Shown: in pieces, positions 1 to 64,000 of the stretch
Numbering within the stretch: position 1 is the stretch's first letter
Layout: each line of letters opens with the position of its first letter
DNA from: Marsupella aquatica
Lineage: Eukaryota > Plantae > Marchantiophyta
Direction: 5' to 3'
Length of the DNA stretch: 64,000 bases
NCBI GenBank assembly: GCA_973895155.1
Contig: OZ316899.1
Coordinates: 3,971,241 to 4,035,240, forward strand
Translations under genes and position numbers: made by a program
The notes under the pieces: model-generated
The model's input: only the letters and a program-made list of their open reading frames with translations
Told to the model about the DNA's origin: nothing
The model's database searches: none

Positions 1-1845
1 TTTGGTTTGCAAGTTGTCGGGACTCCCTCGTGGCCTCGGTTAAAAATATATTTGAGTGATTACTTTTCTGGGGTTCCACCTTCACCAGGGGGTGCCTTAT
101 CTTCCCCTAACTCAGCACAAAAAAATTTGGGCCCCAACGGATACCTCTAGCCAAAGTTATGCCCATTCTCCCAAGGCCTGTTTTTGGTGTAAAGCGGGTG
201 TAAGCGGCGGCCCGATTACACTTACCTTACATGCCCCTTATGGGGATTCCACGTGTCATGAGGGGAGAGCACTCTCATTATACTCATGTTTCTTATGAAG
301 AAATTGTAAGGACAGCAATGTTTGCAGCCATTTCTCTCTCGTGAATTCAATCTAAAACCACAGCATTCTCTATTGGATTCTTTCTTGTGCAGCAGTCCAG
401 CTGATCAGCCGCCAGCCCCTCAATTTCACAGCCACCATAGCTCACAGCCAGCCTAGTCAATTTCGCAGCTAGCCCACCTCTTCAATTTTGCCGCTAGCAA
501 CACAGTCAATTTCGCAGCTAGCAGCACAGTCACATCAGCGCATTTACAGCACAACAACAGCAGATTTGAAGCACAGCAGCAGCAACCATAGCTTGATTCC
601 TTCTCAGTCAAGCAGGTCTCTCTTCTCAATTTCGTAGCTGCCCACCTTTGCAATTTCGCAGCTAGCAGCAGCATCATTCAATTCAGCAGCATCAAGGCAG
701 CAGCCAGCCAATTCTCATGAGCATCTCGTGCCTGATTAGTAGGAGCACCTCTAATCTAGTGTGCAGCTGTCATAGCAGCAAGCAGCCTTCCCAATTCAAA
801 GCCAGCAGCGATCCTAATTTGCAGCCATAGCTCTTTTCCTTCTCAGCAGCCATAGCTTCTTCAATCAGCAACAGCCCTTGCTTCTTCAATCAGCAGCAGC
901 CATTTCAATTCAGCCGCCCTTCCTTCAATTCAGCCGCCCTTGTGCTCAATTGATTCCTCAAGTAATCATGCAGCACCTTTGGACAGCCTCCCGGTGCTTG
1001 ACGTCCTCACCAGCCTCGTGCTTGCTCCTCCTTGCCTCGTGCTCGCCGCGTGATCGCCGCCCACGCGGTTTACACTTAGAAAAAAATACATTTTTTTTTG
1101 GAAAAACAGCATTTTGGGGCGATTTTGGACCCCCCTCCAAAACTCACACATAAGTCCAAAAGGACTTCTGAGTAGCTCCACTGATTCTATGGACATAGGA
1201 CTATGTCCGGGTTTACTAAGATATAAACAAAACCCTATAACAACTTTTCTAAAATTAGGCAAAGAGGGTCAAGTCTTTATGTCTTCCAAAATTCTTCTCA
1301 ACTTTGAGATGCTCCCAAAAAGTAACCAAGTGTGACAAAGTTGTCCCACAAGTTTCTAGGGATAGAGGGGACCATACTTAACCCACTTCCAAACTTGGAA
1401 CCCCTACATTTACCCATCAGCTATTTTTCCCGGGACCCGCTATTTGGTAACTTTGATTTTTGCCAAAATACTTATAACTCCTAGGTTAAGACCCCACTTG
1501 ACTTCATACTTTTTCAGGGTTCCCTAGGGACCTCCCAGCACCCATGGGAGAAATATCAGCCAAAAATAAGATGTCCGGTGTCGGGTCATTTTTCGGTCCC
1601 GACTTAGTCGCCTATTATAACTAAGGACGGAACTAGTTTCCTGCCCCTCCTATAGTAACTTGCTTACCCCTAGATAACTTTGCATAACTAAAATTCCCTC
1701 TTACCTCTACTAAGCTTCCCTTCTTACTTAAGTGCCCTAAACCTAGCTACTCTGATAGCACTAAAACTTTTTCCCTAACTATTTCCTCTTCTAAACGAAA
1801 GAATGTCATGTTTCTCTACACTAGCTGACACTGAGCCATCCCACA
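1..1845 (-). repeat. 3' LTR (partial) of the gypsy element
   Basis: Matches 9305-11150; by eye the only difference is T9 vs T10 near 1091/10395. Ends ...CCCACA on + (TGTGGG on the element strand), next to the PPT. Confidence 0.95.
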
Positions 1846-1858
1846 TAGCCCCCTACTT
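1846..1858 (-). promoter_or_regulatory. Polypurine tract
   Basis: Minus strand AAGTAGGGGGCTA immediately before the TG of the 3' LTR. Confidence 0.85.
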
Positions 1859-1885
1859 AAGTGTGCAGCGTCCCCGCAAACACAC

Positions 1886-4800
1886 TTATTCCTGATTAAA
1901 GTACCTTTTCAACCTATCATGATGCACTCTAGTAGGGAACACCTCTCCTTCAAGAGTAGCAAGCTGAATTGACCCATTAGCATAAACCTGGTGAACAACA
2001 TAAGGACCCAACCACCGAGTATGCAACTTGCCTGGAAAATGAGCATACCTACTGTCATAGAGTAATACCAGTTGTCCAGCAAGTAAAGAAGTTGGCTTCT
2101 TCAACTTCTTGTCATGATGTTGCTTCACTTGAGCTTGCTTCTTCTTCACTTGCTTGCTTGCCTCTTCCCGGATTTCCTCCAACTCCTCCAGCTGGTAAGC
2201 TCTCTCCATTAAACTCTGGTCAGCCTCCATTCTCTCCTCCACACTTACCCTCAAAGTAGGCACTTCAAACTCAACAGGTACAAGGGAGTGTTGTCCAAAT
2301 ACTAGGTAGAAAGGACTATGGCCGGTTGTGGTCTTGAAAGCAAGGTTGTAGGAGTACACAGCTGAGTATAATTTGTCATCCCAATCAGTCTTGTGTGCCG
2401 CCACGGTTTTGTTCAAGATCTTGCCAATGATGCCATTAGCTCTCTCCGTTAATCCATTGGCCTTGGGGTGATAGGGGGTGGTCTTCCTATGCTTAATCAA
2501 GTAATGGTTAGTGAGCTCCTCCACAACTTCATTCAAGAAGTGAGTCCCCCTATCACTAACCAGCTCTAGAGGTGGCCCAAATCTGGTAAAAATCTGTTGA
2601 TACATGAACCTTGCTACTGTGAGAGCATTATCCTTGCTGGTTGGTCTTGCCTCTACCCACTTAGTAGCATAATCAGTTGCAAGAAGGATGTATCGATTCC
2701 TTCTAGACCTGGTCACAGGAGTGATGGGACCTATGAAATCTATACCCCACTTCTCAAAAGGTGCAAGAGGTAAGATGGTGGTAAGAGGGTGATGCCTTGA
2801 GTGAGCTGGCTTACCTGTCCTTTGGCAAGGGTCACATCCCCTCACAAAAAGACTTACATCCTTATGAAGTGTTGGCCACCAATACCCTGCATCAAGAATT
2901 TTCCTTGCTGTTGTTGCACTTGCATAATGGCCACCAGCCTCCTCCTCATGCATAGCTCTCATCACAATGGAGATTTCCTTCTTCTCCAAACACCTCCTTA
3001 GTCTCCCATCAACTCCTTCCTTGTGAAGGACACCCTTCACCAATAAGTAAGGTCTGATTTTTCTCAGGAAAACAGCAGCCTCCTCTTGGTTCAAATCTCT
3101 TGGTAGCCGGGTTGTGAGAAGAAATTGGATGATATCCAAATACCATGTATCTCCTCCACTTCCCACATGAAAGAGGTCTTCATCTGGAAACTGATCATCC
3201 ACCTCCTTCAAGTCCTCTTCTCCTTCAATCCTTGAGAAGAAGTCTGCATTCCCATGCTTCTTACCAGGCCTGACCCTCACCTCATAATCAAACTCTTGGA
3301 GCAACAAGATCCACCTTGCCACTCTACCAGTTACATCAGGTTTATTCACCATATACTTGAGAGCATTGTGATCAGTATGAAAGACCACCTTATAGCCCAA
3401 CAAGTAGTGCCTAAACTTCTTACAAGAGTAGATGATTCCTAGAGCTTCTCTATCGGTTGGTGAGTAATTCTTTTCAGCTGGTGCCAATAGTCTACTTGCA
3501 AAGTAGATAGGGTGATCCCTATTCTGGTCATCAAGTTGACTAAGCACCACACCAATACAAAAGCCAGACACATCCACATACACATGAAATTCTCTACTCC
3601 AATCTGGTGCTATCAAGATAGGGGCTTCAACCAACCTGTTCTTCAACTCCTGAAAACTTGCTAGCCTCTCAACTGAGGGTTCAACCTCAGCCCCCTTCTT
3701 AAGCATGCTGGTTAGGGGTAAAGCTACTTTAGCAAAGTCCTTAATGAACCTTCTATAGTAGTTTAAACATCCCAAGAATCCCCTCAACTCTGTCACTGAA
3801 GTTGGAAACTTGACAGCCATCCAAACAGCAACCTTCTCTTGGTCCACTTCTATGCCCTTCTTGGATACCTTGTGGCCAAGTAGTATCCCTTCTTCCACAC
3901 CAAAGAAGCACTTCCCTGGGTGAAGCTTCAAACCAACTTCCCTACATCTTTGGAAGGTCATCCTCAAATGTTCAACATGGTCCTTCCCCCTTCCAAAAAC
4001 AGCAAAGTCATCTATGAATACTTCCAAGAACTTTCTCAAGTAGTCATGAAAGATATTCATCATCAACCTTTGGAACATACCAGGGGCATTACAAAGACCA
4101 AAAGGCATCCTCCGAAAGGCATAAATCCCCCACTCAGTAGTAAAGGCTGTCTTCAACTGGTCCTCCTTCCTTATCCAAATCTGGTTGTAACCTGAGTACC
4201 CATCTAGGAAGCTATACACTTCCCAACCAGCTACTAAATCAAGTACCATATCAGTAAATGGAATGGGATAGTGGTCCTTCTTAGTGGCCTCATTGAGTTT
4301 CCTAAAGTCTTGGCAAACTCGGATCTTAGGCTTACCATCCAAGCCTGGTTTCTTTGGTACTATGACAATTGGAGAAACCCACTCACTATTCAACACAGGA
4401 TAGATGAAACCTGCTTCCAGCAATTTGTCTATCTCTTCCTTCACCATCAAGGAGTACTTGGGATTCATCCGATATTGCCTTTGTCTCACAGGTGAAGCTC
4501 CTAGCATCAAGTCGATTCTATGCTCACCAAGTTCAGGGTTTACACCAGTAAGATCCAAGTGACTCCAAGCAAACACATCCACATATTCACCTAGCAAATC
4601 TTGGATAGTTTTCTCTTCACCTGATCCCAGGGCATTTCCCAAGTTGAAGGTCTTGTCTTGCTGGACAGAGATGGTTCTGTACTGCTCAGCTCGAATCACC
4701 TCCATCTTGTTCCTCATTGTGGAGTCAAAAGTGCCCTCAAGTTGTGCCAACCTCATGCCTCCATAGACGGGTGCATTTTCAGCACTTAACTCCTCCTTCT

Positions 4801-7800
4801 CCTTGCTTGAATGCTGGTCTTCCTGAGTCTCATCCTCCTCTGAGTTTGCAGCCTTCAATTGGTCCTCTAGCTCCTTTATCTTGAGCTTTAACAAGGCTAA
4901 GTGCTTAGCCTTTAAACTCTGGTCATTACTCCTTGTCTTGATCTCAACTTGGGCAGCACCCTTGCTGGTCTGATCAACCTCCTGAGCCATTGTGATAGTG
5001 TCTTCTTGGTTGCTCTCCTTGGCTGAGGTCTCAGCCTGCTTCACCTCCTCGAGACTGGTCACTTCACTGAGACTGGGCAGAGGTGAATGGCTGGTAAGAG
5101 CCTCCTGCTCTTGCTCCTCTCCAAACACTTCTTCTTCAGTCCATTGGCTCACCATGTTCAACATGTATACCTCATCCTCATCAGATTCAGATTTGGTACT
5201 CAACTCATCGGAAAGTTCAGAATCATATTCATCCAACTCATCAGTAGTCTCTCCTTGATGCTTGTCATGACCCCATGAAACTGAAGTGGCTGGTTTGCCA
5301 AACCTAAACTCCTTCTTGCCCCAATCAGACACTACTTTGGCTCCATATAGCCAAGGCCTCCCAATCAAGATTGGGTAAGTAGATGGCCTTGCTGGTCTCA
5401 TCACCAAGTAATTCAACAAGAACTCCTGCCCCCCAATGAGAGTAGGTACTTGAGTAAGAGTCCCCACCGGTAGCACTCTTGCTCCATTTGCTAGCCTCAT
5501 TGTCCTTGCTGTTGGCTGAAGTTTCTTGAAACCTAGTTGTTGGGCAGTAGCCTCAATCATGATATTCACACCTGAGCCTCCATCAACTGGTACATACGAG
5601 AGTACACACCCATTTACTTGAACATCAATCTCAGGTGCTCCAAGGTCTTCACAAACCATCATCACATCAGCTGGGGTACCAACCTTTGGAAGCTTCCTTC
5701 TTCTCCTTCCTACCAACATCTCCTTCAGTTGCCTCCTATACAAAGGGTTGTCTTTGATCAGCTGCCCCACTGTAGCAGTAACCAAACAATCTTTCACATC
5801 CTTCTTGATGTCATAAGAGGGTACCTTGCTGGTCTCTTTCTTCTCTTCCACCTCAGCTTTTTCCTTCAAAGCTTTAGCAACCTTCAGGTCTTTGTTGATG
5901 GCCTCTTGATGCTCCTTAGCCTCCATCTCCTCTAGTTGCCTCTTGACTTCCTCATTCACCTTGGGATAGAAGAGCTTCGGATGGTCTCTCTTGTAGTCAC
6001 TATCTTCAGCTGGTGGGACTTGAACTTCTGCTCCAACTTCAACTTCGATTGGTGACTCCGTTGAGTGCTCCTTTCTCTCCTTCCTCTTCTTCCTCTCTTC
6101 CACTCTTTCCTTCTTTCTTGTGGACCTGGTAGACACCTTGTAACACACAGCTTCCTCCTCAGGTGTCTCCATTCCTGGTAGATCTGGCTGGTTCTCCCCA
6201 CCAGCAACTTGTGTCACTCCATCTTTGGCCTCCTCTTGCCACTCCATACTCAAGAAGTTCACTGTGGCTTCACCGGGAGCTTTGGCAACCGCTGGTGGTG
6301 GTGCTTCTATCCTTCCTATCATCATCTTGGCAGCAGATCCAATAGGACAGTTGGCTGTGGTATGACCCTCCCTTTTGCACACAGCACAAAGAGGATAGGG
6401 AGCTCCTTGTCCCTGCCTCCTTGGTTCGGGGCAACTGTTGGAATAGTGCCCTGGTTTTTGACAGTTCCAGCAGATCACCACGGTAGTTCTTGCCACTCCC
6501 CCAGGTCCTTGAGGTCCCATTTGATCCACCATCCTTGGTTGAAGACCAGGCATCAGTTGAGGTGCCATGGGTGGAGCTGGTCTTCCTTGCAAAGTTCTTG
6601 GGCCTCCTGAAATCTGGTACACCATCTCCGGGGCTTCTTCATAGAAGTAGTCCACCACTTCACTTGCTTGATAAACATCGTTGGACTCTTCATTGACATA
6701 CTGAACTTGATTCCTCCAACCTTGACACTCTTGAGGTGTATGGCCAAAACTCTTGCACTTGACACACCATACATGGGCTCTATTCACCGGCACTTTTCTC
6801 CTATCAGGTTGCACACCAGCAAAGTGAACTGATAGGGCCTTGAGTTGGTTGGTGATCTCACTCATCTTGTTATCCATCACCTTCTTCTCCTTGGTTGCTG
6901 GTGTAGAACCTTCCACCAAGTTGAAGGTTGCAGATTTGTGGTGCTTACCACCTGGCTTCTTCTTGCTGGCTCTCCTCTTCTGGTCGCTTTTTCTCTTTGC
7001 CTTCTTCTTCTTCTTCTTCTTCTTCTCGGAGTCCTCCTCAGAATCAGATTCTGAATCAGAACTGGAACTACTCTCCTCAGATTCCGACTCAGAAGTATCC
7101 TCAACTGAACTACTTGATTCACTTGAGCTAGAAGAAGAATCACTATAAGCAAATCGCTTCTTCTTTCTCCTACTCTTGGAACTAGAGATCTCAGCACTCC
7201 TATAAGACTGAGCCGCCTCAATGGCCTCATCCAACGTATTAGGGTGAGATTGCCTTACTGAGACACCCATCTTCCTGGGTAGGCTTGCCACAAACCAAGC
7301 CAACAACATGGAGTCTACTGGTCTGGGGTCAAGCTTGGTAGCTAACCTTTGAAACCTTTGCAGAAACCTCCTTACTGACTCCTTGGATCCCATTCTGATC
7401 TCTCCCATCTTGATCAGAGCTTCCGATTCTTCTCCCACCTTCCTAAACTCCTGCAAGAATGCTAGCTTGAAGGCATCCCAATCATTCTTGATGGCATTTG
7501 ATAGGCTATTGAACCAAGGTCTTGCTTCTCCTCTCAAGACCCCCGCCAAAGTGGTCAACTTAATATCAAACTCTCCATTGGCTTGGGCTGTCCCAATGAA
7601 GTCCTCCAACCAAGCATCAGGATCCTCCTTGGGCTTGCCATGGAATGTCTTGTACTGAAATCTTGCTCTTTGAGTCACCACCATGGTTGCTTCTTGATCT
7701 TCACTTGTGTTGGTAGTGGAAGAAGATGTATCACTCCACCCTACACCAGGTTCCGCTTCAGCTTGCAAATGAATGTCCACCCAATCTGGTTGCTCCAACT

Positions 7801-7951
7801 GGTCACCAAAGTTGAAACTAAGAGAGGCTTCTTTTAGTGCTTGACTCCTTGTAGTGGGCATGCCACTCACAATCACCTTCTTATCTCCCTTCTTCTCTTG
7901 AACAGCAAACCTGCAAACACACCTCCAAGTCTTGTGGCTCCACTCCAACAA
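1886..7951 (-). CDS. Gag-Pol polyprotein, 2021 aa (first ATG at 7861, MPTTRSQ)
   Basis: Gag (WFNSL...WDAFKLAFLQEF); three CX2CX4HX4C knuckles; protease VDGGSGVN; RT LDGYSGYNQI and FIDD; RNase H VDVSG; integrase H-H-C-C, GIDFIGP, SDRG, ERAN; C-terminal WLGPY. No stops. Confidence 0.97.
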   Translation of the reverse strand: MLEWSHKTWRCVCRFAVQEKKGDKKVIVSGMPTTRSQALKEASLSFNFGDQLEQPDWVDIHLQAEAEPGVGWSDTSSSTTNTSEDQEATMVVTQRARFQYKTFHGKPKEDPDAWLEDFIGTAQANGEFDIKLTTLAGVLRGEARPWFNSLSNAIKNDWDAFKLAFLQEFRKVGEESEALIKMGEIRMGSKESVRRFLQRFQRLATKLDPRPVDSMLLAWFVASLPRKMGVSVRQSHPNTLDEAIEAAQSYRSAEISSSKSRRKKKRFAYSDSSSSSSESSSSVEDTSESESEESSSSSDSESDSEEDSEKKKKKKKKAKRKSDQKRRASKKKPGGKHHKSATFNLVEGSTPATKEKKVMDNKMSEITNQLKALSVHFAGVQPDRRKVPVNRAHVWCVKCKSFGHTPQECQGWRNQVQYVNEESNDVYQASEVVDYFYEEAPEMVYQISGGPRTLQGRPAPPMAPQLMPGLQPRMVDQMGPQGPGGVARTTVVICWNCQKPGHYSNSCPEPRRQGQGAPYPLCAVCKREGHTTANCPIGSAAKMMIGRIEAPPPAVAKAPGEATVNFLSMEWQEEAKDGVTQVAGGENQPDLPGMETPEEEAVCYKVSTRSTRKKERVEERKKRKERKEHSTESPIEVEVGAEVQVPPAEDSDYKRDHPKLFYPKVNEEVKRQLEEMEAKEHQEAINKDLKVAKALKEKAEVEEKKETSKVPSYDIKKDVKDCLVTATVGQLIKDNPLYRRQLKEMLVGRRRRKLPKVGTPADVMMVCEDLGAPEIDVQVNGCVLSYVPVDGGSGVNIMIEATAQQLGFKKLQPTARTMRLANGARVLPVGTLTQVPTLIGGQEFLLNYLVMRPARPSTYPILIGRPWLYGAKVVSDWGKKEFRFGKPATSVSWGHDKHQGETTDELDEYDSELSDELSTKSESDEDEVYMLNMVSQWTEEEVFGEEQEQEALTSHSPLPSLSEVTSLEEVKQAETSAKESNQEDTITMAQEVDQTSKGAAQVEIKTRSNDQSLKAKHLALLKLKIKELEDQLKAANSEEDETQEDQHSSKEKEELSAENAPVYGGMRLAQLEGTFDSTMRNKMEVIRAEQYRTISVQQDKTFNLGNALGSGEEKTIQDLLGEYVDVFAWSHLDLTGVNPELGEHRIDLMLGASPVRQRQYRMNPKYSLMVKEEIDKLLEAGFIYPVLNSEWVSPIVIVPKKPGLDGKPKIRVCQDFRKLNEATKKDHYPIPFTDMVLDLVAGWEVYSFLDGYSGYNQIWIRKEDQLKTAFTTEWGIYAFRRMPFGLCNAPGMFQRLMMNIFHDYLRKFLEVFIDDFAVFGRGKDHVEHLRMTFQRCREVGLKLHPGKCFFGVEEGILLGHKVSKKGIEVDQEKVAVWMAVKFPTSVTELRGFLGCLNYYRRFIKDFAKVALPLTSMLKKGAEVEPSVERLASFQELKNRLVEAPILIAPDWSREFHVYVDVSGFCIGVVLSQLDDQNRDHPIYFASRLLAPAEKNYSPTDREALGIIYSCKKFRHYLLGYKVVFHTDHNALKYMVNKPDVTGRVARWILLLQEFDYEVRVRPGKKHGNADFFSRIEGEEDLKEVDDQFPDEDLFHVGSGGDTWYLDIIQFLLTTRLPRDLNQEEAAVFLRKIRPYLLVKGVLHKEGVDGRLRRCLEKKEISIVMRAMHEEEAGGHYASATTARKILDAGYWWPTLHKDVSLFVRGCDPCQRTGKPAHSRHHPLTTILPLAPFEKWGIDFIGPITPVTRSRRNRYILLATDYATKWVEARPTSKDNALTVARFMYQQIFTRFGPPLELVSDRGTHFLNEVVEELTNHYLIKHRKTTPYHPKANGLTERANGIIGKILNKTVAAHKTDWDDKLYSAVYSYNLAFKTTTGHSPFYLVFGQHSLVPVEFEVPTLRVSVEERMEADQSLMERAYQLEELEEIREEASKQVKKKQAQVKQHHDKKLKKPTSLLAGQLVLLYDSRYAHFPGKLHTRWLGPYVVHQVYANGSIQLATLEGEVFPTRVHHDRLKRYFNQE

Positions 7952-7967
7952 AAACTGTAAAGAGTTG

Positions 7968-7985
7968 TCCCCGGCAGCGGCGCCA
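7968..7985 (-). promoter_or_regulatory. Primer-binding site, tRNA-Asp type
   Basis: Minus strand TGGCGCCGCTGCCGGGGA, one mismatch from the Athila-type TGGCGCCGTTGCCGGGGA (complement of the plant tRNA-Asp 3' end). Confidence 0.88.
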
Positions 7986-7995
7986 AAAACAAGGG

Positions 7996-10900
7996 TGGGA
8001 CTCTATGTCAAACACTTGCCAAGGAGCTTAAGCGGCTTTTCTCCCCAAAAGACTACCTAATACCTGCTCCATGTCATACCAGGGTCACAAAGGATTGACA
8101 AAACTTCTGAAGTGTGCTTACAATGTCCAATCACTCCATACATAAGTAGTTTCAACTCTCCACTTCTAGAGAGGTAGTCCCCTTGACTACTTTTGTACTC
8201 ACCCCTTCCCCTCTCCTCTACTCCAAGGATCAGCAAGGGGGATCTCCGCTCCAAGCTGTCACCTTAGAGTAGATTCTCACACAAACACCCAAGAACCCAA
8301 AGTACTTTCCTCTTCAAGCTTAAGTCTCCTCAAGACCCTCAAAGTAGTGTTACCCCTCAACCTTGCCCCCCTGGCCTTGGTTTGGGTCCACACATCCCCT
8401 TTGAGCCCTAGAGAAGGCTCCTCTATCTAAGGACTCTTCCTCTTGTTCTTACTTCTTGTTAACACCACACACCAAGCAAAGTACTTTCCACCCTCAAGCT
8501 ATAATCCTCTCTAAGTCTCAAAGTAATGCTATACCTTAACCTTGCCTCCTTGGCCTTGGTTTTGTACTAGCACATCCCCTTCAAGCTTAGACCAAGATTA
8601 TACCATAGCATGGACTCTTCTCTTGCTCTCATATACTTCAAATGCACTCACACTTAATGGTCACAATGAAGATTGGTAAGTCTCCTTTTATTGCATCACC
8701 TTTACAACAAAAGTTCACTACACATTCTCCACACTAAGCATGGACCACCTCTCCTTTCTCAAGCTTAGCCCTACCTTGGCAAGGTAGAGATTTCACTTAA
8801 GAGATGAGACTCCCGGTCCCTAACAAATGAAAACTTCCTCCTTATATACTATCTCCTTCCACATCACACCAAGCTTGACCTGGGGTCCAACTATACCTCC
8901 CCCAAGTCCTCCTAACACACAAAGTCCAACTCTATAGTTCATAGCCCACCCTACTACTTGCTATTTTGCCTCCTTCCAAGCCCTGGAATATGCCACACAT
9001 GAGTGGTATGCTTTGACTTCCAAACCTACTCCCACTTATGGTCCTCCTCACCAGCTTACCAACCCACTTGAAAGCTCGCAAAAAGAGTGAGTGAGTCTCA
9101 AGTTGTGCCTAGTCAAAGTTGGCCTTATTTTACTTGTAACCCCTTTACTACCCTAAGTAAACTACCCCCTATATTTACTTTTCTTAACTTGATGGCCTTA
9201 CACCTTTGGCCAAAGGTAAGTACCCTTCTCTAGAGCCTAACTCAAGTGGTATGGGTGCAAGAAAGGTCAGCCCCTAAATCTGGTATTCATTCCCCTATGC
9301 CGACTTTGGTTTGCAAGTTGTCGGGACTCCCTCGTGGCCTCGGTTAAAAATATATTTGAGTGATTACTTTTCTGGGGTTCCACCTTCACCAGGGGGTGCC
9401 TTATCTTCCCCTAACTCAGCACAAAAAAATTTGGGCCCCAACGGATACCTCTAGCCAAAGTTATGCCCATTCTCCCAAGGCCTGTTTTTGGTGTAAAGCG
9501 GGTGTAAGCGGCGGCCCGATTACACTTACCTTACATGCCCCTTATGGGGATTCCACGTGTCATGAGGGGAGAGCACTCTCATTATACTCATGTTTCTTAT
9601 GAAGAAATTGTAAGGACAGCAATGTTTGCAGCCATTTCTCTCTCGTGAATTCAATCTAAAACCACAGCATTCTCTATTGGATTCTTTCTTGTGCAGCAGT
9701 CCAGCTGATCAGCCGCCAGCCCCTCAATTTCACAGCCACCATAGCTCACAGCCAGCCTAGTCAATTTCGCAGCTAGCCCACCTCTTCAATTTTGCCGCTA
9801 GCAACACAGTCAATTTCGCAGCTAGCAGCACAGTCACATCAGCGCATTTACAGCACAACAACAGCAGATTTGAAGCACAGCAGCAGCAACCATAGCTTGA
9901 TTCCTTCTCAGTCAAGCAGGTCTCTCTTCTCAATTTCGTAGCTGCCCACCTTTGCAATTTCGCAGCTAGCAGCAGCATCATTCAATTCAGCAGCATCAAG
10001 GCAGCAGCCAGCCAATTCTCATGAGCATCTCGTGCCTGATTAGTAGGAGCACCTCTAATCTAGTGTGCAGCTGTCATAGCAGCAAGCAGCCTTCCCAATT
10101 CAAAGCCAGCAGCGATCCTAATTTGCAGCCATAGCTCTTTTCCTTCTCAGCAGCCATAGCTTCTTCAATCAGCAACAGCCCTTGCTTCTTCAATCAGCAG
10201 CAGCCATTTCAATTCAGCCGCCCTTCCTTCAATTCAGCCGCCCTTGTGCTCAATTGATTCCTCAAGTAATCATGCAGCACCTTTGGACAGCCTCCCGGTG
10301 CTTGACGTCCTCACCAGCCTCGTGCTTGCTCCTCCTTGCCTCGTGCTCGCCGCGTGATCGCCGCCCACGCGGTTTACACTTAGAAAAAAATACATTTTTT
10401 TTTTGGAAAAACAGCATTTTGGGGCGATTTTGGACCCCCCTCCAAAACTCACACATAAGTCCAAAAGGACTTCTGAGTAGCTCCACTGATTCTATGGACA
10501 TAGGACTATGTCCGGGTTTACTAAGATATAAACAAAACCCTATAACAACTTTTCTAAAATTAGGCAAAGAGGGTCAAGTCTTTATGTCTTCCAAAATTCT
10601 TCTCAACTTTGAGATGCTCCCAAAAAGTAACCAAGTGTGACAAAGTTGTCCCACAAGTTTCTAGGGATAGAGGGGACCATACTTAACCCACTTCCAAACT
10701 TGGAACCCCTACATTTACCCATCAGCTATTTTTCCCGGGACCCGCTATTTGGTAACTTTGATTTTTGCCAAAATACTTATAACTCCTAGGTTAAGACCCC
10801 ACTTGACTTCATACTTTTTCAGGGTTCCCTAGGGACCTCCCAGCACCCATGGGAGAAATATCAGCCAAAAATAAGATGTCCGGTGTCGGGTCATTTTTCG

Positions 10901-11150
10901 GTCCCGACTTAGTCGCCTATTATAACTAAGGACGGAACTAGTTTCCTGCCCCTCCTATAGTAACTTGCTTACCCCTAGATAACTTTGCATAACTAAAATT
11001 CCCTCTTACCTCTACTAAGCTTCCCTTCTTACTTAAGTGCCCTAAACCTAGCTACTCTGATAGCACTAAAACTTTTTCCCTAACTATTTCCTCTTCTAAA
11101 CGAAAGAATGTCATGTTTCTCTACACTAGCTGACACTGAGCCATCCCACA
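7996..11150 (-). repeat. 5' LTR (~3.15 kb) of the gypsy element; PBS-proximal boundary approximate
   Basis: Right end set by loss of identity with the left LTR after CCCACA (11150). Left end placed at the nearest CA (TCCCA, minus strand) about 10 nt from the PBS. Contains a degenerate ~180-bp duplication (8282-8640) and a CAG/CAATTTCGCAGCTAGC-rich tract (~9640-10330). Confidence 0.85.
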
Positions 11151-12562
11151 GAGTGTGATGTTAGTTGCAATACTTCTTGTGAGTTTTGGGTGTTTGTTTG
11201 GATATGGTAGTTGTTGGCTCTAATATCTTGGAAACTTAAAAGGTTCCTTCTTGCTTTGGGGGCATATATGGCAGATGGGCATCTGATTATAGTGCCTCCC
11301 GGAAGAGTTAAGGTAGCTCTTCCGTGGCCTTCTTCTATTTGGCTTTCTCCGGTTATGGTGATGATTTGCCTTTGTGAGGGGATAATTTCGTGGAAATATT
11401 TTCTATCTCGGAGGATAGTGTGTGATGTTGCGCTGTCTATGATGCATACATCTATATCCTCTAGGTCCATTGGGGGGTCTACCATATGAATTTCTGGTAT
11501 AATCTCAGGTGATTCAAGGTAAACTCCATGGGTTTCATATTTTGATCCATCCAAACTTTGCTTGTAGAGTTTCACAAGATGGGCTGGGGCATGGCATACC
11601 TTTTGGGTGTGACCTTTTGTACCGCACCTGAAGCATGTGATTGAGCTGTTTGAGTTGTTTCTTGGCTTCTCTTGGTAGTTGTTGCGGCCTCGTTTCCATG
11701 TGTTCCTTCCTTGGGAGTTGTTTCTTCCACGGCCCCTTCCTCGGTTGCTGAATCTGCTGGATCCTCCTCTGTAGGAGTAGTTTGATCGTCCTCGCATCAT
11801 TCCTCTTCCCCTATATGAGCCTCTCCCCCTGAATTTACTTGTATGTCTATCATAAGGTGTGGTCATGTTAGCTTCTTTTTGTTTCTCGTTTATAATTAAG
11901 TTCGTCTCGGTGGTAGCAGGTATGGGGAGTGTACCCGGGGGTCTATCCTTTGCATTTGTCATGAGTAGGATTGAGTTTTGTTATGCCAAGAGCATGTGTG
12001 CTATTAATGCTGAGTATTTAGTGAATGCCATATTTCTATACTGGTTTGAGATTACTAAGTTTGTAGGGTGAAATGTTGCTAGTGTCTTTTCGATTTGTTG
12101 TTTATCATTCACTGGTTCACCGCACATTTGGAGTTTGTTCGAGATGCGGAACATCTCGCTGTTGTATAAGTCTACCGTTTTGAAATCTTGCACTCTTAAG
12201 GTTACCCATGCTTGTAGCGCGTTTGGTAAGTTTATAGTTGTTATGTGTTCAAATCTCTCTTTCAATGCATTCCATAGGAGCCTTGGGTTGTATATCGTCT
12301 TGTATTGTTGTTTTAATGGTTCTACTAAGTGGTGTCTTAGTAGGACTAATGCTTGTGCCTTCTGGTATTGATCCACCCCAATATCCGTATGTATGGTTTC
12401 TGGGATCCTCTTTGCCGTGAGGTTGACCTCCACGTCTATTGTCCAATCATTGTAGTTCTTCCCGTCAATTCTCAGTGCTGGGAATAACAGTTTCTCCATT
12501 GCCATCTTGGGGCTAATATGGGCTCGTGAGGTGTCGGGTGGGTATAAGTTTCTATTGTGCAC
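11151..12562 (-). pseudogene. Bianca-type Ty1/copia gag-protease (element A), interrupted by the gypsy insertion
   Basis: ORFs 11981-12562 and 11126-11962 are one frame split by a single TAA (11981-11983). Gag DGKNYNDW, CFRCGTKGHTQKVC knuckle and protease IIDSATSHTILRDRKYF resemble Bianca and are homologous to 34742-36270. Confidence 0.9.
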
Positions 12563-13085
12563 TTATTGTGGTTTGTAATCACTGGGAATGGAGTTTTGCA
12601 CTTAGCTGTTTTTGTGTATTAAACACTAAGACATATTCCATAAACAAAGAATCGGTACTGAATTCTCTATGAATCAAAGGTTACTATTTCTTATCAACAT
12701 CTACTCCTGAATTGACTAGCAATTGTCACCATATAACAAGTCTAGTAGTGAATTCCATGGAGTCTCAGAAGTTTGCAACTAAACTCAATCACCATAGGGA
12801 TCTCTTGAATTCATTTACAACTTTAAGCATATGCAGCTTTACTTCCATACAAAATATTCTACAATATTTTGTTAAAATGGAAGGAGGAGAATCCTACATC
12901 ACTCTCATTCCTGAGTTTCGGATTCCTCCTTGCTTACTCAGAGAATAACAAAGCTTAAGTACCTAAGGTAAGAGACACTAAAAGGTATGTCTTTTGGTAA
13001 TGAGAATCAAAAGATCACTCCTAAATAAGGGAAAAAAATACAATGAGTTCTCAAGCTAAACTAAACATTCAAAATTAAACTAAGA

Positions 13086-13362
13086 GACGCTGTTAAAATG
13101 TCGGTATTATGGTAAATTCTAATGGACGCTTCTGAGAGCGTCAAAGGAAGTCGGCCGCTTTGGGAATCGTCAGTATTAGGATGGACGCTTTTGGTAGTGT
13201 CGGGTGGAGATGGATGCTTCTGACAGCGTCGTTAGTCAAACGTACTCAGAAATAGTCGACACTGTTGAAGGCGTCAAGGGTGAATCACCGGGTCAGGGCG
13301 GACGCTTCTGAAAGCGTCGATAAAAAAATGGTCGGTGGTGGCAGACACTTCTGAAAAGCGTC
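13086..13362. repeat. Cluster of about 8 imperfect 18-bp palindromes GACGCT-N6-AGCGTC
   Basis: Copies near 13086, 13125, 13153, 13184, 13213, 13258, 13301 (GACGCTTCTGAAAGCGTC) and 13344. Confidence 0.75.
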
Positions 13363-13437
13363 CAGAATAGAACAAATACTTGAAAAATGCTCAAAATAAA
13401 CCGACTTCCAAGAAAAATGTAGAGGCCGCCATTCCAC

Positions 13438-14244
13438 AGTGACACTAAGGGAAACCGCCAAACGGAAACGGCGATATTTTCCCAATGGGAAGTCTGTTGG
13501 AGGACTTCTTGGGTGCTTTGGAAAGCTCTCAACAAGGGCTACGCCCTCCCAAGCTAAGCTAGGTCTAGGGGAACCATAGGTTCTCAGGGTTTGCGGGTGT
13601 TAACTCGCCCGCTTGCCAAATCCTGCCGAACAGCAGTCAAGCCGCGTTCAGTCTCCCAAGGGAGCTTACGTTGGGGAGGCAAGGCCAAGTAGGTGTGGAG
13701 GTTGAGTTCCAAGAGTGTTCGGCCCCTAGACCATCAATGAGGCAAATCGGGAGTTGGTTGCTAGAGTCGGGGCCATTATGGTCCAGGTGTGTTGGGACAA
13801 GCTTTAGGACAAGCTACGCTATTTGGGCCATGAGCATGTCCTGGGGTCAGGGCGGTCAGTTGGTGATGGATAGGTACAAGGGGGAACCCGGGCCGCACCC
13901 AAGGAAGGAGTTGTTCTAGACAAACAATGGGCGTGGGTTCTGGTTCCGGCTTAAGGCATCGGGAGGACCTATCGTTGAGCTTGAGTTAGGATGCTAGACT
14001 TGGCGAGTTCTAGATCCTGACGGGTTACTTACCAAGATGCTTGGTTGCTTGTGGAGACAGTGAGGACCGTTGAGTAACGGTCGTGTTGGAGAGCAAGTGC
14101 GGCTTCATATGGGAGGGGTCGCTGGCGGTGCAAGGGGCACTAGGGTGCTTGCTTGAGGTATTCCGTTGAGGCGTTCGGGCACTAGGGGCACTTAGGCGTG
14201 AGTGCTGGGATTGGTGAGGGCGCTGGGTGGCTAGGTTCACCACT
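13438..14244 (+). repeat. 5'-truncated LTR of the AGT...ACT chromovirus family
   Basis: Homologous to 41890-43067 and 50960-51790; ends GGTTCACCACT at 14244. Confidence 0.85.
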
Positions 14245-15879
14245 TGGTCCTTTATGTCTGAAGGACTTCACTCCTTCAAGGTGTGTCTGATTTTCTGAAC
14301 GTACTCCTTCCCTTCAAGGACTAAATTGTCCCTACGAATCCCTTCATATTTTTTATGAAGTGGTCCTCTTATGATCATCTCATTTAATAAGGGAAGAGTT
14401 TTTCAGAAGAGTTTTTTGTGTAGTATCGTGAAATTCTGTCAGTGGTGCCTGCAATTGCTTTTGAATCTACTTCAGTTTGTATTCACCCTTACCTTTTAGC
14501 CCAGTGTTTCCATAAGTTTTTCCATATAGTAAGTGGAAATAGTCCAATCCTGCAGTTTAGAGTAAATAGTGCTCTAGTTTGCAATAATTTTGGATCTTAC
14601 TTGCAGAGGATCTTACCTAATTTTGGATTTTTCTTGTAGGGTACAGTTTCCAAGGGTGTAGGCAATTCAAGCATGGGACATTCTGGAATACATAGAAGGC
14701 TATTATGAGTTTGATTCATGACATGTACATAAGAGTACACAAGCATTCCTTGCTCAGGATTGCTATTGAATTATTATTGTTTAGAATCATTTTATTGTTC
14801 ATAGGTTTTACTCTGAGGGTAAAGTCCACGGTGGCTGTTGTATATACATATGAAGTCAGGAAGTAAAGAGTTGTAAAGCAATGAGTGATATTTTGGATTG
14901 AAACTCAATCTTGCACACAATTGTGGACTATGTTGTGTACCAATTCTCTCCAAAAGATGAAAACTACATTCCAATCAGAATTTGTCACAACCCTCTAAAT
15001 TAGACAGAGCACCATCATTATCCGCCAAGCCTGTAGCATAGCCCTGTATTTAAACTTAATTTCCCCATGTGGCCTTGCACTCCACAAAGCAAACTTTAAT
15101 CTCTAAATGCCAAAGTATTCATTGCCATTTTCTCATTTCCAATGAACAATAATTAAGGACAGCAGCACCAGCAACTTGCACATCCATTTTATATTCATAG
15201 TAGACATAACTTGATATATTCTAGATGGCAGAATGTTTGTTCAAAGTTGTAGCCTTAGTTAAAATTATCCACCAGATCAATTTCCAGTGACTCAAACTTA
15301 GTTACTCGATCTAGTTTAATTGACTTAAACTTTTGGATCAAGTCATCCATGGCAATTACTACATGAGTTCATGATTCCAAGTCTGGTAAGGACACTTTTG
15401 GCTCCGTGCAAGAAGAGGCACGGTCTACCATCTCCATTTTGCTGCAATCAAGAATCAGTTCAGGGTTGTCAAAATATTTTTGACCCCCTCCCTCCCAATC
15501 CAATGAAGTCGCCTTCCAACTGTCCACTAAGTCATGCTATGTTGGGAACTATGCCGAGTCCTTGAAATTCCATGATCTGCTCTCATAGAGTTTCAATTGC
15601 TAGCAAACAAACTACCAACACAGAAAATAACAATCGAGAAAGGTCCTTTAGACTTCCTTGACAAGGACCATAAAAGGACAGAAACAAATGTGCCACAAAA
15701 CCGCCAACTTTATTCAAAAGCTGAAGATCTTCATAGATCTTGTACAAAGTCAACATTGAGATCAAACTCAAGTACTACAAGCGCGCGTGTAGTTTCCCAA
15801 AACTACAAAATAGCACCGTATCGTGCATCCCTTTGAATTAGCTTTTTGCCTCCCCGCTTTGACTGATGAATGCTAACTC

Positions 15880-17100
15880 CTAGTTAGAGATGCAAAATGA
15901 CTTTAAAGTGTCCACTATGTCAGCTGAAAATTCCTCATACAGTTTCATCCACTTTGGCCTGGGCTTTGACTCCTTTGTCACACCATCTGATTCAGACGGA
16001 TGCTGTTTAAATCCTACAGCCTGAACCACATCCCCACAAAACTCATCCTTGACATAGGAGATAGTCTGCAGCAAAGTCATTGCCCGTTCACAGATTTTGC
16101 TTTTCTTTTACTTGTCACTACTGCAAGACTCCTTGAAGGATTGCCCTGAAACCCCCATCAACTTCAACCCTTGAGCTTCATTTACTTGGATGACAAGATC
16201 ACCCACTTGGATAGCAAAATAGTACATGTATGTACCACTCCCGTCTTCACAACAAGCATGCTTCACTCAGCCCCTAGAGTGAGGACCCAGTGGAGACTCA
16301 AGATTATGCCTCCTTAGTCTGCGTTTGTGCTTCCCCTATGCACAAGGTCGGCCATCTTTCAACAACAAACCACAGCCTTCATAAACATAAGATCCCGCAC
16401 ATAGGCCCACATTTTCTCAATCTTTGCCTTGTTGAGAGTGAAAAATGACCCTTGCTTGTCCATCTGCAACTGTATCAAACAAAAGGGTCTTAGAATATGT
16501 AGTGAGATCAAACCCGAGATCAGATAAACCCATGCTATAGCTAGCTATTTATCCCTACAGAATGTCAAAAAAACTGCAGAAGGCATGCAAGCAGAGAAAT
16601 TAATGACCAGTTGTTGCCTCCTTGGTGAAGGACCAGGCTTGAGGAGATGAGTCCTGGTCCTTGAGCTCAAGTCCTTGAAGGACAGGAAGTAGTTGGACAA
16701 GGAGTTGGAGGAGGGAAGTCCTTGGAGAAGGACCAGAAGTCCTTCCTAAAGGAAATGACAAAGGAGTGGATTCCTTGGTTAAGGACATCATGTCCTTGGA
16801 AAAGGACAGAGTGTCCTTGGAAGAGGACCAAGTGTCCTTAGCAAAGCACCTCATGTCCTTGGCGAAGAACCTCATGTCCTTGGGAAGGAGAACTAGTCCT
16901 TGGAGAGGAGATTTCCGTAGTCCTTGGAGAAGGACGTGAATCCTTGGAGACTTGTGTTCACCAGTGGGAGTCATTGCAATGATTGCTTGCCTGGACAAGG
17001 ACAATGTTGACTTGGTGAAAGACTTAGACTACATGTTGATCCAACGAGTGCAAGTTCTTATCGAAGAATTTGTCAGTCCTTGGCCAAGAACTTCCCCTAT
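15880..17100 (-). pseudogene. Decayed coding sequence of unknown function with a ~21-bp tandem repeat (Ser/Pro/Arg-rich heptad)
   Basis: GTCCTTGG(A/C)NAAGGAC-like units at ~16690-16950; minus-strand reading resembles (PSPRTRG)n broken by TGA codons and frameshifts; neighbouring ORF fragment 15880-16080. Confidence 0.35.
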
Positions 17101-20018
17101 TATGACTAATGTTCAGCCAGCAAGAAGTACCAATTGATCGATAAGAAATGGAAGATCAGATTTACCTTCCAACTTAATCCTCCATTTGATCAGAAAAGGG
17201 TATTACGCCGGCCTCTACTTGACTGCACCAAGAAACAACAGATACAAAAAATCTGATTCAATACCAAAGTCTACAAATTACACTGACAAACAAATTTGGC
17301 CATGCAACAAATGCATCATGGATATATAAAATTAAGTTTTCTCACTGTCAATCAAAGTGGACCATTGCCAAATTGTTAGTCCACATTCAAGAAGGAAGCC
17401 GCAATCTCTTTTTGGAACTGGCTGGTGGTGCAGAGGATTTAGGAGGGCCTTTCAAATCGAGCATTTTGTGGTATAACTGGATGTCCAGGGCCAACTCCAC
17501 CTAGCTCTAACATCTGCCTGAAGGAAACCTGAGACATGGACTTTGGGCTAAACAGCATTGTGAGTAGCTCTGGAGTTGTCAAAGGTCTACTTAGCACCTT
17601 CCTAGTTGACTCCAAAGCCCTCATTCCTTTCCCCAATTCCCGACCCTCAGTTTTGGGTGTCAAAAGCCTACCTGTAGACTCGCCATCTTGGTTATCATCT
17701 TTCTTGGACTTGTTTCCCAGATTTTGTGACATGGGACCCGTCTTCAAAGCAAGTAGCAACGTTTCACCTTCAGCTTGGAGGTTTGCCTGAATGCACCCAT
17801 GTAACAATATCAAGAGTCAATGCACTATTGGAAGAGTTTAAAATTGGAACAACCGCTTGGACTATCCAATTAAGCGCAGGCAACAACAAAGGAATTGATA
17901 GTGCATCACTTGTCTCATTTTCCATACCTGTTCATGCACAATTTGGATCTGCTGTACAAGTTGTCTCCTATTGAAAAGATCAATGCTTGGCGGCCCATAG
18001 TACACTCTTTTCATGTGATCTATGTAACTTACTTGCCTCTGTTCTCCGTGCGTGGGTAAGCCCCATGTTTGTAACCAATCATCAGAAAATGGTAGCCCAC
18101 AAGCTTCACACTTAGGAGGGGGTATTTACAAACGACAGGAACCAGGAAATAGTAACAGCAAACAGTTACTGTTACCAGGAGAAATGGAAAAAAGAACATG
18201 GGATTGAGCTCCATTATTTGGTCAAGAAGTTAAAAAAAACCCATCAATAAACCCCATTTTCAGTCGTTTTCAATACCACCATCCAATTGTCAAGGAAAGT
18301 AGGGGCCATTAGAATAAAGGTGTTGCCGAAAACCGGTGATGGCCAGCGCACAACGGTAGTATGTCGGCAGGGAAGGGCAAAATTTAGGTATTCATAAAAT
18401 AACGAAAAAGATGGAGATTCTACGTAACGTCAATCGAGAAGAGAACAGTAAACTTAACGACCAATAGAAAAAGGCGTTGCCAAAACATGCGGATATTAGC
18501 AGCGCCCAGCGCTAGTATGCTGGAAGAGATTGTCCGTCACATCAATCGAGAAGTGAACACAGGAAACTCAATTTGAAGCATTTCCAACAAACAAAGGCAA
18601 TGGCAGACGTTGAATATTTTCAGCGATGGCCGCTACATTAAATGTCGGACCTCAAGAAATCAACGTCTAAACACGGAACACAATGACCATAGGCAGCGCT
18701 CGGCGCTAGCTCAAATCTAGGAATCAATGAATGACCATGAAAGAACAAGAGAGCCGATCCAAAAGTGCATTCCTTAATTCCAAAATTGGTCAAAACATAT
18801 AACCGGTATTACACCATCCGCAGATCATCTTCAAATCAACCCACGGCAAAACATGAACATAAGCAGCGCTCGGCGCTAGCTAAAATCTAGCTATCTTAAA
18901 TGTAGCCCGCCCTGGCCCGTATGTGCTTTATCTCGACCTGAGCCGCACATAACAGGGCCGCTGATCCAAAATGGGCCAAAGATGGAGCCGGAAATACATG
19001 AACTTAGAATCACCTATAGAAGAAATCCCACGGTCCAAGACGAACAAAAGCAGCGCTCGGCGCTAGCTTAAATGGAAAGCCTATGGCCACTGAAGCTTGT
19101 GTCACTGAAACCATCTCCGTCGTGATTAACTTTAGCTCTGCGACTGGCAGTCGTCGTCGATGCCCGCCCTGGCACGTCTGTGGTTTTGCTTGAAACCTAG
19201 ACCCCTGAGACGCACATAAGAAGACGAGGGGCGCCGAAACTCCGAACTCTGATTCCCGGGGTCTGGAACATTTGTATCTAGGAAGTCAACACGTCCCAGT
19301 TGCTCTTGTACTCATAGCTCAATAGGCTGAATACCATCAGCAGGAACGAGAGAATGAAACAAAAAACGATCAACAACTCCGAGCGGAGTGTCCCGGTCAT
19401 TAATCCAAGGTAAGTTCCTCTCCCCGGGACTAATCGCCTCATCATAAGGAAGAGAAAAACAATTCCGGAAGGTCGAGGTCTCGCTGGATGTGTCACCATG
19501 AATGGACTCGAAGGAGCTAAAGTGACTCTCGTCCGGTCAAACTCTGGAAGGAGCAAAGAAGTCAAGCATCTCCTCCAAAGACATGATCTCCTTCTTCTCC
19601 ATCTGGTGGGCACTGGTAAACGCAATCGAAGCTAATGACAAGACCGGTGGTGTTGAAAAGACTCGACTTCGAGAGAGGTTGTGTTCGAAATACCTTGCAA
19701 CAGCGACCCAATGGAGAGTTTAGGTTCGGAGATCCGAAAAAACGTATCACAGAAAGGTTCAACGCAAAAAGGACCGTTGAGAAAGAGACGACTGTTCCGA
19801 GAGCGACAAAATATGTGGGGCCAAGGAACGGACGGAGGATTCAAAATTCGCAAGTAGAAAAATAGACGTTTGGGGAGCGCCCGGCGCTAGTAAGGGAAAT
19901 AATGAATTTAATCCATTTTATTATCAATGTAATGTAAACAAATCATATGTAATATGATAAATAAATGGATTAAGATAACAGCGCCCGGCGCTGGTAAAAT
20001 GTAAGCCAAAAAAACTCT

Positions 20019-23000
20019 TTAAGAATCGGACAATTCCGATTCAGAGCTCTGTGACCTCTCGGTAGAGACCGCCTCATCATCTACATACTTGCTCCTACAA
20101 ACGTCGTCTACATAAGGATTTCGGACAAATTTCCTATCAACTCCTCTTCGTAGCCGGAGACCTTTGTTTTCCCAACAAAGAGTCCTCTAATTGTCTTCCA
20201 TTCTTGCAGCATTCTCAGCGTAAGAGGGTAACACAAATGGTTTCTCCGGAGTGACAATTTCAAAACGAGCTACCTTTCTTATGAGTTTGAAGCGTCTTCT
20301 CGTATTCCATTCGGACCTGGGTGAGAACAGAAGTTCGTCAACCGATTGTATGAATGGATATCACAAAGCCATGAAGGAACTGGAAAGGAGAAAGAAGCTT
20401 ACGAGTTTCAGAACATTACTCGGAAGAGTCATCGCTGTCACTCTGGCCAGCGGATTGTTCCTGACCCTTCCCCTCAGGTGTGCCATCTTCATCTTCGTCT
20501 GCTGTACCACCACTTGACTCATCGTCAGAGTCAAAATTGAGTACAGAACGGAGCTTGTCCCTCTTTTTCTTTTCGGGTGGCTGAATTGGGGGTGGCAAAG
20601 TTTCGACTTCCTTTGGAGAAAGTAGATCTAAGAACACCTTGGAACCAGTCTCAACGAAATCTTTCCTATTCTCCACTCCAATTACAAACCTCCCAGAATA
20701 GTCTCCAGCTACAAAAGAGTTGCCCGACCCCACTGTCCAATCCATGAAAATATCCCTCGGACGAGTGATGAGCTCAATCACAGATTGCATGAATCCAACA
20801 GACAATCGGGCATTTCCAGCAAATTCCATCTCAGGTGTTGGATCGACTTTGAGAGAGGGAAGTCCAATTAAATTTGTTATTGAGGGATCTTCGGTGGCAG
20901 ACAGAGGTCTAAACCTCGAGTCTTTTGGCACCTTCCCTTTTTCAGACAGTCGAGAGAAGACGTCCAGCCTCAGCGTGAAGATCTGTAATATAACCCAAGC
21001 AAGGTATGTCAATGGATGCATTTGTAGACAATTTTTTAACGGAAAACCAGATGTCACGATGAGAAATTTACCTGTCAATCAGTCTTCGGCGCGTACATTG
21101 GAACTGACAAGACAACATTGTGTGACGAGATGCAATGAAACTTCTTTGAATCTTGACAAGCCGATATAACCTGAGACATCGGATCGTATTCCCCGTTATG
21201 TAAAATGGCCAGCATTCCGTCATCAGATAAAAATGGGTCCATTCCACGAAAGAAAGATGTGGTCAAAGTGTGGTCAGGGACATTCCATTTAGGAACTTTT
21301 CTGTCTAGCAGAGATGGTTTAAGTCCTGTTGGAAGGTAAATGAAACCCGCGTGGACCCCAAAGGATCTCTCCTTTCCACCACGCACAACGCCCTTCTCTC
21401 GAAAGCCAGACTTCATGAGATCCTTTCCCCACTTCTCTACACCATTCACCCAGTCAGGCTTCTCCCCTTTGTTAAACGTTGAGTCGTAGAATTCTGAGAT
21501 GCTAGATTCAACAAGGCAATGCCTTGAAAGTCTACTCTTGAAGTCCCCGACTTCGCGTTGAAGACCTACAGCAGCAGCACTTTCTCGAGAAGAAGATCCA
21601 CCTTCAATGGTCCTTTTTCTCTTCTTCCTTGTACTGGTAGCATCCACTGGAGCGATCACCTTCCCTTTGTCGGTGGGAGTAATTGGATCGGATGGTGCTC
21701 CGGTATTGGCTTCTGAAGCCTCTGGGGTGGCATCTATCTTTGTATCTCCGCTCCCCACGGCGTCCGACTTTCTTCCTGTTCAAATGGATGTCGACGTGAT
21801 ATCCGTCAATAAAGAGACAACGACAATGCTAACGCCCAGCGTTGGCCAAACTATCATAAGACTTGGCCTTAAATATACATCTTTCCGAGTAATAAATACC
21901 AATTCTGTTTCTAAAACAATGACTCTCATAACAGCGCCAGGCGCTAACAATGTAACAGATTTGGACATAAGCAGCGCCGGGCGCTAACCAAATGATATTG
22001 ACAGATATTGACTGCCATAGCAGCGCCGGGCGCTAACCAAAGGAAACAAATTATACTTACGTTTTTTCCCAGATCTTGTTGATTCACTTGGGGCCGTAGT
22101 ATCTGCTTTTGCTTTGGCGCGAGGCTTCCTGCTTCGGTCAACATGAACAATTGTTGTCTCGCATATTGTTTGCAATTCTGTTGTGGATTGATCCACATCA
22201 TCCAAAAGCCCCTGCTTCATGTCAGAAACAACGTTGACTGGAATCTGGGACTTAGACAGCTTATGGAAAGCATCCTTTTCTCTGTGATCAAAGGGAGAGT
22301 CCCATCTATCTGTATCCAGGTACCATGGACAATGGGTTCTCTCCCATTCACTCAAAGGTCTTGCTGGGAAAATTCCCTCGGTAGGATACATAGAATACAA
22401 TTCAACTAAAGAATTACTCTCCGGTATGACAGTCCACTTGAGGAAGGCTGCGGGATACGCCCAGAAGTAATCAGGATTGGTAGCCTCCATGTGGATGTAA
22501 AAATGGTAGAGATACCGTTTTGCTCGCTTCTGGTTCTTCAAAGAATAATCCTCTTTGTTAGGATACTTCGAGGGCCACATTGTATTAAAAAACTTACCCT
22601 TGACAGAGTCACCGTATTTCCTAAAATCATTCGTAACTATTTCAATGAGAGATTCGAATGATTCACATGCCCAATCTTGTAAGCGATTCACGGGAATGGT
22701 TTGTTGGACCTCTCGTAGAGCACATTGCAACATCCCCACCGCAATCCCTTCTACATTATTCCATGTAATCCAAGTGTGACACCACTGTTTGACTGGATCA
22801 TCATTGACGCTATTCGGATGGAAGAATTGTCTCCGGAGCTCCGGATTGCAATGTGCTACAAGCAAAGTACTTCGTAGCTTGGCGTCAAGAGCCAAAACAG
22901 CTGTAAAAAGCCTGGCCCGGTCCATGGTACACAACACGGTATCTGGTTTCTTCTCTCGCTTATTCCTCTCCGTGACAGCATACATCTCTGCGCACGTAGA

Positions 23001-24267
23001 TAGAAAGTCCTCAAACTTTGGACTCAACAAAGGAGTGATTTTCGAGGTCTTAACTGCCCATTCCTTGGTTGCTTCCTTCATCATAACGGCATGCCTTCTG
23101 GAAACCTCCTCGACCGACCAAGGGGTACCGAGGGTCGCAGCGGACTCCATGTCAATCTTGAACTGATTCGAATACGACTTAATCTTATCCTGACATAGAA
23201 TGTACAAAAGAGCCTCCTGAGGCATCATCTTTGTGTACCAGGATCCTTTTCGCGTCTTCACCCTGATCTACTCAAACTTCTTGTAATTTGCAGGGTCGAT
23301 GAGCTTACTATAGTACTCCAGGTCGTGCATCAAGACCCGCTTAATTCGATCGGCATCTAGGATCCAGGAGGGTTCCACAACTGCTTGTCCTAGCCTGAAA
23401 TAAAAGAACGAAATGAGAACATATAAGCAGCGTCGGGCGCTAGCAAAAAATTGCCTCGAAAAGTTATGCTAGAAAGAATGAACAATTCATAATGACTCAC
23501 GAAGTTTTGCACAAAAGGGTATCTTACTGGTTAACGGTGTGCATAGCCGCTTCGATTTCTATCAGAGAACCCTTGTCGCCATTAAAAACAGTACAAAGCA
23601 CACGCGGGTGGTACTTTGGGTTTTCGGGACTCTCTTGAGTGACAAGAGTCCACGAGTAAAGCCTATGGTTCCCGTCAAAAACTGAGAACATTCTGTCTTT
23701 CAAAACTAGAAAATTTGGGTCGGCAGCACATTCTTCCTCGAATTTCTCGTTCTCAGATGTCCATATTGGATCCCAACTCTCACGAATTTCTTGAGTACAG
23801 GTGAGAAGCGCTCCCTCAGCATCGGTAGGTTGAACGTAAAACCTCATTCCAATCGAAGAATTGTATCCCATGCTACGGAAAGAGTCTTTTAGCTTGTCGA
23901 TGGAAGAACTGTCTTTCTGTAGAGTTTGGACAACCTCCATATGCACCAATTGACATAGTGGAATTCGTGGAGGCTCTTTGTCAAACCCTCTGAAATCCTT
24001 CCCAAACGACATGACATGTTTTGAAATAAGATCCGTCTCGGAAAACGAAACATCTTGAATCGCAAATGTGTCAAGATTCTCCATCTTCTTTCTCGCTGGT
24101 TTGGCAAACGAAATACTTGAGATTGGAACAAGCGATGCGGTGGACCTCGTTACTCGACGCGTATACACTAAACCAGAGAATGAAGACTCAGAAGACTCGC
24201 AATACCCACGATCCTGATCCCCAACCACACTATACCCCCTCGACGAGGAGGGGATTGCATCCATCAT
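20019..24267 (-). pseudogene. Five-exon ~1212-aa gene: N-terminal ParB/Srx-like domain, helical middle region, beta-class N4/N6 DNA-methyltransferase-like domain, acidic tail; three nonsense codons
   Basis: Exons 24267-23528, 23394-22061, 21775-21072, 20982-20420, 20316-20019; all GT-AG introns with compatible phases. VFDGNHRL at ~23660-23680. FIYLPTG (motif IV position, ~21324-21344), FLSDDGMLAILH, then DIFMDWTVGSGNS...GRFVIGVE (motifs I-II, ~20722). Stops: TAG 23268-23270, TGA 21075-21077, TAG 20187-20189. Confidence 0.78.
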
Positions 24268-25412
24268 CTTTACGATGAAAGGTGTACGAACGGAATCCTC
24301 ACGACTAATTACCAATTCTCCGTACCATATTAACAGTTGTGTCCGTATTATATCCGATCAATGAGCGCTATTCCCCTCTTTGTAATCGGTTGGAGAGACG
24401 TTACTCATTGCGAACGACAAGATTCAATTTAATTTATCAGTGACGGAAAGCGACAACTTAGAAATTGCGATAAGTATTAATGTGAACTACGCTAAAATGT
24501 TTGCGTGATAATCACGATGAACATTAGTTACTATTAAAAGTTACCGTTGTCTCAGCACCTTGCGGACAAACATGCAATGCCAGCGCCGGGCGCTAACGAA
24601 TAAGAGACTACCAAATTGAAGAACTTATTGGTGAACAAATGCTAGCGCCCGGCGCTAGCCATTTGAATAATTTCATTAACGTTCTTTCTAAGCAACATAT
24701 ATTGTCAACAAACTCCTAAATGTACCTGTTTCACCTGTAGTAACCAAATTTTACTTAATATTATGAGATTAAATTTATTGTATCAATAGTAGCGCCTGGC
24801 GCTAGTAAAATTTTACTATATTTGCAAAAATATTTCGTGTGTAATTATGCTAGCGCCAGGCGCTAGTCATAATACTTTTCAAATTATGTCATTGTTATTA
24901 AAATGGCTTTTAGGTAGCGCCCGACGCTAATGAAATGGACGCACTTGTATAGACTACTATCTAGTCGTATTCATGTAATAAATATTCCTGACACCCGCAC
25001 TTGACGGGCAAAAACGACAAATGTATCATTTATGATTTCAACGGACGCAAAGTTGTGCGTGTTCTATGTCGTATTGAAATGTCTCTTTCAACGGCCGGTG
25101 GTCCTCGAAGGGGTGTTATAAGCACAAGAAATACGGTTGGGATTGGGCTATTGCATGAATTACTTCTGCCCTAAACTTCTTTCGTCTACAATGTCGCGCT
25201 CAATTGTTATTACACGTGCTTGTACCCGGGAAGTCGTCAAAGTTCCCGTGCAGGTTTCTGATACTTACAGGCAAGTAAGCGAGAACTATCTGTGCGGGAG
25301 ATTCGATTTGAGAATCAATGACATTCTGTCGATTGTTCCTGAGGAGTCATCGAGTGGAGGACATGAACCAGCTGCGGCATTTGATGTGGATGACTGAATA
25401 CGTTTCTGGCAC

Positions 25413-28400
25413 ATGAATGTAGGACTTCGTTACACGCTTCATGTCCGACCTACTCCTCTTCAATCGGTTGTTCAGGACATTCCGCCCCAGGTTGTTGAAA
25501 TATCTGAGAGTGAAGATGAGGAAGTTGCGCCCAATCCTCCTAAGAAGCACAAAGCTCCAAGCTCTAGTTGCCTTAAGAGTGAACCGGTGGCCACTTCCAC
25601 TGCAGATGTCCAAAAGGTCTACAGGCGGAGTGCAATGGACGCCTTACTCAAGGCCACCGGCCATAGTGAATTGTCAAGATTTATGTCGGCAGGGGACTTT
25701 AGACACGATCAAGTTCCTTGTTTGCCAAACAAGTACAACGGAAATATTGTATTTGAATTGCCTCCCATTGTGGGAATGCAGTCCAAAGGATCTAGATTTC
25801 GTGACATGGACCGTGCCAAAGATTGTTACATTTGGACCAGGATTTTTCCGACGACCGTAAACGTGCAACCAAAGAAACACTGGGAGTTTGGTAAAGTCAG
25901 TTGTACTGGGTTCGTCGAGTGCAGGAACAAGTCTTGTGAATATTTTTTGCGAAAGAAGAGATGCAATTCTAAAGCGTGGGCTGGTACCCCTAAGCTTAGT
26001 GGCCAGCATGTGGTGGGTTCGCTCATTGAAGAGGGTGGTATAGTATGTCACTACTGTGAAAAGATTCCTTTTTGTGTGGACTCTTGCCCTGCTCGCTTGT
26101 TCTATATGTATCCACAGGTCCTACTTGATACAGCAACCTGTAGTCACATGTCTCGGCTCGCGGTACATATAGGTGAACATAATCATCCGAGTAGAAAAGT
26201 TTTCTCGAGGAGTGCTGAAAAGATGGCCGAGGACTTAATAAAAAGAAATCACGAAGCTAATCCTCTTGCGAAACCGGCTGGGATTTTGAATTCGGCGACT
26301 GGTTTGCTTGTGAAAGCTCTTTGCGAGAACGTTGACAACATCGTAGATATTGAAGAAACCGAAATTTGGAAGTCTCTCATGGTTCTATCTACTCCTCAGA
26401 AATTTGCGTCCCTTTGTCGCAGCGTTCGAATGGACCAGGCTGGTCGTGGTGAGTTAGATTTCCTAGCTCGAATGCAAAGGTCAAATAATATTTCTTTTCT
26501 CCAAAGGTATCTTCTTCCGGGTCAGGGTTGTTTAGCAGATCGTCCCCACATATTCAAAATGTCAGTGAAGGGTCATGGATCTGGTGTAGATCTTTTACGT
26601 CAGATGCAACCTGGCGGAAGACTGGAAGGGGCTTGGGTGAGTTTTGATGTCATGAAACGAGTGACAACCGACTGGTTTACTTTTAGCGCACACGTTTACG
26701 ATCACAACTTTCGAGCTCTTTGTACAATATTCACATGCGAACTAAAAGCTGAAGACACAGAGTCCTTTGAGAAGGCATGGAGAATTATGATAGAGGTTTG
26801 TAAGGAAAATGGGTTACATGAGGTTACCATTCAAGGTTTTATGGCCGACAATGCTCAGGCTGGATGGATTGCTGTTCGCAATGTCTTTTTTGGGGGTCAC
26901 CCAGACCCTGAACGTGAACGCTCCGATGCATTCCACTTTTACCAGTCTTTCCATCGACATTCCACCGAGGGAGTACTCAAGGGTAGGCAACCTGAACATC
27001 TAAGACTATGGGAGAAATTGCGAAATGCTCCATCATTCGTTGCTGCGTACCGAGTTTCTAGGGAGATTGTGTTATGGTGGCAAGCAGGCAACTGTGTTCC
27101 AGGGAAACTGATGATGTTGCAGAGTTGGATATCATGGTGGGTTGTTCGATGGCGTCAGTGGGGGAATTTCATTCGCGTGGTAAGTTTTATCAATGCTTAC
27201 AATAGTCACTTCGCCAGGTTTTTTACTAGCGCCTGGCGCTGCTTTTAACTGTACAGATGCCAACATTATATTATTACATCATGCACAATGCTAGCGCCTG
27301 GCGCTGCTTTTAACTGTACAGATGCCAACATTATATTATTACATCATACACAATGCTAGCGCCTGGCGCTGCTTTAAACTGTACAGAGAACTTTGCCACA
27401 TTCATGACTTATGAACACTTGATAATACCAACATTACCGTAATATATATTATATACATTGCTAGCGCCTGGCGCTGCTTAAACAAATTGACTAAAGTTGG
27501 TCTGGATCCACTTCATTGTAGAGCAAAAGCGCAGAAGAAGGTGCCCTCATTCCAAACTGTACAGGTTCTGAGTCAAGGCACGCTTCAATGAAAGCATGGG
27601 CAACCAAAAAAATGGTGGGCCTCTTCGAAGCATGCGAGTTGATCAAAATCGGGCTATATCTCAAGTTGCAGGTTACAGTGCATATCGGAAAGGACTCAAT
27701 AGAGGGAAGGGGCCAACTATCTGGGAATTGGCATTCCGTTCGGCAGACCAAGCAGGTTCACCCAAGTTATTTGAAGAAGCCACTAACATGATTCTTTCCA
27801 ACTCTGCCGATTTTGATCTGGGTAGGAATTCTCCTCTGAATGGAGATATTGTCACCAAATCGGTTAAGAGGAAGGGACTTGCAACTGGGATTGTCTCGCC
27901 ACAAGACTCCCATCGGCATGACACCATTCTCATCACTACCCCAAATACTCGAGGATTCAAACGGAAGAATCTCAACAAGACTGAGTTCACTTCCATTCCC
28001 GCCAATGTAGTAGATCCTGTAGTAGACCTCTGCGGGAGTGACACTTCAACAAGTGAAAGCGATTCCCTTGCAAACACCCCTGAAGCCACGAGGGAAACAA
28101 CATCATCTCAACAACCACGCAGTGCCCCCGCTGTGGTTCAACGTTTGCCGACAGAATCAGCTCCATTGGAAATGGACGTTCCAAGAGGAAGCTGGCATTT
28201 GAGATGGACGGCCAAATATGGGGCAGGGCCACAGTGTAATGGGACCTTGCATGGAAATTCTGACAGAGATGAGTGTTGACATCGTGTCAAGAAAATAGGG
28301 TTGCATTCTGCTGCCGGTGTTGTCAGCATTGTTGTCAGCGGACATCGGATTTTCAGAGGAACTCCCATTGCCGAAATGATATGGTTCTGCCCAAACAGCA

Positions 28401-29047
28401 CATGCTACAAGAGCCGCCCGCGTCGTGGTGTTGAACGCCTTCCTCCTGTACCGGACATCCTGCTAGTTGTGAAAGGAACAAACCTTTCGCCTGGAGAGAT
28501 AGAGTACCTTCAAGCGCAGGGAGTCTCTATGGTCCAAACAGCTACGCCCTCTCGAACTCGAACTGCACCATTTGCATTCAACTTGAGAATCAATGTTAAC
28601 ACATTTCCAGAGAAAATCAATTTTTCGGAGCCCAACGTGCGCCTTCGTAGCAGGAATGGGAGGAACTCCAGACCTCGCTCTAATCTAACTGTGGCTCATA
28701 GTAAACAAATGGAGTCGGCTCGAAAAGAAGCTATGACTCTGGATGGAGAGTGGGATGTGATTAGTGGAATTGCTTATGGGAAACAATTCAGAATACGGAC
28801 TCACGAGAACCTTCGATCACCAAACACTTACTTTGTCCAAATGTGCATCTTCCCTACTTGTTCCTGTGAGGATTTCTTCCGTCGTCATTCCCGCGGCAAG
28901 CCGTATATGCCCTGTAAACATTTGTACTGGGTGTTCATAAATGTCTTCAAGTTTCATGTAGAGGAGTCTACCCTGTGTAGCCAGCCGATTTTGACAGTTG
29001 GAGAAGTCAGACTTGTGTTGGAGAGGCACAACGCAAATGGTTTATAG
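25413..29047 (+). pseudogene. MULE-type transposase, ~1097 aa: GCM/WRKY-like Zn domain, DDE core, C-terminal SWIM finger; one frameshift and one nonsense codon
   Basis: Exons 25413-27179 and 27522-29047 (GTAAGT...TGTAG, phase 0; true start uncertain). SCTGFVECRNKSC...CHYC...CPAR...HIGEHNHP; D at 26646 (SFDVMK); D at 26847 (FMADNAQA); SDAFH at the CxxH position; E at 27570 (SESRHAS); SWIM CSCEDF...CKH. Frameshift ~27636; TGA 28277-28279. Confidence 0.85.
27222..27390 (+). repeat. 65-bp tandem repeat (~2.5 units) in the transposase intron, one palindrome per unit
   Basis: CTAGCGCCTGGCGCTGCTTTTAACTGTACAGATGCCAACATTATATTATTACATCAT... repeated, motif starts at 27228, 27293 and 27358. Confidence 0.92.
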
Positions 29048-29701
29048 AGGGACACGATTTATCCTTAACTGTCGTATTCCATAACGGATACTATGTTGTT
29101 TTGTCTTTAGTCAACGGATATTACTTTAGTTTTTTATGTGGTTTTGGTTAGCGTCGGGCGCTGGTCAATAACTTATTTATAAAATTTTGTTTTTTGTGGT
29201 TATTGCCATTGGATGGTTCCATAAGCTTTTATTATCGTCCCATTATTCTGCGTACTTAATCCTTTGTTAGCGCCTGGCGCTAGTTTCACACTCTGCCTGA
29301 CAGACCCCTATGTTTCCGATAACATAATTCAGTCCACAACTGGCTTTGTGGTGGGTCCCGCCTGAGCATACTCCATTCCTCCATGGGTATTATGGTTAGC
29401 CTTTTTTTAACCACACTAATGAAGTATATGAACTAAATGAAGCATTTAAAAGTGGACTGTTTAGAAATGTTGCTGTATTTAAACAGCAGTGAATTGAATG
29501 ACAACCCTTTTTTATCTATAATCTGAGCAAGTGACAATGGATTGGAACCTCTTCGAGCAACTGTGAGCACACTTTTCCCTTAGATCTGACGTCGTGTCTT
29601 ATGCCAGTAGGAATATTTTTAGCTTAAGTATGTGGTTGTTCCTTACGTGAATTTTAGAAAAACTTTGCCAAATAGTACACTTTTACAATAACAATTTCCT
29701 G

Positions 29702-30870
29702 TTACCAGGAGAAATTACCTGGTAACAGGAAAACTGTTTCCTGTTTCCTGCCTCCACTGCTATACCCCTTAGGAGTATCCTTTGAATCACCAATCAAACA
29801 AAAAAGACAGCTCGGATGATACGTGTGCCCACAGGATGTTGGGATCCAATTGTAACAATGATAACCATTGCAACAAACGGGACAACTTGACAACAAAACT
29901 TGGGTTGACACTAGAGAAGTAAGTGTCGCAACAAAGGTCGGTCTCAAGGTTGGACAGGGATTCTGCAATATACTCTCCAAAGTTGCATATTCAGACTTTT
30001 GTGCTTCCTCCGCCAAGTTAAGCTCCTTCAAGTTTGCATCCACAGCTGCAGCCACTTTTTCAGTTGGGACACCATCCCTAACGATGCTTCAAACCCCTTC
30101 TGCTTGGCTGCAATGATCTTGGTCACCTTCACCATATCCCTCTTGATGGTCTCTTGGCGGCCCTTCAACTCAACACTTTTGCTTGTGAGTTTTTAAGTCA
30201 GGTTTCCAAGAGAGCACTAAACTCAATGCTCCGTAATCATTGGAAACAATTTGCATTTGTAAGAGTACAACAATGCTAGACTAGTAGACTGCATAGTTCA
30301 GTTTGATGATGCAAAATAATCAGAGAATGAAAGAGTACAAATAGTTCCCTTGCAAGGTAGCCAGGGGTGAATATACCTCATTCCTAGAGCCCTCATCTTC
30401 CTTGTTGGCCTCTAGCTCAAGGTCTAAAATGATGTCATCAACTTCCTTGTCTGTAGACTCTACCATCTCCCGCAATTGATCCTATTCTTGCTCCATAGAT
30501 CTCAACTGCTCATTAAGCTTTTCCACGGTTGCTGGGTGATCCCGTTCAGCTGCATCTAGGGCCTTCAAACTCGCTTCAACCTTGGCAGCATCTGGCAGAG
30601 CCTCACATTTTTGGCACTTTGTTGACAAAATTGTTGAGTCAAGCATCAATAGTAGAAGTCCGATAGGCTCAGCTTGATAAAAGGGCACCTTTGGGACATC
30701 ATAGACAATAGCCTTACATAGGGTGGTATGTACCTCATTGACCAATCCAACCCCCGCAGTCTTATCATCGGCTGCATTATCCCAAAGAGACAATTCAAAC
30801 TCTTTGGAGGCATCTGCTGATTTTGGTTTGCTCTTAGTTTGCGGGGTAGTCTCTATTGACACTTGACTTT
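29702..30870 (-). pseudogene. Decayed coiled-coil plus RING-like zinc-finger gene fragments; reading frame continues beyond the nest at ~52632
   Basis: CPVC...CGHTYHPSC in 29702-30055; ORF 30482-30862 rejoins across TSD ACTTT as RVSLKDQIQSQVSIETT. Confidence 0.5.
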
Positions 30871-30879
30871 TGTAAAGAT

Positions 30880-31460
30880 GGGGCTTCCTAACACAAGGAG
30901 TCCCGTCTGGCCTACCCTTTCCCTCTCTCTCTCACTGGATTATCTACCCCTTTAGCTTGGACGATGCATATGCAGCCCAATTGACTTTTGGCCAAGAACA
31001 CGCTCAACATAAGCACCTTTCACAAAGGTATGAGCCAGAAGTCCATTGACAGGTTTATTGTAGCCATCAATGACTTGGGATAGATGCAACAAGTTTGCAA
31101 TGGGAATGCCGACTGAGCTATTCAATTATAACCACTACACGTTTTCTCTCCAAACCATGTACTCAAATCTTGGTCACTTACATCAGTTCTCTTATAAGGA
31201 TTTTCACCGACATTGGGGAGTCCAAAGGTGACAGCAAAATATGTTGGGTCTCTCTGGAATTCTGCAGGATCCCAATCCTGCGCACTCTTCTTGCTCTTCT
31301 AACTTGACCCATGCGGTTCTACTGAAATAGCAGGCATGGCACCCCCAACAATTACAGGTACAACTCTAACGTGTGACGCCTCTACACGGTCTATTGCATT
31401 AGTCACATTTTTTGAAAGTCCATCAAGGTCAAGAGGCACAACACCCATCGTAACTTAGTC
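30880..31460 (-). pseudogene. Antisense remnant of the LTR-borne accessory ORF family within solo LTR X
   Basis: Reads WDPAEF...FAVTFGLPNVGE...WFGEK...IDGYNKP...HTFVKG...KVNWA with stops and a frameshift; weak similarity to the ORFs at 46297-48897 and 58262-59946. Confidence 0.45.
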
Positions 31461-32580
31461 CTGAGTACACATACAAATGCAACGGTCCGACAAAGTAAAG
31501 TTGGATGGCTACAGATTTAACTTCAACATTGAATAGAAAAGGTGACCAAGAAATTGGAAAAGGAGCAAAAGCTATTCACCCTTTGCCTCGAATCAATCCC
31601 CCAAATTTGTCCACCAAATCCTTGAACAAAGTCTAGCACTCTTTGACCGCGCCTTGCCTCAAACCTCCTTGATTGTTAGTAGTGGGATTTGGGCCAATCA
31701 AATGTGATGCAAAATGAGATGCAAAATTGTTGAGAGTGGTTTGGTTGAGCTGGTGCGCCTCACCTCCAAATGTTGGATTCAAAATCATCTAAGTGTTTGG
31801 CAAGAATGATGAGAGAATCCAAAAGTGTCGAAGTGAGAGTAGTTCAATTTGCACCCTAAACCTTCAACAAAGCCCAAAATAGACAAACAAATTAAATGTG
31901 GCTTAGCCAACATGCACCAAGTACCCCCACCACACCGGGAAAGCCGTGTCAAAGGATGTGACTTCTGTGAAGGACATCACGTGAAAGAAACAAGTTGGCC
32001 CCACAGCTTGTGAGGTGGCCTTTCAGAAATTACAAGTTGCTGTTCAAAATTCAAAATGGGAGAAGGATGCTTGTCTCAAGCTAGATCTTGTTCACATGGG
32101 CACAAAAACGATGGCTTAAACTCATAATGGCTAGCCCTTGAGTCATTAGTGATGGAATAATGATTATTGAAAAGTCCTTAGTCACTTCAAGATTGTGTAA
32201 TCCTGGCCACACATGAGCATTGGAAGTCCTTGGACATGAAGTCATTTCCCCTAGTCCTTTGGGCCTCCTTTGGTACCCCTCTAGCTTGCTTTCAACCTCT
32301 TGTTAGAATTTGGTTATCACTTAGGAAGAAAAACCAAACTGTGTCGACGACACTTTAACAAGGCAAGCCAGTAGAGATTCTTAACCAAATGAAAATGCAT
32401 GGTGGTACTAACACTTTAAGTCTAATCAATGGAATGAGTTTTGGACAGGAACCTTGAAATATTTCAGCCTCCCTCAAAGCTACTTCAAGATTATCTTGTA
32501 TTTTGTTAATTGTTATTAAGAAGATGTTGAGCTTCATCTTCTAAAGCGTAAACAACTTAGTCGCAGGGTTTTGGAGTGAG

Positions 32581-34008
32581 AGTGGTGGACCTTGCCACCC
32601 AGCGCCCTCACCAATCCCAGCACCCACGCACAAGTGCCCTTGGAGCCCAAATGTCTCCACGGAACTCCTCAAGCAAGCAACTTGGTGCCCTCAACACTAC
32701 CTATGGCCCCTCCCATATGATTCGCACTTGCTCTCTAACACGACCGTTGCTCAACGGTACTCAATGTCTGCACAAGCAACCAAGCATTCCGGTAAGTAAC
32801 CCATAAGGATCTAGATCTCCCAAGTCTAGTATCCTAACTCAAGCTCAATAGACATTTGGTAAGTAGGTCAACAACAGGTCGTCCCAATGCCATAAGCCGG
32901 AACCAGAATTGACAACCACCGTTTGTCCAAAACAGCCCCTTCCTTGGGTGCTGCCCGGGTTTCCCCTCATACCTATCCATTACTAACTGACTGCCCATGG
33001 GCCAAATAGCATAGCTTGTCCTAAAGCTTGTCTCAAGCTTGTCCCAACACGCCAGGACCAGAATGGTCCCGACTCTAGCAACCAATTCCTGGTTCTTGCT
33101 CCACTTATGGTCCAGGGGCCAAGTGCCCTTGGAACTCAACCTCCATGCCTATTGGGCCTTGTCTCCCCAACAAAAGCTCCCTTGGGCAACTATTTTGGCA
33201 GGATTTGGCAAGCGGGCCAGATAGCCACCTCAAACCCTGAGAACCCATGGCACCCCTAGACCTAGTTGAGCTTAGGATGAGGTATTCCTCCAACAAATTT
33301 CCCATTAGGAAGTTATCGCCATTTCTATTTTGGCATTTTCCCTTAGTGTCGCGACCGCCGCGGCCCACGACTTTGGCTCACCCTTAATCCCCAAGGAGAC
33401 ACCACTCCCCTCATATATGCTTTTGGAGACCTGCCACCCCCAGACCTACTTTGGTCCCCAAATTTTGGTGTCCCACCTGGACCTCAACCCGCATGCTTGG
33501 GCGTGCCACCAGCTGACAATGCCCATAACTTTCTAGTTATGCATCCGCAAGCAGAGTGCCTTAGCCCGTTGTGATTGGGCCGACCCAGTGCTCATGCCTA
33601 GGCCTTCCAGTCCCATTGTCGCCCAGGATCCCCGATCAGCCAAACCCGGATCGGGCCATAACTCGTGCCCCAAGCATCCGTTGCCCATGGAGTAAACTCT
33701 ATTTGCCTTGGGCCCAAGAGGAGCTCTCACTCAAGCCCACAAAACTCAAAGTCTGTCCAAGGGTCCAGACGGTTAACCTTGAGCCCGACCCTTTCCCTTT
33801 GATCCAACCAGCCCTCAGTTAGTCTAAGTCCTTAGTGTGTGTCACCAGCCCAGCGCCTTGCCTTTGCAAATGCCACTCCTCGTTGCCCACAAGTCTCCCC
33901 ATGCTAAGTCCTCCCCGGATGGCCGTTCCGGGCCTGGACCATAGGGGAGCCCAACCTCGGAGTCAGCAACATCGGAGCTAAGTGTTAAGGTAGTCGTGTT
34001 CCGCAACT
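32581..34008 (-). repeat. Chromovirus 3' LTR
   Basis: Element strand AGTTGC...GGTCCACCACT; preceded by AAGGGGGGGTGCA; many transition differences from the 5' LTR. Confidence 0.88.
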
Positions 34009-34741
34009 TGCACCCCCCCTTAAAAATGGTCATGTCTGTGTGATCTAAGTAAATGTTCTAACATGCCTAGACCACTTTAGGTCTCTGTCATAAACCATAG
34101 TTTACTTTAACCCTAGACTAGAGTAGGTTAACCTTAACCCAATATGTTAACCTCTTAGGACTATATAAGTCCTTGATATAATGGAAGTGTGTGGAAGATT
34201 ACAATCATCTACTTTGTTTACAACACGTTATTAGCACGACTGGCTCAATGATTTTTTTTGCCTAGGCTGCCCCAACAGACATATTGAGAGATCGTAGTTT
34301 TTACATAGAAAATTACCAAGAATGTTGCGTTTTTGGCACCGGAATCCTATGTAACCGCCTAACTACCCCAAAATTGAGTACAATCCCACCTAAAAAGTGA
34401 TGCTAGTTTACGCAAAAATTGAGCCCGGACATCAGATTGCTATGAGGAAGGCATCCATTAGCGATCTCAATCTTCATTGCCGTAAGGACGGATTTGTCTA
34501 ATTTTTTTTTGTTCCATCCAACTTATTTCATCAAGGAATCCAATGCAGGATTTGGGAATGGCCGTTATGCCAAATTAGAAACAACAATGCTACGGTGAAA
34601 TCCTGAAATTGGACTTATAGGTGCTTCGAACCAGCACCTATAACTCCCCGAAGCATATATTTACCAATTGGATAGACCCAAGTATTATATATATACACCA
34701 CCACACCGAGCATTACAATCCCGAGTACAAGCGCAAGAAAT

Positions 34742-37700
34742 ATGGCAACATTGGAGAAATTGCATTTTCAGGCCCTTTCAGTAGACGGCAGCAACTACCT
34801 AACGTGGTCAGTAGATGCAGAAACATATTTTGCATCACTGGAACTCGAAGATACTTTGATAACTGATAATAATCTGACACTACAACAGAAGGCTAAGGCC
34901 GTTTTCTTATTACGCCAGCATTTGGCTCCTCCACTCAAAACCCAATATATGAACGAGGTCAACCCACGCCTACTATGGGATAAATTAAAATCAAGATTCG
35001 ACCATATGCGCGAAGTCTGGCTCCCAGAAGCCCGCCGTGATTGGTATAACCTGCGAGTGATGGACTACACATCAATAGCCAGCTACAACAGCGCATTATT
35101 TAGAATCACATCCCAATTGGAGTTGTGTGGCCATCCGGTCCCTGATGCAGATATGATCGACAAAACACTAAGCACACTCCCAGAAGCAAATATAGCCCTC
35201 GGTACACAGTACAGAAATATGAGATTTATAGTCTACTCAGACCTCATTGCACATTTACTGGTAGAAGAGAAGCAGCAGACCGTTGCCCTGCAGAACGCTA
35301 GAAAATGACCTGCAGGATCAGCCCCACCACCACAAAAACCAGAAACAAATTATAATATGAGAAACCAAAGGGGACGACGCAGATCAAGAGGCAGAGGCGG
35401 ATATCAAGACAAAAGCAGGAATCAAAATCCCAGAGGCCGAGGAAACCGTTTTTCATACAACTCACGGGGTCGAGGAGCAAGCGGCCGAGACAGCAGACGA
35501 AACACCCCACCTGATAACATCAGAGAAGATAGGCTGTGTTACCGGTGTGGTAAAATAGGACACATAAAGAAGAACTGCTGGGCATCAGACCAAGCAGCTA
35601 AACGACATACAGAAGCAAGGGCCCAATTAAAGCAAAATCCAGAAGGCAACTATATGGAGATGGAGGAAGACTTAGCTAACTATCAGGACCCAGAAGAAAC
35701 ACCTACACAACAACCTGAAGAACAGGAGACCCATATGGTAACACCAGCATCAATACACACCTCATTAGATGACCCCAACCTTGGGATAATTGACAGCGGA
35801 ACATCACATACAATTCTTAAAGACAAGAAGTACTTCCACAGTATCACCCCATCTACACGATCAATGACCACAATTTCGGGTATAAACCAGATAGAAGAAG
35901 GTAAGGGAGCCGCAACAGTGACATTCCCACAAGGAACAATTATTGATATTGATGCAGCAATCTTTGCCCCACGAGCTACTCAAAATTTGATAAGCTTTCG
36001 GGACGTAGTCGCTAATAAATACCAACTGCGAACGGCAAAGACAGATGAAGAGGACACACTACAAATTTTGGAGATTACCAATGATGGAACCAATATTAAA
36101 GAGACATTACCACTCATACCCCCCGGTCTCTATGCGACTCAAATTACTGTAAATTATTCTACAACTGAATCATCAGAAATAACACACCTATGGCACTACC
36201 GACTGGGACACCCAAGAGTAAATATGTACCGGAGAATTATCAAGGACTCCAGAGGAATCCCACAAGGAGTTGTGACGCCAATGACATGGTCCTTATTTTG
36301 TAATCTGATTAAGTAGGTTGCTGTATGCAAGGAGTAGCTATTGATATTACATAACAATTAGCAAGATGGCAAGAATAAGGGCAATCATGGCGTTAAGAGT
36401 AGGGAAATAAAAGCTATGTCGCAGGTGGTCGATGACCATATCTCTTTCAATATGTCACCAAATCCGGATCTGTAAAGAGCATTGGAAAGATCTGGTCAAG
36501 GCGAGTAAAATCGATATAAAACACTCGGGAAACAGAGGTGTATTAAGAAAGATACGGCCTGATTAGTGTGACGGGTTAACTTGTGGTCGGAATTAGCGGA
36601 TTCGGCTTCAGTTTCGGGTTAACCCAAGCTCGACCACGGCTTAGCTTATGTGAGCACGGCTTCAGCTTAGCTCAGGTCAGCACGGCTTCAGCTTAGCTTA
36701 GGTAAGCACGGCTTCAGCTTATCTCAGGTAAGAACGGCTTCAGCTTAGCTCAGGTCAGCACGGCTTCAGCTTAGCTCAGGTTAGCATAGGTAAGCTCGGA
36801 TTCGGGCTCAGCTTAGGCTAGGTTAGCGGATAGCGGATAGCGGGTAGCGGCCTAACCCGAGACCACGGGTTAGCTCTACTCGGGTTAGATAGGATAGCTA
36901 GGTTAGCCAAACTCGGGTTAGCTATGTAACTCGGGTTAGCGCAGCAGTGAGTACCCCCTCTCGGTTGCGGGGGCATAACTCTCTATGTATTTGACCAAAT
37001 TGGCTATAATTGACCTCGTTGGAAAGAGGAGCTCAAGCCACTTCCAACGCTGCTATCCACGCAGAAAATGGTTAAATAGAGAAATCGGGAGAGGAGGCGC
37101 AAGCTCGCGAAAACCATGGAGGAGGGCCGAATCCGAAGTACATAGCCAATTCGAGATAGAAATAAAGTTGCGAGTTAGGGTTCAGTAGTTAGAGATAGTG
37201 GCGGCTCTGTTAGGGCTGGGATGGGGCTCCAGCAGCGTAGTACCCAGCCATTTGGGCTCAGTATGAGAGTATATAGAGCAGCCCCCCGGTAGAGATGGGG
37301 GGGGACTTCAGTTGTGTGATCTCACTTAGACTGAGTAGCGGGGAGGAGCTCTATGCAAGCAAGGCTGGACTTGGACGCTGCGTGTTGGGGAGAGCTTGGT
37401 TGTGCTATTACTCAGGGAGTAATCAGCCAAGCTTCACAGCAACGGGTTGCTAGGTTTGTGAGCTGGATTGTGGCTCTTTCTAGTGGGCAGCACAACTGGG
37501 TTCTTTTCCCCCGATACAGAGCCTTGGTGATAGGTGATGTATTGGTGATTGTAAACTGTGGGGAGGATTTCAATTCGATTTGCGGTGGGCACATTAGGGA
37601 GGCTGAGGTACTGATTAAGGGGCAGCAGGAGGAGCATTTACAGTTCAGTCTGGCAAGGCTACGTGATCCATGGGGAGTCCCGGCCTTTGTCTGGTGGAGA

Positions 37701-40678
37701 GCACTAAGGGATCTATGGCCAGAGCTGAGCTTGCAGGGCAAGCGTGAGGCCGGGCCTCATTGCAGTCTGGGATAGATCGCCGTTAGGCCTGGTACCAGCT
37801 TTGAAGTCGAGTCAACTATGCATGCGTAACTTGACGTTCTGAATTGGAGGTGTGAGATCTGTATGTGCCCCCAAGAATGATCAAGTGTTCTCAGTGAACT
37901 ATTGTGCACATCTTTGAATCTAATTGAGTTTTCCTCTCAGGCCTCATTTCTCTCGTGGATGTGTGTGTGTGTGAGGCAATCTGAGTGTATGATGGAACTA
38001 GCAGCGCCACTAAGAGGTGTACCGGGTGCATTGAAGCGGGCTGGGTGAGGACTGTCATAGCTCTGATTGTTGAGAGTGGAATGGCAGAGTGGTGGGGCAA
38101 TGGCTTAGAAGTCCCTAAGCCGGGAATCAGTCAGGAGTCACTGGTTTATGGGTACATTCCGGCGGCAGAATAGAAACATACCTATGACAGTAAGCATATG
38201 TATAGACCTATGCGCACCGTAGCGCTAGGCCCTGTGTGTACGGGCCCGATATGAAGACCCCTTCTCACCAGAACTATCATGAGCGCAGATCTGATCCCCA
38301 ACCTCGGTTCCTTGGGATTGAGCTTGGGTGATGTGTGATAGAGTCTTGCTATGATAGTCTGGTGTTAAGGGCATAAACTGGTGTTTACCGGCATTCACAA
38401 CATCCCTTCGTGATCCTCAGGTACAAGGAGATGGTTTTGGCACCCATAGTGACGTTTTTGGTGTTAAGACCCATGTCAATCGCGTGACAGGAGTCAACCC
38501 ATCCACAATGAAACAACAATGCTTAGCCTGTTCTCAGGGGAAGCTGATTACAAGACCACCAATACCGAAGACGATCCATGCTATCCCGAATTTTTGGAAC
38601 ACCTGAACGCAGATGTATGTGGGCCAATACACCCACCCAGTGGACCGTTTAAGTACTTCCTGGCCATAATTGACTCATCGACTAAATGGTTACAAGTATC
38701 CCTCCTTTCTAGTCGAAACTTAGTCTTTGCACGAATCTTAGCCAATATATTAAAACTTAAAGCACAGTTCCCAGAAAATCCAATCCGGAAACTGAGAGTG
38801 GATGGAGCAGGGGAATTTACCTCCAAAGCATTCGATGATTTCTGTTGGACGGCGGGAATTGACACAGAATACTCAGTTCCCTACGTCCATTTTCAAAACG
38901 GAATTGCCGAATCCGTTATAAAGCGTATCCAAATGATTACTCGACCACTCCTACTGAACTCCAAGTTACCCCTCTCCGCATGGGGACATGCAGTCCTCCA
39001 CGCCACCACATTGCTGAAGTACAGGCCCTCAGCGTTTAATACCAAAACTCCACACCACTTAGCGTTCGGATTACCCCCTGACCTGTCACATCTGCGCGTC
39101 TTTGGATGCAAAGTGATGGTCCCCATCCTTGGGCCAAAGCGCACTAAAATAGGACCTCAAAGACAGGAAGGCATCTACGTTGGCTACGACTCCTCATCCA
39201 TAATCCGTTACCTGGAACCGACCACTGCAGACCTATTTAAAGCCAGATACGCAGACTATCACTTCTATGAAGATTCATTCCCCCAATTACTTACAGAAAA
39301 ACCATTGACGAGGGATACACCTCCACAAAGCATAAATTGGAACAGTCAAAACTTACTCAACCAGGACCCGCGAACGAAGCGAGCGGATGAAGAAGTCCGC
39401 AGACTACTACACCTCCAAGAAATGTTGGACAAGATCCCCGACGCCTTTAATGATGCAGCCAACGTTACAAGATCCCATGTAGAGGCAGCAAACGTACCAG
39501 CTCGAGTACAACCTACCACAAAATCAGCAATGGAGACCACGGCAAAGAAAAAAAGAGGTAGGCCACCAGAATCTAGAGACTCCCGACCACGCCAGAGACT
39601 CCCTCATCAGGTACTACCTGAAACCACGATGCATGCTATTACTAATGAACCAGATAGATCTAACGTACCAGATAATGAAGAAATGGCCATCCCATACCAA
39701 TACACCGGACAAATCTATAAAAGACCCAACACTGTCGTTGATGCACAATTCGCCTATCACATAGCTCAGCAAATATCAACTGACACTCCGGACCCCCTAA
39801 CCATTAAAGAAGCACAAGCGAGGTCGGATTGGCCACAGTGGCAAGAGGCCATTAACACTGAAATGGATGCATTGATCCGTAGGCATGTCTTTGGCCCGTT
39901 AAAACAAGTCCAACCTAACAATGATTACACAGACAGCAGATTCACATTTGTCAGAAAGAGAAATGCCAAAGGAGATGTCATTAGATACCGCACACGCTTA
40001 GTAGCGAAAGGCTACACTCAAATCCCGGGAAGGGATTATGATTTGACCTATTCACCTGTTATGGATGTGACTACATTCAGGTATCTTATAGCTTTCTCTC
40101 GAAAACACCAACTCTGTAATATACTAATGGACGTTGTAACAGCGTACCTATATGGAGTACTAGACTCCGAAATTTTCATGAAAGCCCCAAAAGAACTACT
40201 CGCAAGAGTGACAGAACATGTCCAAGGGAAACATTTCCAGAACTTGAGTAAGGACATGAAGTCGGGAATACGACAGATTGTACCAGATGAGAAGCTCAAA
40301 GGCCTAGTGTTGAGCAGTGGCAACACAAATAAAGATCCACTCCAGCACCCCAGAAAAAGTGGGACTGGACAGCAGGCGTTTGCTGTGCAAGTCCTGAAAT
40401 CCATCAACGGGTTAAAACAAAGTGGACGCATCTGGTACCAGAAGTTTAAAACTGAGATGCAAACCCTTGGATTTATCAACAACGATATTGCACCGTGCAT
40501 ATTCATCAAACACATCGATACAGAATTCGTCATCCTCGCCCTATACGTCGATGATGTCAACTTATTTGGTACTCCACAACTCTTACGCAAAACTATTAAT
40601 ACAATGAAGAGTATTTTCGAGATGAAAGAAATTGGAGAGCCGACATACTGCTTAGGACTACAATTTGAATACCTTCTC
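34742..40678 (+). pseudogene. Bianca gag-PR-INT-RT, split by solo LTR Y
   Basis: One frame across 34742-36270 with TGA at 35306-35308 (K*PAGSAP). Frame restored across TSD GGAGT (GVNPSTMKQQCLACSQGKLI); 1-nt frameshift at the T5 run 38591-38595. Integrase ADVCGPIHPP, RVDGAGEF; RT MDVVTAYLYG, LYVDD. Confidence 0.92.
36271..38489. mobile_element. Solo LTR Y (2219 bp) inserted in Bianca pol
   Basis: TGTGACGC...GCGTGACA termini; perfect TSD GGAGT (36266-36270 and 38490-38494); internal ~21-bp tandem CACGGCTTCAGCTTAGCTCAGG array at ~36630-36800. Confidence 0.93.
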
Positions 40679-41039
40679 AAAAATATTATAAGGCAACAAA
40701 TGGTTTCCCCATAAGGCTGATGCAAACCAGGTTGGTCTGCACATTCTAGACTTAGGAAATTCCAGCCTATCCCACTTATCCAAGTAGGATGTCAGTCCGA
40801 GCGGGTAAGCCAACTCCAAACTCGTTGGACCCTTTGTTCTCCCCTTGGGGTACTCCCCTATAGTTTGAACTAACCAACCCACAAATGTGAGGCGAGCACT
40901 ATCAACTTCCACTCGCAAAATGCAAATTAGCCCCCCAACAACCTCTAGCACCCATGCAATTTGACTTTATTCTTAAGAGGCCGAGAGGAGTGAAACTAAG
41001 ATACAACTCACAAAGGTAGCCACAACTGCCTGTACCAGT

Positions 41040-41231
41040 TCATAGTGGCGGCAGGCCGCTTCGCTTACAATAGCTTCCAAGGATCTCTAAGGCATTACCC
41101 AAATTTTCTTCCGGTTCCCAAGTACTTTTGGCCTGATCATAGCCAGTCCACTTCACCAAATATTCTAAGATTTGCCTTCCTAGCTTGCGTTTGTAACGGT
41201 GGTCCGGAATTGCCTCCACCTCAAATTCTTC
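41040..41231 (-). pseudogene. Chromodomain at the chromovirus integrase C-terminus
   Basis: EEFEVEAIPDHR...EYLVKWTGYDQAKSTWEPEENL; joins VEDA at 43073+ when the solo LTR and one TSD copy are removed. Confidence 0.92.
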
Positions 41232-41236
41232 CGCGT

Positions 41237-43067
41237 AGTCGCGGAACTCAACTACCTTAACACTTAGCTCCAGCGTCGCTGACTCCGACCCCGTGCTCCC
41301 TTATGGTCTAGGCCCGGATAGACAATCCGGGGAGGACTTAGCATGGGGATACTTGTGGGCAATGAGACGTGGCACTAGCAAAATCAAGGAGCCAAGCTGG
41401 TGACGCACACTAAGGACTTAGGCTAGCTGAGAGCTGGTCAGGTCAAGGGGAAAAGGGGCCGGACTCAAGGGCGACCGTCCGGACCCCGGATGGACTTTGA
41501 GTTCTGAGGGCTTGAGTGTGAGCTCCTCTTGGGCCCAAGGCCAATCGAGTTGACGCCATGGGCAACGGACGCTTGGGGTGTGAGTTATGGCCCAATCAGG
41601 TTTGGCCAATCAGGGACCCCAAGCGGCGATGAGACCTGAGGGCCTAGACATGAGCACTAGGTTGGTCCAATCACAAGGGGCTAAGGCACTCTGCTTGCAG
41701 ATGCCTAACAAGGAAATTATGGACGTTGTTAGTTGGTGGCGCACCCAGTATGCAAGATAGGGTCTGGGTTGGGGGCCAAAAGTTTAAGGACCAAAGCTGG
41801 TCCGGGGGTGGCAGGTCTTCAAAAGCATATATGAGGGGAGTGGTGTCTCCCTGGGGGCTAAGGGCGAGCCGAAGTCGTGAGCCGCGGCGGTCGCGACCCT
41901 AAGCAAAAACGCCAAACGGAAACAACGATATCTTCCCAACGGGAAGTCCGTTGGAGGACTTCTTGGGTGCATTGGAAATATCTCAAGGAGAGCTACGCCC
42001 TCTTGAGCTCAAATGGGTCTAGGGGTGCCATGGGTTTTTGAGGTTTACGGGTGTTAGCTCGCCCGCTTGCCAACTCCTGTCGAAACAACAACCAAGCCGT
42101 GTTCAGTCTCCCAAGGGCGCTTGCGTTAGGGAGGCAAGGCCAAGTAGGCGTGGAGGTTGAGTTCCAACGGTGCTTGGCCATAAGTGGGGCAAAACGGGAG
42201 TTGGTTGCTAGAGTCGGGGCCATTATGGTCCCGACGTGTTGGGACAAGCTTTCCTTTAGACATTTTTTACAATTTTAATTACTTTGAGGGGCCACTCAAA
42301 CCCCATGGCCGGGGGGAACAAAACAGAAAAACAACCACCATGGCCAGCACAGCAAATCACCAGCACACACCAATGCAAATGGTTTACCAGTAGCACCCAT
42401 AACATGTAATCCTACCAGCTATCTAGCACAGTAGACCAACCTCACCACCAAAATATACTTATCCTACAACAATCCAGCAGCCTAACCAGCCTACTATCCC
42501 ACATTCAGTCAATCCTGCTCTATCCTGATGTGATCCAGCAATCCCTACGCCTCAACCATGTGAGCCTCTCTTCATTGATGATCCCTAGTGTGTTGGGACA
42601 AGCTTTAGGACAAGCTACGCTATTTGGGCCATGAGCATGTCCCGGGGTCAGGGCGGTCAGTTGGTGATGGATAGGTACGAGGGGGAACCCGGGCCGCGCC
42701 CAAGGAAAGAGCTGTTCAGGATGAACAGTGGGTGTGGGTTCTGGTGCCGGCTTATGGCATCGGGAGGACCTATCGTTGACCTATTTACCAATGTTTGTTG
42801 AGCTTGACTTAGGATGCTACACTTGGTGAGTTCGAGATCCCGAAGGGTTGCTTACCAAGGCACTTGGTTGCTTGTGCAGACAGTGAGGACCGTTGAGTAG
42901 CGGTTGTGTTGGAGAGCAAGTGCGGTTTTGTATGGGAGGGGCCGTTGGTGGTGCAAGGGGCATTAGGTTGCTTACTCAAGGTATTCCATGGAGGCGTTCG
43001 GGCACCAAGGGCACTTAGACGTGGGTACTGGGATTGGTGAGGGCGATGGGTGGCAAGGTCCACCACT
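41237..43067 (+). mobile_element. Solo LTR of the AGT...ACT family, inserted antisense into its own family's integrase
   Basis: AGTCGCGG...GGTCCACCACT; TSD CGCGT/TGCGT (41232-41236 and 43068-43072). Confidence 0.9.
42253..42589 (-). mobile_element. 5'-truncated LINE-type (TPRT) insertion, 337 bp
   Basis: 17-bp TSD GTGTTGGGACAAGCTTT (42236-42252 and 42590-42606); A-rich minus-strand tail ATTAAAATTGTAAAAAA, similar to the LINE tail at ~53147. Confidence 0.75.
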
Positions 43068-43072
43068 TGCGT

Positions 43073-44969
43073 CCTCCACTAGCATGGCATTTGGACGCAA
43101 GACCTGATCCCGATTGGGATCATTATCTTTGACAAATTTCTTGAGCTGGCTAACATGGTAGCTTTTGCCTACGCCCATTTCCTTGGGTGTCTCCAACACC
43201 ACCAAAACCGGATTATCCTTGTGGGCCCATTGTATAATGCCATAGGGCCTTGTGTATCTGGGCTCCCTACTTATGTTCCTGTGGTATTTCTCGGGAGAAT
43301 ACTTCCCTGAGAAATTGCTCATGTTCCTCCATACATTTCGAGTAGATCAGGATGTGGTCAATAAAGACTACCACTCCTTGGTCCAACAAGTCATGAAAGA
43401 TGGTATTCATCATTTTCATGAATGTTGCAGTTGCATTACACAACCCGAACGGCATAACCAAAAACTTGTAGGATCCGAACCTTGTGCACATTGTGGTCTT
43501 ATACTCATCTCCTTTAGCCATGCGGATCTGGTAATACCCAGACCGCAAGTCCACCTTTGAAAACTTCTTAGCCCCAGAGAGGCAATCGAAGAGGTCATCC
43601 ATATGAGGTAATGGGTACTTGTTCTTTACCCGTTTGCTTATTGAGGGCCCAATAATCTACGCACAATCTCAAAGTACCATCCTTTTGGGACACAAACAGC
43701 GCGGGCGCCCCATAAGGACTCTTACTAGGACAAATGAACCCTTGGTTGATCAGCTCTTCTAAGGCATTCTTCAACATCATTCGTTCATTTAGGTTTAGAA
43801 AATAAGGAACTTTAGTCTGAAGAGCCAAAATTGGCTCAAACTCAACTTGGTGATCCACTTCCCTCCGCAGGGGTAAACCTTTAGGTAGCTTCTATGAGAG
43901 CACATGATCATTGAATTCCTCTAAAATTTTAGGAGTTTGACCACAATTGGGTCCAACCTTAGCTGACTTAGATTTTGGCTGTTTACCAGCCTCCTTATCC
44001 GAGTGGAGATAAAAGAAGAAGCATTCATGTCCACCCTTGAGGTCTTTCCACCATAGGTTTGTGATACACACGATGAAATCTTTCTTTATTTTTGGTAATT
44101 TCATGTACAATAATGGGCTCACCGTCCTTATCGGGAAAATTGAGCACCTCATCCCCCGGTTTCAAGGTAACATTGTGCTTTTTGAGATAGCCTACCAACA
44201 AAATGAAGGCTACGACTAGACCTTCTAGAACGTAGAACATCTCCTTACTATCAAAATTTTGTTGTTTGCCTATGACCTCTACTTGCAGTCTATGTACCAC
44301 TCTCGACACTATCCCTTTTGTGTTGTTGGCAAACTTGCACACTAATGGTTGTAATAACTCTTGCACATCCACCCCAAGACGTGCAACCGCCTGCCCGCTT
44401 ATGTAGCAGGCGGTCGTGCTTGTATCCACCAAAGCAACACCTAGATTACCGTTAGAAATGACATTCACAATCAGCTTTTCAAGATCCATTGTCTTAACCT
44501 TAAGTACTTTCTCTCGCAACAACACCTTCCCTCCGGCAGGAATATCCCCTACATGGACCTCGTCAACTACTAAGGGTTGGTTAGAGTGATACTTACCTTA
44601 AAGCTCTTTGTTTGGTTTGCCACCTTTCGTGGGACAATCCTTACTTTGATGGCCCATGGCACCACAAGTGAAGCACTAGCCTTTTGCCCAACTTTGCTTT
44701 GCGAGTGCCTGCTTTTTTGCTTTCTGCACTGATGAGGGTCCTTTCTTAAAGTTGTTGGTTTTCCGGTTACACTTTGCATCTCCATTTTGGGGCTAAGGAT
44801 CTCGAACCACCGGCCCCCGCCCCCTCAAGCTGCTTGCACTTGTTTTGGGGACCTTTTTCTTTCCCAACTTCCCCTTTGGATCCCTTGCCACCAACCTTTG
44901 TTAAGTCTAATCAGTTATTCACCAGCATAGCGGCCTTGTCAAAGGCGTAAAAAAGCATTTTAAACTCAT
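43073..44969 (-). pseudogene. Chromovirus Gag C-terminus/knuckle, protease, RT and integrase tail; RNase H and integrase core deleted at ~43320
   Basis: CFTCGAMGHQSKDC; LVDTSTT; [11 protein letters not shown]...MPFGLCNA...[10 protein letters not shown]; then a jump to YHVSQLKKF...DQVLRP. Confidence 0.88.
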
Positions 44970-46296
44970 GACGCTGTAGTTTGCTGTGAAGAACCAAAAA
45001 CACACTTAAAGGTCTTCAAACTCGGTATTCGTTCCCGTAAAGAACAAGATGGGGTTGGTTTGATAGATTTAAACAACAATAATAGACTTAAAATGTTTTC
45101 CACACATAGTAATCAAGTTTGATTACTTTACAAAGGTATTTTGAAGATCGCTCCACAGCGGTGAGTAGTTTTTAATGATAACTCAGCATCATGTAAACAT
45201 AAATTAATGAAAAGGGAATGATTAATAAAATACACCAAAAATATCTTAAAGTGTGCTAAGGGAGTCTGGAATTGACCAAGGTTGCTCCTTAGACATAAGT
45301 CAAAAGGAAAAGACTTAAGGATTCAAATACATATTGCTTTTCAGATCTAAAATGCTTACTAGAGTACTCTTTTAAAGTGTCGTCAACACGTCTTGTCTTT
45401 TCTTTCTAAGTGGTACTCGGACAAGATCTAAAAGGTAGATACTTCAACATTTAGATGGTACTAAGCAACATGAAAGAAAATCCATCAATTCCAATAAGAC
45501 TTAAACTCAATGAGTTAACTTTAAGAACTCAAGAGATTGCAATGAGTCCCCAAAGAGGAATCTGTCATTACAACATCCAAATATTTTGCACAAATGGATT
45601 TTACTTCCTGTGTTTATAAACAGAGGTAAAAACACAAGAAAGAGGTAAGTCTTTCCAAATGTTAAACCTGATCTCGAACTCATAGATTCATTATCAACTA
45701 GTTTAACACAAGGAAAAGGTAAAAATGCATAACTTAACCATAAACTACACTAGTGATGGAGGTGTCTTATAGTAAAAATTTACAGAGTAAGAGGTCATAA
45801 GGTTGAAGAGACATGCCTCTTCATACCCTCAAAAAGCTAAAATGACGATTCAGTAAGTGAAAAGCTGGAAAAACTGGCTAAGTGTGAACCGTAAACTCGT
45901 AATCGTCTGTCTATCGGAACTCGTAATTAGTAAACTTAGTAACTCGTAAAGTAGTAAAAACGTAATGCGATATACTTGAAGACTTAGCAAATTCAACTAT
46001 TTTTAACTTCCTAACTATAAGTCAGAAAACTCTGAGATTTTGCCAGCAGACTTTTCTAGGTACAGACTATATACTAAAGAAGTATGACAGCTTTTAAAGC
46101 TCTAGAACATATTTATAAAAATCAGACAAGATGCACTACTCCTAAAACTAATTAGAAACACTTAGACTCTGCCTTAGTCTTGTTGTCGGATATCATCTGG
46201 TTCAAGAAGCTCCACAAGGGTAACAATCTGATTCTAGGTAACTTCGATCAGCTCAGCCTGGCGTGGGGATCCTCGAGAGTAGGGTAGGCATCTCAG

Positions 46297-48897
46297 TTAT
46301 CTTTCGAGATACATCAGGGCCATTCTCTTCCTTAGATAACATATGTCTATTCGAAGAGCTTCTCGATACATCCCAATCACATCATAGTTATTACAAGTAG
46401 CAGCATATACTTGGGGATAATGGTATAGGAATTCATCAGAGTTCAGCATCCTAGAATAGAAAGGTCGAATCCTCCATTTGACATCTCTGAAGTGCCGGTT
46501 GAAGTTGGTCAGAGTCTGAGAGGTGACATTGTTCCAGATCCTCTGTTTCTCAGCAAACGAGCTGGTTGAAACAAGTGTAATCTTGGGCTCTCGAGGAATG
46601 TAGTCGTATTGCAGAGTAGTAGGCTTCTTGCTCTGCATGAGAAAAGAAACCACAAAATCCAGGGCATAGGCTGCAAAATTCCCAAAATATGCCAAAACTA
46701 AATCTGAGTCCTCTACCTCTACATCACCTTGGAGTAGCATCACAGCCAAAATAGGCCGGAAGTAGAGAGAGTCAGTCCAAAACTCATCAAATTGTGCCAT
46801 CTCCACTCTGGAAGCTCCAAAACACCTAAGGTCGAAGATATAACTGGCCTCCGTTTTCTTGATATAATAATACCTCCAAAACTCCCCAACCGGTGGTCTA
46901 TTGGCCTGGATTATTTGACAGGTCTCTACATACCTGTGCACTTGGGACTCTGGATGTCTCGGGTATCTGCTCTTGATGGTGGCATTACGGGGTGTCTGAG
47001 TAGATGAAGTGACAACTGCTACTAAGTTTGGATTGGATCTTAAGGCAGTATCAACATCTTCAAACTCTTGCCTAGGTGACGACTCTAAGAAGTTGTCATA
47101 AGATCGAATGGAATCAAAATTGGAGGGTGGATCAGAATCTTTAGGTAGATCCTCTCTGACGTAAGGGTGCTCATACTGTGACCGATTGTAGGGTGGTCCT
47201 TCTATGGGTTTGTAGTTGGAATCAGGACTGTAAGGGTGGGAACTCGGACTAAGAGAAGGTTTAGCAGTTGGACATTGCTTATCAAGTTGCCGACCACAGA
47301 TGTTATCTGTCGAGGTTCACACTGAAGCATTTCTAGCAAGTCATCCACAATGGCTACACAGCTAGTACTCCTTGCTATTGGAACAGGTTCACTTGTTTCT
47401 AGGGGAGGAGGTTGTACAGTGGCAGGAGTATAGATCACGAACTCCATTGGTGTTGGTTCTCCTGGAGGAGAGGTCATTCTGACAGGACTTAGCTGATCAT
47501 GAAATGGTGACCTCAAACTAACAGCCTCCATTCTCAAATTACTAACAGCATCATATAGTCCATCATCATTGCAACTGAGGAGAGAGGTCAACTTATCAAT
47601 AAGCTGCTAATTTGTCTCTGCTTTTGAAAGAGCAGCCGAGTTGGTCCTTAGGAAGTCAGCAGAAGCCGGTTCAACAATGTCTTCTGGTTGCTCAAAGAAA
47701 TCCTTGTCCTCCTTAGCTCCAGTTTGTTCTCCCATGCGGATTTCTCTTGAGTACAGCGGGTTATTCAAAGGATGTTGGATGAGCTCCAAGTTGTGCTCAG
47801 GTGAAACTTCAAGACCACCCATAGATGCATCTTCTATATCCATATCCACATCCTCATTATTGCAGTTCAAGGGAATGGCATCCACTGGGTCTTCCACATC
47901 AATTTCTTCCTCGATGCTCAACTCGATCAGAAGTAACCCTCTTTCTGTTCTCTCCTCTGGGTGTAGACAGTCATGAGCTTGATAGAGTTGAGATAAATAA
48001 ACTTGCAGATGAGTGGGTCTGCTTGGCTTCATATTTCTCACCTAATCCTTCATTAAATTAAAAATCAACAATGCCCAGTTCACTTGGATGGCTCCACTAT
48101 GAGCAGCTACAATAGTATTCACCAAAGCCACAGGGCAAATGGTTGGCTTTTTCGAATGAAGAATTGGTACTAAAAATTCTAGAAGAACTCTCAGATCCGG
48201 ATAAGTACATTGTGTCAAATTCCAGCCATTAGTAAGATTGCAAATTCTTGAGAAGCTCGGGGGTCTCACTATATGGGGACCTCCCCATCGTCTGCGACGT
48301 TTTTAGGCCTCGAACCCCCTAAAATGTAAGAATTAAAAACAATTAATTAACCCCTATAAAGTTAGAATATTCTTGGAATATTCTAAAAATTGGATTAAAA
48401 AGACCCTAATATTCTTATAAGTCTCAAAATTGAATTTAAAAGACCCTATTGTTCTTCTACAAAAACTCTTAAGTTTCCCTTAGAACCAATAAAATGACCC
48501 TATCTTTCGTCGCACGTGATATGCCATTTTTGTGGAAGTGAAACCCCCAAGCTGAGAAGTAGGGAGTAGACAAATCCTTCTTCTTTGAATACAATCCTTC
48601 TCCTTCTAAGGGGCAGCGGAAGGCATAGGCAACTTGCTCCATAGTCCATAAACTTGGTCAAGCTCTAAGGGTTTGTCGGAATTCAGGAGCAATCAGCGAC
48701 CCTTTCACAAAATCCTGTAAATATGAGTCGAGCTCTACATTCTAAGGAATTACGAGTAGATGCTCTAGTCCCAGTTGCTGTAATGATGTTCTTAAATTTG
48801 CACAACTGTTGGGCGCCTGAGGAATTTGAGTTACTACACTCTTAGGAATTGCCAAAGCGTCAACGCGGTACTGCTCATCAGTGCCCAGGTCAGCCAT
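46297..48897 (-). pseudogene. LTR-embedded accessory ORF, ~760 codons, decayed and split by a MITE
   Basis: MADLG...LRTSLQQLGLEHLL...LRA*PSLWT...FRCPLEGEG...YFSRICNLTNGWNLTQC...LEFLVPILHSKKP...VNWA; frame restored across the MITE TSD; homologous to 58262-59946. Confidence 0.8.
48256..48551. mobile_element. MITE copy 1
   Basis: CTCGGGGGTCTCACT...AGTGAAACCCCCAAG; 8-bp TSD TTGAGAAG/CTGAGAAG; closely similar to 52764-53045. Confidence 0.92.
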
Positions 48898-49303
48898 AGC
48901 TCTATTCTATTTTGCCGAGTGCGCGAAGAATTGGGGAGCTCAAAAGGGATGATGAAGGAGGTAGGGAAGAAATCAGGAGTGAGCGCCTGAGTCCTACGTT
49001 GCCTTCCCTTCAAAGCGCGCTCTTCTTCCGTTGTGGAGTTCCATTGAACTAGCTGTAAGATGTCGCGATCACAGGGTCGGCAACTCGTAAGGCGTAACTC
49101 GTACACTCGTAAGTCCTAACTCGTAAACCCATAAACCAGTGAACTAGTAAACTCGTAAACTGAGTGTACTTGTAACTTAGGAACTTAGTAACTTAGTAAC
49201 TTTGAATGTTGTTTACAGTTACAGGTAGCAACAGTTCTAGTCTAAACACCATAAAAAATTCAGTTTCTTCATGCTTTTGGAATTACCCACTACTTACAGA
49301 CGC

Positions 49304-50879
49304 TTTTCCTATAACTTTTCCCTAAGCAACGGTGGGAGCTTCACTATAAAGTTGTGAAGCTGCGTATGCAGGGTCTCTTGCCCCGTCGGGATACACGCCA
49401 ACTGGTTCTGGTAATAAGTGATGAAATTTTGGATATCATCCCTGAAGCTCATTTTTGTTACACATTTCTATGCGTGCCGCTCTGGGTACTTAGTGGTGAC
49501 ATGAGCACGGAGACCCTCAACCAGGTTTTCCCAAGTTAATGGTAAGGAGGAGTCCTCTTGCAACTTCTTCCAAGACTTGTACCAAGTCAAGGCATAGGTG
49601 GATGGCAAGATCGAGGGGTACCAAAGGAGGCAATCAGGACTAAGGACAACCACTTTTAAAGGACTGAAGGAAATGACTAAAAATGTCATTAAAATGTGGT
49701 TGAATATCCTCCACAAAAGGTTGGACACACTTCCACAAGGTTGGGGGCACTTCCAACAATGTTGTGCACACTTCCAAAGACTTGGCATGCAAGATCTAAC
49801 CTTTAAATCTTTTCCAAACAATCCTAAACATTCCATGTCATATTTTGATCATTATAGAATATTCTTGGAATATGGACAAGGAGTATGTCCTTTTTGTGGA
49901 GAAAATGGAAGACTTTTCAGTACCCCTCAAGCTTGCTTTTGACCCATACTCCTTCGGGTATGGAGCGGCTGTGGTAGCCCAAGTGGAACGCTCAACGCAC
50001 GCTTGGAGATGAATCTCCATTGTTGAGAGCCAACTCATGAACTTTTGTCCACTCTGCTCATAGGCCTCGTTGTAAGTTGGAGAGTTGGTAGGCTCTGGTC
50101 CACTTGGAACATACTCCGTCCAACTATCATTCCCCCTTGGAACGCGTTGCACTCTGACTACCTAGACTTAGTAAGTACTTAATCTGGGCCCCATTGTTGT
50201 GTTTCAACTGCTCATAAATGAGACATTGGTCTTGAGTCAACGGACCCAAACCGTTGTCAGCAGTTGGGACCTAGCGGGTTGTACAAGGATGACCATCCAA
50301 CCGCCTTTCCTTTGCGCCTATCCTTAGGTTCACGTGTGGATTTTGGTGATACCCCGGCGCCTTGTAGGCACCATGACCTCCTGGGGTTGTGGCATCACTC
50401 TCATCACCTTGGTTTTGCTTGGTCAAATTATCCATGATGATGTTTGGCTCAACATCATCTTCTGGTTCCGCATCCAACCCTCTTAAAGCTAAGATCAATC
50501 CCTCTTTTGGGTCTTGACCCCCTTCCTCTAATCTGGCTTCTGTGTTGTTGTCTTTCTCATTTGAGTCGGTGCTATCATTGCTTGACTTGTCCATTGGAGG
50601 ATCGGCCACCCCCTTCCCCTCAAGTTGATAGTGCTTTGCATTTGACATGCTTGCTGGGGTGGCCGACGGTCCGATTGCCATGTCCTTGTCGTCCTGCTTG
50701 TAGCATTCATCTAGGGAAGTCGACCCATCCTCTTTTTGTTCATCCTGAACTAGGACCCTTCCCTTGGCGGGAAGAGCCTTCTTGCCACTCTTTGATTGAG
50801 TATTCTTCACCATGTCCCTAGCAACCAAATCTGCCCGCAGTCGACCCACCGGGCACGTCAAAGCACTAAGTCCCCACAA
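49304..50879 (-). pseudogene. Chromovirus gag N-terminal region, fragmented
   Basis: Follows the PBS; LTWENLVEGLRAH and FRDDIQNFITYYQNQL resemble Retrotrans_gag; continues at 44969 across TSD GACGC. Confidence 0.65.
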
Positions 50880-50959
50880 AATTCCATTAGGGTTTTTGGA
50901 TTCTGACCTAGCACAAGTCCGTCCCGGTGTCTATGCTAGAAATTTCTTCTGATACCATA

Positions 50960-52420
50960 AGTGGTGGACCTTGTCACCCAGTGCCCTCACCAATCCCAAC
51001 ACCCATGTCTAAGTGCCCTTGGTGCCCAAACACCTTCACGGAACTCCTCAAGCAAGCGACTTGGTGCCCTCAACACCACCTATGACCCCTCGATCCCATA
51101 CAAAGCTGCACTTGCTCTCTAACACGACCGTTGCTCAATGGTCCTCATTGTTTGCACAAGCAACCAAGCAGTCCGGTAAGTAACCCATAAGGATCTAGAT
51201 CTTCCAATTCTAGCATCCTAACTCAAGCTCAACAGACATTTGGTAAGTAGGTCAGCAATAGATCCTCTTGATGCCATAAGCCGAACCCAAAACTGACACC
51301 CATTGTTCATCCAGAATAGCCCTTTCCTTGGATGCAGCCCGGGTTCCCCCTCATACCTATCCATCACCAACTAACCGCCTTGCCCCCAGGACATGCTCAT
51401 GGCCCAAATAGCGTAGCTTGTCTCAACACATCGGGACCAGAATGGCCCCAACTCTAGCAACCAACTCCCGGTTCTTGCTCCACTAATGGTCTAGGGACCA
51501 AGTGTCCTTGGAACTACAACTCCATGGCTACTGGGCCTTGCCTCCCCAATGAAAACTCCCTTGGGAGACTGAACGGGGCTTGGCTGTTGTTTCAATAGGA
51601 TTTGGCAAGCAGACAAGATAGCCCTTGCAAACCCCAAGAACCCATGCCACCCCTAGACTCAGTTGAGCTTAGGATGAGGTATTCCTCCTTGAGAGCTTTC
51701 CAAAGCACCCAAGAAGTCCTCCAGCGGACTTCCCGTTGGGAAGTTATCGTTGTTTCCATTTGACATTTTCCCTTAGTGTCATGATCGCCACGGCCCACGA
51801 CTTTGGCTCACTCTTAACCCCCAGGGTAACACCACTCCCCTCATATATGCTTCTAGAGACCTGCCACCCCCGGACCTACTTTGGTTCCCAAATTTTGGCC
51901 CCCCACTTGGACCCCAACCTGCATGTTTGGGCGCCCCACTAACTGGCAATGCCCATAACTTTCTAGTTAGGCGTCCGCAAGCGGAGCGCCTTAGCCCGTT
52001 GTGATTGGACCGACCCAATGCTCATGGCTAGGACCTCAGGTCCCATTGTTTCATGGAACCCCGATTGGCCAAACCCGGATCAAGCCGTAACTCGTGCCCC
52101 AAGCGTCCGCTGCCATGGAGTAAGCTCCATTTGCCTTGGGCTCAAGAGGAGCTCTCACTCAAAATCCTTTCGAGAATCCAGACTGTGGACCTTGAGCTCG
52201 GCCCTTTGCCTTTGACCCAACCAGCCTTCAGCTAGTCTAAGTCCTTAGTGTGTGTCACCAGCTGAACACCTTGCCTTTGCCAGTGCCACTCCCGATTGCC
52301 CACAAGTCTCCCATGCTAAGTCCTCCCCGGATGGCCGTTCCGGGCCTGGACCATAGGAGAGCCTAGCGTCGGAGTCACCAACACTGGAGCTAAGTGTTAA
52401 GGTAGTCATGTTTTGCGACT
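50960..52420 (-). repeat. Chromovirus 5' LTR
   Basis: Element strand AGTCGC...GGTCCACCACT, then TA, then the tRNA-iMet PBS TGGTATCAGA. Confidence 0.92.
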
Positions 52421-52763
52421 TTGAGCCAACCGAGATGCAGAGTGTTGGGCTGAATCAACTACCAACTCTAAATCCCATACTTGAGTACAATTTTTGCAAT
52501 CCCCATACTTGAGGATGGTTCTATGTTCTATGTAAGCATTTATTTTGGATTGCTTTTTAGAGATTGCTATGGTTTGAATCTCTGAGAGGAGATTTTTGTT
52601 AACCAATCAACTCTCTCCTTGTCACAACTTTGAATTTGATCTTTTAGAGAAACTCTCAATTATTTGGGGGAGAAATGGTCCAATGCAACTGAGATGTGGA
52701 TCATCATGATATGTCATGCCTTATTTTATTAACAAGGGTTGCTACCGTTTTGGTATGGCCAAC

Positions 52764-53045
52764 CTTGGGGGTCTCACTATATGGGGACCTCCCATCACCT
52801 GCAACGTTTTTAGGCCTTGGACCCCCTAAAAATGTAAGTTTTTTTTTAAAATTAATTTCTATAAAGTTGGAATCTTCCAAAATTTGGATTAAAAAGACCC
52901 TAATGTTCTTATAAGTCTCAAAATTGAAATTAAAAGACCCTATTGTTCTTCTGCAAAAATTCTTAAGTCTTCCCTTAGAACCAATAAAATGACCCTATCC
53001 TTTGTCGTACGTGATATGCCATTTTTGTGGAAGTGAACCCCCAAG
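52764..53045. mobile_element. MITE copy 2
   Basis: CTTGGGGGTCTCACT...AGTGAACCCCCAAG; perfect 8-bp TSD TGGCCAAC (52756-52763 and 53046-53053). Confidence 0.93.
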
Positions 53046-55617
53046 TGGCCAACCAGATGTGGGTTGCTTGATGATTGTTCATGTAGATGCATTTTCTGTC
53101 TAATTTTTGGAAATTTTTTGGGGGGGTTTTTTCCTCGAATGTATTTTTTATAAATTTTAATATCGTGAAAGCCCCACGGATAGGGAGGCCAAACAAGCCA
53201 TTAACAACCAGTGAAAACACAAACAGAAACCCTACCAGAAAGGCAATCAACCCCTAAGAACCTAAACATAGACCCCGGCCAAGTCGGGGCCCCACACCAA
53301 CCACCCCCTCAGCAAAGGCCAACAGAGGCCTTACTCAGCCCAAGAGATGAAACACCTTTGACCAGAACATAGCCACTGTTTATGGTGCACATCAAGCCAC
53401 TCTTTGGCCTGTAAGATCCTAGCATGTTTCCTACCCTATGGAAAATGCCGGCTCACCGCAAACAGATGATCAGCAGCCTCTGAGAGAACCAATCCAAAGT
53501 CAAAGGTGCATCTGCCACCCGGATAAAACATGTGCACATTAGTGCCCTCCAAACCATCCTCAGCATCTGGTACAACATAAAGATCTTCACTGAGTGAACA
53601 ACATCCTTTCCCAGCAAGTCATCCATTAGAGTCATCAGTCCTCTCCTAGGGGAGAACGAAGACCCCCCAACACCGCTCGATAAAGCTGCCAGCATCTAAC
53701 AGCAAACCCACATCTAATGAACAAGTGCGACAACGACTCCAGCTGCCCACTGCAACACTTACAATCCCCAGTGCTTGCTTTGATCCTAAGCGCCCGCTCA
53801 CCAGTAAATAGGCCGCCAACAATCACCCTCCATATGAACGTCTTAGCACAAACTGAAAGATCTGATCCCCACAACCTGTGCCATCTCTCACTCCATTCCA
53901 ATGCAAACCAAGCCCAAGACCAGCTGAAGTTCAATCTCTCAAAGACAAGCACCTTTGGTTGCAGGAAATTGTACACCCTACAATTAGCAATGTTGAAATC
54001 CTTCAAGGGATTAGCCTTATCTGCCCATCTCCACCTCTTGGACTCTGGTTCAAAGTCAAGTGTGCAAGGGCCAGTGCCCCAGATTTTCTCTAGAAAAGCC
54101 TTTGTCAATCCTCTAAGCGCCTCAGAAAACCCCCGTAAGTCATTCCAGCATAAAGGGAGGTCTTTCCAACAATCTCCTTCCAAGCACCAACCGTCCCTGA
54201 TACTCTTGATGCTTAGTCTGCCACAAATTGCAGTAATTCCTAATATCTCTGGATTTGGCAACAAATTATATCCTAAAATACAACGTAGGGTGTCTTGGAT
54301 GCTCCAGCGACCAGGAATTCCCCCATGCCCTGGTTCAAAGGAGAGGTGAGCCCTCACCATCTCCCAGGCCTTCCAAAGGCCAGCAGTGTACGAAAGCCCA
54401 CCCCCAGTGCGTGGGGAACACAATAGTAGCTTGTCCTTGAATGAGTATTGGTTTCTGCGCAGTACTTTGCAATTCATCCAACCCATTAAGGAGATTAGCT
54501 TCAAGCATTCTAGTCCACTCCTGATCTGGGGCATTTAGAGCCTTTGTGAACCACTGTGAAAGCAGGGCATCTGAGTGGCTCTTGAAATCTTTGAATCGCA
54601 GGCCACCTTCCACCTTAGGCAAAGACATCTTGGCCCAGGCAACAAGAGGGATTTTCTTCCCTCCTGAAGGATTATATCCCCACATAAAGTCCTGGTTGTG
54701 GGCTACCAACTTCTTAGCCAAATCAGCCAAAGCTTTGAAGTACATAACATGATAAATGGGGATTGCCTGCAACACATGTTTGACTAATAAGGAACGACCG
54801 GTAAATGAAAGCTTCTTGTTTGTCCAAGTGGACAGACAAACACCAACTTTGTCTAAACAGAATTTATGGAGTTGCTCTGTCCGCAATCCAACACCTAGTG
54901 GGGCCCCAAGATACTTTTGCACCTCACCTCACCTACTCACCAGACATCCATACTCAATAAGCCACCCAGGGGGATGGTCCGAGGCCAGCGGGATCACAAC
55001 TGATTTCCGCAAGTTCAGTCGTGCCCCCAATGCCAGCTCATAACATTTCAACGCCAAGGTAGCCTCCTTGAAGGAAGTCTCAGGGGCAGGGATAAACATT
55101 CCCACATCATCCGCCAATAGCCGGTAACAGATTGTCAGTCCCTCAAAAATTCTAATACCGCTCAACCTACCCCCAGCCATCTCTGCATCAAGAAAGTCCA
55201 TCAGCGGTTGCATTGAGATCACAAAGAGCAAGGGCAATAGGGGACATCCTTGGTGGACTCCCCGTTGCAGTTCAATAGGTCCGAAGCGGAAACCATTCAC
55301 AAGAATCCGTGAGAAAGCCTGGCTAAGAAGAGCTTGGACTAGCTTAATGAATCGGCCACTAATGCCCAGCAAGTGCATTGTCTCCCAAATATACTTGTGG
55401 TCGACTCTATCAAAGGTTTTTTCAAAGTCCAACTTCAGAAAAAGTGCTTCTTTCTTCTGCTTGTGCACCCAGTCACATGCCATCCATGCTAGTGAGATGT
55501 TCTCTAGAATGTGACGGCCAGGGATAAATCCAGTCTGTTGTGGACTAATCTTCTGTTGTGGACTAATCTTCTGTTGCAATAGTGGTTTCAGTCGGAGAGC
55601 CATAATTTTGGCAATGA

Positions 55618-55965
55618 AGTGATGGACCTTGCCACCCAGCACCCTCACCAATCCCAACACTCATGCCTAAGTGCCCCTGGTGCCCAAACGCCTCCACGGA
55701 ATACCTCAAGCAAGCAACCTAGTGCCCCTTGCACTGTCAGCGGCCGCTCCCATACAAAGCCGCACTTGCCACGTCTCATTGCCCACAAGTGGGCGAGCTA
55801 ACACTTGCAAACCTCGAGAACTTATTGGGTGCGTTCTCATTGCCCACAAGTCTCCCCATGCTAAGTCCTCCCCGGATGGCCTATCCAGGCCTAGACCATA
55901 AGGGAGCTCGGCGTCAAAGTCAGCGACGCCGGAGCTAAGTGTTAAGGTAGTTGAGTTTCGCGACT
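55618..55965 (-). mobile_element. 348-bp internally deleted solo LTR of the AGT...ACT family
   Basis: Both termini kept; perfect TSD AATGA (55613-55617 and 55966-55970); junction has a 17-bp duplication TCTCATTGCCCACAAGT flanking 44 bp. Confidence 0.92.
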
Positions 55966-57418
55966 AATGATCTTATACACTATGTTTAGCATTGTGAGTG
56001 GTCTCCAGTCTTTAAGGAACCATTTGTCCGGTTTCTTGGGAATGAATTTGATAATCCCCTCCTTGACCCCCCTATCCAGATCACCAGAAAGCCAGAAGGC
56101 TTGAATCATTTCCACTAAGTCCAAACCAATAAAGTCCCAGCAGGCCCGGTACACCTCCGCTGTCAATCCATCCGGGCCACGGGATTTTTCCCCCGGTAGC
56201 AACCATAAAACTTCTTTTACTTCCTTCAGCAAGGGCAGGGCCTCCATCCGCCTAATCTCCCCAGCCAAAAAAGACCCCCTTGTATGCTGCAGCCTGGACC
56301 ATTCCCTAAGTTGCTCCGCCCCTACCTCTCGGGTGACAGCAGGAGTGAGTATAAAGCCAAGCATATTAATTGAACTTCCTTCAGGATTAGCCTAGGCTCT
56401 GTTATCACAGTTCCATCCTCCCTAATCAACAACTTCATTGCTTCCCATGCTTGTTTTGCACCGACTGTGGCAAAGAAGAATTTTGTAAATTCGTCCCCTT
56501 CTCCGAGCCATTTCACCCGGGCTAATTTGCGTCCTCTATTGGCCTCCTCAAATTCTGTAGTGTGCAGTGCATCCTCCATATACACATAGTCAAAGATATC
56601 AGACTTGGTCTGTGTGTCCAAAATAGCCATTTTAGGCGCCTACAGTTTTGCTCTTAGAAATGCCAATTCTTCCTCCGCCTCCTTTGGGCGCTCCTGAAGC
56701 TCTTTGTATGTGCTTCTCAATTGCAAACTGGCATTGGCAAAACAAAGAATAGGATCCACAAACCCTCTCCTTCCCTCCCGCCAGGCCCTTTCTAGCTGCT
56801 CCATGTCCTCCTTCCGCCTAAGAAGAGCCGGATTGGCCTTAAAAAATCTTGCTTTACCTCTCTCTTCCCATGAACCGGTCCCCATCAGCCGAATCTTAAG
56901 CAAGACCGGGTCATGATCAGAGAGAGCCAATCCTCCATCATGCTGTAGCTCCACAAGTTCCCCCAGCCACCAACCATTGCCACTGATGTAATACCGATCA
57001 AGTCGGGATTGTCTCCATGGCCCATTCCACGTTCTTTGCCAGGTAAATCTAGCCCCCACTGCCCCACCTTTAAGTACAAACGCATCCTCCAAGTCAAATC
57101 AAACCTTTAGAAATTGCTAGAACTCAGCCTTCTTGCCCCTTGTGAGAGCTGAGCCGCCCGTTGCATCCTCCCTCAGTTAAATCATGTAAAAACCCCACAA
57201 AATATCCAATTCACGGCACATAGCCCAAACTTGAGGTCATACCACAGCACAGCTTGCTCTCAAGCTGAATTAGGAGCATAAACTGACACCAAACCCATCG
57301 TACCTCCCTCTGCCTCCAATGTCACCCATATTGCTCTTCCTCGGTCCAGCTGCCCCAATTCCACCACCTTCAAATTTGGGTGTACCAGAAGAGCAGTGCC
57401 TCCCCTACCTTCGTCAGG

Positions 57419-60400
57419 TGTGATAACATGGTTAAGAAGAAAGGAATAAAGAAAGTGGAAAAATTAAATTTTTTTTGCCTTTGAAGCGGGAAAGAGGAAC
57501 CTTAAATGCTAAGCAAACCATTATTGAAAGTCTAACAACCATTCAAGAGATTAAGAGAAGGAAAAGAGGCTCAACCAGAAGAAAGTATTTCTTGGTAAAA
57601 AGAAGGAAACCGGACCACGAACCGGAAGCCGTAAAATCGTCTCCGGACGCTATCAAGAAAATCTGACACCAGGTTCTTGAAGCCAAGGCTACGCTCTTCG
57701 TCCTGGGGAAAACCCATAAGCATTGGACTCCAGACAGTGAGCCGGAATCCCTCTTAAGGCCGAACCAGTTTTTCTCTTCTCACACCTCTCAAAGCTGAAC
57801 ATAGTAAGTTTTGAGCTCCCGAGTGAATAGGCTTGTCGAAGCAGTAGAGAAAGGAGGCTCTTCCCTTCCGGTTGAGGATCTTGGGTCCGGATTATAGGAC
57901 CATTCTAGTTTCTGTGAGAGAAAGGTATAAGAGAGCCTTGACCAACTCGTGTGAGGTGGCAGCCTACTCCTACGCTTGGAGGGAAGGCTGGGGATGTGGA
58001 GATTGGCGCTAAGGCCTCCTGTTTTGATAGTTGTCTACTTCTGGGGCTTGAGCCAGTTTCTGAACCGGAACTGAACCGATGGCGAACCGGTTTCTGCTAT
58101 ATCTCGCTTGCTGGACGTTCGTTTTCGCTGAAAGTGTGCTGAGATGGAGAAGGTTGGCTGATATACGCAACGGAGTAATTATAGAGGCTATATTCACTTC
58201 TAGATCCTACCTTCTGCCTTCACCGGTTCAAATCTGTTTGCTACTCCAACTATCAGGCAGTATGAAGAGTGCCAAGAGCAGTCCTTCTTCCAAGACTCAG
58301 AGTGGGACTCCAGTAAAGCCTGAAGTACGACGTTCAAAGAGGAAAGAGGCTCAGATCATCATGAAGCCCTTGAGACCCCTCATTCCTACTGATGCAGCTG
58401 AGAAGGAACAGCTCCGAAAAGATCTTACACTAATGGGCTGTGCCTCCTTGATGGATCTTACTTGGGGATTTCTGAGTGAAGACATGGTAAGGGAAGTGCT
58501 GACAGGAGTTCCTCCCACAGAATTTCAGAAGACTGCACGAGCTTGACCAGAAGCTTGGACCAAGGCATTCGTTGGAGAAGCTTTTCAGCTACCAGTGAAA
58601 GGGAGTGGCTTCTGCCCCAGAGGAGAGAATCTCACAGTGGAATACTTTGGTGGCAAGATGGATGCCAAAGAAGGATGGACCATCAACCAGTGTACTCACA
58701 AGGACCTCAGGAACGTGATGGCATTCCTAGTCCCCCTCATCTATCCAGAGAAACCAAGGAAGGTGATTCTTAAAGTAGGAAGTACTATCATTGCTTCCTT
58801 CTTCAAAACCAGAGAGGTATCATGGGCTACTATCTTCTCAAGTGTTCTAGAGAAGCAGGTCTCCGCCCTGACCAACAGAGCCCCCACTGCTCTCTCCTGT
58901 TACTTGGTACATCTATACTCTCATGACCAAACCTTATTCAAACATGAGAAGAGTGCATTTGGCACCAAGAGCAGCTATGTGAAATATGGAGTCTTGGATC
59001 CAGAAATTCAGAGCTTACCGGAGTCTGAAGATGACCTAGAGCCGGAAGAGATTGACTTTGTAGGGCCAACCAGGAAGCGGAAGCTCGACAAAACTGAACC
59101 GGCTTCTGATCCGGCTTCTGAACCGGTTTCTGACCCGGTTTCCTACCCGATGAGTGGCGCTACTACCTCTTCAGCCGGTCTTTCGCACTCTACCTTACAC
59201 CATTTTTTTGTTTATTCAAAGATCTTTCGGCCATCAAGACCAAGATGGGAATCATGGAAGCAGTGCTCTCAAGGCTCTCCCAGGTGACTGGTGTGGCTCC
59301 TGCTGACCTTGTGAAGAAAGTAGAGGACCTGATGAAAGGAGATGAGAACAAGGTCAAGATTGAGCAGCTAGAGAAATCATTAGAGGAAGAGAAGAAGAAG
59401 AACTATCATCTTGAACAGTTGTTGCACAAGGCAAAGGAGAAGACCACAGCGGAGCAACTACTCTTCGATAACATTTCCAGAGCTATGGATCACTTGGAAC
59501 CCTTAGTAGAAACCAAGGGAGAGGACCTGGTACAGACCCAACTATTCAGGCAGTATTTCATTGATGTTCCCAATCCCCTTCTCATGCCCTTAGTCATCCA
59601 GATTGCACATGACTATGGTGACAAGGTGGAAGAATGCCTCTCTGCCCTCAAGCTTATCCTTGCTGAACTGAAGAAATTCTATGCCCTTTCTGATGAGGAG
59701 CAGACTCAATTTGCAGAGAAAGTCACTGTTCCATCTCCACAGGTGACACCAGCAGAAGGATGGGCTGACTCTCTTGACCCTGATATCACTTCTACCACAG
59801 TTACACCCAATTTTCCACCCATTCCGACCTCACCATTTACTACTACCTTTGGAGGTATCACTTTCATGCCAAACCCTCTCAACTCCATTGATCCAACAGT
59901 AGACTCCACATCGGTGAAGCCTGACACTTCAACTCCTGAAGAGTAAAAAGAGTTTCATCTGGAAGTTGAACCGGCTTCCCATCCGGTTTCCCACCCGGTT
60001 TTTTTGATCCGGTTTCGTGTTTGAAGCCCTATAAAACTTAGTATAGGAAGAATTAGACTTTGAATTTTTGCTGAGCACTTTATCTCATAGTCTAGTTTCA
60101 GACTTTAGCATTACTTTTTACTTTTACACTTAGGTTAGGAATTGAAGGGGCATACCTCTTCAACTTTTGTTTAGAGGAGACTTGTCCCTAAGTATAAGAG
60201 GGAAAGTTTCCACCATTTTACTCAGACTTGCATTTCACTTTTGAAAGTCTCCTTCTTTGAAGAGAAGTAATAGATTCATAATTTTGGTGATCTATGCTTT
60301 GTGTTTGGACATTAGTGTGTGACCATTCTTGCTAGAAAATCTATGGAAAGTGACTAGCAGTGTCATAGTTAACCTTTAGGCTGACTGAAAATGCATGCCT

Positions 60401-61046
60401 GAGATCATGCAAAGGTCTAAAGATTCATGTTGACTATGGAATACTTATGGCTTATTAAGTATTAGTGGAAGAAGCACCATACGAGAACTCACAAATTGCG
60501 TAGTCCTAAAAGAGCAATCTGAAGGATTGAATAGAAGAATAAGTTAGTTCGGAGTAATCAGTACCACCTTTGCCTTGACATAGGTCAGAAAGTTAATACG
60601 GGCTATCTTATATACATCTTTTACAAATTCTTAGATGGTTGGCTTTAAAGATGAGCTTTAGGCATCAGCCTAATTTAGTCAGACTCTCTGTTGACTCTTA
60701 ATCGTGCCTAACTTAGTCATAGATTGCTAAGTGGCGAGAGGAGATGAGACATTTAAGGCTCGCTTAATCCTTTCTTTACGCCTCCGGCTTTTGGTTGTTT
60801 TGTTATAGTTTTAGAATTAATTATTGCACTGTTGATGATGCAAACATCACAATACCTGAGGATGTATTAAAAACTCCTTCCACCTGACCTAAGCATGTCG
60901 GTAAAGGCTTAAAATCTGAGATAGGTTAGCTTAACTATCTCAAAGTATATTAATACAATCTTATAGGTCTCACAAGCTCTTAACGGGAACAAATTTTGGT
61001 TGTTTAAGAGGAAAGTAGTTCATATTTCCTTAAACCCTACTCTACA
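57419..61046 (+). mobile_element. Solo LTR-like unit W (3628 bp) with an internal ORF, inserted in the LINE endonuclease
   Basis: TGTG...CTACA termini; perfect TSD TCAGG (57414-57418 and 61047-61051); CTTAACGGGAACAA about 60 nt from the 3' end; GAACCGG/CCGGTTTC repeats around the ORF. Confidence 0.92.
58262..59946 (+). pseudogene. LTR-embedded accessory ORF, ~560 aa, one TGA and one frameshift; conserved N-terminal domain plus coiled coil
   Basis: 58262-59287 is one frame with TGA at 58544-58546; frameshift at the T7 run (~59203-59209) into 59245-59946. Motifs LRKDLTLMGC, YFGG...GWTINQC, FLVPLIYPEKP, EVSWA. Confidence 0.85.
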
Positions 61047-62111
61047 TCAGGTGCCAAAGAGAAAAATTGGTAAGTTGGGAGGATGTCTCTCAAAGCCATG
61101 TCAAGCCAAAATTGTTCAACTTTCACCTCTTGGAGCGCCAATATACTTAACGGTGCCTCCACTGATTTGACCCAGTGCTTAACTACATGTTTTCAGTTTG
61201 TCTCACATAACCCGCACACATTCCATGACGCAATTGAAAGCAGTTCACCCATCCTGCCTGGGAACTCACTCTGTTGGGCCCACTTCCTTCTCAGTTGCCA
61301 ATCCTTTATATACACTAGTAGAAAGCGAGGCAATTTAGACTGAACCTTATAGGACTAAGCCTGCTAAGTCCTTTTTACATACTCTAAACGACTAGGAACT
61401 ATTGTACCGGTTCACATGAACACTAGAAAAGACTTTCAATGTTTAATGATTTATGAAAAGACTATGACATGTAACCTTGGTACTTTTTGAAGGGTGAACA
61501 CTCTAGTATGTCATTGGTTTTATTGTTGGCTATTGATAATGATAATTGGGGGGGGGGGTTGCACAACTAATTAATTAGCTTCTTTAATTTTTTTAGAGTG
61601 ATTTGGCAGAGTGTCATAGTAGTTGTCCTCCATGTTAAAAGTGCATGGGTCTTTGCCAAATAGTAAGTCCTAGTATTATGCTCAATGGATTTTCCTTCCT
61701 GTCTAGTGGAGGTTTTGTGGAGAGGGTTTACAATCGCGAGGCAACGAGCGGGAACCAGCACATTTACTTCATAGGTGTTGGGAGATGACAGTTCGGACGC
61801 TGCGTTTTATGGTTCTCTCGCAAGGGTCGGCTCAACTTTAGGGTTCCAGAGTGTCTGGAAAACGGGAAGGCCAGTTAGTGACTAGTTTGAAAGCCACTTA
61901 TGTGACTTTTGTGTGTAAGTCATGAGGAAGTCATAAAAGAAGTACGTTTTCAAAGTATGTTACAATTAATTTCTACACCTTTCATAAGGAACTCAATGTC
62001 TACTTGAATGAGGTTAGTTACTTTATTGTGGATTTAAGGTTTATTTGGGACTTTTATATTTTCAAGAAGATTCACATTATATGACATTTAGGCCTGGAAG
62101 TATTTACATAT

Positions 62112-62276
62112 TGTTATAACCCTAGTTAGACCTAGTATAACCCAGGGTTATGTCTACTCTACCAGGGGCAGGAATAACTGCCTAACTACCAAGTCCTTAG
62201 GGACACACTATGTAACACCTCGAAGATGGAATGGAAGGATTGATTCTATGGAGAACACAACACGTTATCAGCACGA
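62112..62276 (+). mobile_element. Bianca-type 5' LTR (~151 bp) plus PBS of a third copia element C; coding region not present
   Basis: TGTTATAAC...CACAACA followed by CGTTATCAGCACGA at 62263-62276. Confidence 0.75.
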
Positions 62277-62519
62277 TGTGCTCCACACATTTTTTTCTTC
62301 CTCCCGATCAATTCGTCAGCCAAAGGGACAGCGGACAACATTTCTCTTTCTGATCCACAATTCGGACGATCCACAATTCGGACGATCAGAAGTAGCAATC
62401 CAACAAATTATTATGAATGTGGTGCGTCCCCTGCCTCCCCAAACCCAAGAAACCCCCTTGGTCAAGCCGATTCCCGCAGGTTTCGTCCTTGGCGAGGCCG
62501 TTTCCGCGGTTTAGCGGCA

Positions 62520-64000
62520 TGGGACGTTGCTAATCTATTATCAACATTTTACACACATATACAGGACAGATCCTTCATCGGGTCATAAGATACTTAGCCG
62601 GCCTATTCTAGTCCCTCCCTTGTATTCCTCTCCTGGTCCTCCATTAGGTATGTTTGGATTCCGCCACCGGAATGATCCCCAATTGGCTTGGTTAAGCCGC
62701 TAAGAACTCTCTCAGCTCGACACATCCAACTCTCACTCCCCTGCTTACTTCTATTCCTCTATTAGTTGATGTGGGCACTCTTCACACAAGTTAATGCGAC
62801 ACACAAATAGCAAAATGACTCCTTCTGACTGAGTTATACCATGCACTTGCCATACAAACAGTACATCTCATACACAAGCTCTGCGAACTAAGCCGTGAGG
62901 CCAACTCTATTCAGTTCTTAAGTATGAGGAAACATGAATATATACAAGGGTCACTGTATAACTAACCGAGAGCTTCTCTTACTACTTGATCCCAGCCCTG
63001 CTGGTGCAACTAAAAACTTGCTAAAGAAGAGGCCCTGAACTCCCCGCAGCCCAGGTACTTATCCTGGTTGTGGATCCGCCTAATTCCTTGCAGCGTAAGC
63101 CTAAACTACCTATTGTAATCTACCTAACTATAATCTACCTAAGTATAGCGAGGCAGGAGCACAAGTGTCGTCCACACCCGTGGATCCAAAATCCCACTAA
63201 TCTAAGTGTCAGGGCCGTCTCCTGATCCTGATCCTAAGTCTAAACTTGGAGATCAGCGCCCGCCCTGCCCACTCACGCCTCCTACCTCCACGTCCGCCCT
63301 CCCTAAAAGGGACGGCGCCCTTACACCGTCACGACACCGGTGGCTGGTCCTCAATGGACGCCCCCAACGCTTCCTCTATAGCCACTGCCATTGGTCCGTC
63401 CTCTGACAGATTACCTGCCCCTGATCGAGTCAACTCTTCATCGGCCTGACTGGGTCCACCCTCGGCTTCGGCCTTTAGCATTGGTCACGGCCTCTGCTAC
63501 GGCTACGGCCTCCCCGGCATGTTCTAGTGAAGGACCTGGTATCTCGGCAGCATTACTGGTTCTCCCGTCTTCGGCCTTGCCATCTTCACTTCCTAGGACT
63601 GGTGGATCCACTACCGTGCCGATGCCGGAGGTTGGTGCCGGGTTTATCTTCTCGGTCACAATCGCTTGAGAAGCCGTATAACTCCCAGACCTAGAAGGTT
63701 TCCGCTTCTTCTTCTTCCCTATTTCGACAGCCGGTTCCTTCCCCTTGCCACTTACCTCCAACACCGGGGTGAGTGTTATGGCTTGTCCTTCGGCCAATAC
63801 TACCCCTGGTAATTGGGTTCCACCAATTGGAGTTGGACCTGATGAAGCCAAGCATTTAAATACTGCGGCTTGTGTCTTCAGCCGCTCCGTTTGGTTGTCG
63901 GCCCGCCGCTGTAGGTTCTCCATCTTCCTCGTGATTTCCTCCAACTCCTCCTGGGTCTCGTCCAGGTCCTTGCGCGCCTCCTCCGCTCCTTATTGGCTTC
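62520..64000 (-). mobile_element. Probable LTR-retrotransposon fragment with a coiled-coil ORF running off the window
   Basis: Frame open from the window end through 63438 (EARKDLDETQEELEEITRKMENLQRR...); no diagnostic domain; boundaries unresolved. Confidence 0.35.

Follow-up and report, generated by a model that had tools for sequence, protein, structure and literature searches.

The window analysed here, a 64-kb stretch of Marsupella aquatica DNA to which all coordinates refer, contains at 18120-29767 a decayed member of a multi-copy family of Mutator-like elements (MULEs), and the noncoding parts of this element are sown with 21 copies of a palindrome that is private to it. Divergently from its transposase gene, the element carries a second gene, the product of which combines a predicted ParB/Srx-like N-terminus with a C-terminal domain that resembles the beta-class amino-methyltransferases (amino-MTases) but looks catalytically dead. 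Related elements have palindromes of their own, in equivalent places. The palindromes are tentatively read as sites at which an element-encoded protein would recognize its own element.

The element, its ends and its condition

The copy is 11,648 bp long. Its termini read GGGTAT.../...ATACCC, and a 9-bp target-site duplication (TSD) sits directly outside them: CTTAGGAGG at 18111-18119 on the left and CTTAGGAGT at 29768-29776 on the right, identical at 8 of 9 positions. The terminal inverted repeats (TIRs) are degenerate, the left one (18120-18190, + strand) agreeing with the reverse complement of the right one (29698-29767, - strand) in 44 of 75 aligned columns. TIRs joined to a TSD in the 9-11-bp range are what a Mutator/MULE assignment calls for. 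A separate motif, CTGTTACCAGG, is found at 18169 in the left TIR and at 29699 (+) and 29718 (-) in the right TIR; exact copies are confined to these two repeats. A first reading of this DNA from its sequence alone (below, the sequence-only reading) had placed the element at 18300-29310; those ends, which offer a TAGGGG match only and no TSD, were given up for the larger span.

Reads speak for the left end, where ten contigs of run X2 part from each other just before 18119/18120 and word depth over 18060-18259 is ~4-12 times that of the next bin; the right end at 29767 rests on TIR and TSD. A BLAST search of the 64-kb window with the element plus its flanks as query found neither a second copy nor an empty site. 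The observed/expected CpG ratio changes at both ends, from 0.66-1.12 inside to 0.09-0.71 outside: the high value would suit a lineage that evades CG methylation, and could alternatively mark a young copy. This particular copy is dead, its transposase gene having a stop and a frameshift and its second gene two stops. Reads set against the gene models gave no clean evidence of splicing, with depth equal over introns and exons, as for DNA.

Two divergent genes

Searched directly against Pfam and PDB sequences, the open reading frame (ORF) pieces yield very little: only a PF01555 tail at E=1e-3, no MULE match (PF10551 is absent for the transposase pieces) and no ParB match. Fold methods were therefore needed.

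The transposase gene occupies 25413-29047 on the + strand (exon 1, 25413-~27240; intron, ~27241-27548; exon 2, 27549-29047). Twelve homologues were found, and exon 2 matches one single ORF of the related contig L004. An AF2 model (pLDDT 72) is matched by Foldseek at probability 1.0 to FRS11, FRS5, FHY3, FAR1 and K. lactis alpha3, as well as to ZSWIM1/3/9, FB-NOF and six IS256-family transposases; judged by this modelled fold, the protein is a Mutator-type transposase with a MULE/IS256 DDE core. Its ends agree with that assignment: a predicted FAR1/WRKY-GCM1-like zinc-finger DNA-binding region at 25860-26193 (+), ending in ...HIGEHNHP, lies toward the N-terminus (beta-strands at model residues 157-253, with fold matches that span the N-terminal FAR1 domains of FRS proteins), and a SWIM-type CxC...CxH motif, read from the sequence, lies toward the C-terminus at 28856-28924 (+; Pfam SWIM E=0.2, with ZSWIM fold matches). 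The fold search thus bears out the Mutator-type transposase with GCM-like N-terminus of the sequence-only reading, on the + strand. The lesions stand out against the L004 ORF, which is followed in frame +1 to ...EACE and in frame +3 from VDQNR, placing a 1-nt frameshift at approximately 27636-27640 (+); an in-frame TGA at 28277-28279 (+) gives RDEC*HRV in place of RDECRNRI.

The second, accessory gene (20022-24357, - strand) is spliced and specifies a protein of ~1,200 amino acids, homologous to L001, L003 and the Riccia proteins P0167 and P0031. Its ORF pieces, all on the - strand, are 24357-23527, 23468-21987, 21779-21079, 20982-20419, 20360-20190 and 20186-20022; the last two were paired with the P0031 tail by eye (LP.YA, NPYVDD), without scoring. 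The piece 23468-21987 is one exon carrying an in-frame TAG (23268-23270, -; KKFE*IRVKTR against an unbroken P0013 and L001). An in-frame TGA (21076-21078, -) stands two codons ahead of the donor of a GT..AG intron, 21071-20983, at a place where the Riccia proteins have coding residues.

The sequence-only reading had called this gene cargo. Two Riccia sorocarpa loci have the same divergent two-gene layout, and it is a conserved second gene of these elements, not a capture. Among the loci examined, both genes occur together only in the window and in Riccia.

The ParB/Srx-like domain

The domain lies at 23527-24084 (-) and has 299 HMMER relatives. It contains the GxxR motif as DGNHR, the G, N, H and R of which are near-invariant among 67 relatives. 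The fold was modelled on a Riccia homologue (P0167:140-800, pLDDT 83) sharing 25-33% identity with the window protein. All of the top 12 VIA-align rows for this model are ParB, Noc, PadC or pNOB8 ParB (Z 9.1-7.1, with ParB/Noc at 9.1-7.5); sulfiredoxin follows at Z 6.0, and unrelated rows reach at most 5.2. The best rows align 178-199 residues and include the ParB DNA-binding domain, the aligned ParB residues (up to ~221-231) being stretched across model residues 27-390 at an rmsd of 4.4-5.2 A. Foldseek E-values for the model are weak (0.27 or worse), and a profile of the 67 ParB-like domains found no match among PDB sequences. The modelled fold nevertheless assigns the N-terminus to the ParB/Srx type, and the predicted architecture of the whole protein is a ParB/Srx N-terminus, a helical middle that may match the ParB DNA-binding domain in structure, and a beta-class amino-MTase-like C-terminus. 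In this respect the sequence-only reading held up, fold alignment returning the ParB/Srx-like domain of its divergent spliced gene and the family profile the beta-class MTase-like one. (Kinship of the ParB-like piece to fungal DUF3723, a Starship accessory family, was considered and set aside: none of the 67 members matches PF12520 at E<=0.1.) In a fern protein, P0149, a ParB-like domain is joined to a different effector, an NIF/CTD phosphatase, which fits a design of targeting module plus effector.

An MTase-like domain that has probably lost its chemistry

The C-terminal domain (20530-21500, -) is split by the intron 21071-20983. A single sequence matches PF01555 at E=1e-3 and DpnA at E=5e-4; the family profile finds DpnA at 2.8e-7 over 164 positions, CcrM at 4.5e-5 and MboIIA at 6e-3. 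The motifs follow the permuted order of the class (IV ... X, I), the motif IV equivalent lying ~35 residues upstream of the aligned block. Motif I (FxGxG) is recognizable as DWTVGSG in the window protein and as DCNIGVG and DFAGGWG in relatives, to be compared with DPFMGSG of DpnA; DxxxGxG is kept. Motif IV is another matter: instead of (D/S/N)PP(Y/F/W) the window protein has YLPT, L001 has SLPN and Riccia has DLPT, DMPT or DMPS, so that the family motif is (D/S/Y)(L/M)P(T/S/N) and every member seen lacks one proline as well as the aromatic residue that would stack.

It could be argued that the accessory protein actively methylates DNA, at N4 of cytosine or N6 of adenine, and thereby sets a protective mark on the palindromes or their surroundings: the homology to beta-class amino-MTases is real (the profile match to DpnA), the SAM-binding motif I is retained, and functional N4C methyltransferases of bacterial type, with TSPPY, are present in Marchantia (bioRxiv 10.1101/2021.02.12.428880). 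The family-wide decay of motif IV makes N4C or N6A methylation unlikely, and every Pfam score is below the gathering threshold (PF01555 bit scores of 19.6-26.2 against a cut-off of 26.7). An active enzyme is accordingly very improbable, and the marking of the element that the sequence-only reading had put forward is unlikely to take the form of such methylation. To judge from its motifs, the domain is unlikely to methylate.

Private palindromes

In the 64-kb window the palindrome AGCGCCnGGCGCT occurs in 14 exact and 7 one-mismatch copies, counted with the query AGCGCCNGGCGCT, that span 18501-29281. Elsewhere in the 64 kb there is no site with at most one mismatch and only one other match, with two mismatches, at 38221, confirming an earlier impression that the 21 sites are private to the element; shuffling gives an expectation of 0.00 exact sites and 0.68 with up to two mismatches. 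In each of the seven variants the inner CC/GG has undergone a C>T or G>A change, the outer AGCG...CGCT being unchanged throughout, and weaker conservation reaches out to (G)CTAGCGCCnGGCGCTAG(C).

The sites are distributed over the body of the element. Inward of the left TIR, before the accessory gene's 3' end is reached, cluster 1 (18501-19064) has four, at 18501, 18695, 18865 and 19052, embedded in repeats with a spacing of 170-187 bp, and cluster 2 (19876-19992) has two, just 3' of the last accessory-gene exon. Cluster 3 (21933-22034; three sites) is assigned to an intron of the accessory gene, and a single site (23429-23441) to the intron that follows the ParB-like exon. The region common to the two divergent genes holds the five sites of cluster 4 (24582-24928). 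Cluster 5 (27228-27475; four sites) lies in the transposase intron and contains a 65-bp tandem repeat (27226-27387); cluster 6 (29150-29281; two sites) is 3' of the transposase gene. The first 380 bp and the last 486 bp of the element are free of palindromes.

Are the exons avoided, as the sequence-only reading maintained? Nineteen of the 21 sites are clear of every ORF piece; the other two, at 22022 and 27228, overlap ORF pieces in non-conserved tails, past the part that aligns with homologues, so that all 21 lie outside conserved coding sequence. The chance that 21 sites would miss the 56% ORF fraction is ~4e-8, a figure to be read with the consideration that selection would act against a GC palindrome in coding DNA anyway.

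Palindromes that change with the lineage

Every related locus with enough noncoding DNA has its own GC-rich palindrome. Clade A (the window element, L006, L007 and L004) has a CTAGCG-type palindrome with a spacer of 0, 1 or 2 nt; the accessory-gene contig L001 has TTAACGGnnCCGTTA; L002, L005 and L008 have TCTCGGAGAGsCTCTCCGAGA; the Riccia loci L011 and L010 have CCGGCGGAsTCCGCCGG and CCAGCGGAcnCCGCTGG with TTCCGGCGAGsCTCGCCGGAA. Palindrome type varies in step with the transposase tree, the co-variation that the sequence-only reading had proposed to look for, and the positions of the palindromes are alike across lineages: the introns, the promoter region common to the two genes, and the DNA 3' of each gene. 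The arrays grow as tandem repeats. (A metagenome scan for further loci yielded four contigs of 1.2-1.8 kb with no informative flanks.)

These facts bear on the proposition that the palindromes are without element-specific function, being by-products of tandem duplication or generic sites for a host transcription factor. Some sites do lie within tandem repeats. Against this, the 13-nt core is conserved and its flanks are not, many sites are scattered among unrelated flanks, and each lineage has a different palindrome at the same kinds of position, which speaks against both a single host factor and chance. This explanation is extremely improbable.

The accessory gene was not found in L002 (10-kb flanks) or in L004-L009 (short contigs), HMMs included; palindromes are nonetheless present in L002 and L004-L008. 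The upstream side of L002 holds a CACTA element.

What reads the palindromes?

Spacers of 0-3 nt preclude stable hairpins. A hairpin or RNA-structure reading was set aside on this ground, and the sites are most naturally understood as duplex DNA to be recognized by a dimer. Our preferred interpretation, held at slightly below even odds, is that a protein encoded by the element, most likely the ParB-like one, docks on the palindromes as a dimer and in a family-specific manner, in a form of self-recognition akin to those of VANC and parS. A dimer of this protein would dock on the palindromes as ParB and Noc dock on parS and NBS; dense arrays would cause cognate copies to be recognized family-specifically; and the bound protein would keep the promoters and body of the element accessible, or regulate them, in the manner of VANC in VANDAL elements or TnpA in Spm. 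Because the MTase-like domain looks catalytically dead, protection or regulation by occupancy or recruitment is preferred to DNA methylation. Sequence-specific anti-silencing has its precedent in VANC (PMC5735166), with further precedents in TnpA and the AtMu1 transposase (bioRxiv 10.64898/2026.08.24.746577).

Palindrome-bearing relatives without a detectable accessory gene count against docking by the accessory protein and suggest that it is not required. They open the way to a competing, less probable but substantial proposal: that the transposase itself reads the palindromes, binding them as a dimer through its FAR1/WRKY-GCM1-type zinc finger so as to activate its own promoter and introns, or keep them from being silenced, in a family-specific way, and that the ParB/MTase-like protein does another job. 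The motif type tracks the transposase tree. FHY3 and FAR1, MULE transposases that have been domesticated, dimerize and use the same domain to bind the GC-rich CACGCGC (PMC13306707), and the AtMu1 transposase is by itself enough to make cognate copies active and hypomethylated in a sequence-specific way (bioRxiv 10.64898/2026.08.24.746577). However, the AtMu1 transposase peaks at TIRs, while here the terminal 380-490 bp are palindrome-free and have another repeated motif, CTGTTACCAGG, a pattern unlike that expected of transposase end-binding sites. Moreover, most contigs in which the accessory gene was not seen are too short to show that it is absent, L002 may derive from a fuller element by deletion, and A and B1, the two clades with long loci, each have the gene, which is thus probably ancestral. 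The sequence-only reading had named either the accessory protein or the GCM-like domain of the transposase as the reader; both candidates still fit, and, given relatives in which no accessory gene was found, the binder could be the transposase.

Two further proposals start from what ParB does elsewhere. ParB proteins bridge and condense DNA around parS. By analogy, a ParB-like protein on internal palindromes might bridge or condense an 11-15-kb element, or tether excised DNA, so that the ends meet or the copy is not lost. The length of the elements, the spread of sites across the whole body and the ParB-like fold with GxxR agree with such an architectural role, which has no specific support and leaves the MTase-like domain, and the phosphatase and oxygenase effectors of relatives (bioRxiv 10.1101/2025.02.11.637652), unexplained; it is improbable. 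The other, a speculative extension of the docking proposal that we regard as doubtful, would make the accessory protein a transposon-borne ParB-type nucleotide-switch clamp: it would load at the parS-like palindromes and spread over the element, its dead MTase fold serving as a DNA or CG-site reader or shield, and so keep the host methylation machinery off cognate copies only. If so, a ParB/parS system has been repurposed as a self-recognizing anti-silencing coat in land-plant transposons.

In very few cases (VANC, Spm TnpA, AtMu1) is it understood mechanistically how a transposon recognizes itself and evades silencing. If docking on its private palindromic sites is its function, the ParB-like protein would represent a different, bacterial-type answer to the problem of self-recognition. 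Liverworts are genetically tractable through Marchantia, so the predictions of binding and anti-silencing are directly testable.

Comparison with known systems

The idea itself is not new: two papers of 2025, on Sola and Plavaka transposons of algae, had already put it forward, describing accessory genes of ParB-like plus DNA-modifying type accompanied by inverted-repeat arrays (PMC12477816; bioRxiv 10.1101/2025.02.11.637652). By architecture and layout the liverwort element joins that module: a ParB-like N-terminus and a DNA-modifying-type domain in one large, divergently encoded protein, with inverted-repeat arrays. The module is now represented in brown algae, red algae and liverworts, and the ParB-like domain occurs in fern proteins as well. 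What goes beyond the algal papers is that 1) the palindromes shift with the element lineage, at equivalent noncoding positions in each, 2) they are distinct from the TIR motifs, and 3) the catalytic motif of the MTase-like domain is lost family-wide.

According to the sections consulted of Dinatale et al. 2025 (PMC12477816), Sola1-1_Ec32 of Ectocarpus has an accessory protein of ~1,100-1,200 amino acids with a ParB-like N-terminus and a PF01555-type MTase, encoded on the strand opposite the transposase of a large DNA transposon and proposed to bind and modify its own element. It differs in being a Sola of a brown alga, not a Mutator of a liverwort, and palindrome arrays are not mentioned for it in those sections. 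The catalytic motif is degenerate in the liverwort protein, and the two are likened by architecture, not sequence. In the Plavaka elements of red algae (Petroll et al. 2025, bioRxiv 10.1101/2025.02.11.637652 / Curr Biol), the accessory protein PAG3 has a ParB-like N-terminal domain, tandem inverted-repeat arrays lie beside its gene, its authors propose self-binding, and a PF01555 methylase is provided by a separate accessory gene (PAG2); the cassette moves among transposon superfamilies, Mutator included. Unlike the liverwort protein, which unites ParB-like and MTase-like domains, PAG3 has a 2OG oxygenase as its effector and the PAG2 methylase is fused to SET, not ParB; the liverwort arrays extend over all noncoding parts.

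Bacterial ParB/Noc with parS/NBS and the ParB-MTase fusions of phages and plasmids (Iyer et al., PMC4738411) share with the liverwort protein the ParB/Srx fold with GxxR and, in the fusions, the order of an N-terminal ParB and a C-terminal beta-class MTase; their sites are similar in length to the palindromes. The liverwort protein differs in its eukaryotic host, its introns, a length ~3 times greater, a large helical insert, the lack of a ParA partner and its degenerate MTase motif IV.

A close parallel in behavior is VANDAL21 of Arabidopsis with VANC21 (Hosaka et al. 2017, PMC5735166), also a MULE with an accessory gene. VANC21 is not ParB-related, its motif YAGTATTAY is non-palindromic, AT-rich and in a single orientation, and VANDALs are without TIRs. 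Binding and hypomethylation have been shown for VANC (PMC5735166); for the liverwort element we infer them. The analogy, already drawn in the sequence-only reading, fits well all the same: just as the VANDAL21 motif builds up in the introns and intergenic DNA of its own family, evolves through tandem repeats and differs between related families (PMC5735166), so the liverwort family has a family-specific noncoding motif that grows by tandem repetition, differs between relatives and follows their phylogeny.

Limits of the element and its transposase

The decayed Mutator-like element (MULE) copy in the window extends from 18120 to 29767 (11,648 bp), as judged from a target-site duplication (TSD), inverted termini (TIRs), contigs that diverge at its left end, and a switch in CpG observed/expected ratio (o/e). 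GGGTAT starts at 18120 and ATACCC ends at 29767; outside them lie CTTAGGAGG and CTTAGGAGT, and the terminal 70 nt form degenerate inverted repeats (44 of 75 aligned columns identical). The ends proposed in the sequence-only reading, 18300 and 29310, are without a TSD and have to be given up for these. Logan contigs from four runs, aligned onto 18060-24059, provide short matches by the thousand at 85-99% identity, implying that the family has reached a very high copy number in two organisms; ten contigs of run X2 part from one another just ahead of 18119/18120, and word depth in the terminal bin is ~4-12x that of the next bin. Within the element, the six 2-kb bins have a CpG o/e of 0.66-1.12; every other bin of the window has 0.09-0.71 (lowest, 0.09-0.23, at 2001-10000), and the shift at both element ends is sharp. 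The right end, 29767, is predicted from sequence and CpG only. The high CpG o/e suggests one of two things: the copy is very young, or its lineage escapes decay driven by CG methylation.

All three exact copies of the 11-mer CTGTTACCAGG in the window lie inside the element termini. A direct similarity of 31 nt (81%) between 18155-18185 and 29685-29715 lies inside both TIR regions, and the right TIR contains a hairpin-forming CTGTTACCAGG pair at 29699-29728: these are candidate end-binding sites for the transposase.

The transposase gene is on the plus strand, its exons (25413 to ~27240 and 27549-29047) separated by an intron that bears palindromes. Alignment to L004, a related contig whose ORF is uninterrupted, shows two lesions in the window copy: a frameshift of 1 nt near 27636 and an in-frame TGA at 28277-28279. 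Pfam does not recognize it, and Pfam annotation is absent from all 12 homologues, one of them a Calypogeia fissa protein. An AlphaFold model based on 13 sequences (pLDDT 72) nevertheless matches, at Foldseek probability 1.0, Arabidopsis FRS11, FRS5, FHY3 and FAR1; K. lactis alpha3, ZSWIM1, ZSWIM3, ZSWIM9 and the FB-NOF protein; and six IS256-family transposases. At the level of the predicted fold this is the Mutator/MULE set, and a CxC...CxH SWIM motif lies close to the C-terminus.

The accessory gene

The pieces of the accessory ORF run from 24357 to 20022 on the minus strand, collinear with L001 (a 5-kb Logan contig), L003 (a JGI contig) and the annotated Riccia sorocarpa proteins P0031 (1,191 aa) and P0167 (1,207 aa); in the window copy the frame is interrupted by stops at 23268-23270 and 21076-21078. 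A search with a profile built from two sequences of the N-terminal piece yields 299 relatives (E<=1e-3), the named ones all from Riccia or the fern Adiantum, and DGNHR is almost invariant in this domain. In a VIA-align comparison of a model built on P0167 (residues 140-800; pLDDT 83), the top 12 rows are Caulobacter, Myxococcus and Bacillus ParB, Noc, PadC and pNOB8 ParB (Z 9.1-7.1); the ParB/Noc rows at Z >=8.1 align 178-199 residues, a span that takes in the ParB DNA-binding domain. Because these rows stand above sulfiredoxin (Z 6.0) and unrelated rows (<=5.2), a ParB/Srx assignment is supported at the level of the modeled fold, by way of the homologue; Foldseek alone finds the same families with weak E-values.

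The C-terminal domain matches PF01555 weakly and DpnA at 5e-4; a nine-row profile of the family gives 2.8e-7 against DpnA (164 positions) and 4.5e-5 against CcrM. The Mutator-type transposase and the ParB/Srx-like and beta-class MTase-like domains first recognized from sequence are thus upheld. The equivalent of motif I is retained. That of motif IV departs family-wide from the canonical (D/S/N)PP(Y/F/W), reading YLPT in the window, SLPN in L001 and DLPT, DMPT or DMPS in Riccia, so that the domain is most likely no longer an amino-methyltransferase; the same departure makes active methylation by the accessory protein, as an account of the palindromes, quite improbable.

Other proteins carry the ParB-like domain in different company. 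In P0149 (Adiantum capillus-veneris, 1176 aa) it occupies residues 206-319, with a NIF/FCP1-type phosphatase (PF03031, E=2e-12) at the C-terminus where the MTase-like domain would be; the effector seems to be interchangeable. In P0137 (658 aa) it lies at 361-447 behind an N-terminal Ty3-type retrotransposon gag/capsid (PF03732, PF19259); the gene model may be chimeric, or one element may have inserted into another. The uncharacterized protein A0A388KDW7 (1172 aa, AFDB cluster) ranks with the best structural hits to the ParB-like and helical region (residues 230-762); it is close in size to the accessory protein and so may be a further relative.

The palindromes and their lineages

Exact AGCGCCNGGCGCT occurs 14 times in the whole window. 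Allowing <=2 mismatches yields 22 matches, 21 of them within 18501-29281 and with <=1 mismatch each (shuffle control: 0.00 exact, 0.68 relaxed), so that the array of 21 reported earlier stands, as 14 exact and 7 one-mismatch copies. The seven variants are all C>T or G>A at inner CC/GG positions, and the outer AGCG...CGCT is unchanged in 21/21. Information content drops fast beyond (G)CTAGCGCCnGGCGCTAG(C), and flanks are unrelated among many sites: conservation is confined to the palindrome core and does not extend to a larger repeat. A 65-bp tandem repeat makes up one cluster; another is embedded in repeats at 170-187 bp spacing. The sites form six clusters and one single site: two clusters from the left end to the 3' end of the accessory gene; a third cluster and the single site within two of that gene's introns; and one cluster each between the divergent genes, in the transposase intron and 3' of the transposase.

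Both Riccia loci have the same divergent layout, each with palindromes of its own type. L011 carries CCGGCGGAsTCCGCCGG at twelve sites, in the intergenic region and 3' of both genes, together with seven 95-bp repeats between the genes that bear a variant. In L010, CCAGCGGAcnCCGCTGG is present at ten sites in the 3' gene flanks (2501-4255 and 14354-15080), and TTCCGGCGAGsCTCGCCGGAA at six or more sites between the genes (8506-9236); this partition of two palindromes within one element hints at two recognition specificities. L001, with the accessory gene only, has five sites of the TTAACGGnnCCGTTA type, both intronic and flanking. Among transposase contigs, L006 (51% identity) has the window's palindrome, L007 its arms with the spacer absent, L004 GCTAGCGGnnCCGCTAGC at nine sites, in the upstream region and in the corresponding intron, and L002 (Calypogeia), L005 and L008 the TCTCGGAGAGsCTCTCCGAGA type. 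When 15 transposases are placed in a maximum-likelihood tree, three well-supported groups emerge that match the three half-site families, bearing out the suggested co-variation of palindrome type with transposase phylogeny. Since groups and families coincide, the arrays are, on the sequence record, a heritable, diversifying lineage trait; that they are functionless is scarcely credible, and an architectural role is improbable.

Which protein reads the palindromes?

The ParB-like accessory protein is tentatively favored: ParB and Noc bind palindromes of comparable size as dimers; the palindromes are absent from the termini, where a separate motif is present; and the ParB-like domain is joined to other effectors (the NIF phosphatase of P0149 and, in PAG3 of red algae, a 2OG oxygenase). 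That the transposase is the reader is somewhat unlikely, even though FAR1-type domains bind GC-rich CACGCGC (PMC13306707), AtMu1 transposase on its own regulates in a sequence-specific manner, and the accessory-gene domain went undetected, HMMs included, in L002 and L004-L009. These contigs carry limited weight, because all except L002 are short, and a CACTA-type transposase (PF02992, E=2e-39) at L002 2335-4278 lies directly upstream of the Calypogeia MULE copy; L002 may be a deletion derivative, its missing accessory gene accounted for by the nearby CACTA element.

Comparison with known systems

A full-text literature search found no liverwort or land-plant MULE instance of such a module. Its kind, a ParB-like domain joined to a domain of DNA-modifying type, is already known as a proposal from two 2025 papers on algal transposons, one on Ectocarpus Sola1-1_Ec32 (PMC12477816) and one on red-algal Plavaka elements: PAG3 of the latter combines a ParB-like domain with a 2OG oxygenase, adjoins inverted-repeat tandem arrays, and is proposed to bind and modify its own element (bioRxiv 10.1101/2025.02.11.637652). 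What is new here is the host lineage (a liverwort) and the transposon superfamily (Mutator); further additions are palindromes that vary with lineage, a catalytic motif that looks dead, and retained CpG. Arrays that diversify by lineage follow the pattern seen in the targets of VANC (PMC5735166) and in the motifs of Spm TnpA (bioRxiv 10.64898/2026.08.24.746577).

Follow-up and report, generated by a model that had tools for sequence, protein, structure and literature searches.

A probable dead copy of a transposon-borne gene for a ParB- and methyltransferase-like protein in the liverwort Marsupella aquatica

What is a gene that joins a ParB-like domain to a DNA methyltransferase-like domain doing in the genome of a liverwort? 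Both kinds of domain, ParB and PF01555-type, are typically prokaryotic. The gene lies in a stretch of 64,000 nucleotides from contig OZ316899.1 of Marsupella aquatica, referred to here as the window. An earlier note on this DNA had joined five open reading frame (ORF) fragments into an intact protein of 1212 amino acids and had taken the locus for a domesticated eukaryotic gene rather than contamination. The analysis described here leads to a different answer: the window quite likely holds a copy, killed by nonsense mutations, of an accessory gene that is carried by a multi-copy DNA transposon.

The minus-strand gene model (24267-20019) was reproduced exactly, with five exons that sum to 3639 nt (1212 codons plus TAA), no frameshifts, and four introns of 133, 285, 89, and 103 nt that are each bounded by GT..AG and phase-compatible, as the earlier note had described them (Table 1). 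Three of the four introns are shared in position and phase with a homologue at 35-48% identity, intron 4 being in nearly the same place. For example, intron 1 has an identical position and phase in the homologous locus L001 and lies within one codon in a Riccia gene model, intron 3 is identical in position and phase in L001, and the L001 counterpart of intron 4, almost at the corresponding site, also starts with GTAATGTTC and agrees in phase. Support for the splice junctions in a homologue, on which the earlier note had staked its model, thus exists for three introns in L001 and for intron 1, to within one codon, in Riccia. The homologue search itself returned one sequence for exon 3, four of compatible length for the central ORF, and five for exon 4.

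Table 1. Features of the ParB- and methyltransferase-like gene and its surroundings (positions in the window)
Feature	Positions	Strand	Description
Palindrome span	18501..29281		all 21 window copies of (GCT)AGCGCCnGGCGCT(AGC)
Transposase-like gene	25413..29047	+	ORFs 25413-27248, 27596-28279, 28301-29047; divergent from ParB-like gene
Exon 1	23528..24267	-	ATG at 24267; low-complexity N-terminus, then ParB/Srx-fold domain with DGNHR
ParB/Srx-fold domain	23530-23985	-	aa 95-246, inside exon 1
Intron 1	23395..23527	-	133 nt, GT..AG, phase 2; one palindrome site (23429)
Exon 2	22061..23394	-	central region, ~445 aa; in-frame TAG 23268-23270
Intron 2	21776..22060	-	285 nt, GT..AG, phase 1; palindrome sites 21933, 21973, 22022
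Exon 3	21072..21775	-	basic/low-complexity linker, then N-terminal half of methyltransferase-like domain
Exon 3 features			YLPT at motif IV position 21327-21338; in-frame TGA 21075-21077, one codon upstream of donor
Intron 3	20983..21071	-	89 nt, GT..AG, phase 0
Exon 4	20420..20982	-	C-terminal half of methyltransferase-like domain, then acidic tail
Exon 4 motifs	20722-20742 (motif I)	-	motif I DWTVGSG; motif II IGVE
Intron 4	20317..20419	-	103 nt, GTAATG..CAG, phase 2
Exon 5	20019..20316	-	conserved C-terminal tail (PFVLPSYAE..., NPYVDD); TAG 20187-20189; TAA 20019-20021

Because these are real spliceosomal introns, the gene is eukaryotic, and an origin by contamination from bacteria or phage, or by horizontal transfer in the very recent past, has next to no probability; on this point the earlier note was right. 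The prokaryotic character of both domains would suit such an origin, as would the phage ParB-terminase loci in which ParB is found with PF01555 (PMC4738411), but it is refuted by the four introns, of which a homologue shares three. The flanks of the element are plant-type Ty3 and copia retrotransposons, homologues are annotated in a chromosome of the liverwort Riccia sorocarpa, and the central region of about 450 aa is eukaryote-only. A Pfam search of this region (exon 2, ~445-450 aa) found no known domain.

The boundaries and joins of the five fragments stand, but the reading frame across them is interrupted. Three stops lie inside the model, TAG 23270-23268 (codon 289), TGA 21077-21075 (codon 925), and TAG 20189-20187 (codon 1157), and since exons 2, 3, and 5 each carry one of them in frame, the window copy is a pseudogene and not the source of an intact 1212-aa protein. 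As it stands, it can yield at most 288 aa, which cover just the ParB/Srx part. At the three positions, homologues have Q, I, and K/S; the exon 2 homologue is continuous, with Q where the window copy has TAG, and nearly all other genomic copies have G at +21077, giving CGA (Arg) instead of TGA. Splicing around the stops was considered and rejected: use of the in-phase acceptor at 23263 to avoid TAG 23270 would remove 44 conserved residues, and no good donor avoids TGA 21077. In four public runs that contain the sequence, coverage extends over the introns and canonical junctions were not found; these runs are genomic-DNA-like. The window locus is a dead copy with no function of its own. The ancestral gene had five exons and coded for about 1200 aa, with a ParB/Srx fold carrying DGNHR, a central region of ~450 aa, and a C-terminal beta-class fold.

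The surroundings of the gene point to a transposon. The transposase-like ORFs match the head-to-head neighbor of the gene at two Riccia sorocarpa loci, L002 (40%, E 4e-125; 37%, E 9e-48) and L019 (41%, E 1e-128), and the head-to-head pairing is found at both of these loci as well as in the window. The same ORFs gave no Pfam family and no PDB match, only a sub-threshold SWIM (E 0.2), and simple scans for terminal inverted repeats gave none that was convincing. Between 753 and 1441 short contigs of three identity classes, from four public runs, could be placed on 4.7 kb, and the sequence is highly repeated. The gene is accordingly classed as a cargo gene of a multi-copy DNA transposon. An intact, domesticated host gene for a 1212-aa ParB-methyltransferase fusion, the reading preferred in the earlier note, is very improbable. 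Canonical phase-compatible introns without a frameshift and a protein sequence conserved in homologues would suit it, but it has to contend with the three in-frame stops, the high repetition in genomic runs, the retrotransposons all round, and an element that also carries a transposase-like gene and arrays of palindromes, in an arrangement conserved in Riccia.

What, then, would the intact protein of such an element do? On its predicted structure, the N-terminal domain belongs to the ParB/Srx superfamily, as had been proposed. The AF2 model of residues 95-246, built on a 63-sequence alignment, reached pLDDT 95.1 and pTM 0.89 in a ParB/Srx fold (a run on a two-sequence alignment, with pLDDT 35.6, was discarded). 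The top 40 Foldseek matches in the PDB were all ParB, Noc, KorB, or Srx with a probability of 1.0, those in AFDB Swiss-Prot were ParB, Noc, Spo0J, or Srx, and the VIA Z was 8.0-8.4 over 91-97 residues for ParB-CTPgammaS (7bm8), Noc (7ol9), and ParB-CDP (6sdk). Sulfiredoxin and the kinases SerK and SbnI, all of which belong to the ParB/Srx folds, are among the structural matches too. The motif DGNHR is nearly invariant (75 of 79 motif-bearing matches) and sits between strand E100-104 and helix H106-118 of the model. It is probably the conserved G-x-x-R phosphate-binding turn, equivalent to GERR, an equivalence drawn from topology and not from residue-level superposition.

Sequence comparison of this domain gave much less. 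Pfam ParBc/ParB_N (PF02195) had no match in the window copy or in 63 relatives, among which DUF1015 and DndB each matched four members weakly. HMMER searches, whether started from single sequences or from profiles, failed to connect the domain to ParB, and a profile run against PDB sequences found nothing. An hhalign comparison of the ParB alignment with one plasmid ParB was not significant (Prob 2.7), with the IPL..L start aligned sensibly. The ParB CTP-binding signatures (GERR/GERRxR, ENLQR) are not conserved as such in the family, and no HTH domain was identified in the protein. An ESM Atlas lead, DUF3723 with ParB-clan neighbors, fits a ParB fold and is taken as a lead only; two others, Dynein_C and DUF6589, were set aside as low recognition and probably noise. 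A metagenome scan returned two short loci, both without the methyltransferase part.

A candidate target for the domain lies in the element itself. The palindrome (GCT)AGCGCCnGGCGCT(AGC) is found at 21 sites in the window versus 0.05 expected, and 20 of them are non-coding, introns 1 and 2 of the ParB-like gene included; the remaining one, at 27228, overlaps the final codons of ORF 25413-27248. Of three diverged relatives examined, two have palindrome arrays of their own, with other sequences but in comparable locations: GGCGGAnTCCGCC in Riccia L002 (18 sites vs 0.03 expected) and GTTAACGGnnCCGTTAAC in L001 (13 sites vs 0 expected, some in introns 2 and 3). A perfect 6+n+6 palindrome array was not found in Riccia L019. 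By analogy with ParB, Noc, and KorB, which bind parS-type palindromes, the intact protein would bind the palindromes of its own element. This binding may be nucleotide-dependent, and it would bring the methyltransferase-like module onto the transposon DNA.

In DNA transposons, transposases commonly have their sites in subterminal arrays of repeats. It is unlikely, but far from negligible, that the palindromes are bound by the transposase or another factor and that the ParB/Srx domain is a nucleotide-dependent enzyme (a nuclease, kinase-like, or Srx-like) and not a clamp. The frequent use of such arrays by transposases points that way, together with the SerK and SbnI kinases and sulfiredoxin among the structural matches and the failure to find an HTH domain. 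In three lineages, a change of ParB-like protein family goes along with a change of palindrome, which would argue for the ParB-like protein as the binder, but the transposase-like gene co-varies too, so this co-change does not discriminate between binders. Binding by the ParB-like protein is favored by its best structural matches, the DNA-clamp proteins ParB, Noc, and KorB, and by a published parallel in red-algal PAG3 (10.1101/2025.02.11.637652).

The C-terminal part of the protein raises the question of whether it can methylate. Exons 3 and 4 together encode a predicted beta-class, PF01555-like amino-methyltransferase fold, its N-terminal half resting on one profile-profile alignment. A phmmer search led to DpnA (E 4.7e-4), and the exon-4 profile matched DpnA (3.6e-7), CcrM (4e-4), and M.MboIIA (2e-3) in the PDB. 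PF01555 is matched by six of seven family members, with E 7.5e-4 for the window copy and 1.4e-6 for the best relative, although the window copy scores 19.6-20 bits, under the Pfam gathering threshold of 26.7 bits; three relatives have a precomputed PF01555 match. When the spliced family alignment (exons 3+4) was compared by hhalign with 11 bona fide PF01555 enzymes, the match (Prob 96.2, E 2e-9) spanned 210 columns and both halves. HMMER-level single-sequence and profile searches gave no match for the N-terminal half, and a weak match of exon 3 to Atu1531 (2qpv, E 0.007) was not reproduced by a profile and was dropped. The IV-like half comes first and the motif I-II half last, which is the permuted beta-class arrangement that the earlier note had recognized. 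Its reading of a SAM-binding region also holds: DWTVGSG and IGVE (in GRFVIGVE) line up with DPFxGSG and IGIE in DpnA and YhdJ. These motifs I and II (D..vG.G, IGxE) are conserved in the window clade and lost in Riccia L019 (AHSGES, VGLTD).

The catalytic loop is another matter. YLPT, which had been placed at the D/S/N-PPY position, falls exactly on the DPPY column of the hhalign comparison. An alignment of homologues, suggested in the earlier note as a way to see whether DPPY survives elsewhere, found motif IV degenerate in all of the sequences surveyed, only five with the window copy among them: YLPT (window, P0158), SLPN (L001), DMPS (Riccia P0024), and DIPT (Riccia L019). This means that the family has [D/S/Y]-[L/M/I]-P-[T/S/N] in place of the canonical (D/S/N)PP(Y/F/W), the first proline and the aromatic residue being missing in five of five. 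Since the degeneracy is present in every relative examined, it is a family trait and not decay of the window copy.

Loops of this kind, such as EPPL in METTL14, go with inactivity. It is improbable that intact members are active 6mA/4mC methyltransferases with an unorthodox loop and mark the transposon that carries them at the palindromes or close by. The SAM-binding motifs conserved in the window clade would allow it, several members keep D or S at motif IV position 1 and P at position 3, and such a role has been proposed for algal homologues (PMC12477816); of course, the missing proline and aromatic residue, the established association of EPPL-like loops with inactivity, and the loss of motifs I and II in one Riccia copy all count against it. 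With a base-contacting loop that is degenerate throughout the family, the module would more likely be a SAM- or DNA-binding pseudo-enzyme than a canonical 6mA/4mC writer.

It is possible, though doubtful, that plant DNA transposons of the bryophyte type carry a eukaryotic ParB/parS-like system, in which a spliced ParB-fold protein with a catalytically dead SAM-binding module recognizes a family-specific palindrome that is scattered over its own element and even through the introns of its gene. If so, an element could recognize, tether, or shield its own copies through this system, for instance, if it were to tether the excised element or to antagonize or imitate host silencing, and protein and site would coevolve as in bacterial partition systems. 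Transposon proteins reading, and perhaps marking, the DNA of their own element form a newly recognized class that was reported from brown and red algae in 2025 (PMC12477816; 10.1101/2025.02.11.637652), so the caution about novelty in the earlier note was justified. The class now extends to a land plant, with named relatives in the liverwort Riccia sorocarpa, and its ParB assignment is now backed by a confident structural model. The degenerate catalytic loop in five of five sequences argues against a simple "self-methylating transposon," and the family-specific palindromes offer a direct handle for binding experiments.

Among known systems, the bacterial CTP-dependent clamps ParB, Noc, and KorB (7bm8, 6sdk, 7ol9, 8qa9) have the same N-terminal fold, a G-x-x-R motif at the strand-helix turn (GERR in bacterial ParB, DGNHR here), and an association with arrays of 13-20 bp palindromes. 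The window family differs from them in a helical insert of ~50 residues, the lack of a sequence-profile match and of a recognizable HTH or C-terminal dimerization domain, and in not keeping GERR or ENLQR. With the PF01555 enzymes DpnA (5hek), CcrM (6pbd), M.MboIIA (1g60), and E. coli YhdJ, it shares the circular permutation that puts the motif I-III half last, motifs I and II, and the helix-turn-strand after motif IV; its [D/S/Y][L/M/I]P[T/S/N] loop, intron-split domain, and sub-threshold score set it apart. Compared by description, the host N4-cytosine methyltransferases of Marchantia sperm, MpDN4MT1a/b, are likewise prokaryote-type amino-methyltransferases in a bryophyte lineage, but these host genes are expressed, have a canonical TSPPY and demonstrated activity, and are described without mention of a ParB domain (10.1101/2021.02.12.428880).

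The closest parallels come from algal transposons. The accessory protein of Ectocarpus Sola1-1_Ec32 (1104 aa) has a DNA-binding domain of the ParB-like kind and an N4C/N6A DNA methyltransferase domain and was proposed to bind, and to modify, the element that carries it; the same paper cites green and red algae for accessory proteins of this kind (PMC12477816). Domain order, a similar size, and a strand opposite to that of the transposase within a large DNA transposon are common to both, whereas the Ectocarpus protein, compared by description, belongs to a brown alga and a Sola-1 element, and the window copy is a pseudogene. In red-algal Plavaka elements, PAG2 joins a PF01555 methylase to SET and PAG3 joins a ParB-like domain to a 2OG oxygenase (10.1101/2025.02.11.637652). 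ParB-like and PF01555 cargo modules, the idea of self-binding, and tandem inverted-repeat arrays adjoining the ParB-like gene are all shared. However, the Plavaka modules lie in separate proteins with other partner domains, whereas those of the window family are fused, and the palindromes of the window family also occur inside the introns of its own gene.

The ParB/Srx and DNA-methyltransferase-like gene occupies 24267-20019 on the minus strand as four long ORFs and a short last one. Joining the five exons gives 3639 nt, or 1212 codons plus TAA, exactly the size in the earlier note, and the motifs named there are right. The intact protein described there is not: translation of the same model meets three internal stops that had been missed, and the copy as written can code for only 288 aa. 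L001, an environmental eukaryotic scaffold, carries a homologous gene (48, 33, 31, 43 and 35% identical, exon by exon); there the residues at the stop positions are Q, I and K/S, and exon 2 is open through the first of them. At +21077, almost all contigs of four public runs have a G, giving CGA (Arg) as opposed to the TGA of the window. Since there are three stops, sense codons in L001 and other copies, and no frameshift in the model, the window copy is a lightly decayed pseudogene.

Features of the window gene, its neighbor and their relatives
Feature	Position	Strand	Remark
Exon 1	24267-23528	-	joined model
Exon 2	23394-22061	-	joined model
Exon 3	21775-21072	-	joined model
Exon 4	20982-20420	-	joined model
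Exon 5	20316-20019	-	joined model
In-frame stop TAG	23270-23268	-	codon 289, translation of model
In-frame stop TGA	21077-21075	-	codon 925, one codon short of donor; translation of model
In-frame stop TAG	20189-20187	-	codon 1157, translation of model
Transposase-like gene, window	25413-29047	+	
Transposase-like gene, L002 (Riccia)	7483-4038	-	
Transposase-like gene, L019 (second Riccia locus)	1800-229	-	
(N)PYVDD/YVDDEA motif, window	20070-20130		C-terminal
(N)PYVDD/YVDDEA motif, L001	about 6200		C-terminal
(N)PYVDD/YVDDEA motif, L002	14102-14131		C-terminal
Motif IV column, protein relative P0158			YLPT; 63% identical
Motif IV column, L001			SLPN
Motif IV column, Riccia protein P0024			DMPS
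Motif IV column, L019	9183-9915		DIPT

The four introns (133, 285, 89 and 103 nt; phases 2, 1, 0 and 2) all run GT..AG. In the window as in L001, intron 1 (phase 2) falls two bases beyond the N codon of AMH..N; in the annotated Riccia sorocarpa gene it is at most one codon away. Intron 3, in phase 0, stands behind an identical Q codon in the window and L001, and intron 4 begins with GTAATGTTC in both, at equal phase and nearly equal position. Intron 2 is situated in a low-complexity linker, and the positional comparison with L001 covers the other three. The positions and phases kept in homologues therefore show that the introns are real and the gene eukaryotic, in line with the earlier note's canonical, phase-compatible introns and its dismissal of contamination. 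The public runs behave as genomic DNA: their contigs of 110-220 bp cover the introns, and no canonical splice junction was found in them.

The gene is also highly repeated, with 4.7 kb of its region matched by 753-1441 contigs of public runs in three identity classes. It is surrounded by Ty3 and copia elements, and the plus-strand ORFs of the transposase-like gene stand head-to-head with it. Pfam offers no family for these ORFs beyond a SWIM match at E 0.2, and their homologues take up that divergent orientation beside the ParB-like genes of two R. sorocarpa loci (40% identity, E 4e-125, and 41%, E 1e-128; assembly from PMC11923412). A repeated gene among Ty3 and copia elements, with a neighbor kept in both Riccia loci, is not the domesticated host gene first proposed; the window locus itself is an ordinary, dead transposon cargo gene.

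Transposable elements are densely packed across the window. An uninterrupted 2021-aa Ty3/gypsy polyprotein ORF at 1886-7951 on the minus strand, with gag, zinc knuckle, RT, RNase H and integrase, could represent a young retrotransposon that is still intact, and copia-type gag/integrase/RT fragments (Pol_BBD, gag_pre-integrs, rve, RVT_2) lie at 34742-40714 (+) and 11126-12562 (-). About half of the 31-mers of 19800-24500 occur at high depth in the runs of each of two differently coded organisms, A and B, so at least two related genomes or strains hold the family in abundance.

Pfam and PDB sequence searches with the N-terminal domain gave no match, and a 63-sequence profile still did not reach ParB at the HMMER level. 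Scans of individual relatives gave only weak matches to DUF1015 and DndB, two families of the ParB clan. At E <= 1e-3, an exhaustive profile search brought up 303 relatives, mostly exon-sized fragments, in which DGNHR is nearly invariant. From a 63-sequence alignment of this family, AlphaFold2 modeled residues 95-246 with a mean pLDDT of 95.1 and a pTM of 0.89. The best 40 Foldseek matches in the PDB are all ParB, Noc, KorB, PadC or sulfiredoxin; in the Swiss-Prot AlphaFold library YopQ comes first, then ParB, Noc, Spo0J and plant sulfiredoxin. Compared by VIA-align, the model scores Z 8.0-8.4 against CTPgammaS-bound Caulobacter ParB, Noc and CDP-bound ParB (91-97 residues aligned, 2.6-3.0 A) and Z 6.8 against Arabidopsis Srx. 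Because these matches are all of one kind, the model supports a ParB/Srx fold, as had been called from sequence. The CTP-binding signatures as such are not kept, and no HTH was identified. In P0142 (1176 aa; GCA_014529385.2), from another genome, the same ParB-like module carries at its C terminus a NIF/CTD-phosphatase-like domain (PF03031, E 2e-12); thus, the N-terminal module pairs with different enzymatic tails.

At the other end, exon 4 by itself gives a weak PF01555 match (E 7.5e-4 to 1e-3; about 20 bits, where the gathering score is 26.7) and a match to DpnA (5hek) at E 4.7e-4. A seven-sequence exon 4 profile reaches DpnA (3.6e-7), CcrM (4e-4) and M.MboIIA (2e-3), and of its seven members all but one match PF01555. 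HMMER does not detect the exon 3 half, so a profile-profile comparison was built. The family alignment of the spliced exons 3+4, with the stop entered as X, was set against a reference of 11 enzymes annotated as PF01555, namely E. coli YhdJ and methylases from phages and plasmids; nine of them have DPPY or SPPY, and three were checked against Pfam. hhalign returned Prob 96.2 and E 2e-9 over 210 columns; query 55-277 pairs with YhdJ 27-260, which means that both halves are aligned. Motif IV comes first and motifs I-II last, the permutation of the beta class to which the domain had been assigned. In the SAM-binding motifs, DWTVGSG falls on DPFaGSf and IGVE on IGIE, and YLPT falls exactly on DPPY, where it had been placed. 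Behind an acidic low-complexity tail, the window, L001 and L002 lineages all keep a short C-terminal motif that reads (N)PYVDD or YVDDEA.

The dead-looking catalytic loop was read correctly and extends beyond this copy. A DPPY-like motif, which the earlier note proposed to look for in other copies, is absent from P0158, L001, P0024 and L019. Every family sequence compared is missing the first proline and the aromatic residue, and the preceding strand (vD..F.) is kept in all relatives examined. The L019 copy lacks motifs I and II as well, reading AHSGES and VGLTD. By these alignments, the degenerate motif IV is a family trait and not decay of the window copy alone, which suggests a pseudo-enzyme or, at the minimum, a non-canonical enzyme.

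The palindrome AGCGCCnGGCGCT, often lengthened to GCTAGCGCCnGGCGCTAGC, occurs 21 times in the window (0.05 expected), always within 18501-29281. Twenty sites are non-coding, including some in introns 1 and 2, and the one at 27228 overlaps the final codons of ORF 25413-27248. In L002, 18 copies of GGCGGAnTCCGCC (0.03 expected; span 1545-15097) flank the ParB-like gene, and in L001, 13 copies of GTTAACGGnnCCGTTAAC (0 expected; span 7-5304) lie upstream of the gene and in introns 2 and 3. Each of the three element families has its own array in equivalent places up- and downstream of the ParB-like gene, intronic in two of three; no comparable array of perfect palindromes showed up in L019. Some palindromes sit in tandem repeats of 65-75 bp (window 27228/27293/27358; L001 80/155/230/304/379).

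Beyond the anatomy, fold and family-specific palindromes that these data establish, a mechanism can be proposed by analogy. ParB, Noc and KorB load on palindromes, and the intact protein probably binds those of its own element. An equally possible reading makes them transposase sites, since the transposase-like gene co-varies as well. If the ParB-like protein is what binds them, it would carry the methyltransferase-like module to the element's palindromes. Because its motif IV loop is degenerate, that module more likely serves to bind SAM or DNA than to write 6mA/4mC.

Unlike the ordinary window locus, the family is moderately interesting. What is new is its reach into a liverwort and its relatives, the model-based structural support for the ParB assignment, a motif IV that is degenerate in all relatives examined, and palindromes particular to each family. 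The caution about novelty was justified, since a ParB-methyltransferase transposon gene is known from Ectocarpus Sola1-1, whose 1104-aa accessory gene, like the window gene, combines both modules on the strand opposite the transposase (PMC12477816). Iyer et al. described methylases of prokaryotic ParB-terminase loci, as well as ParB-HTH plus Dam fusions in chlorophytes and chytrids (PMC4738411). In red-algal Plavaka, as here, a ParB-like gene lies near inverted-repeat or palindrome arrays, but the modules are split between PAG2 (PF01555 + SET) and PAG3 (ParB-like + 2OG oxygenase) (10.1101/2025.02.11.637652). The Marchantia DN4MT1 enzymes are host genes with a canonical TSPPY motif (10.1101/2021.02.12.428880), whereas the window family is transposon-borne and its motif IV degenerate.
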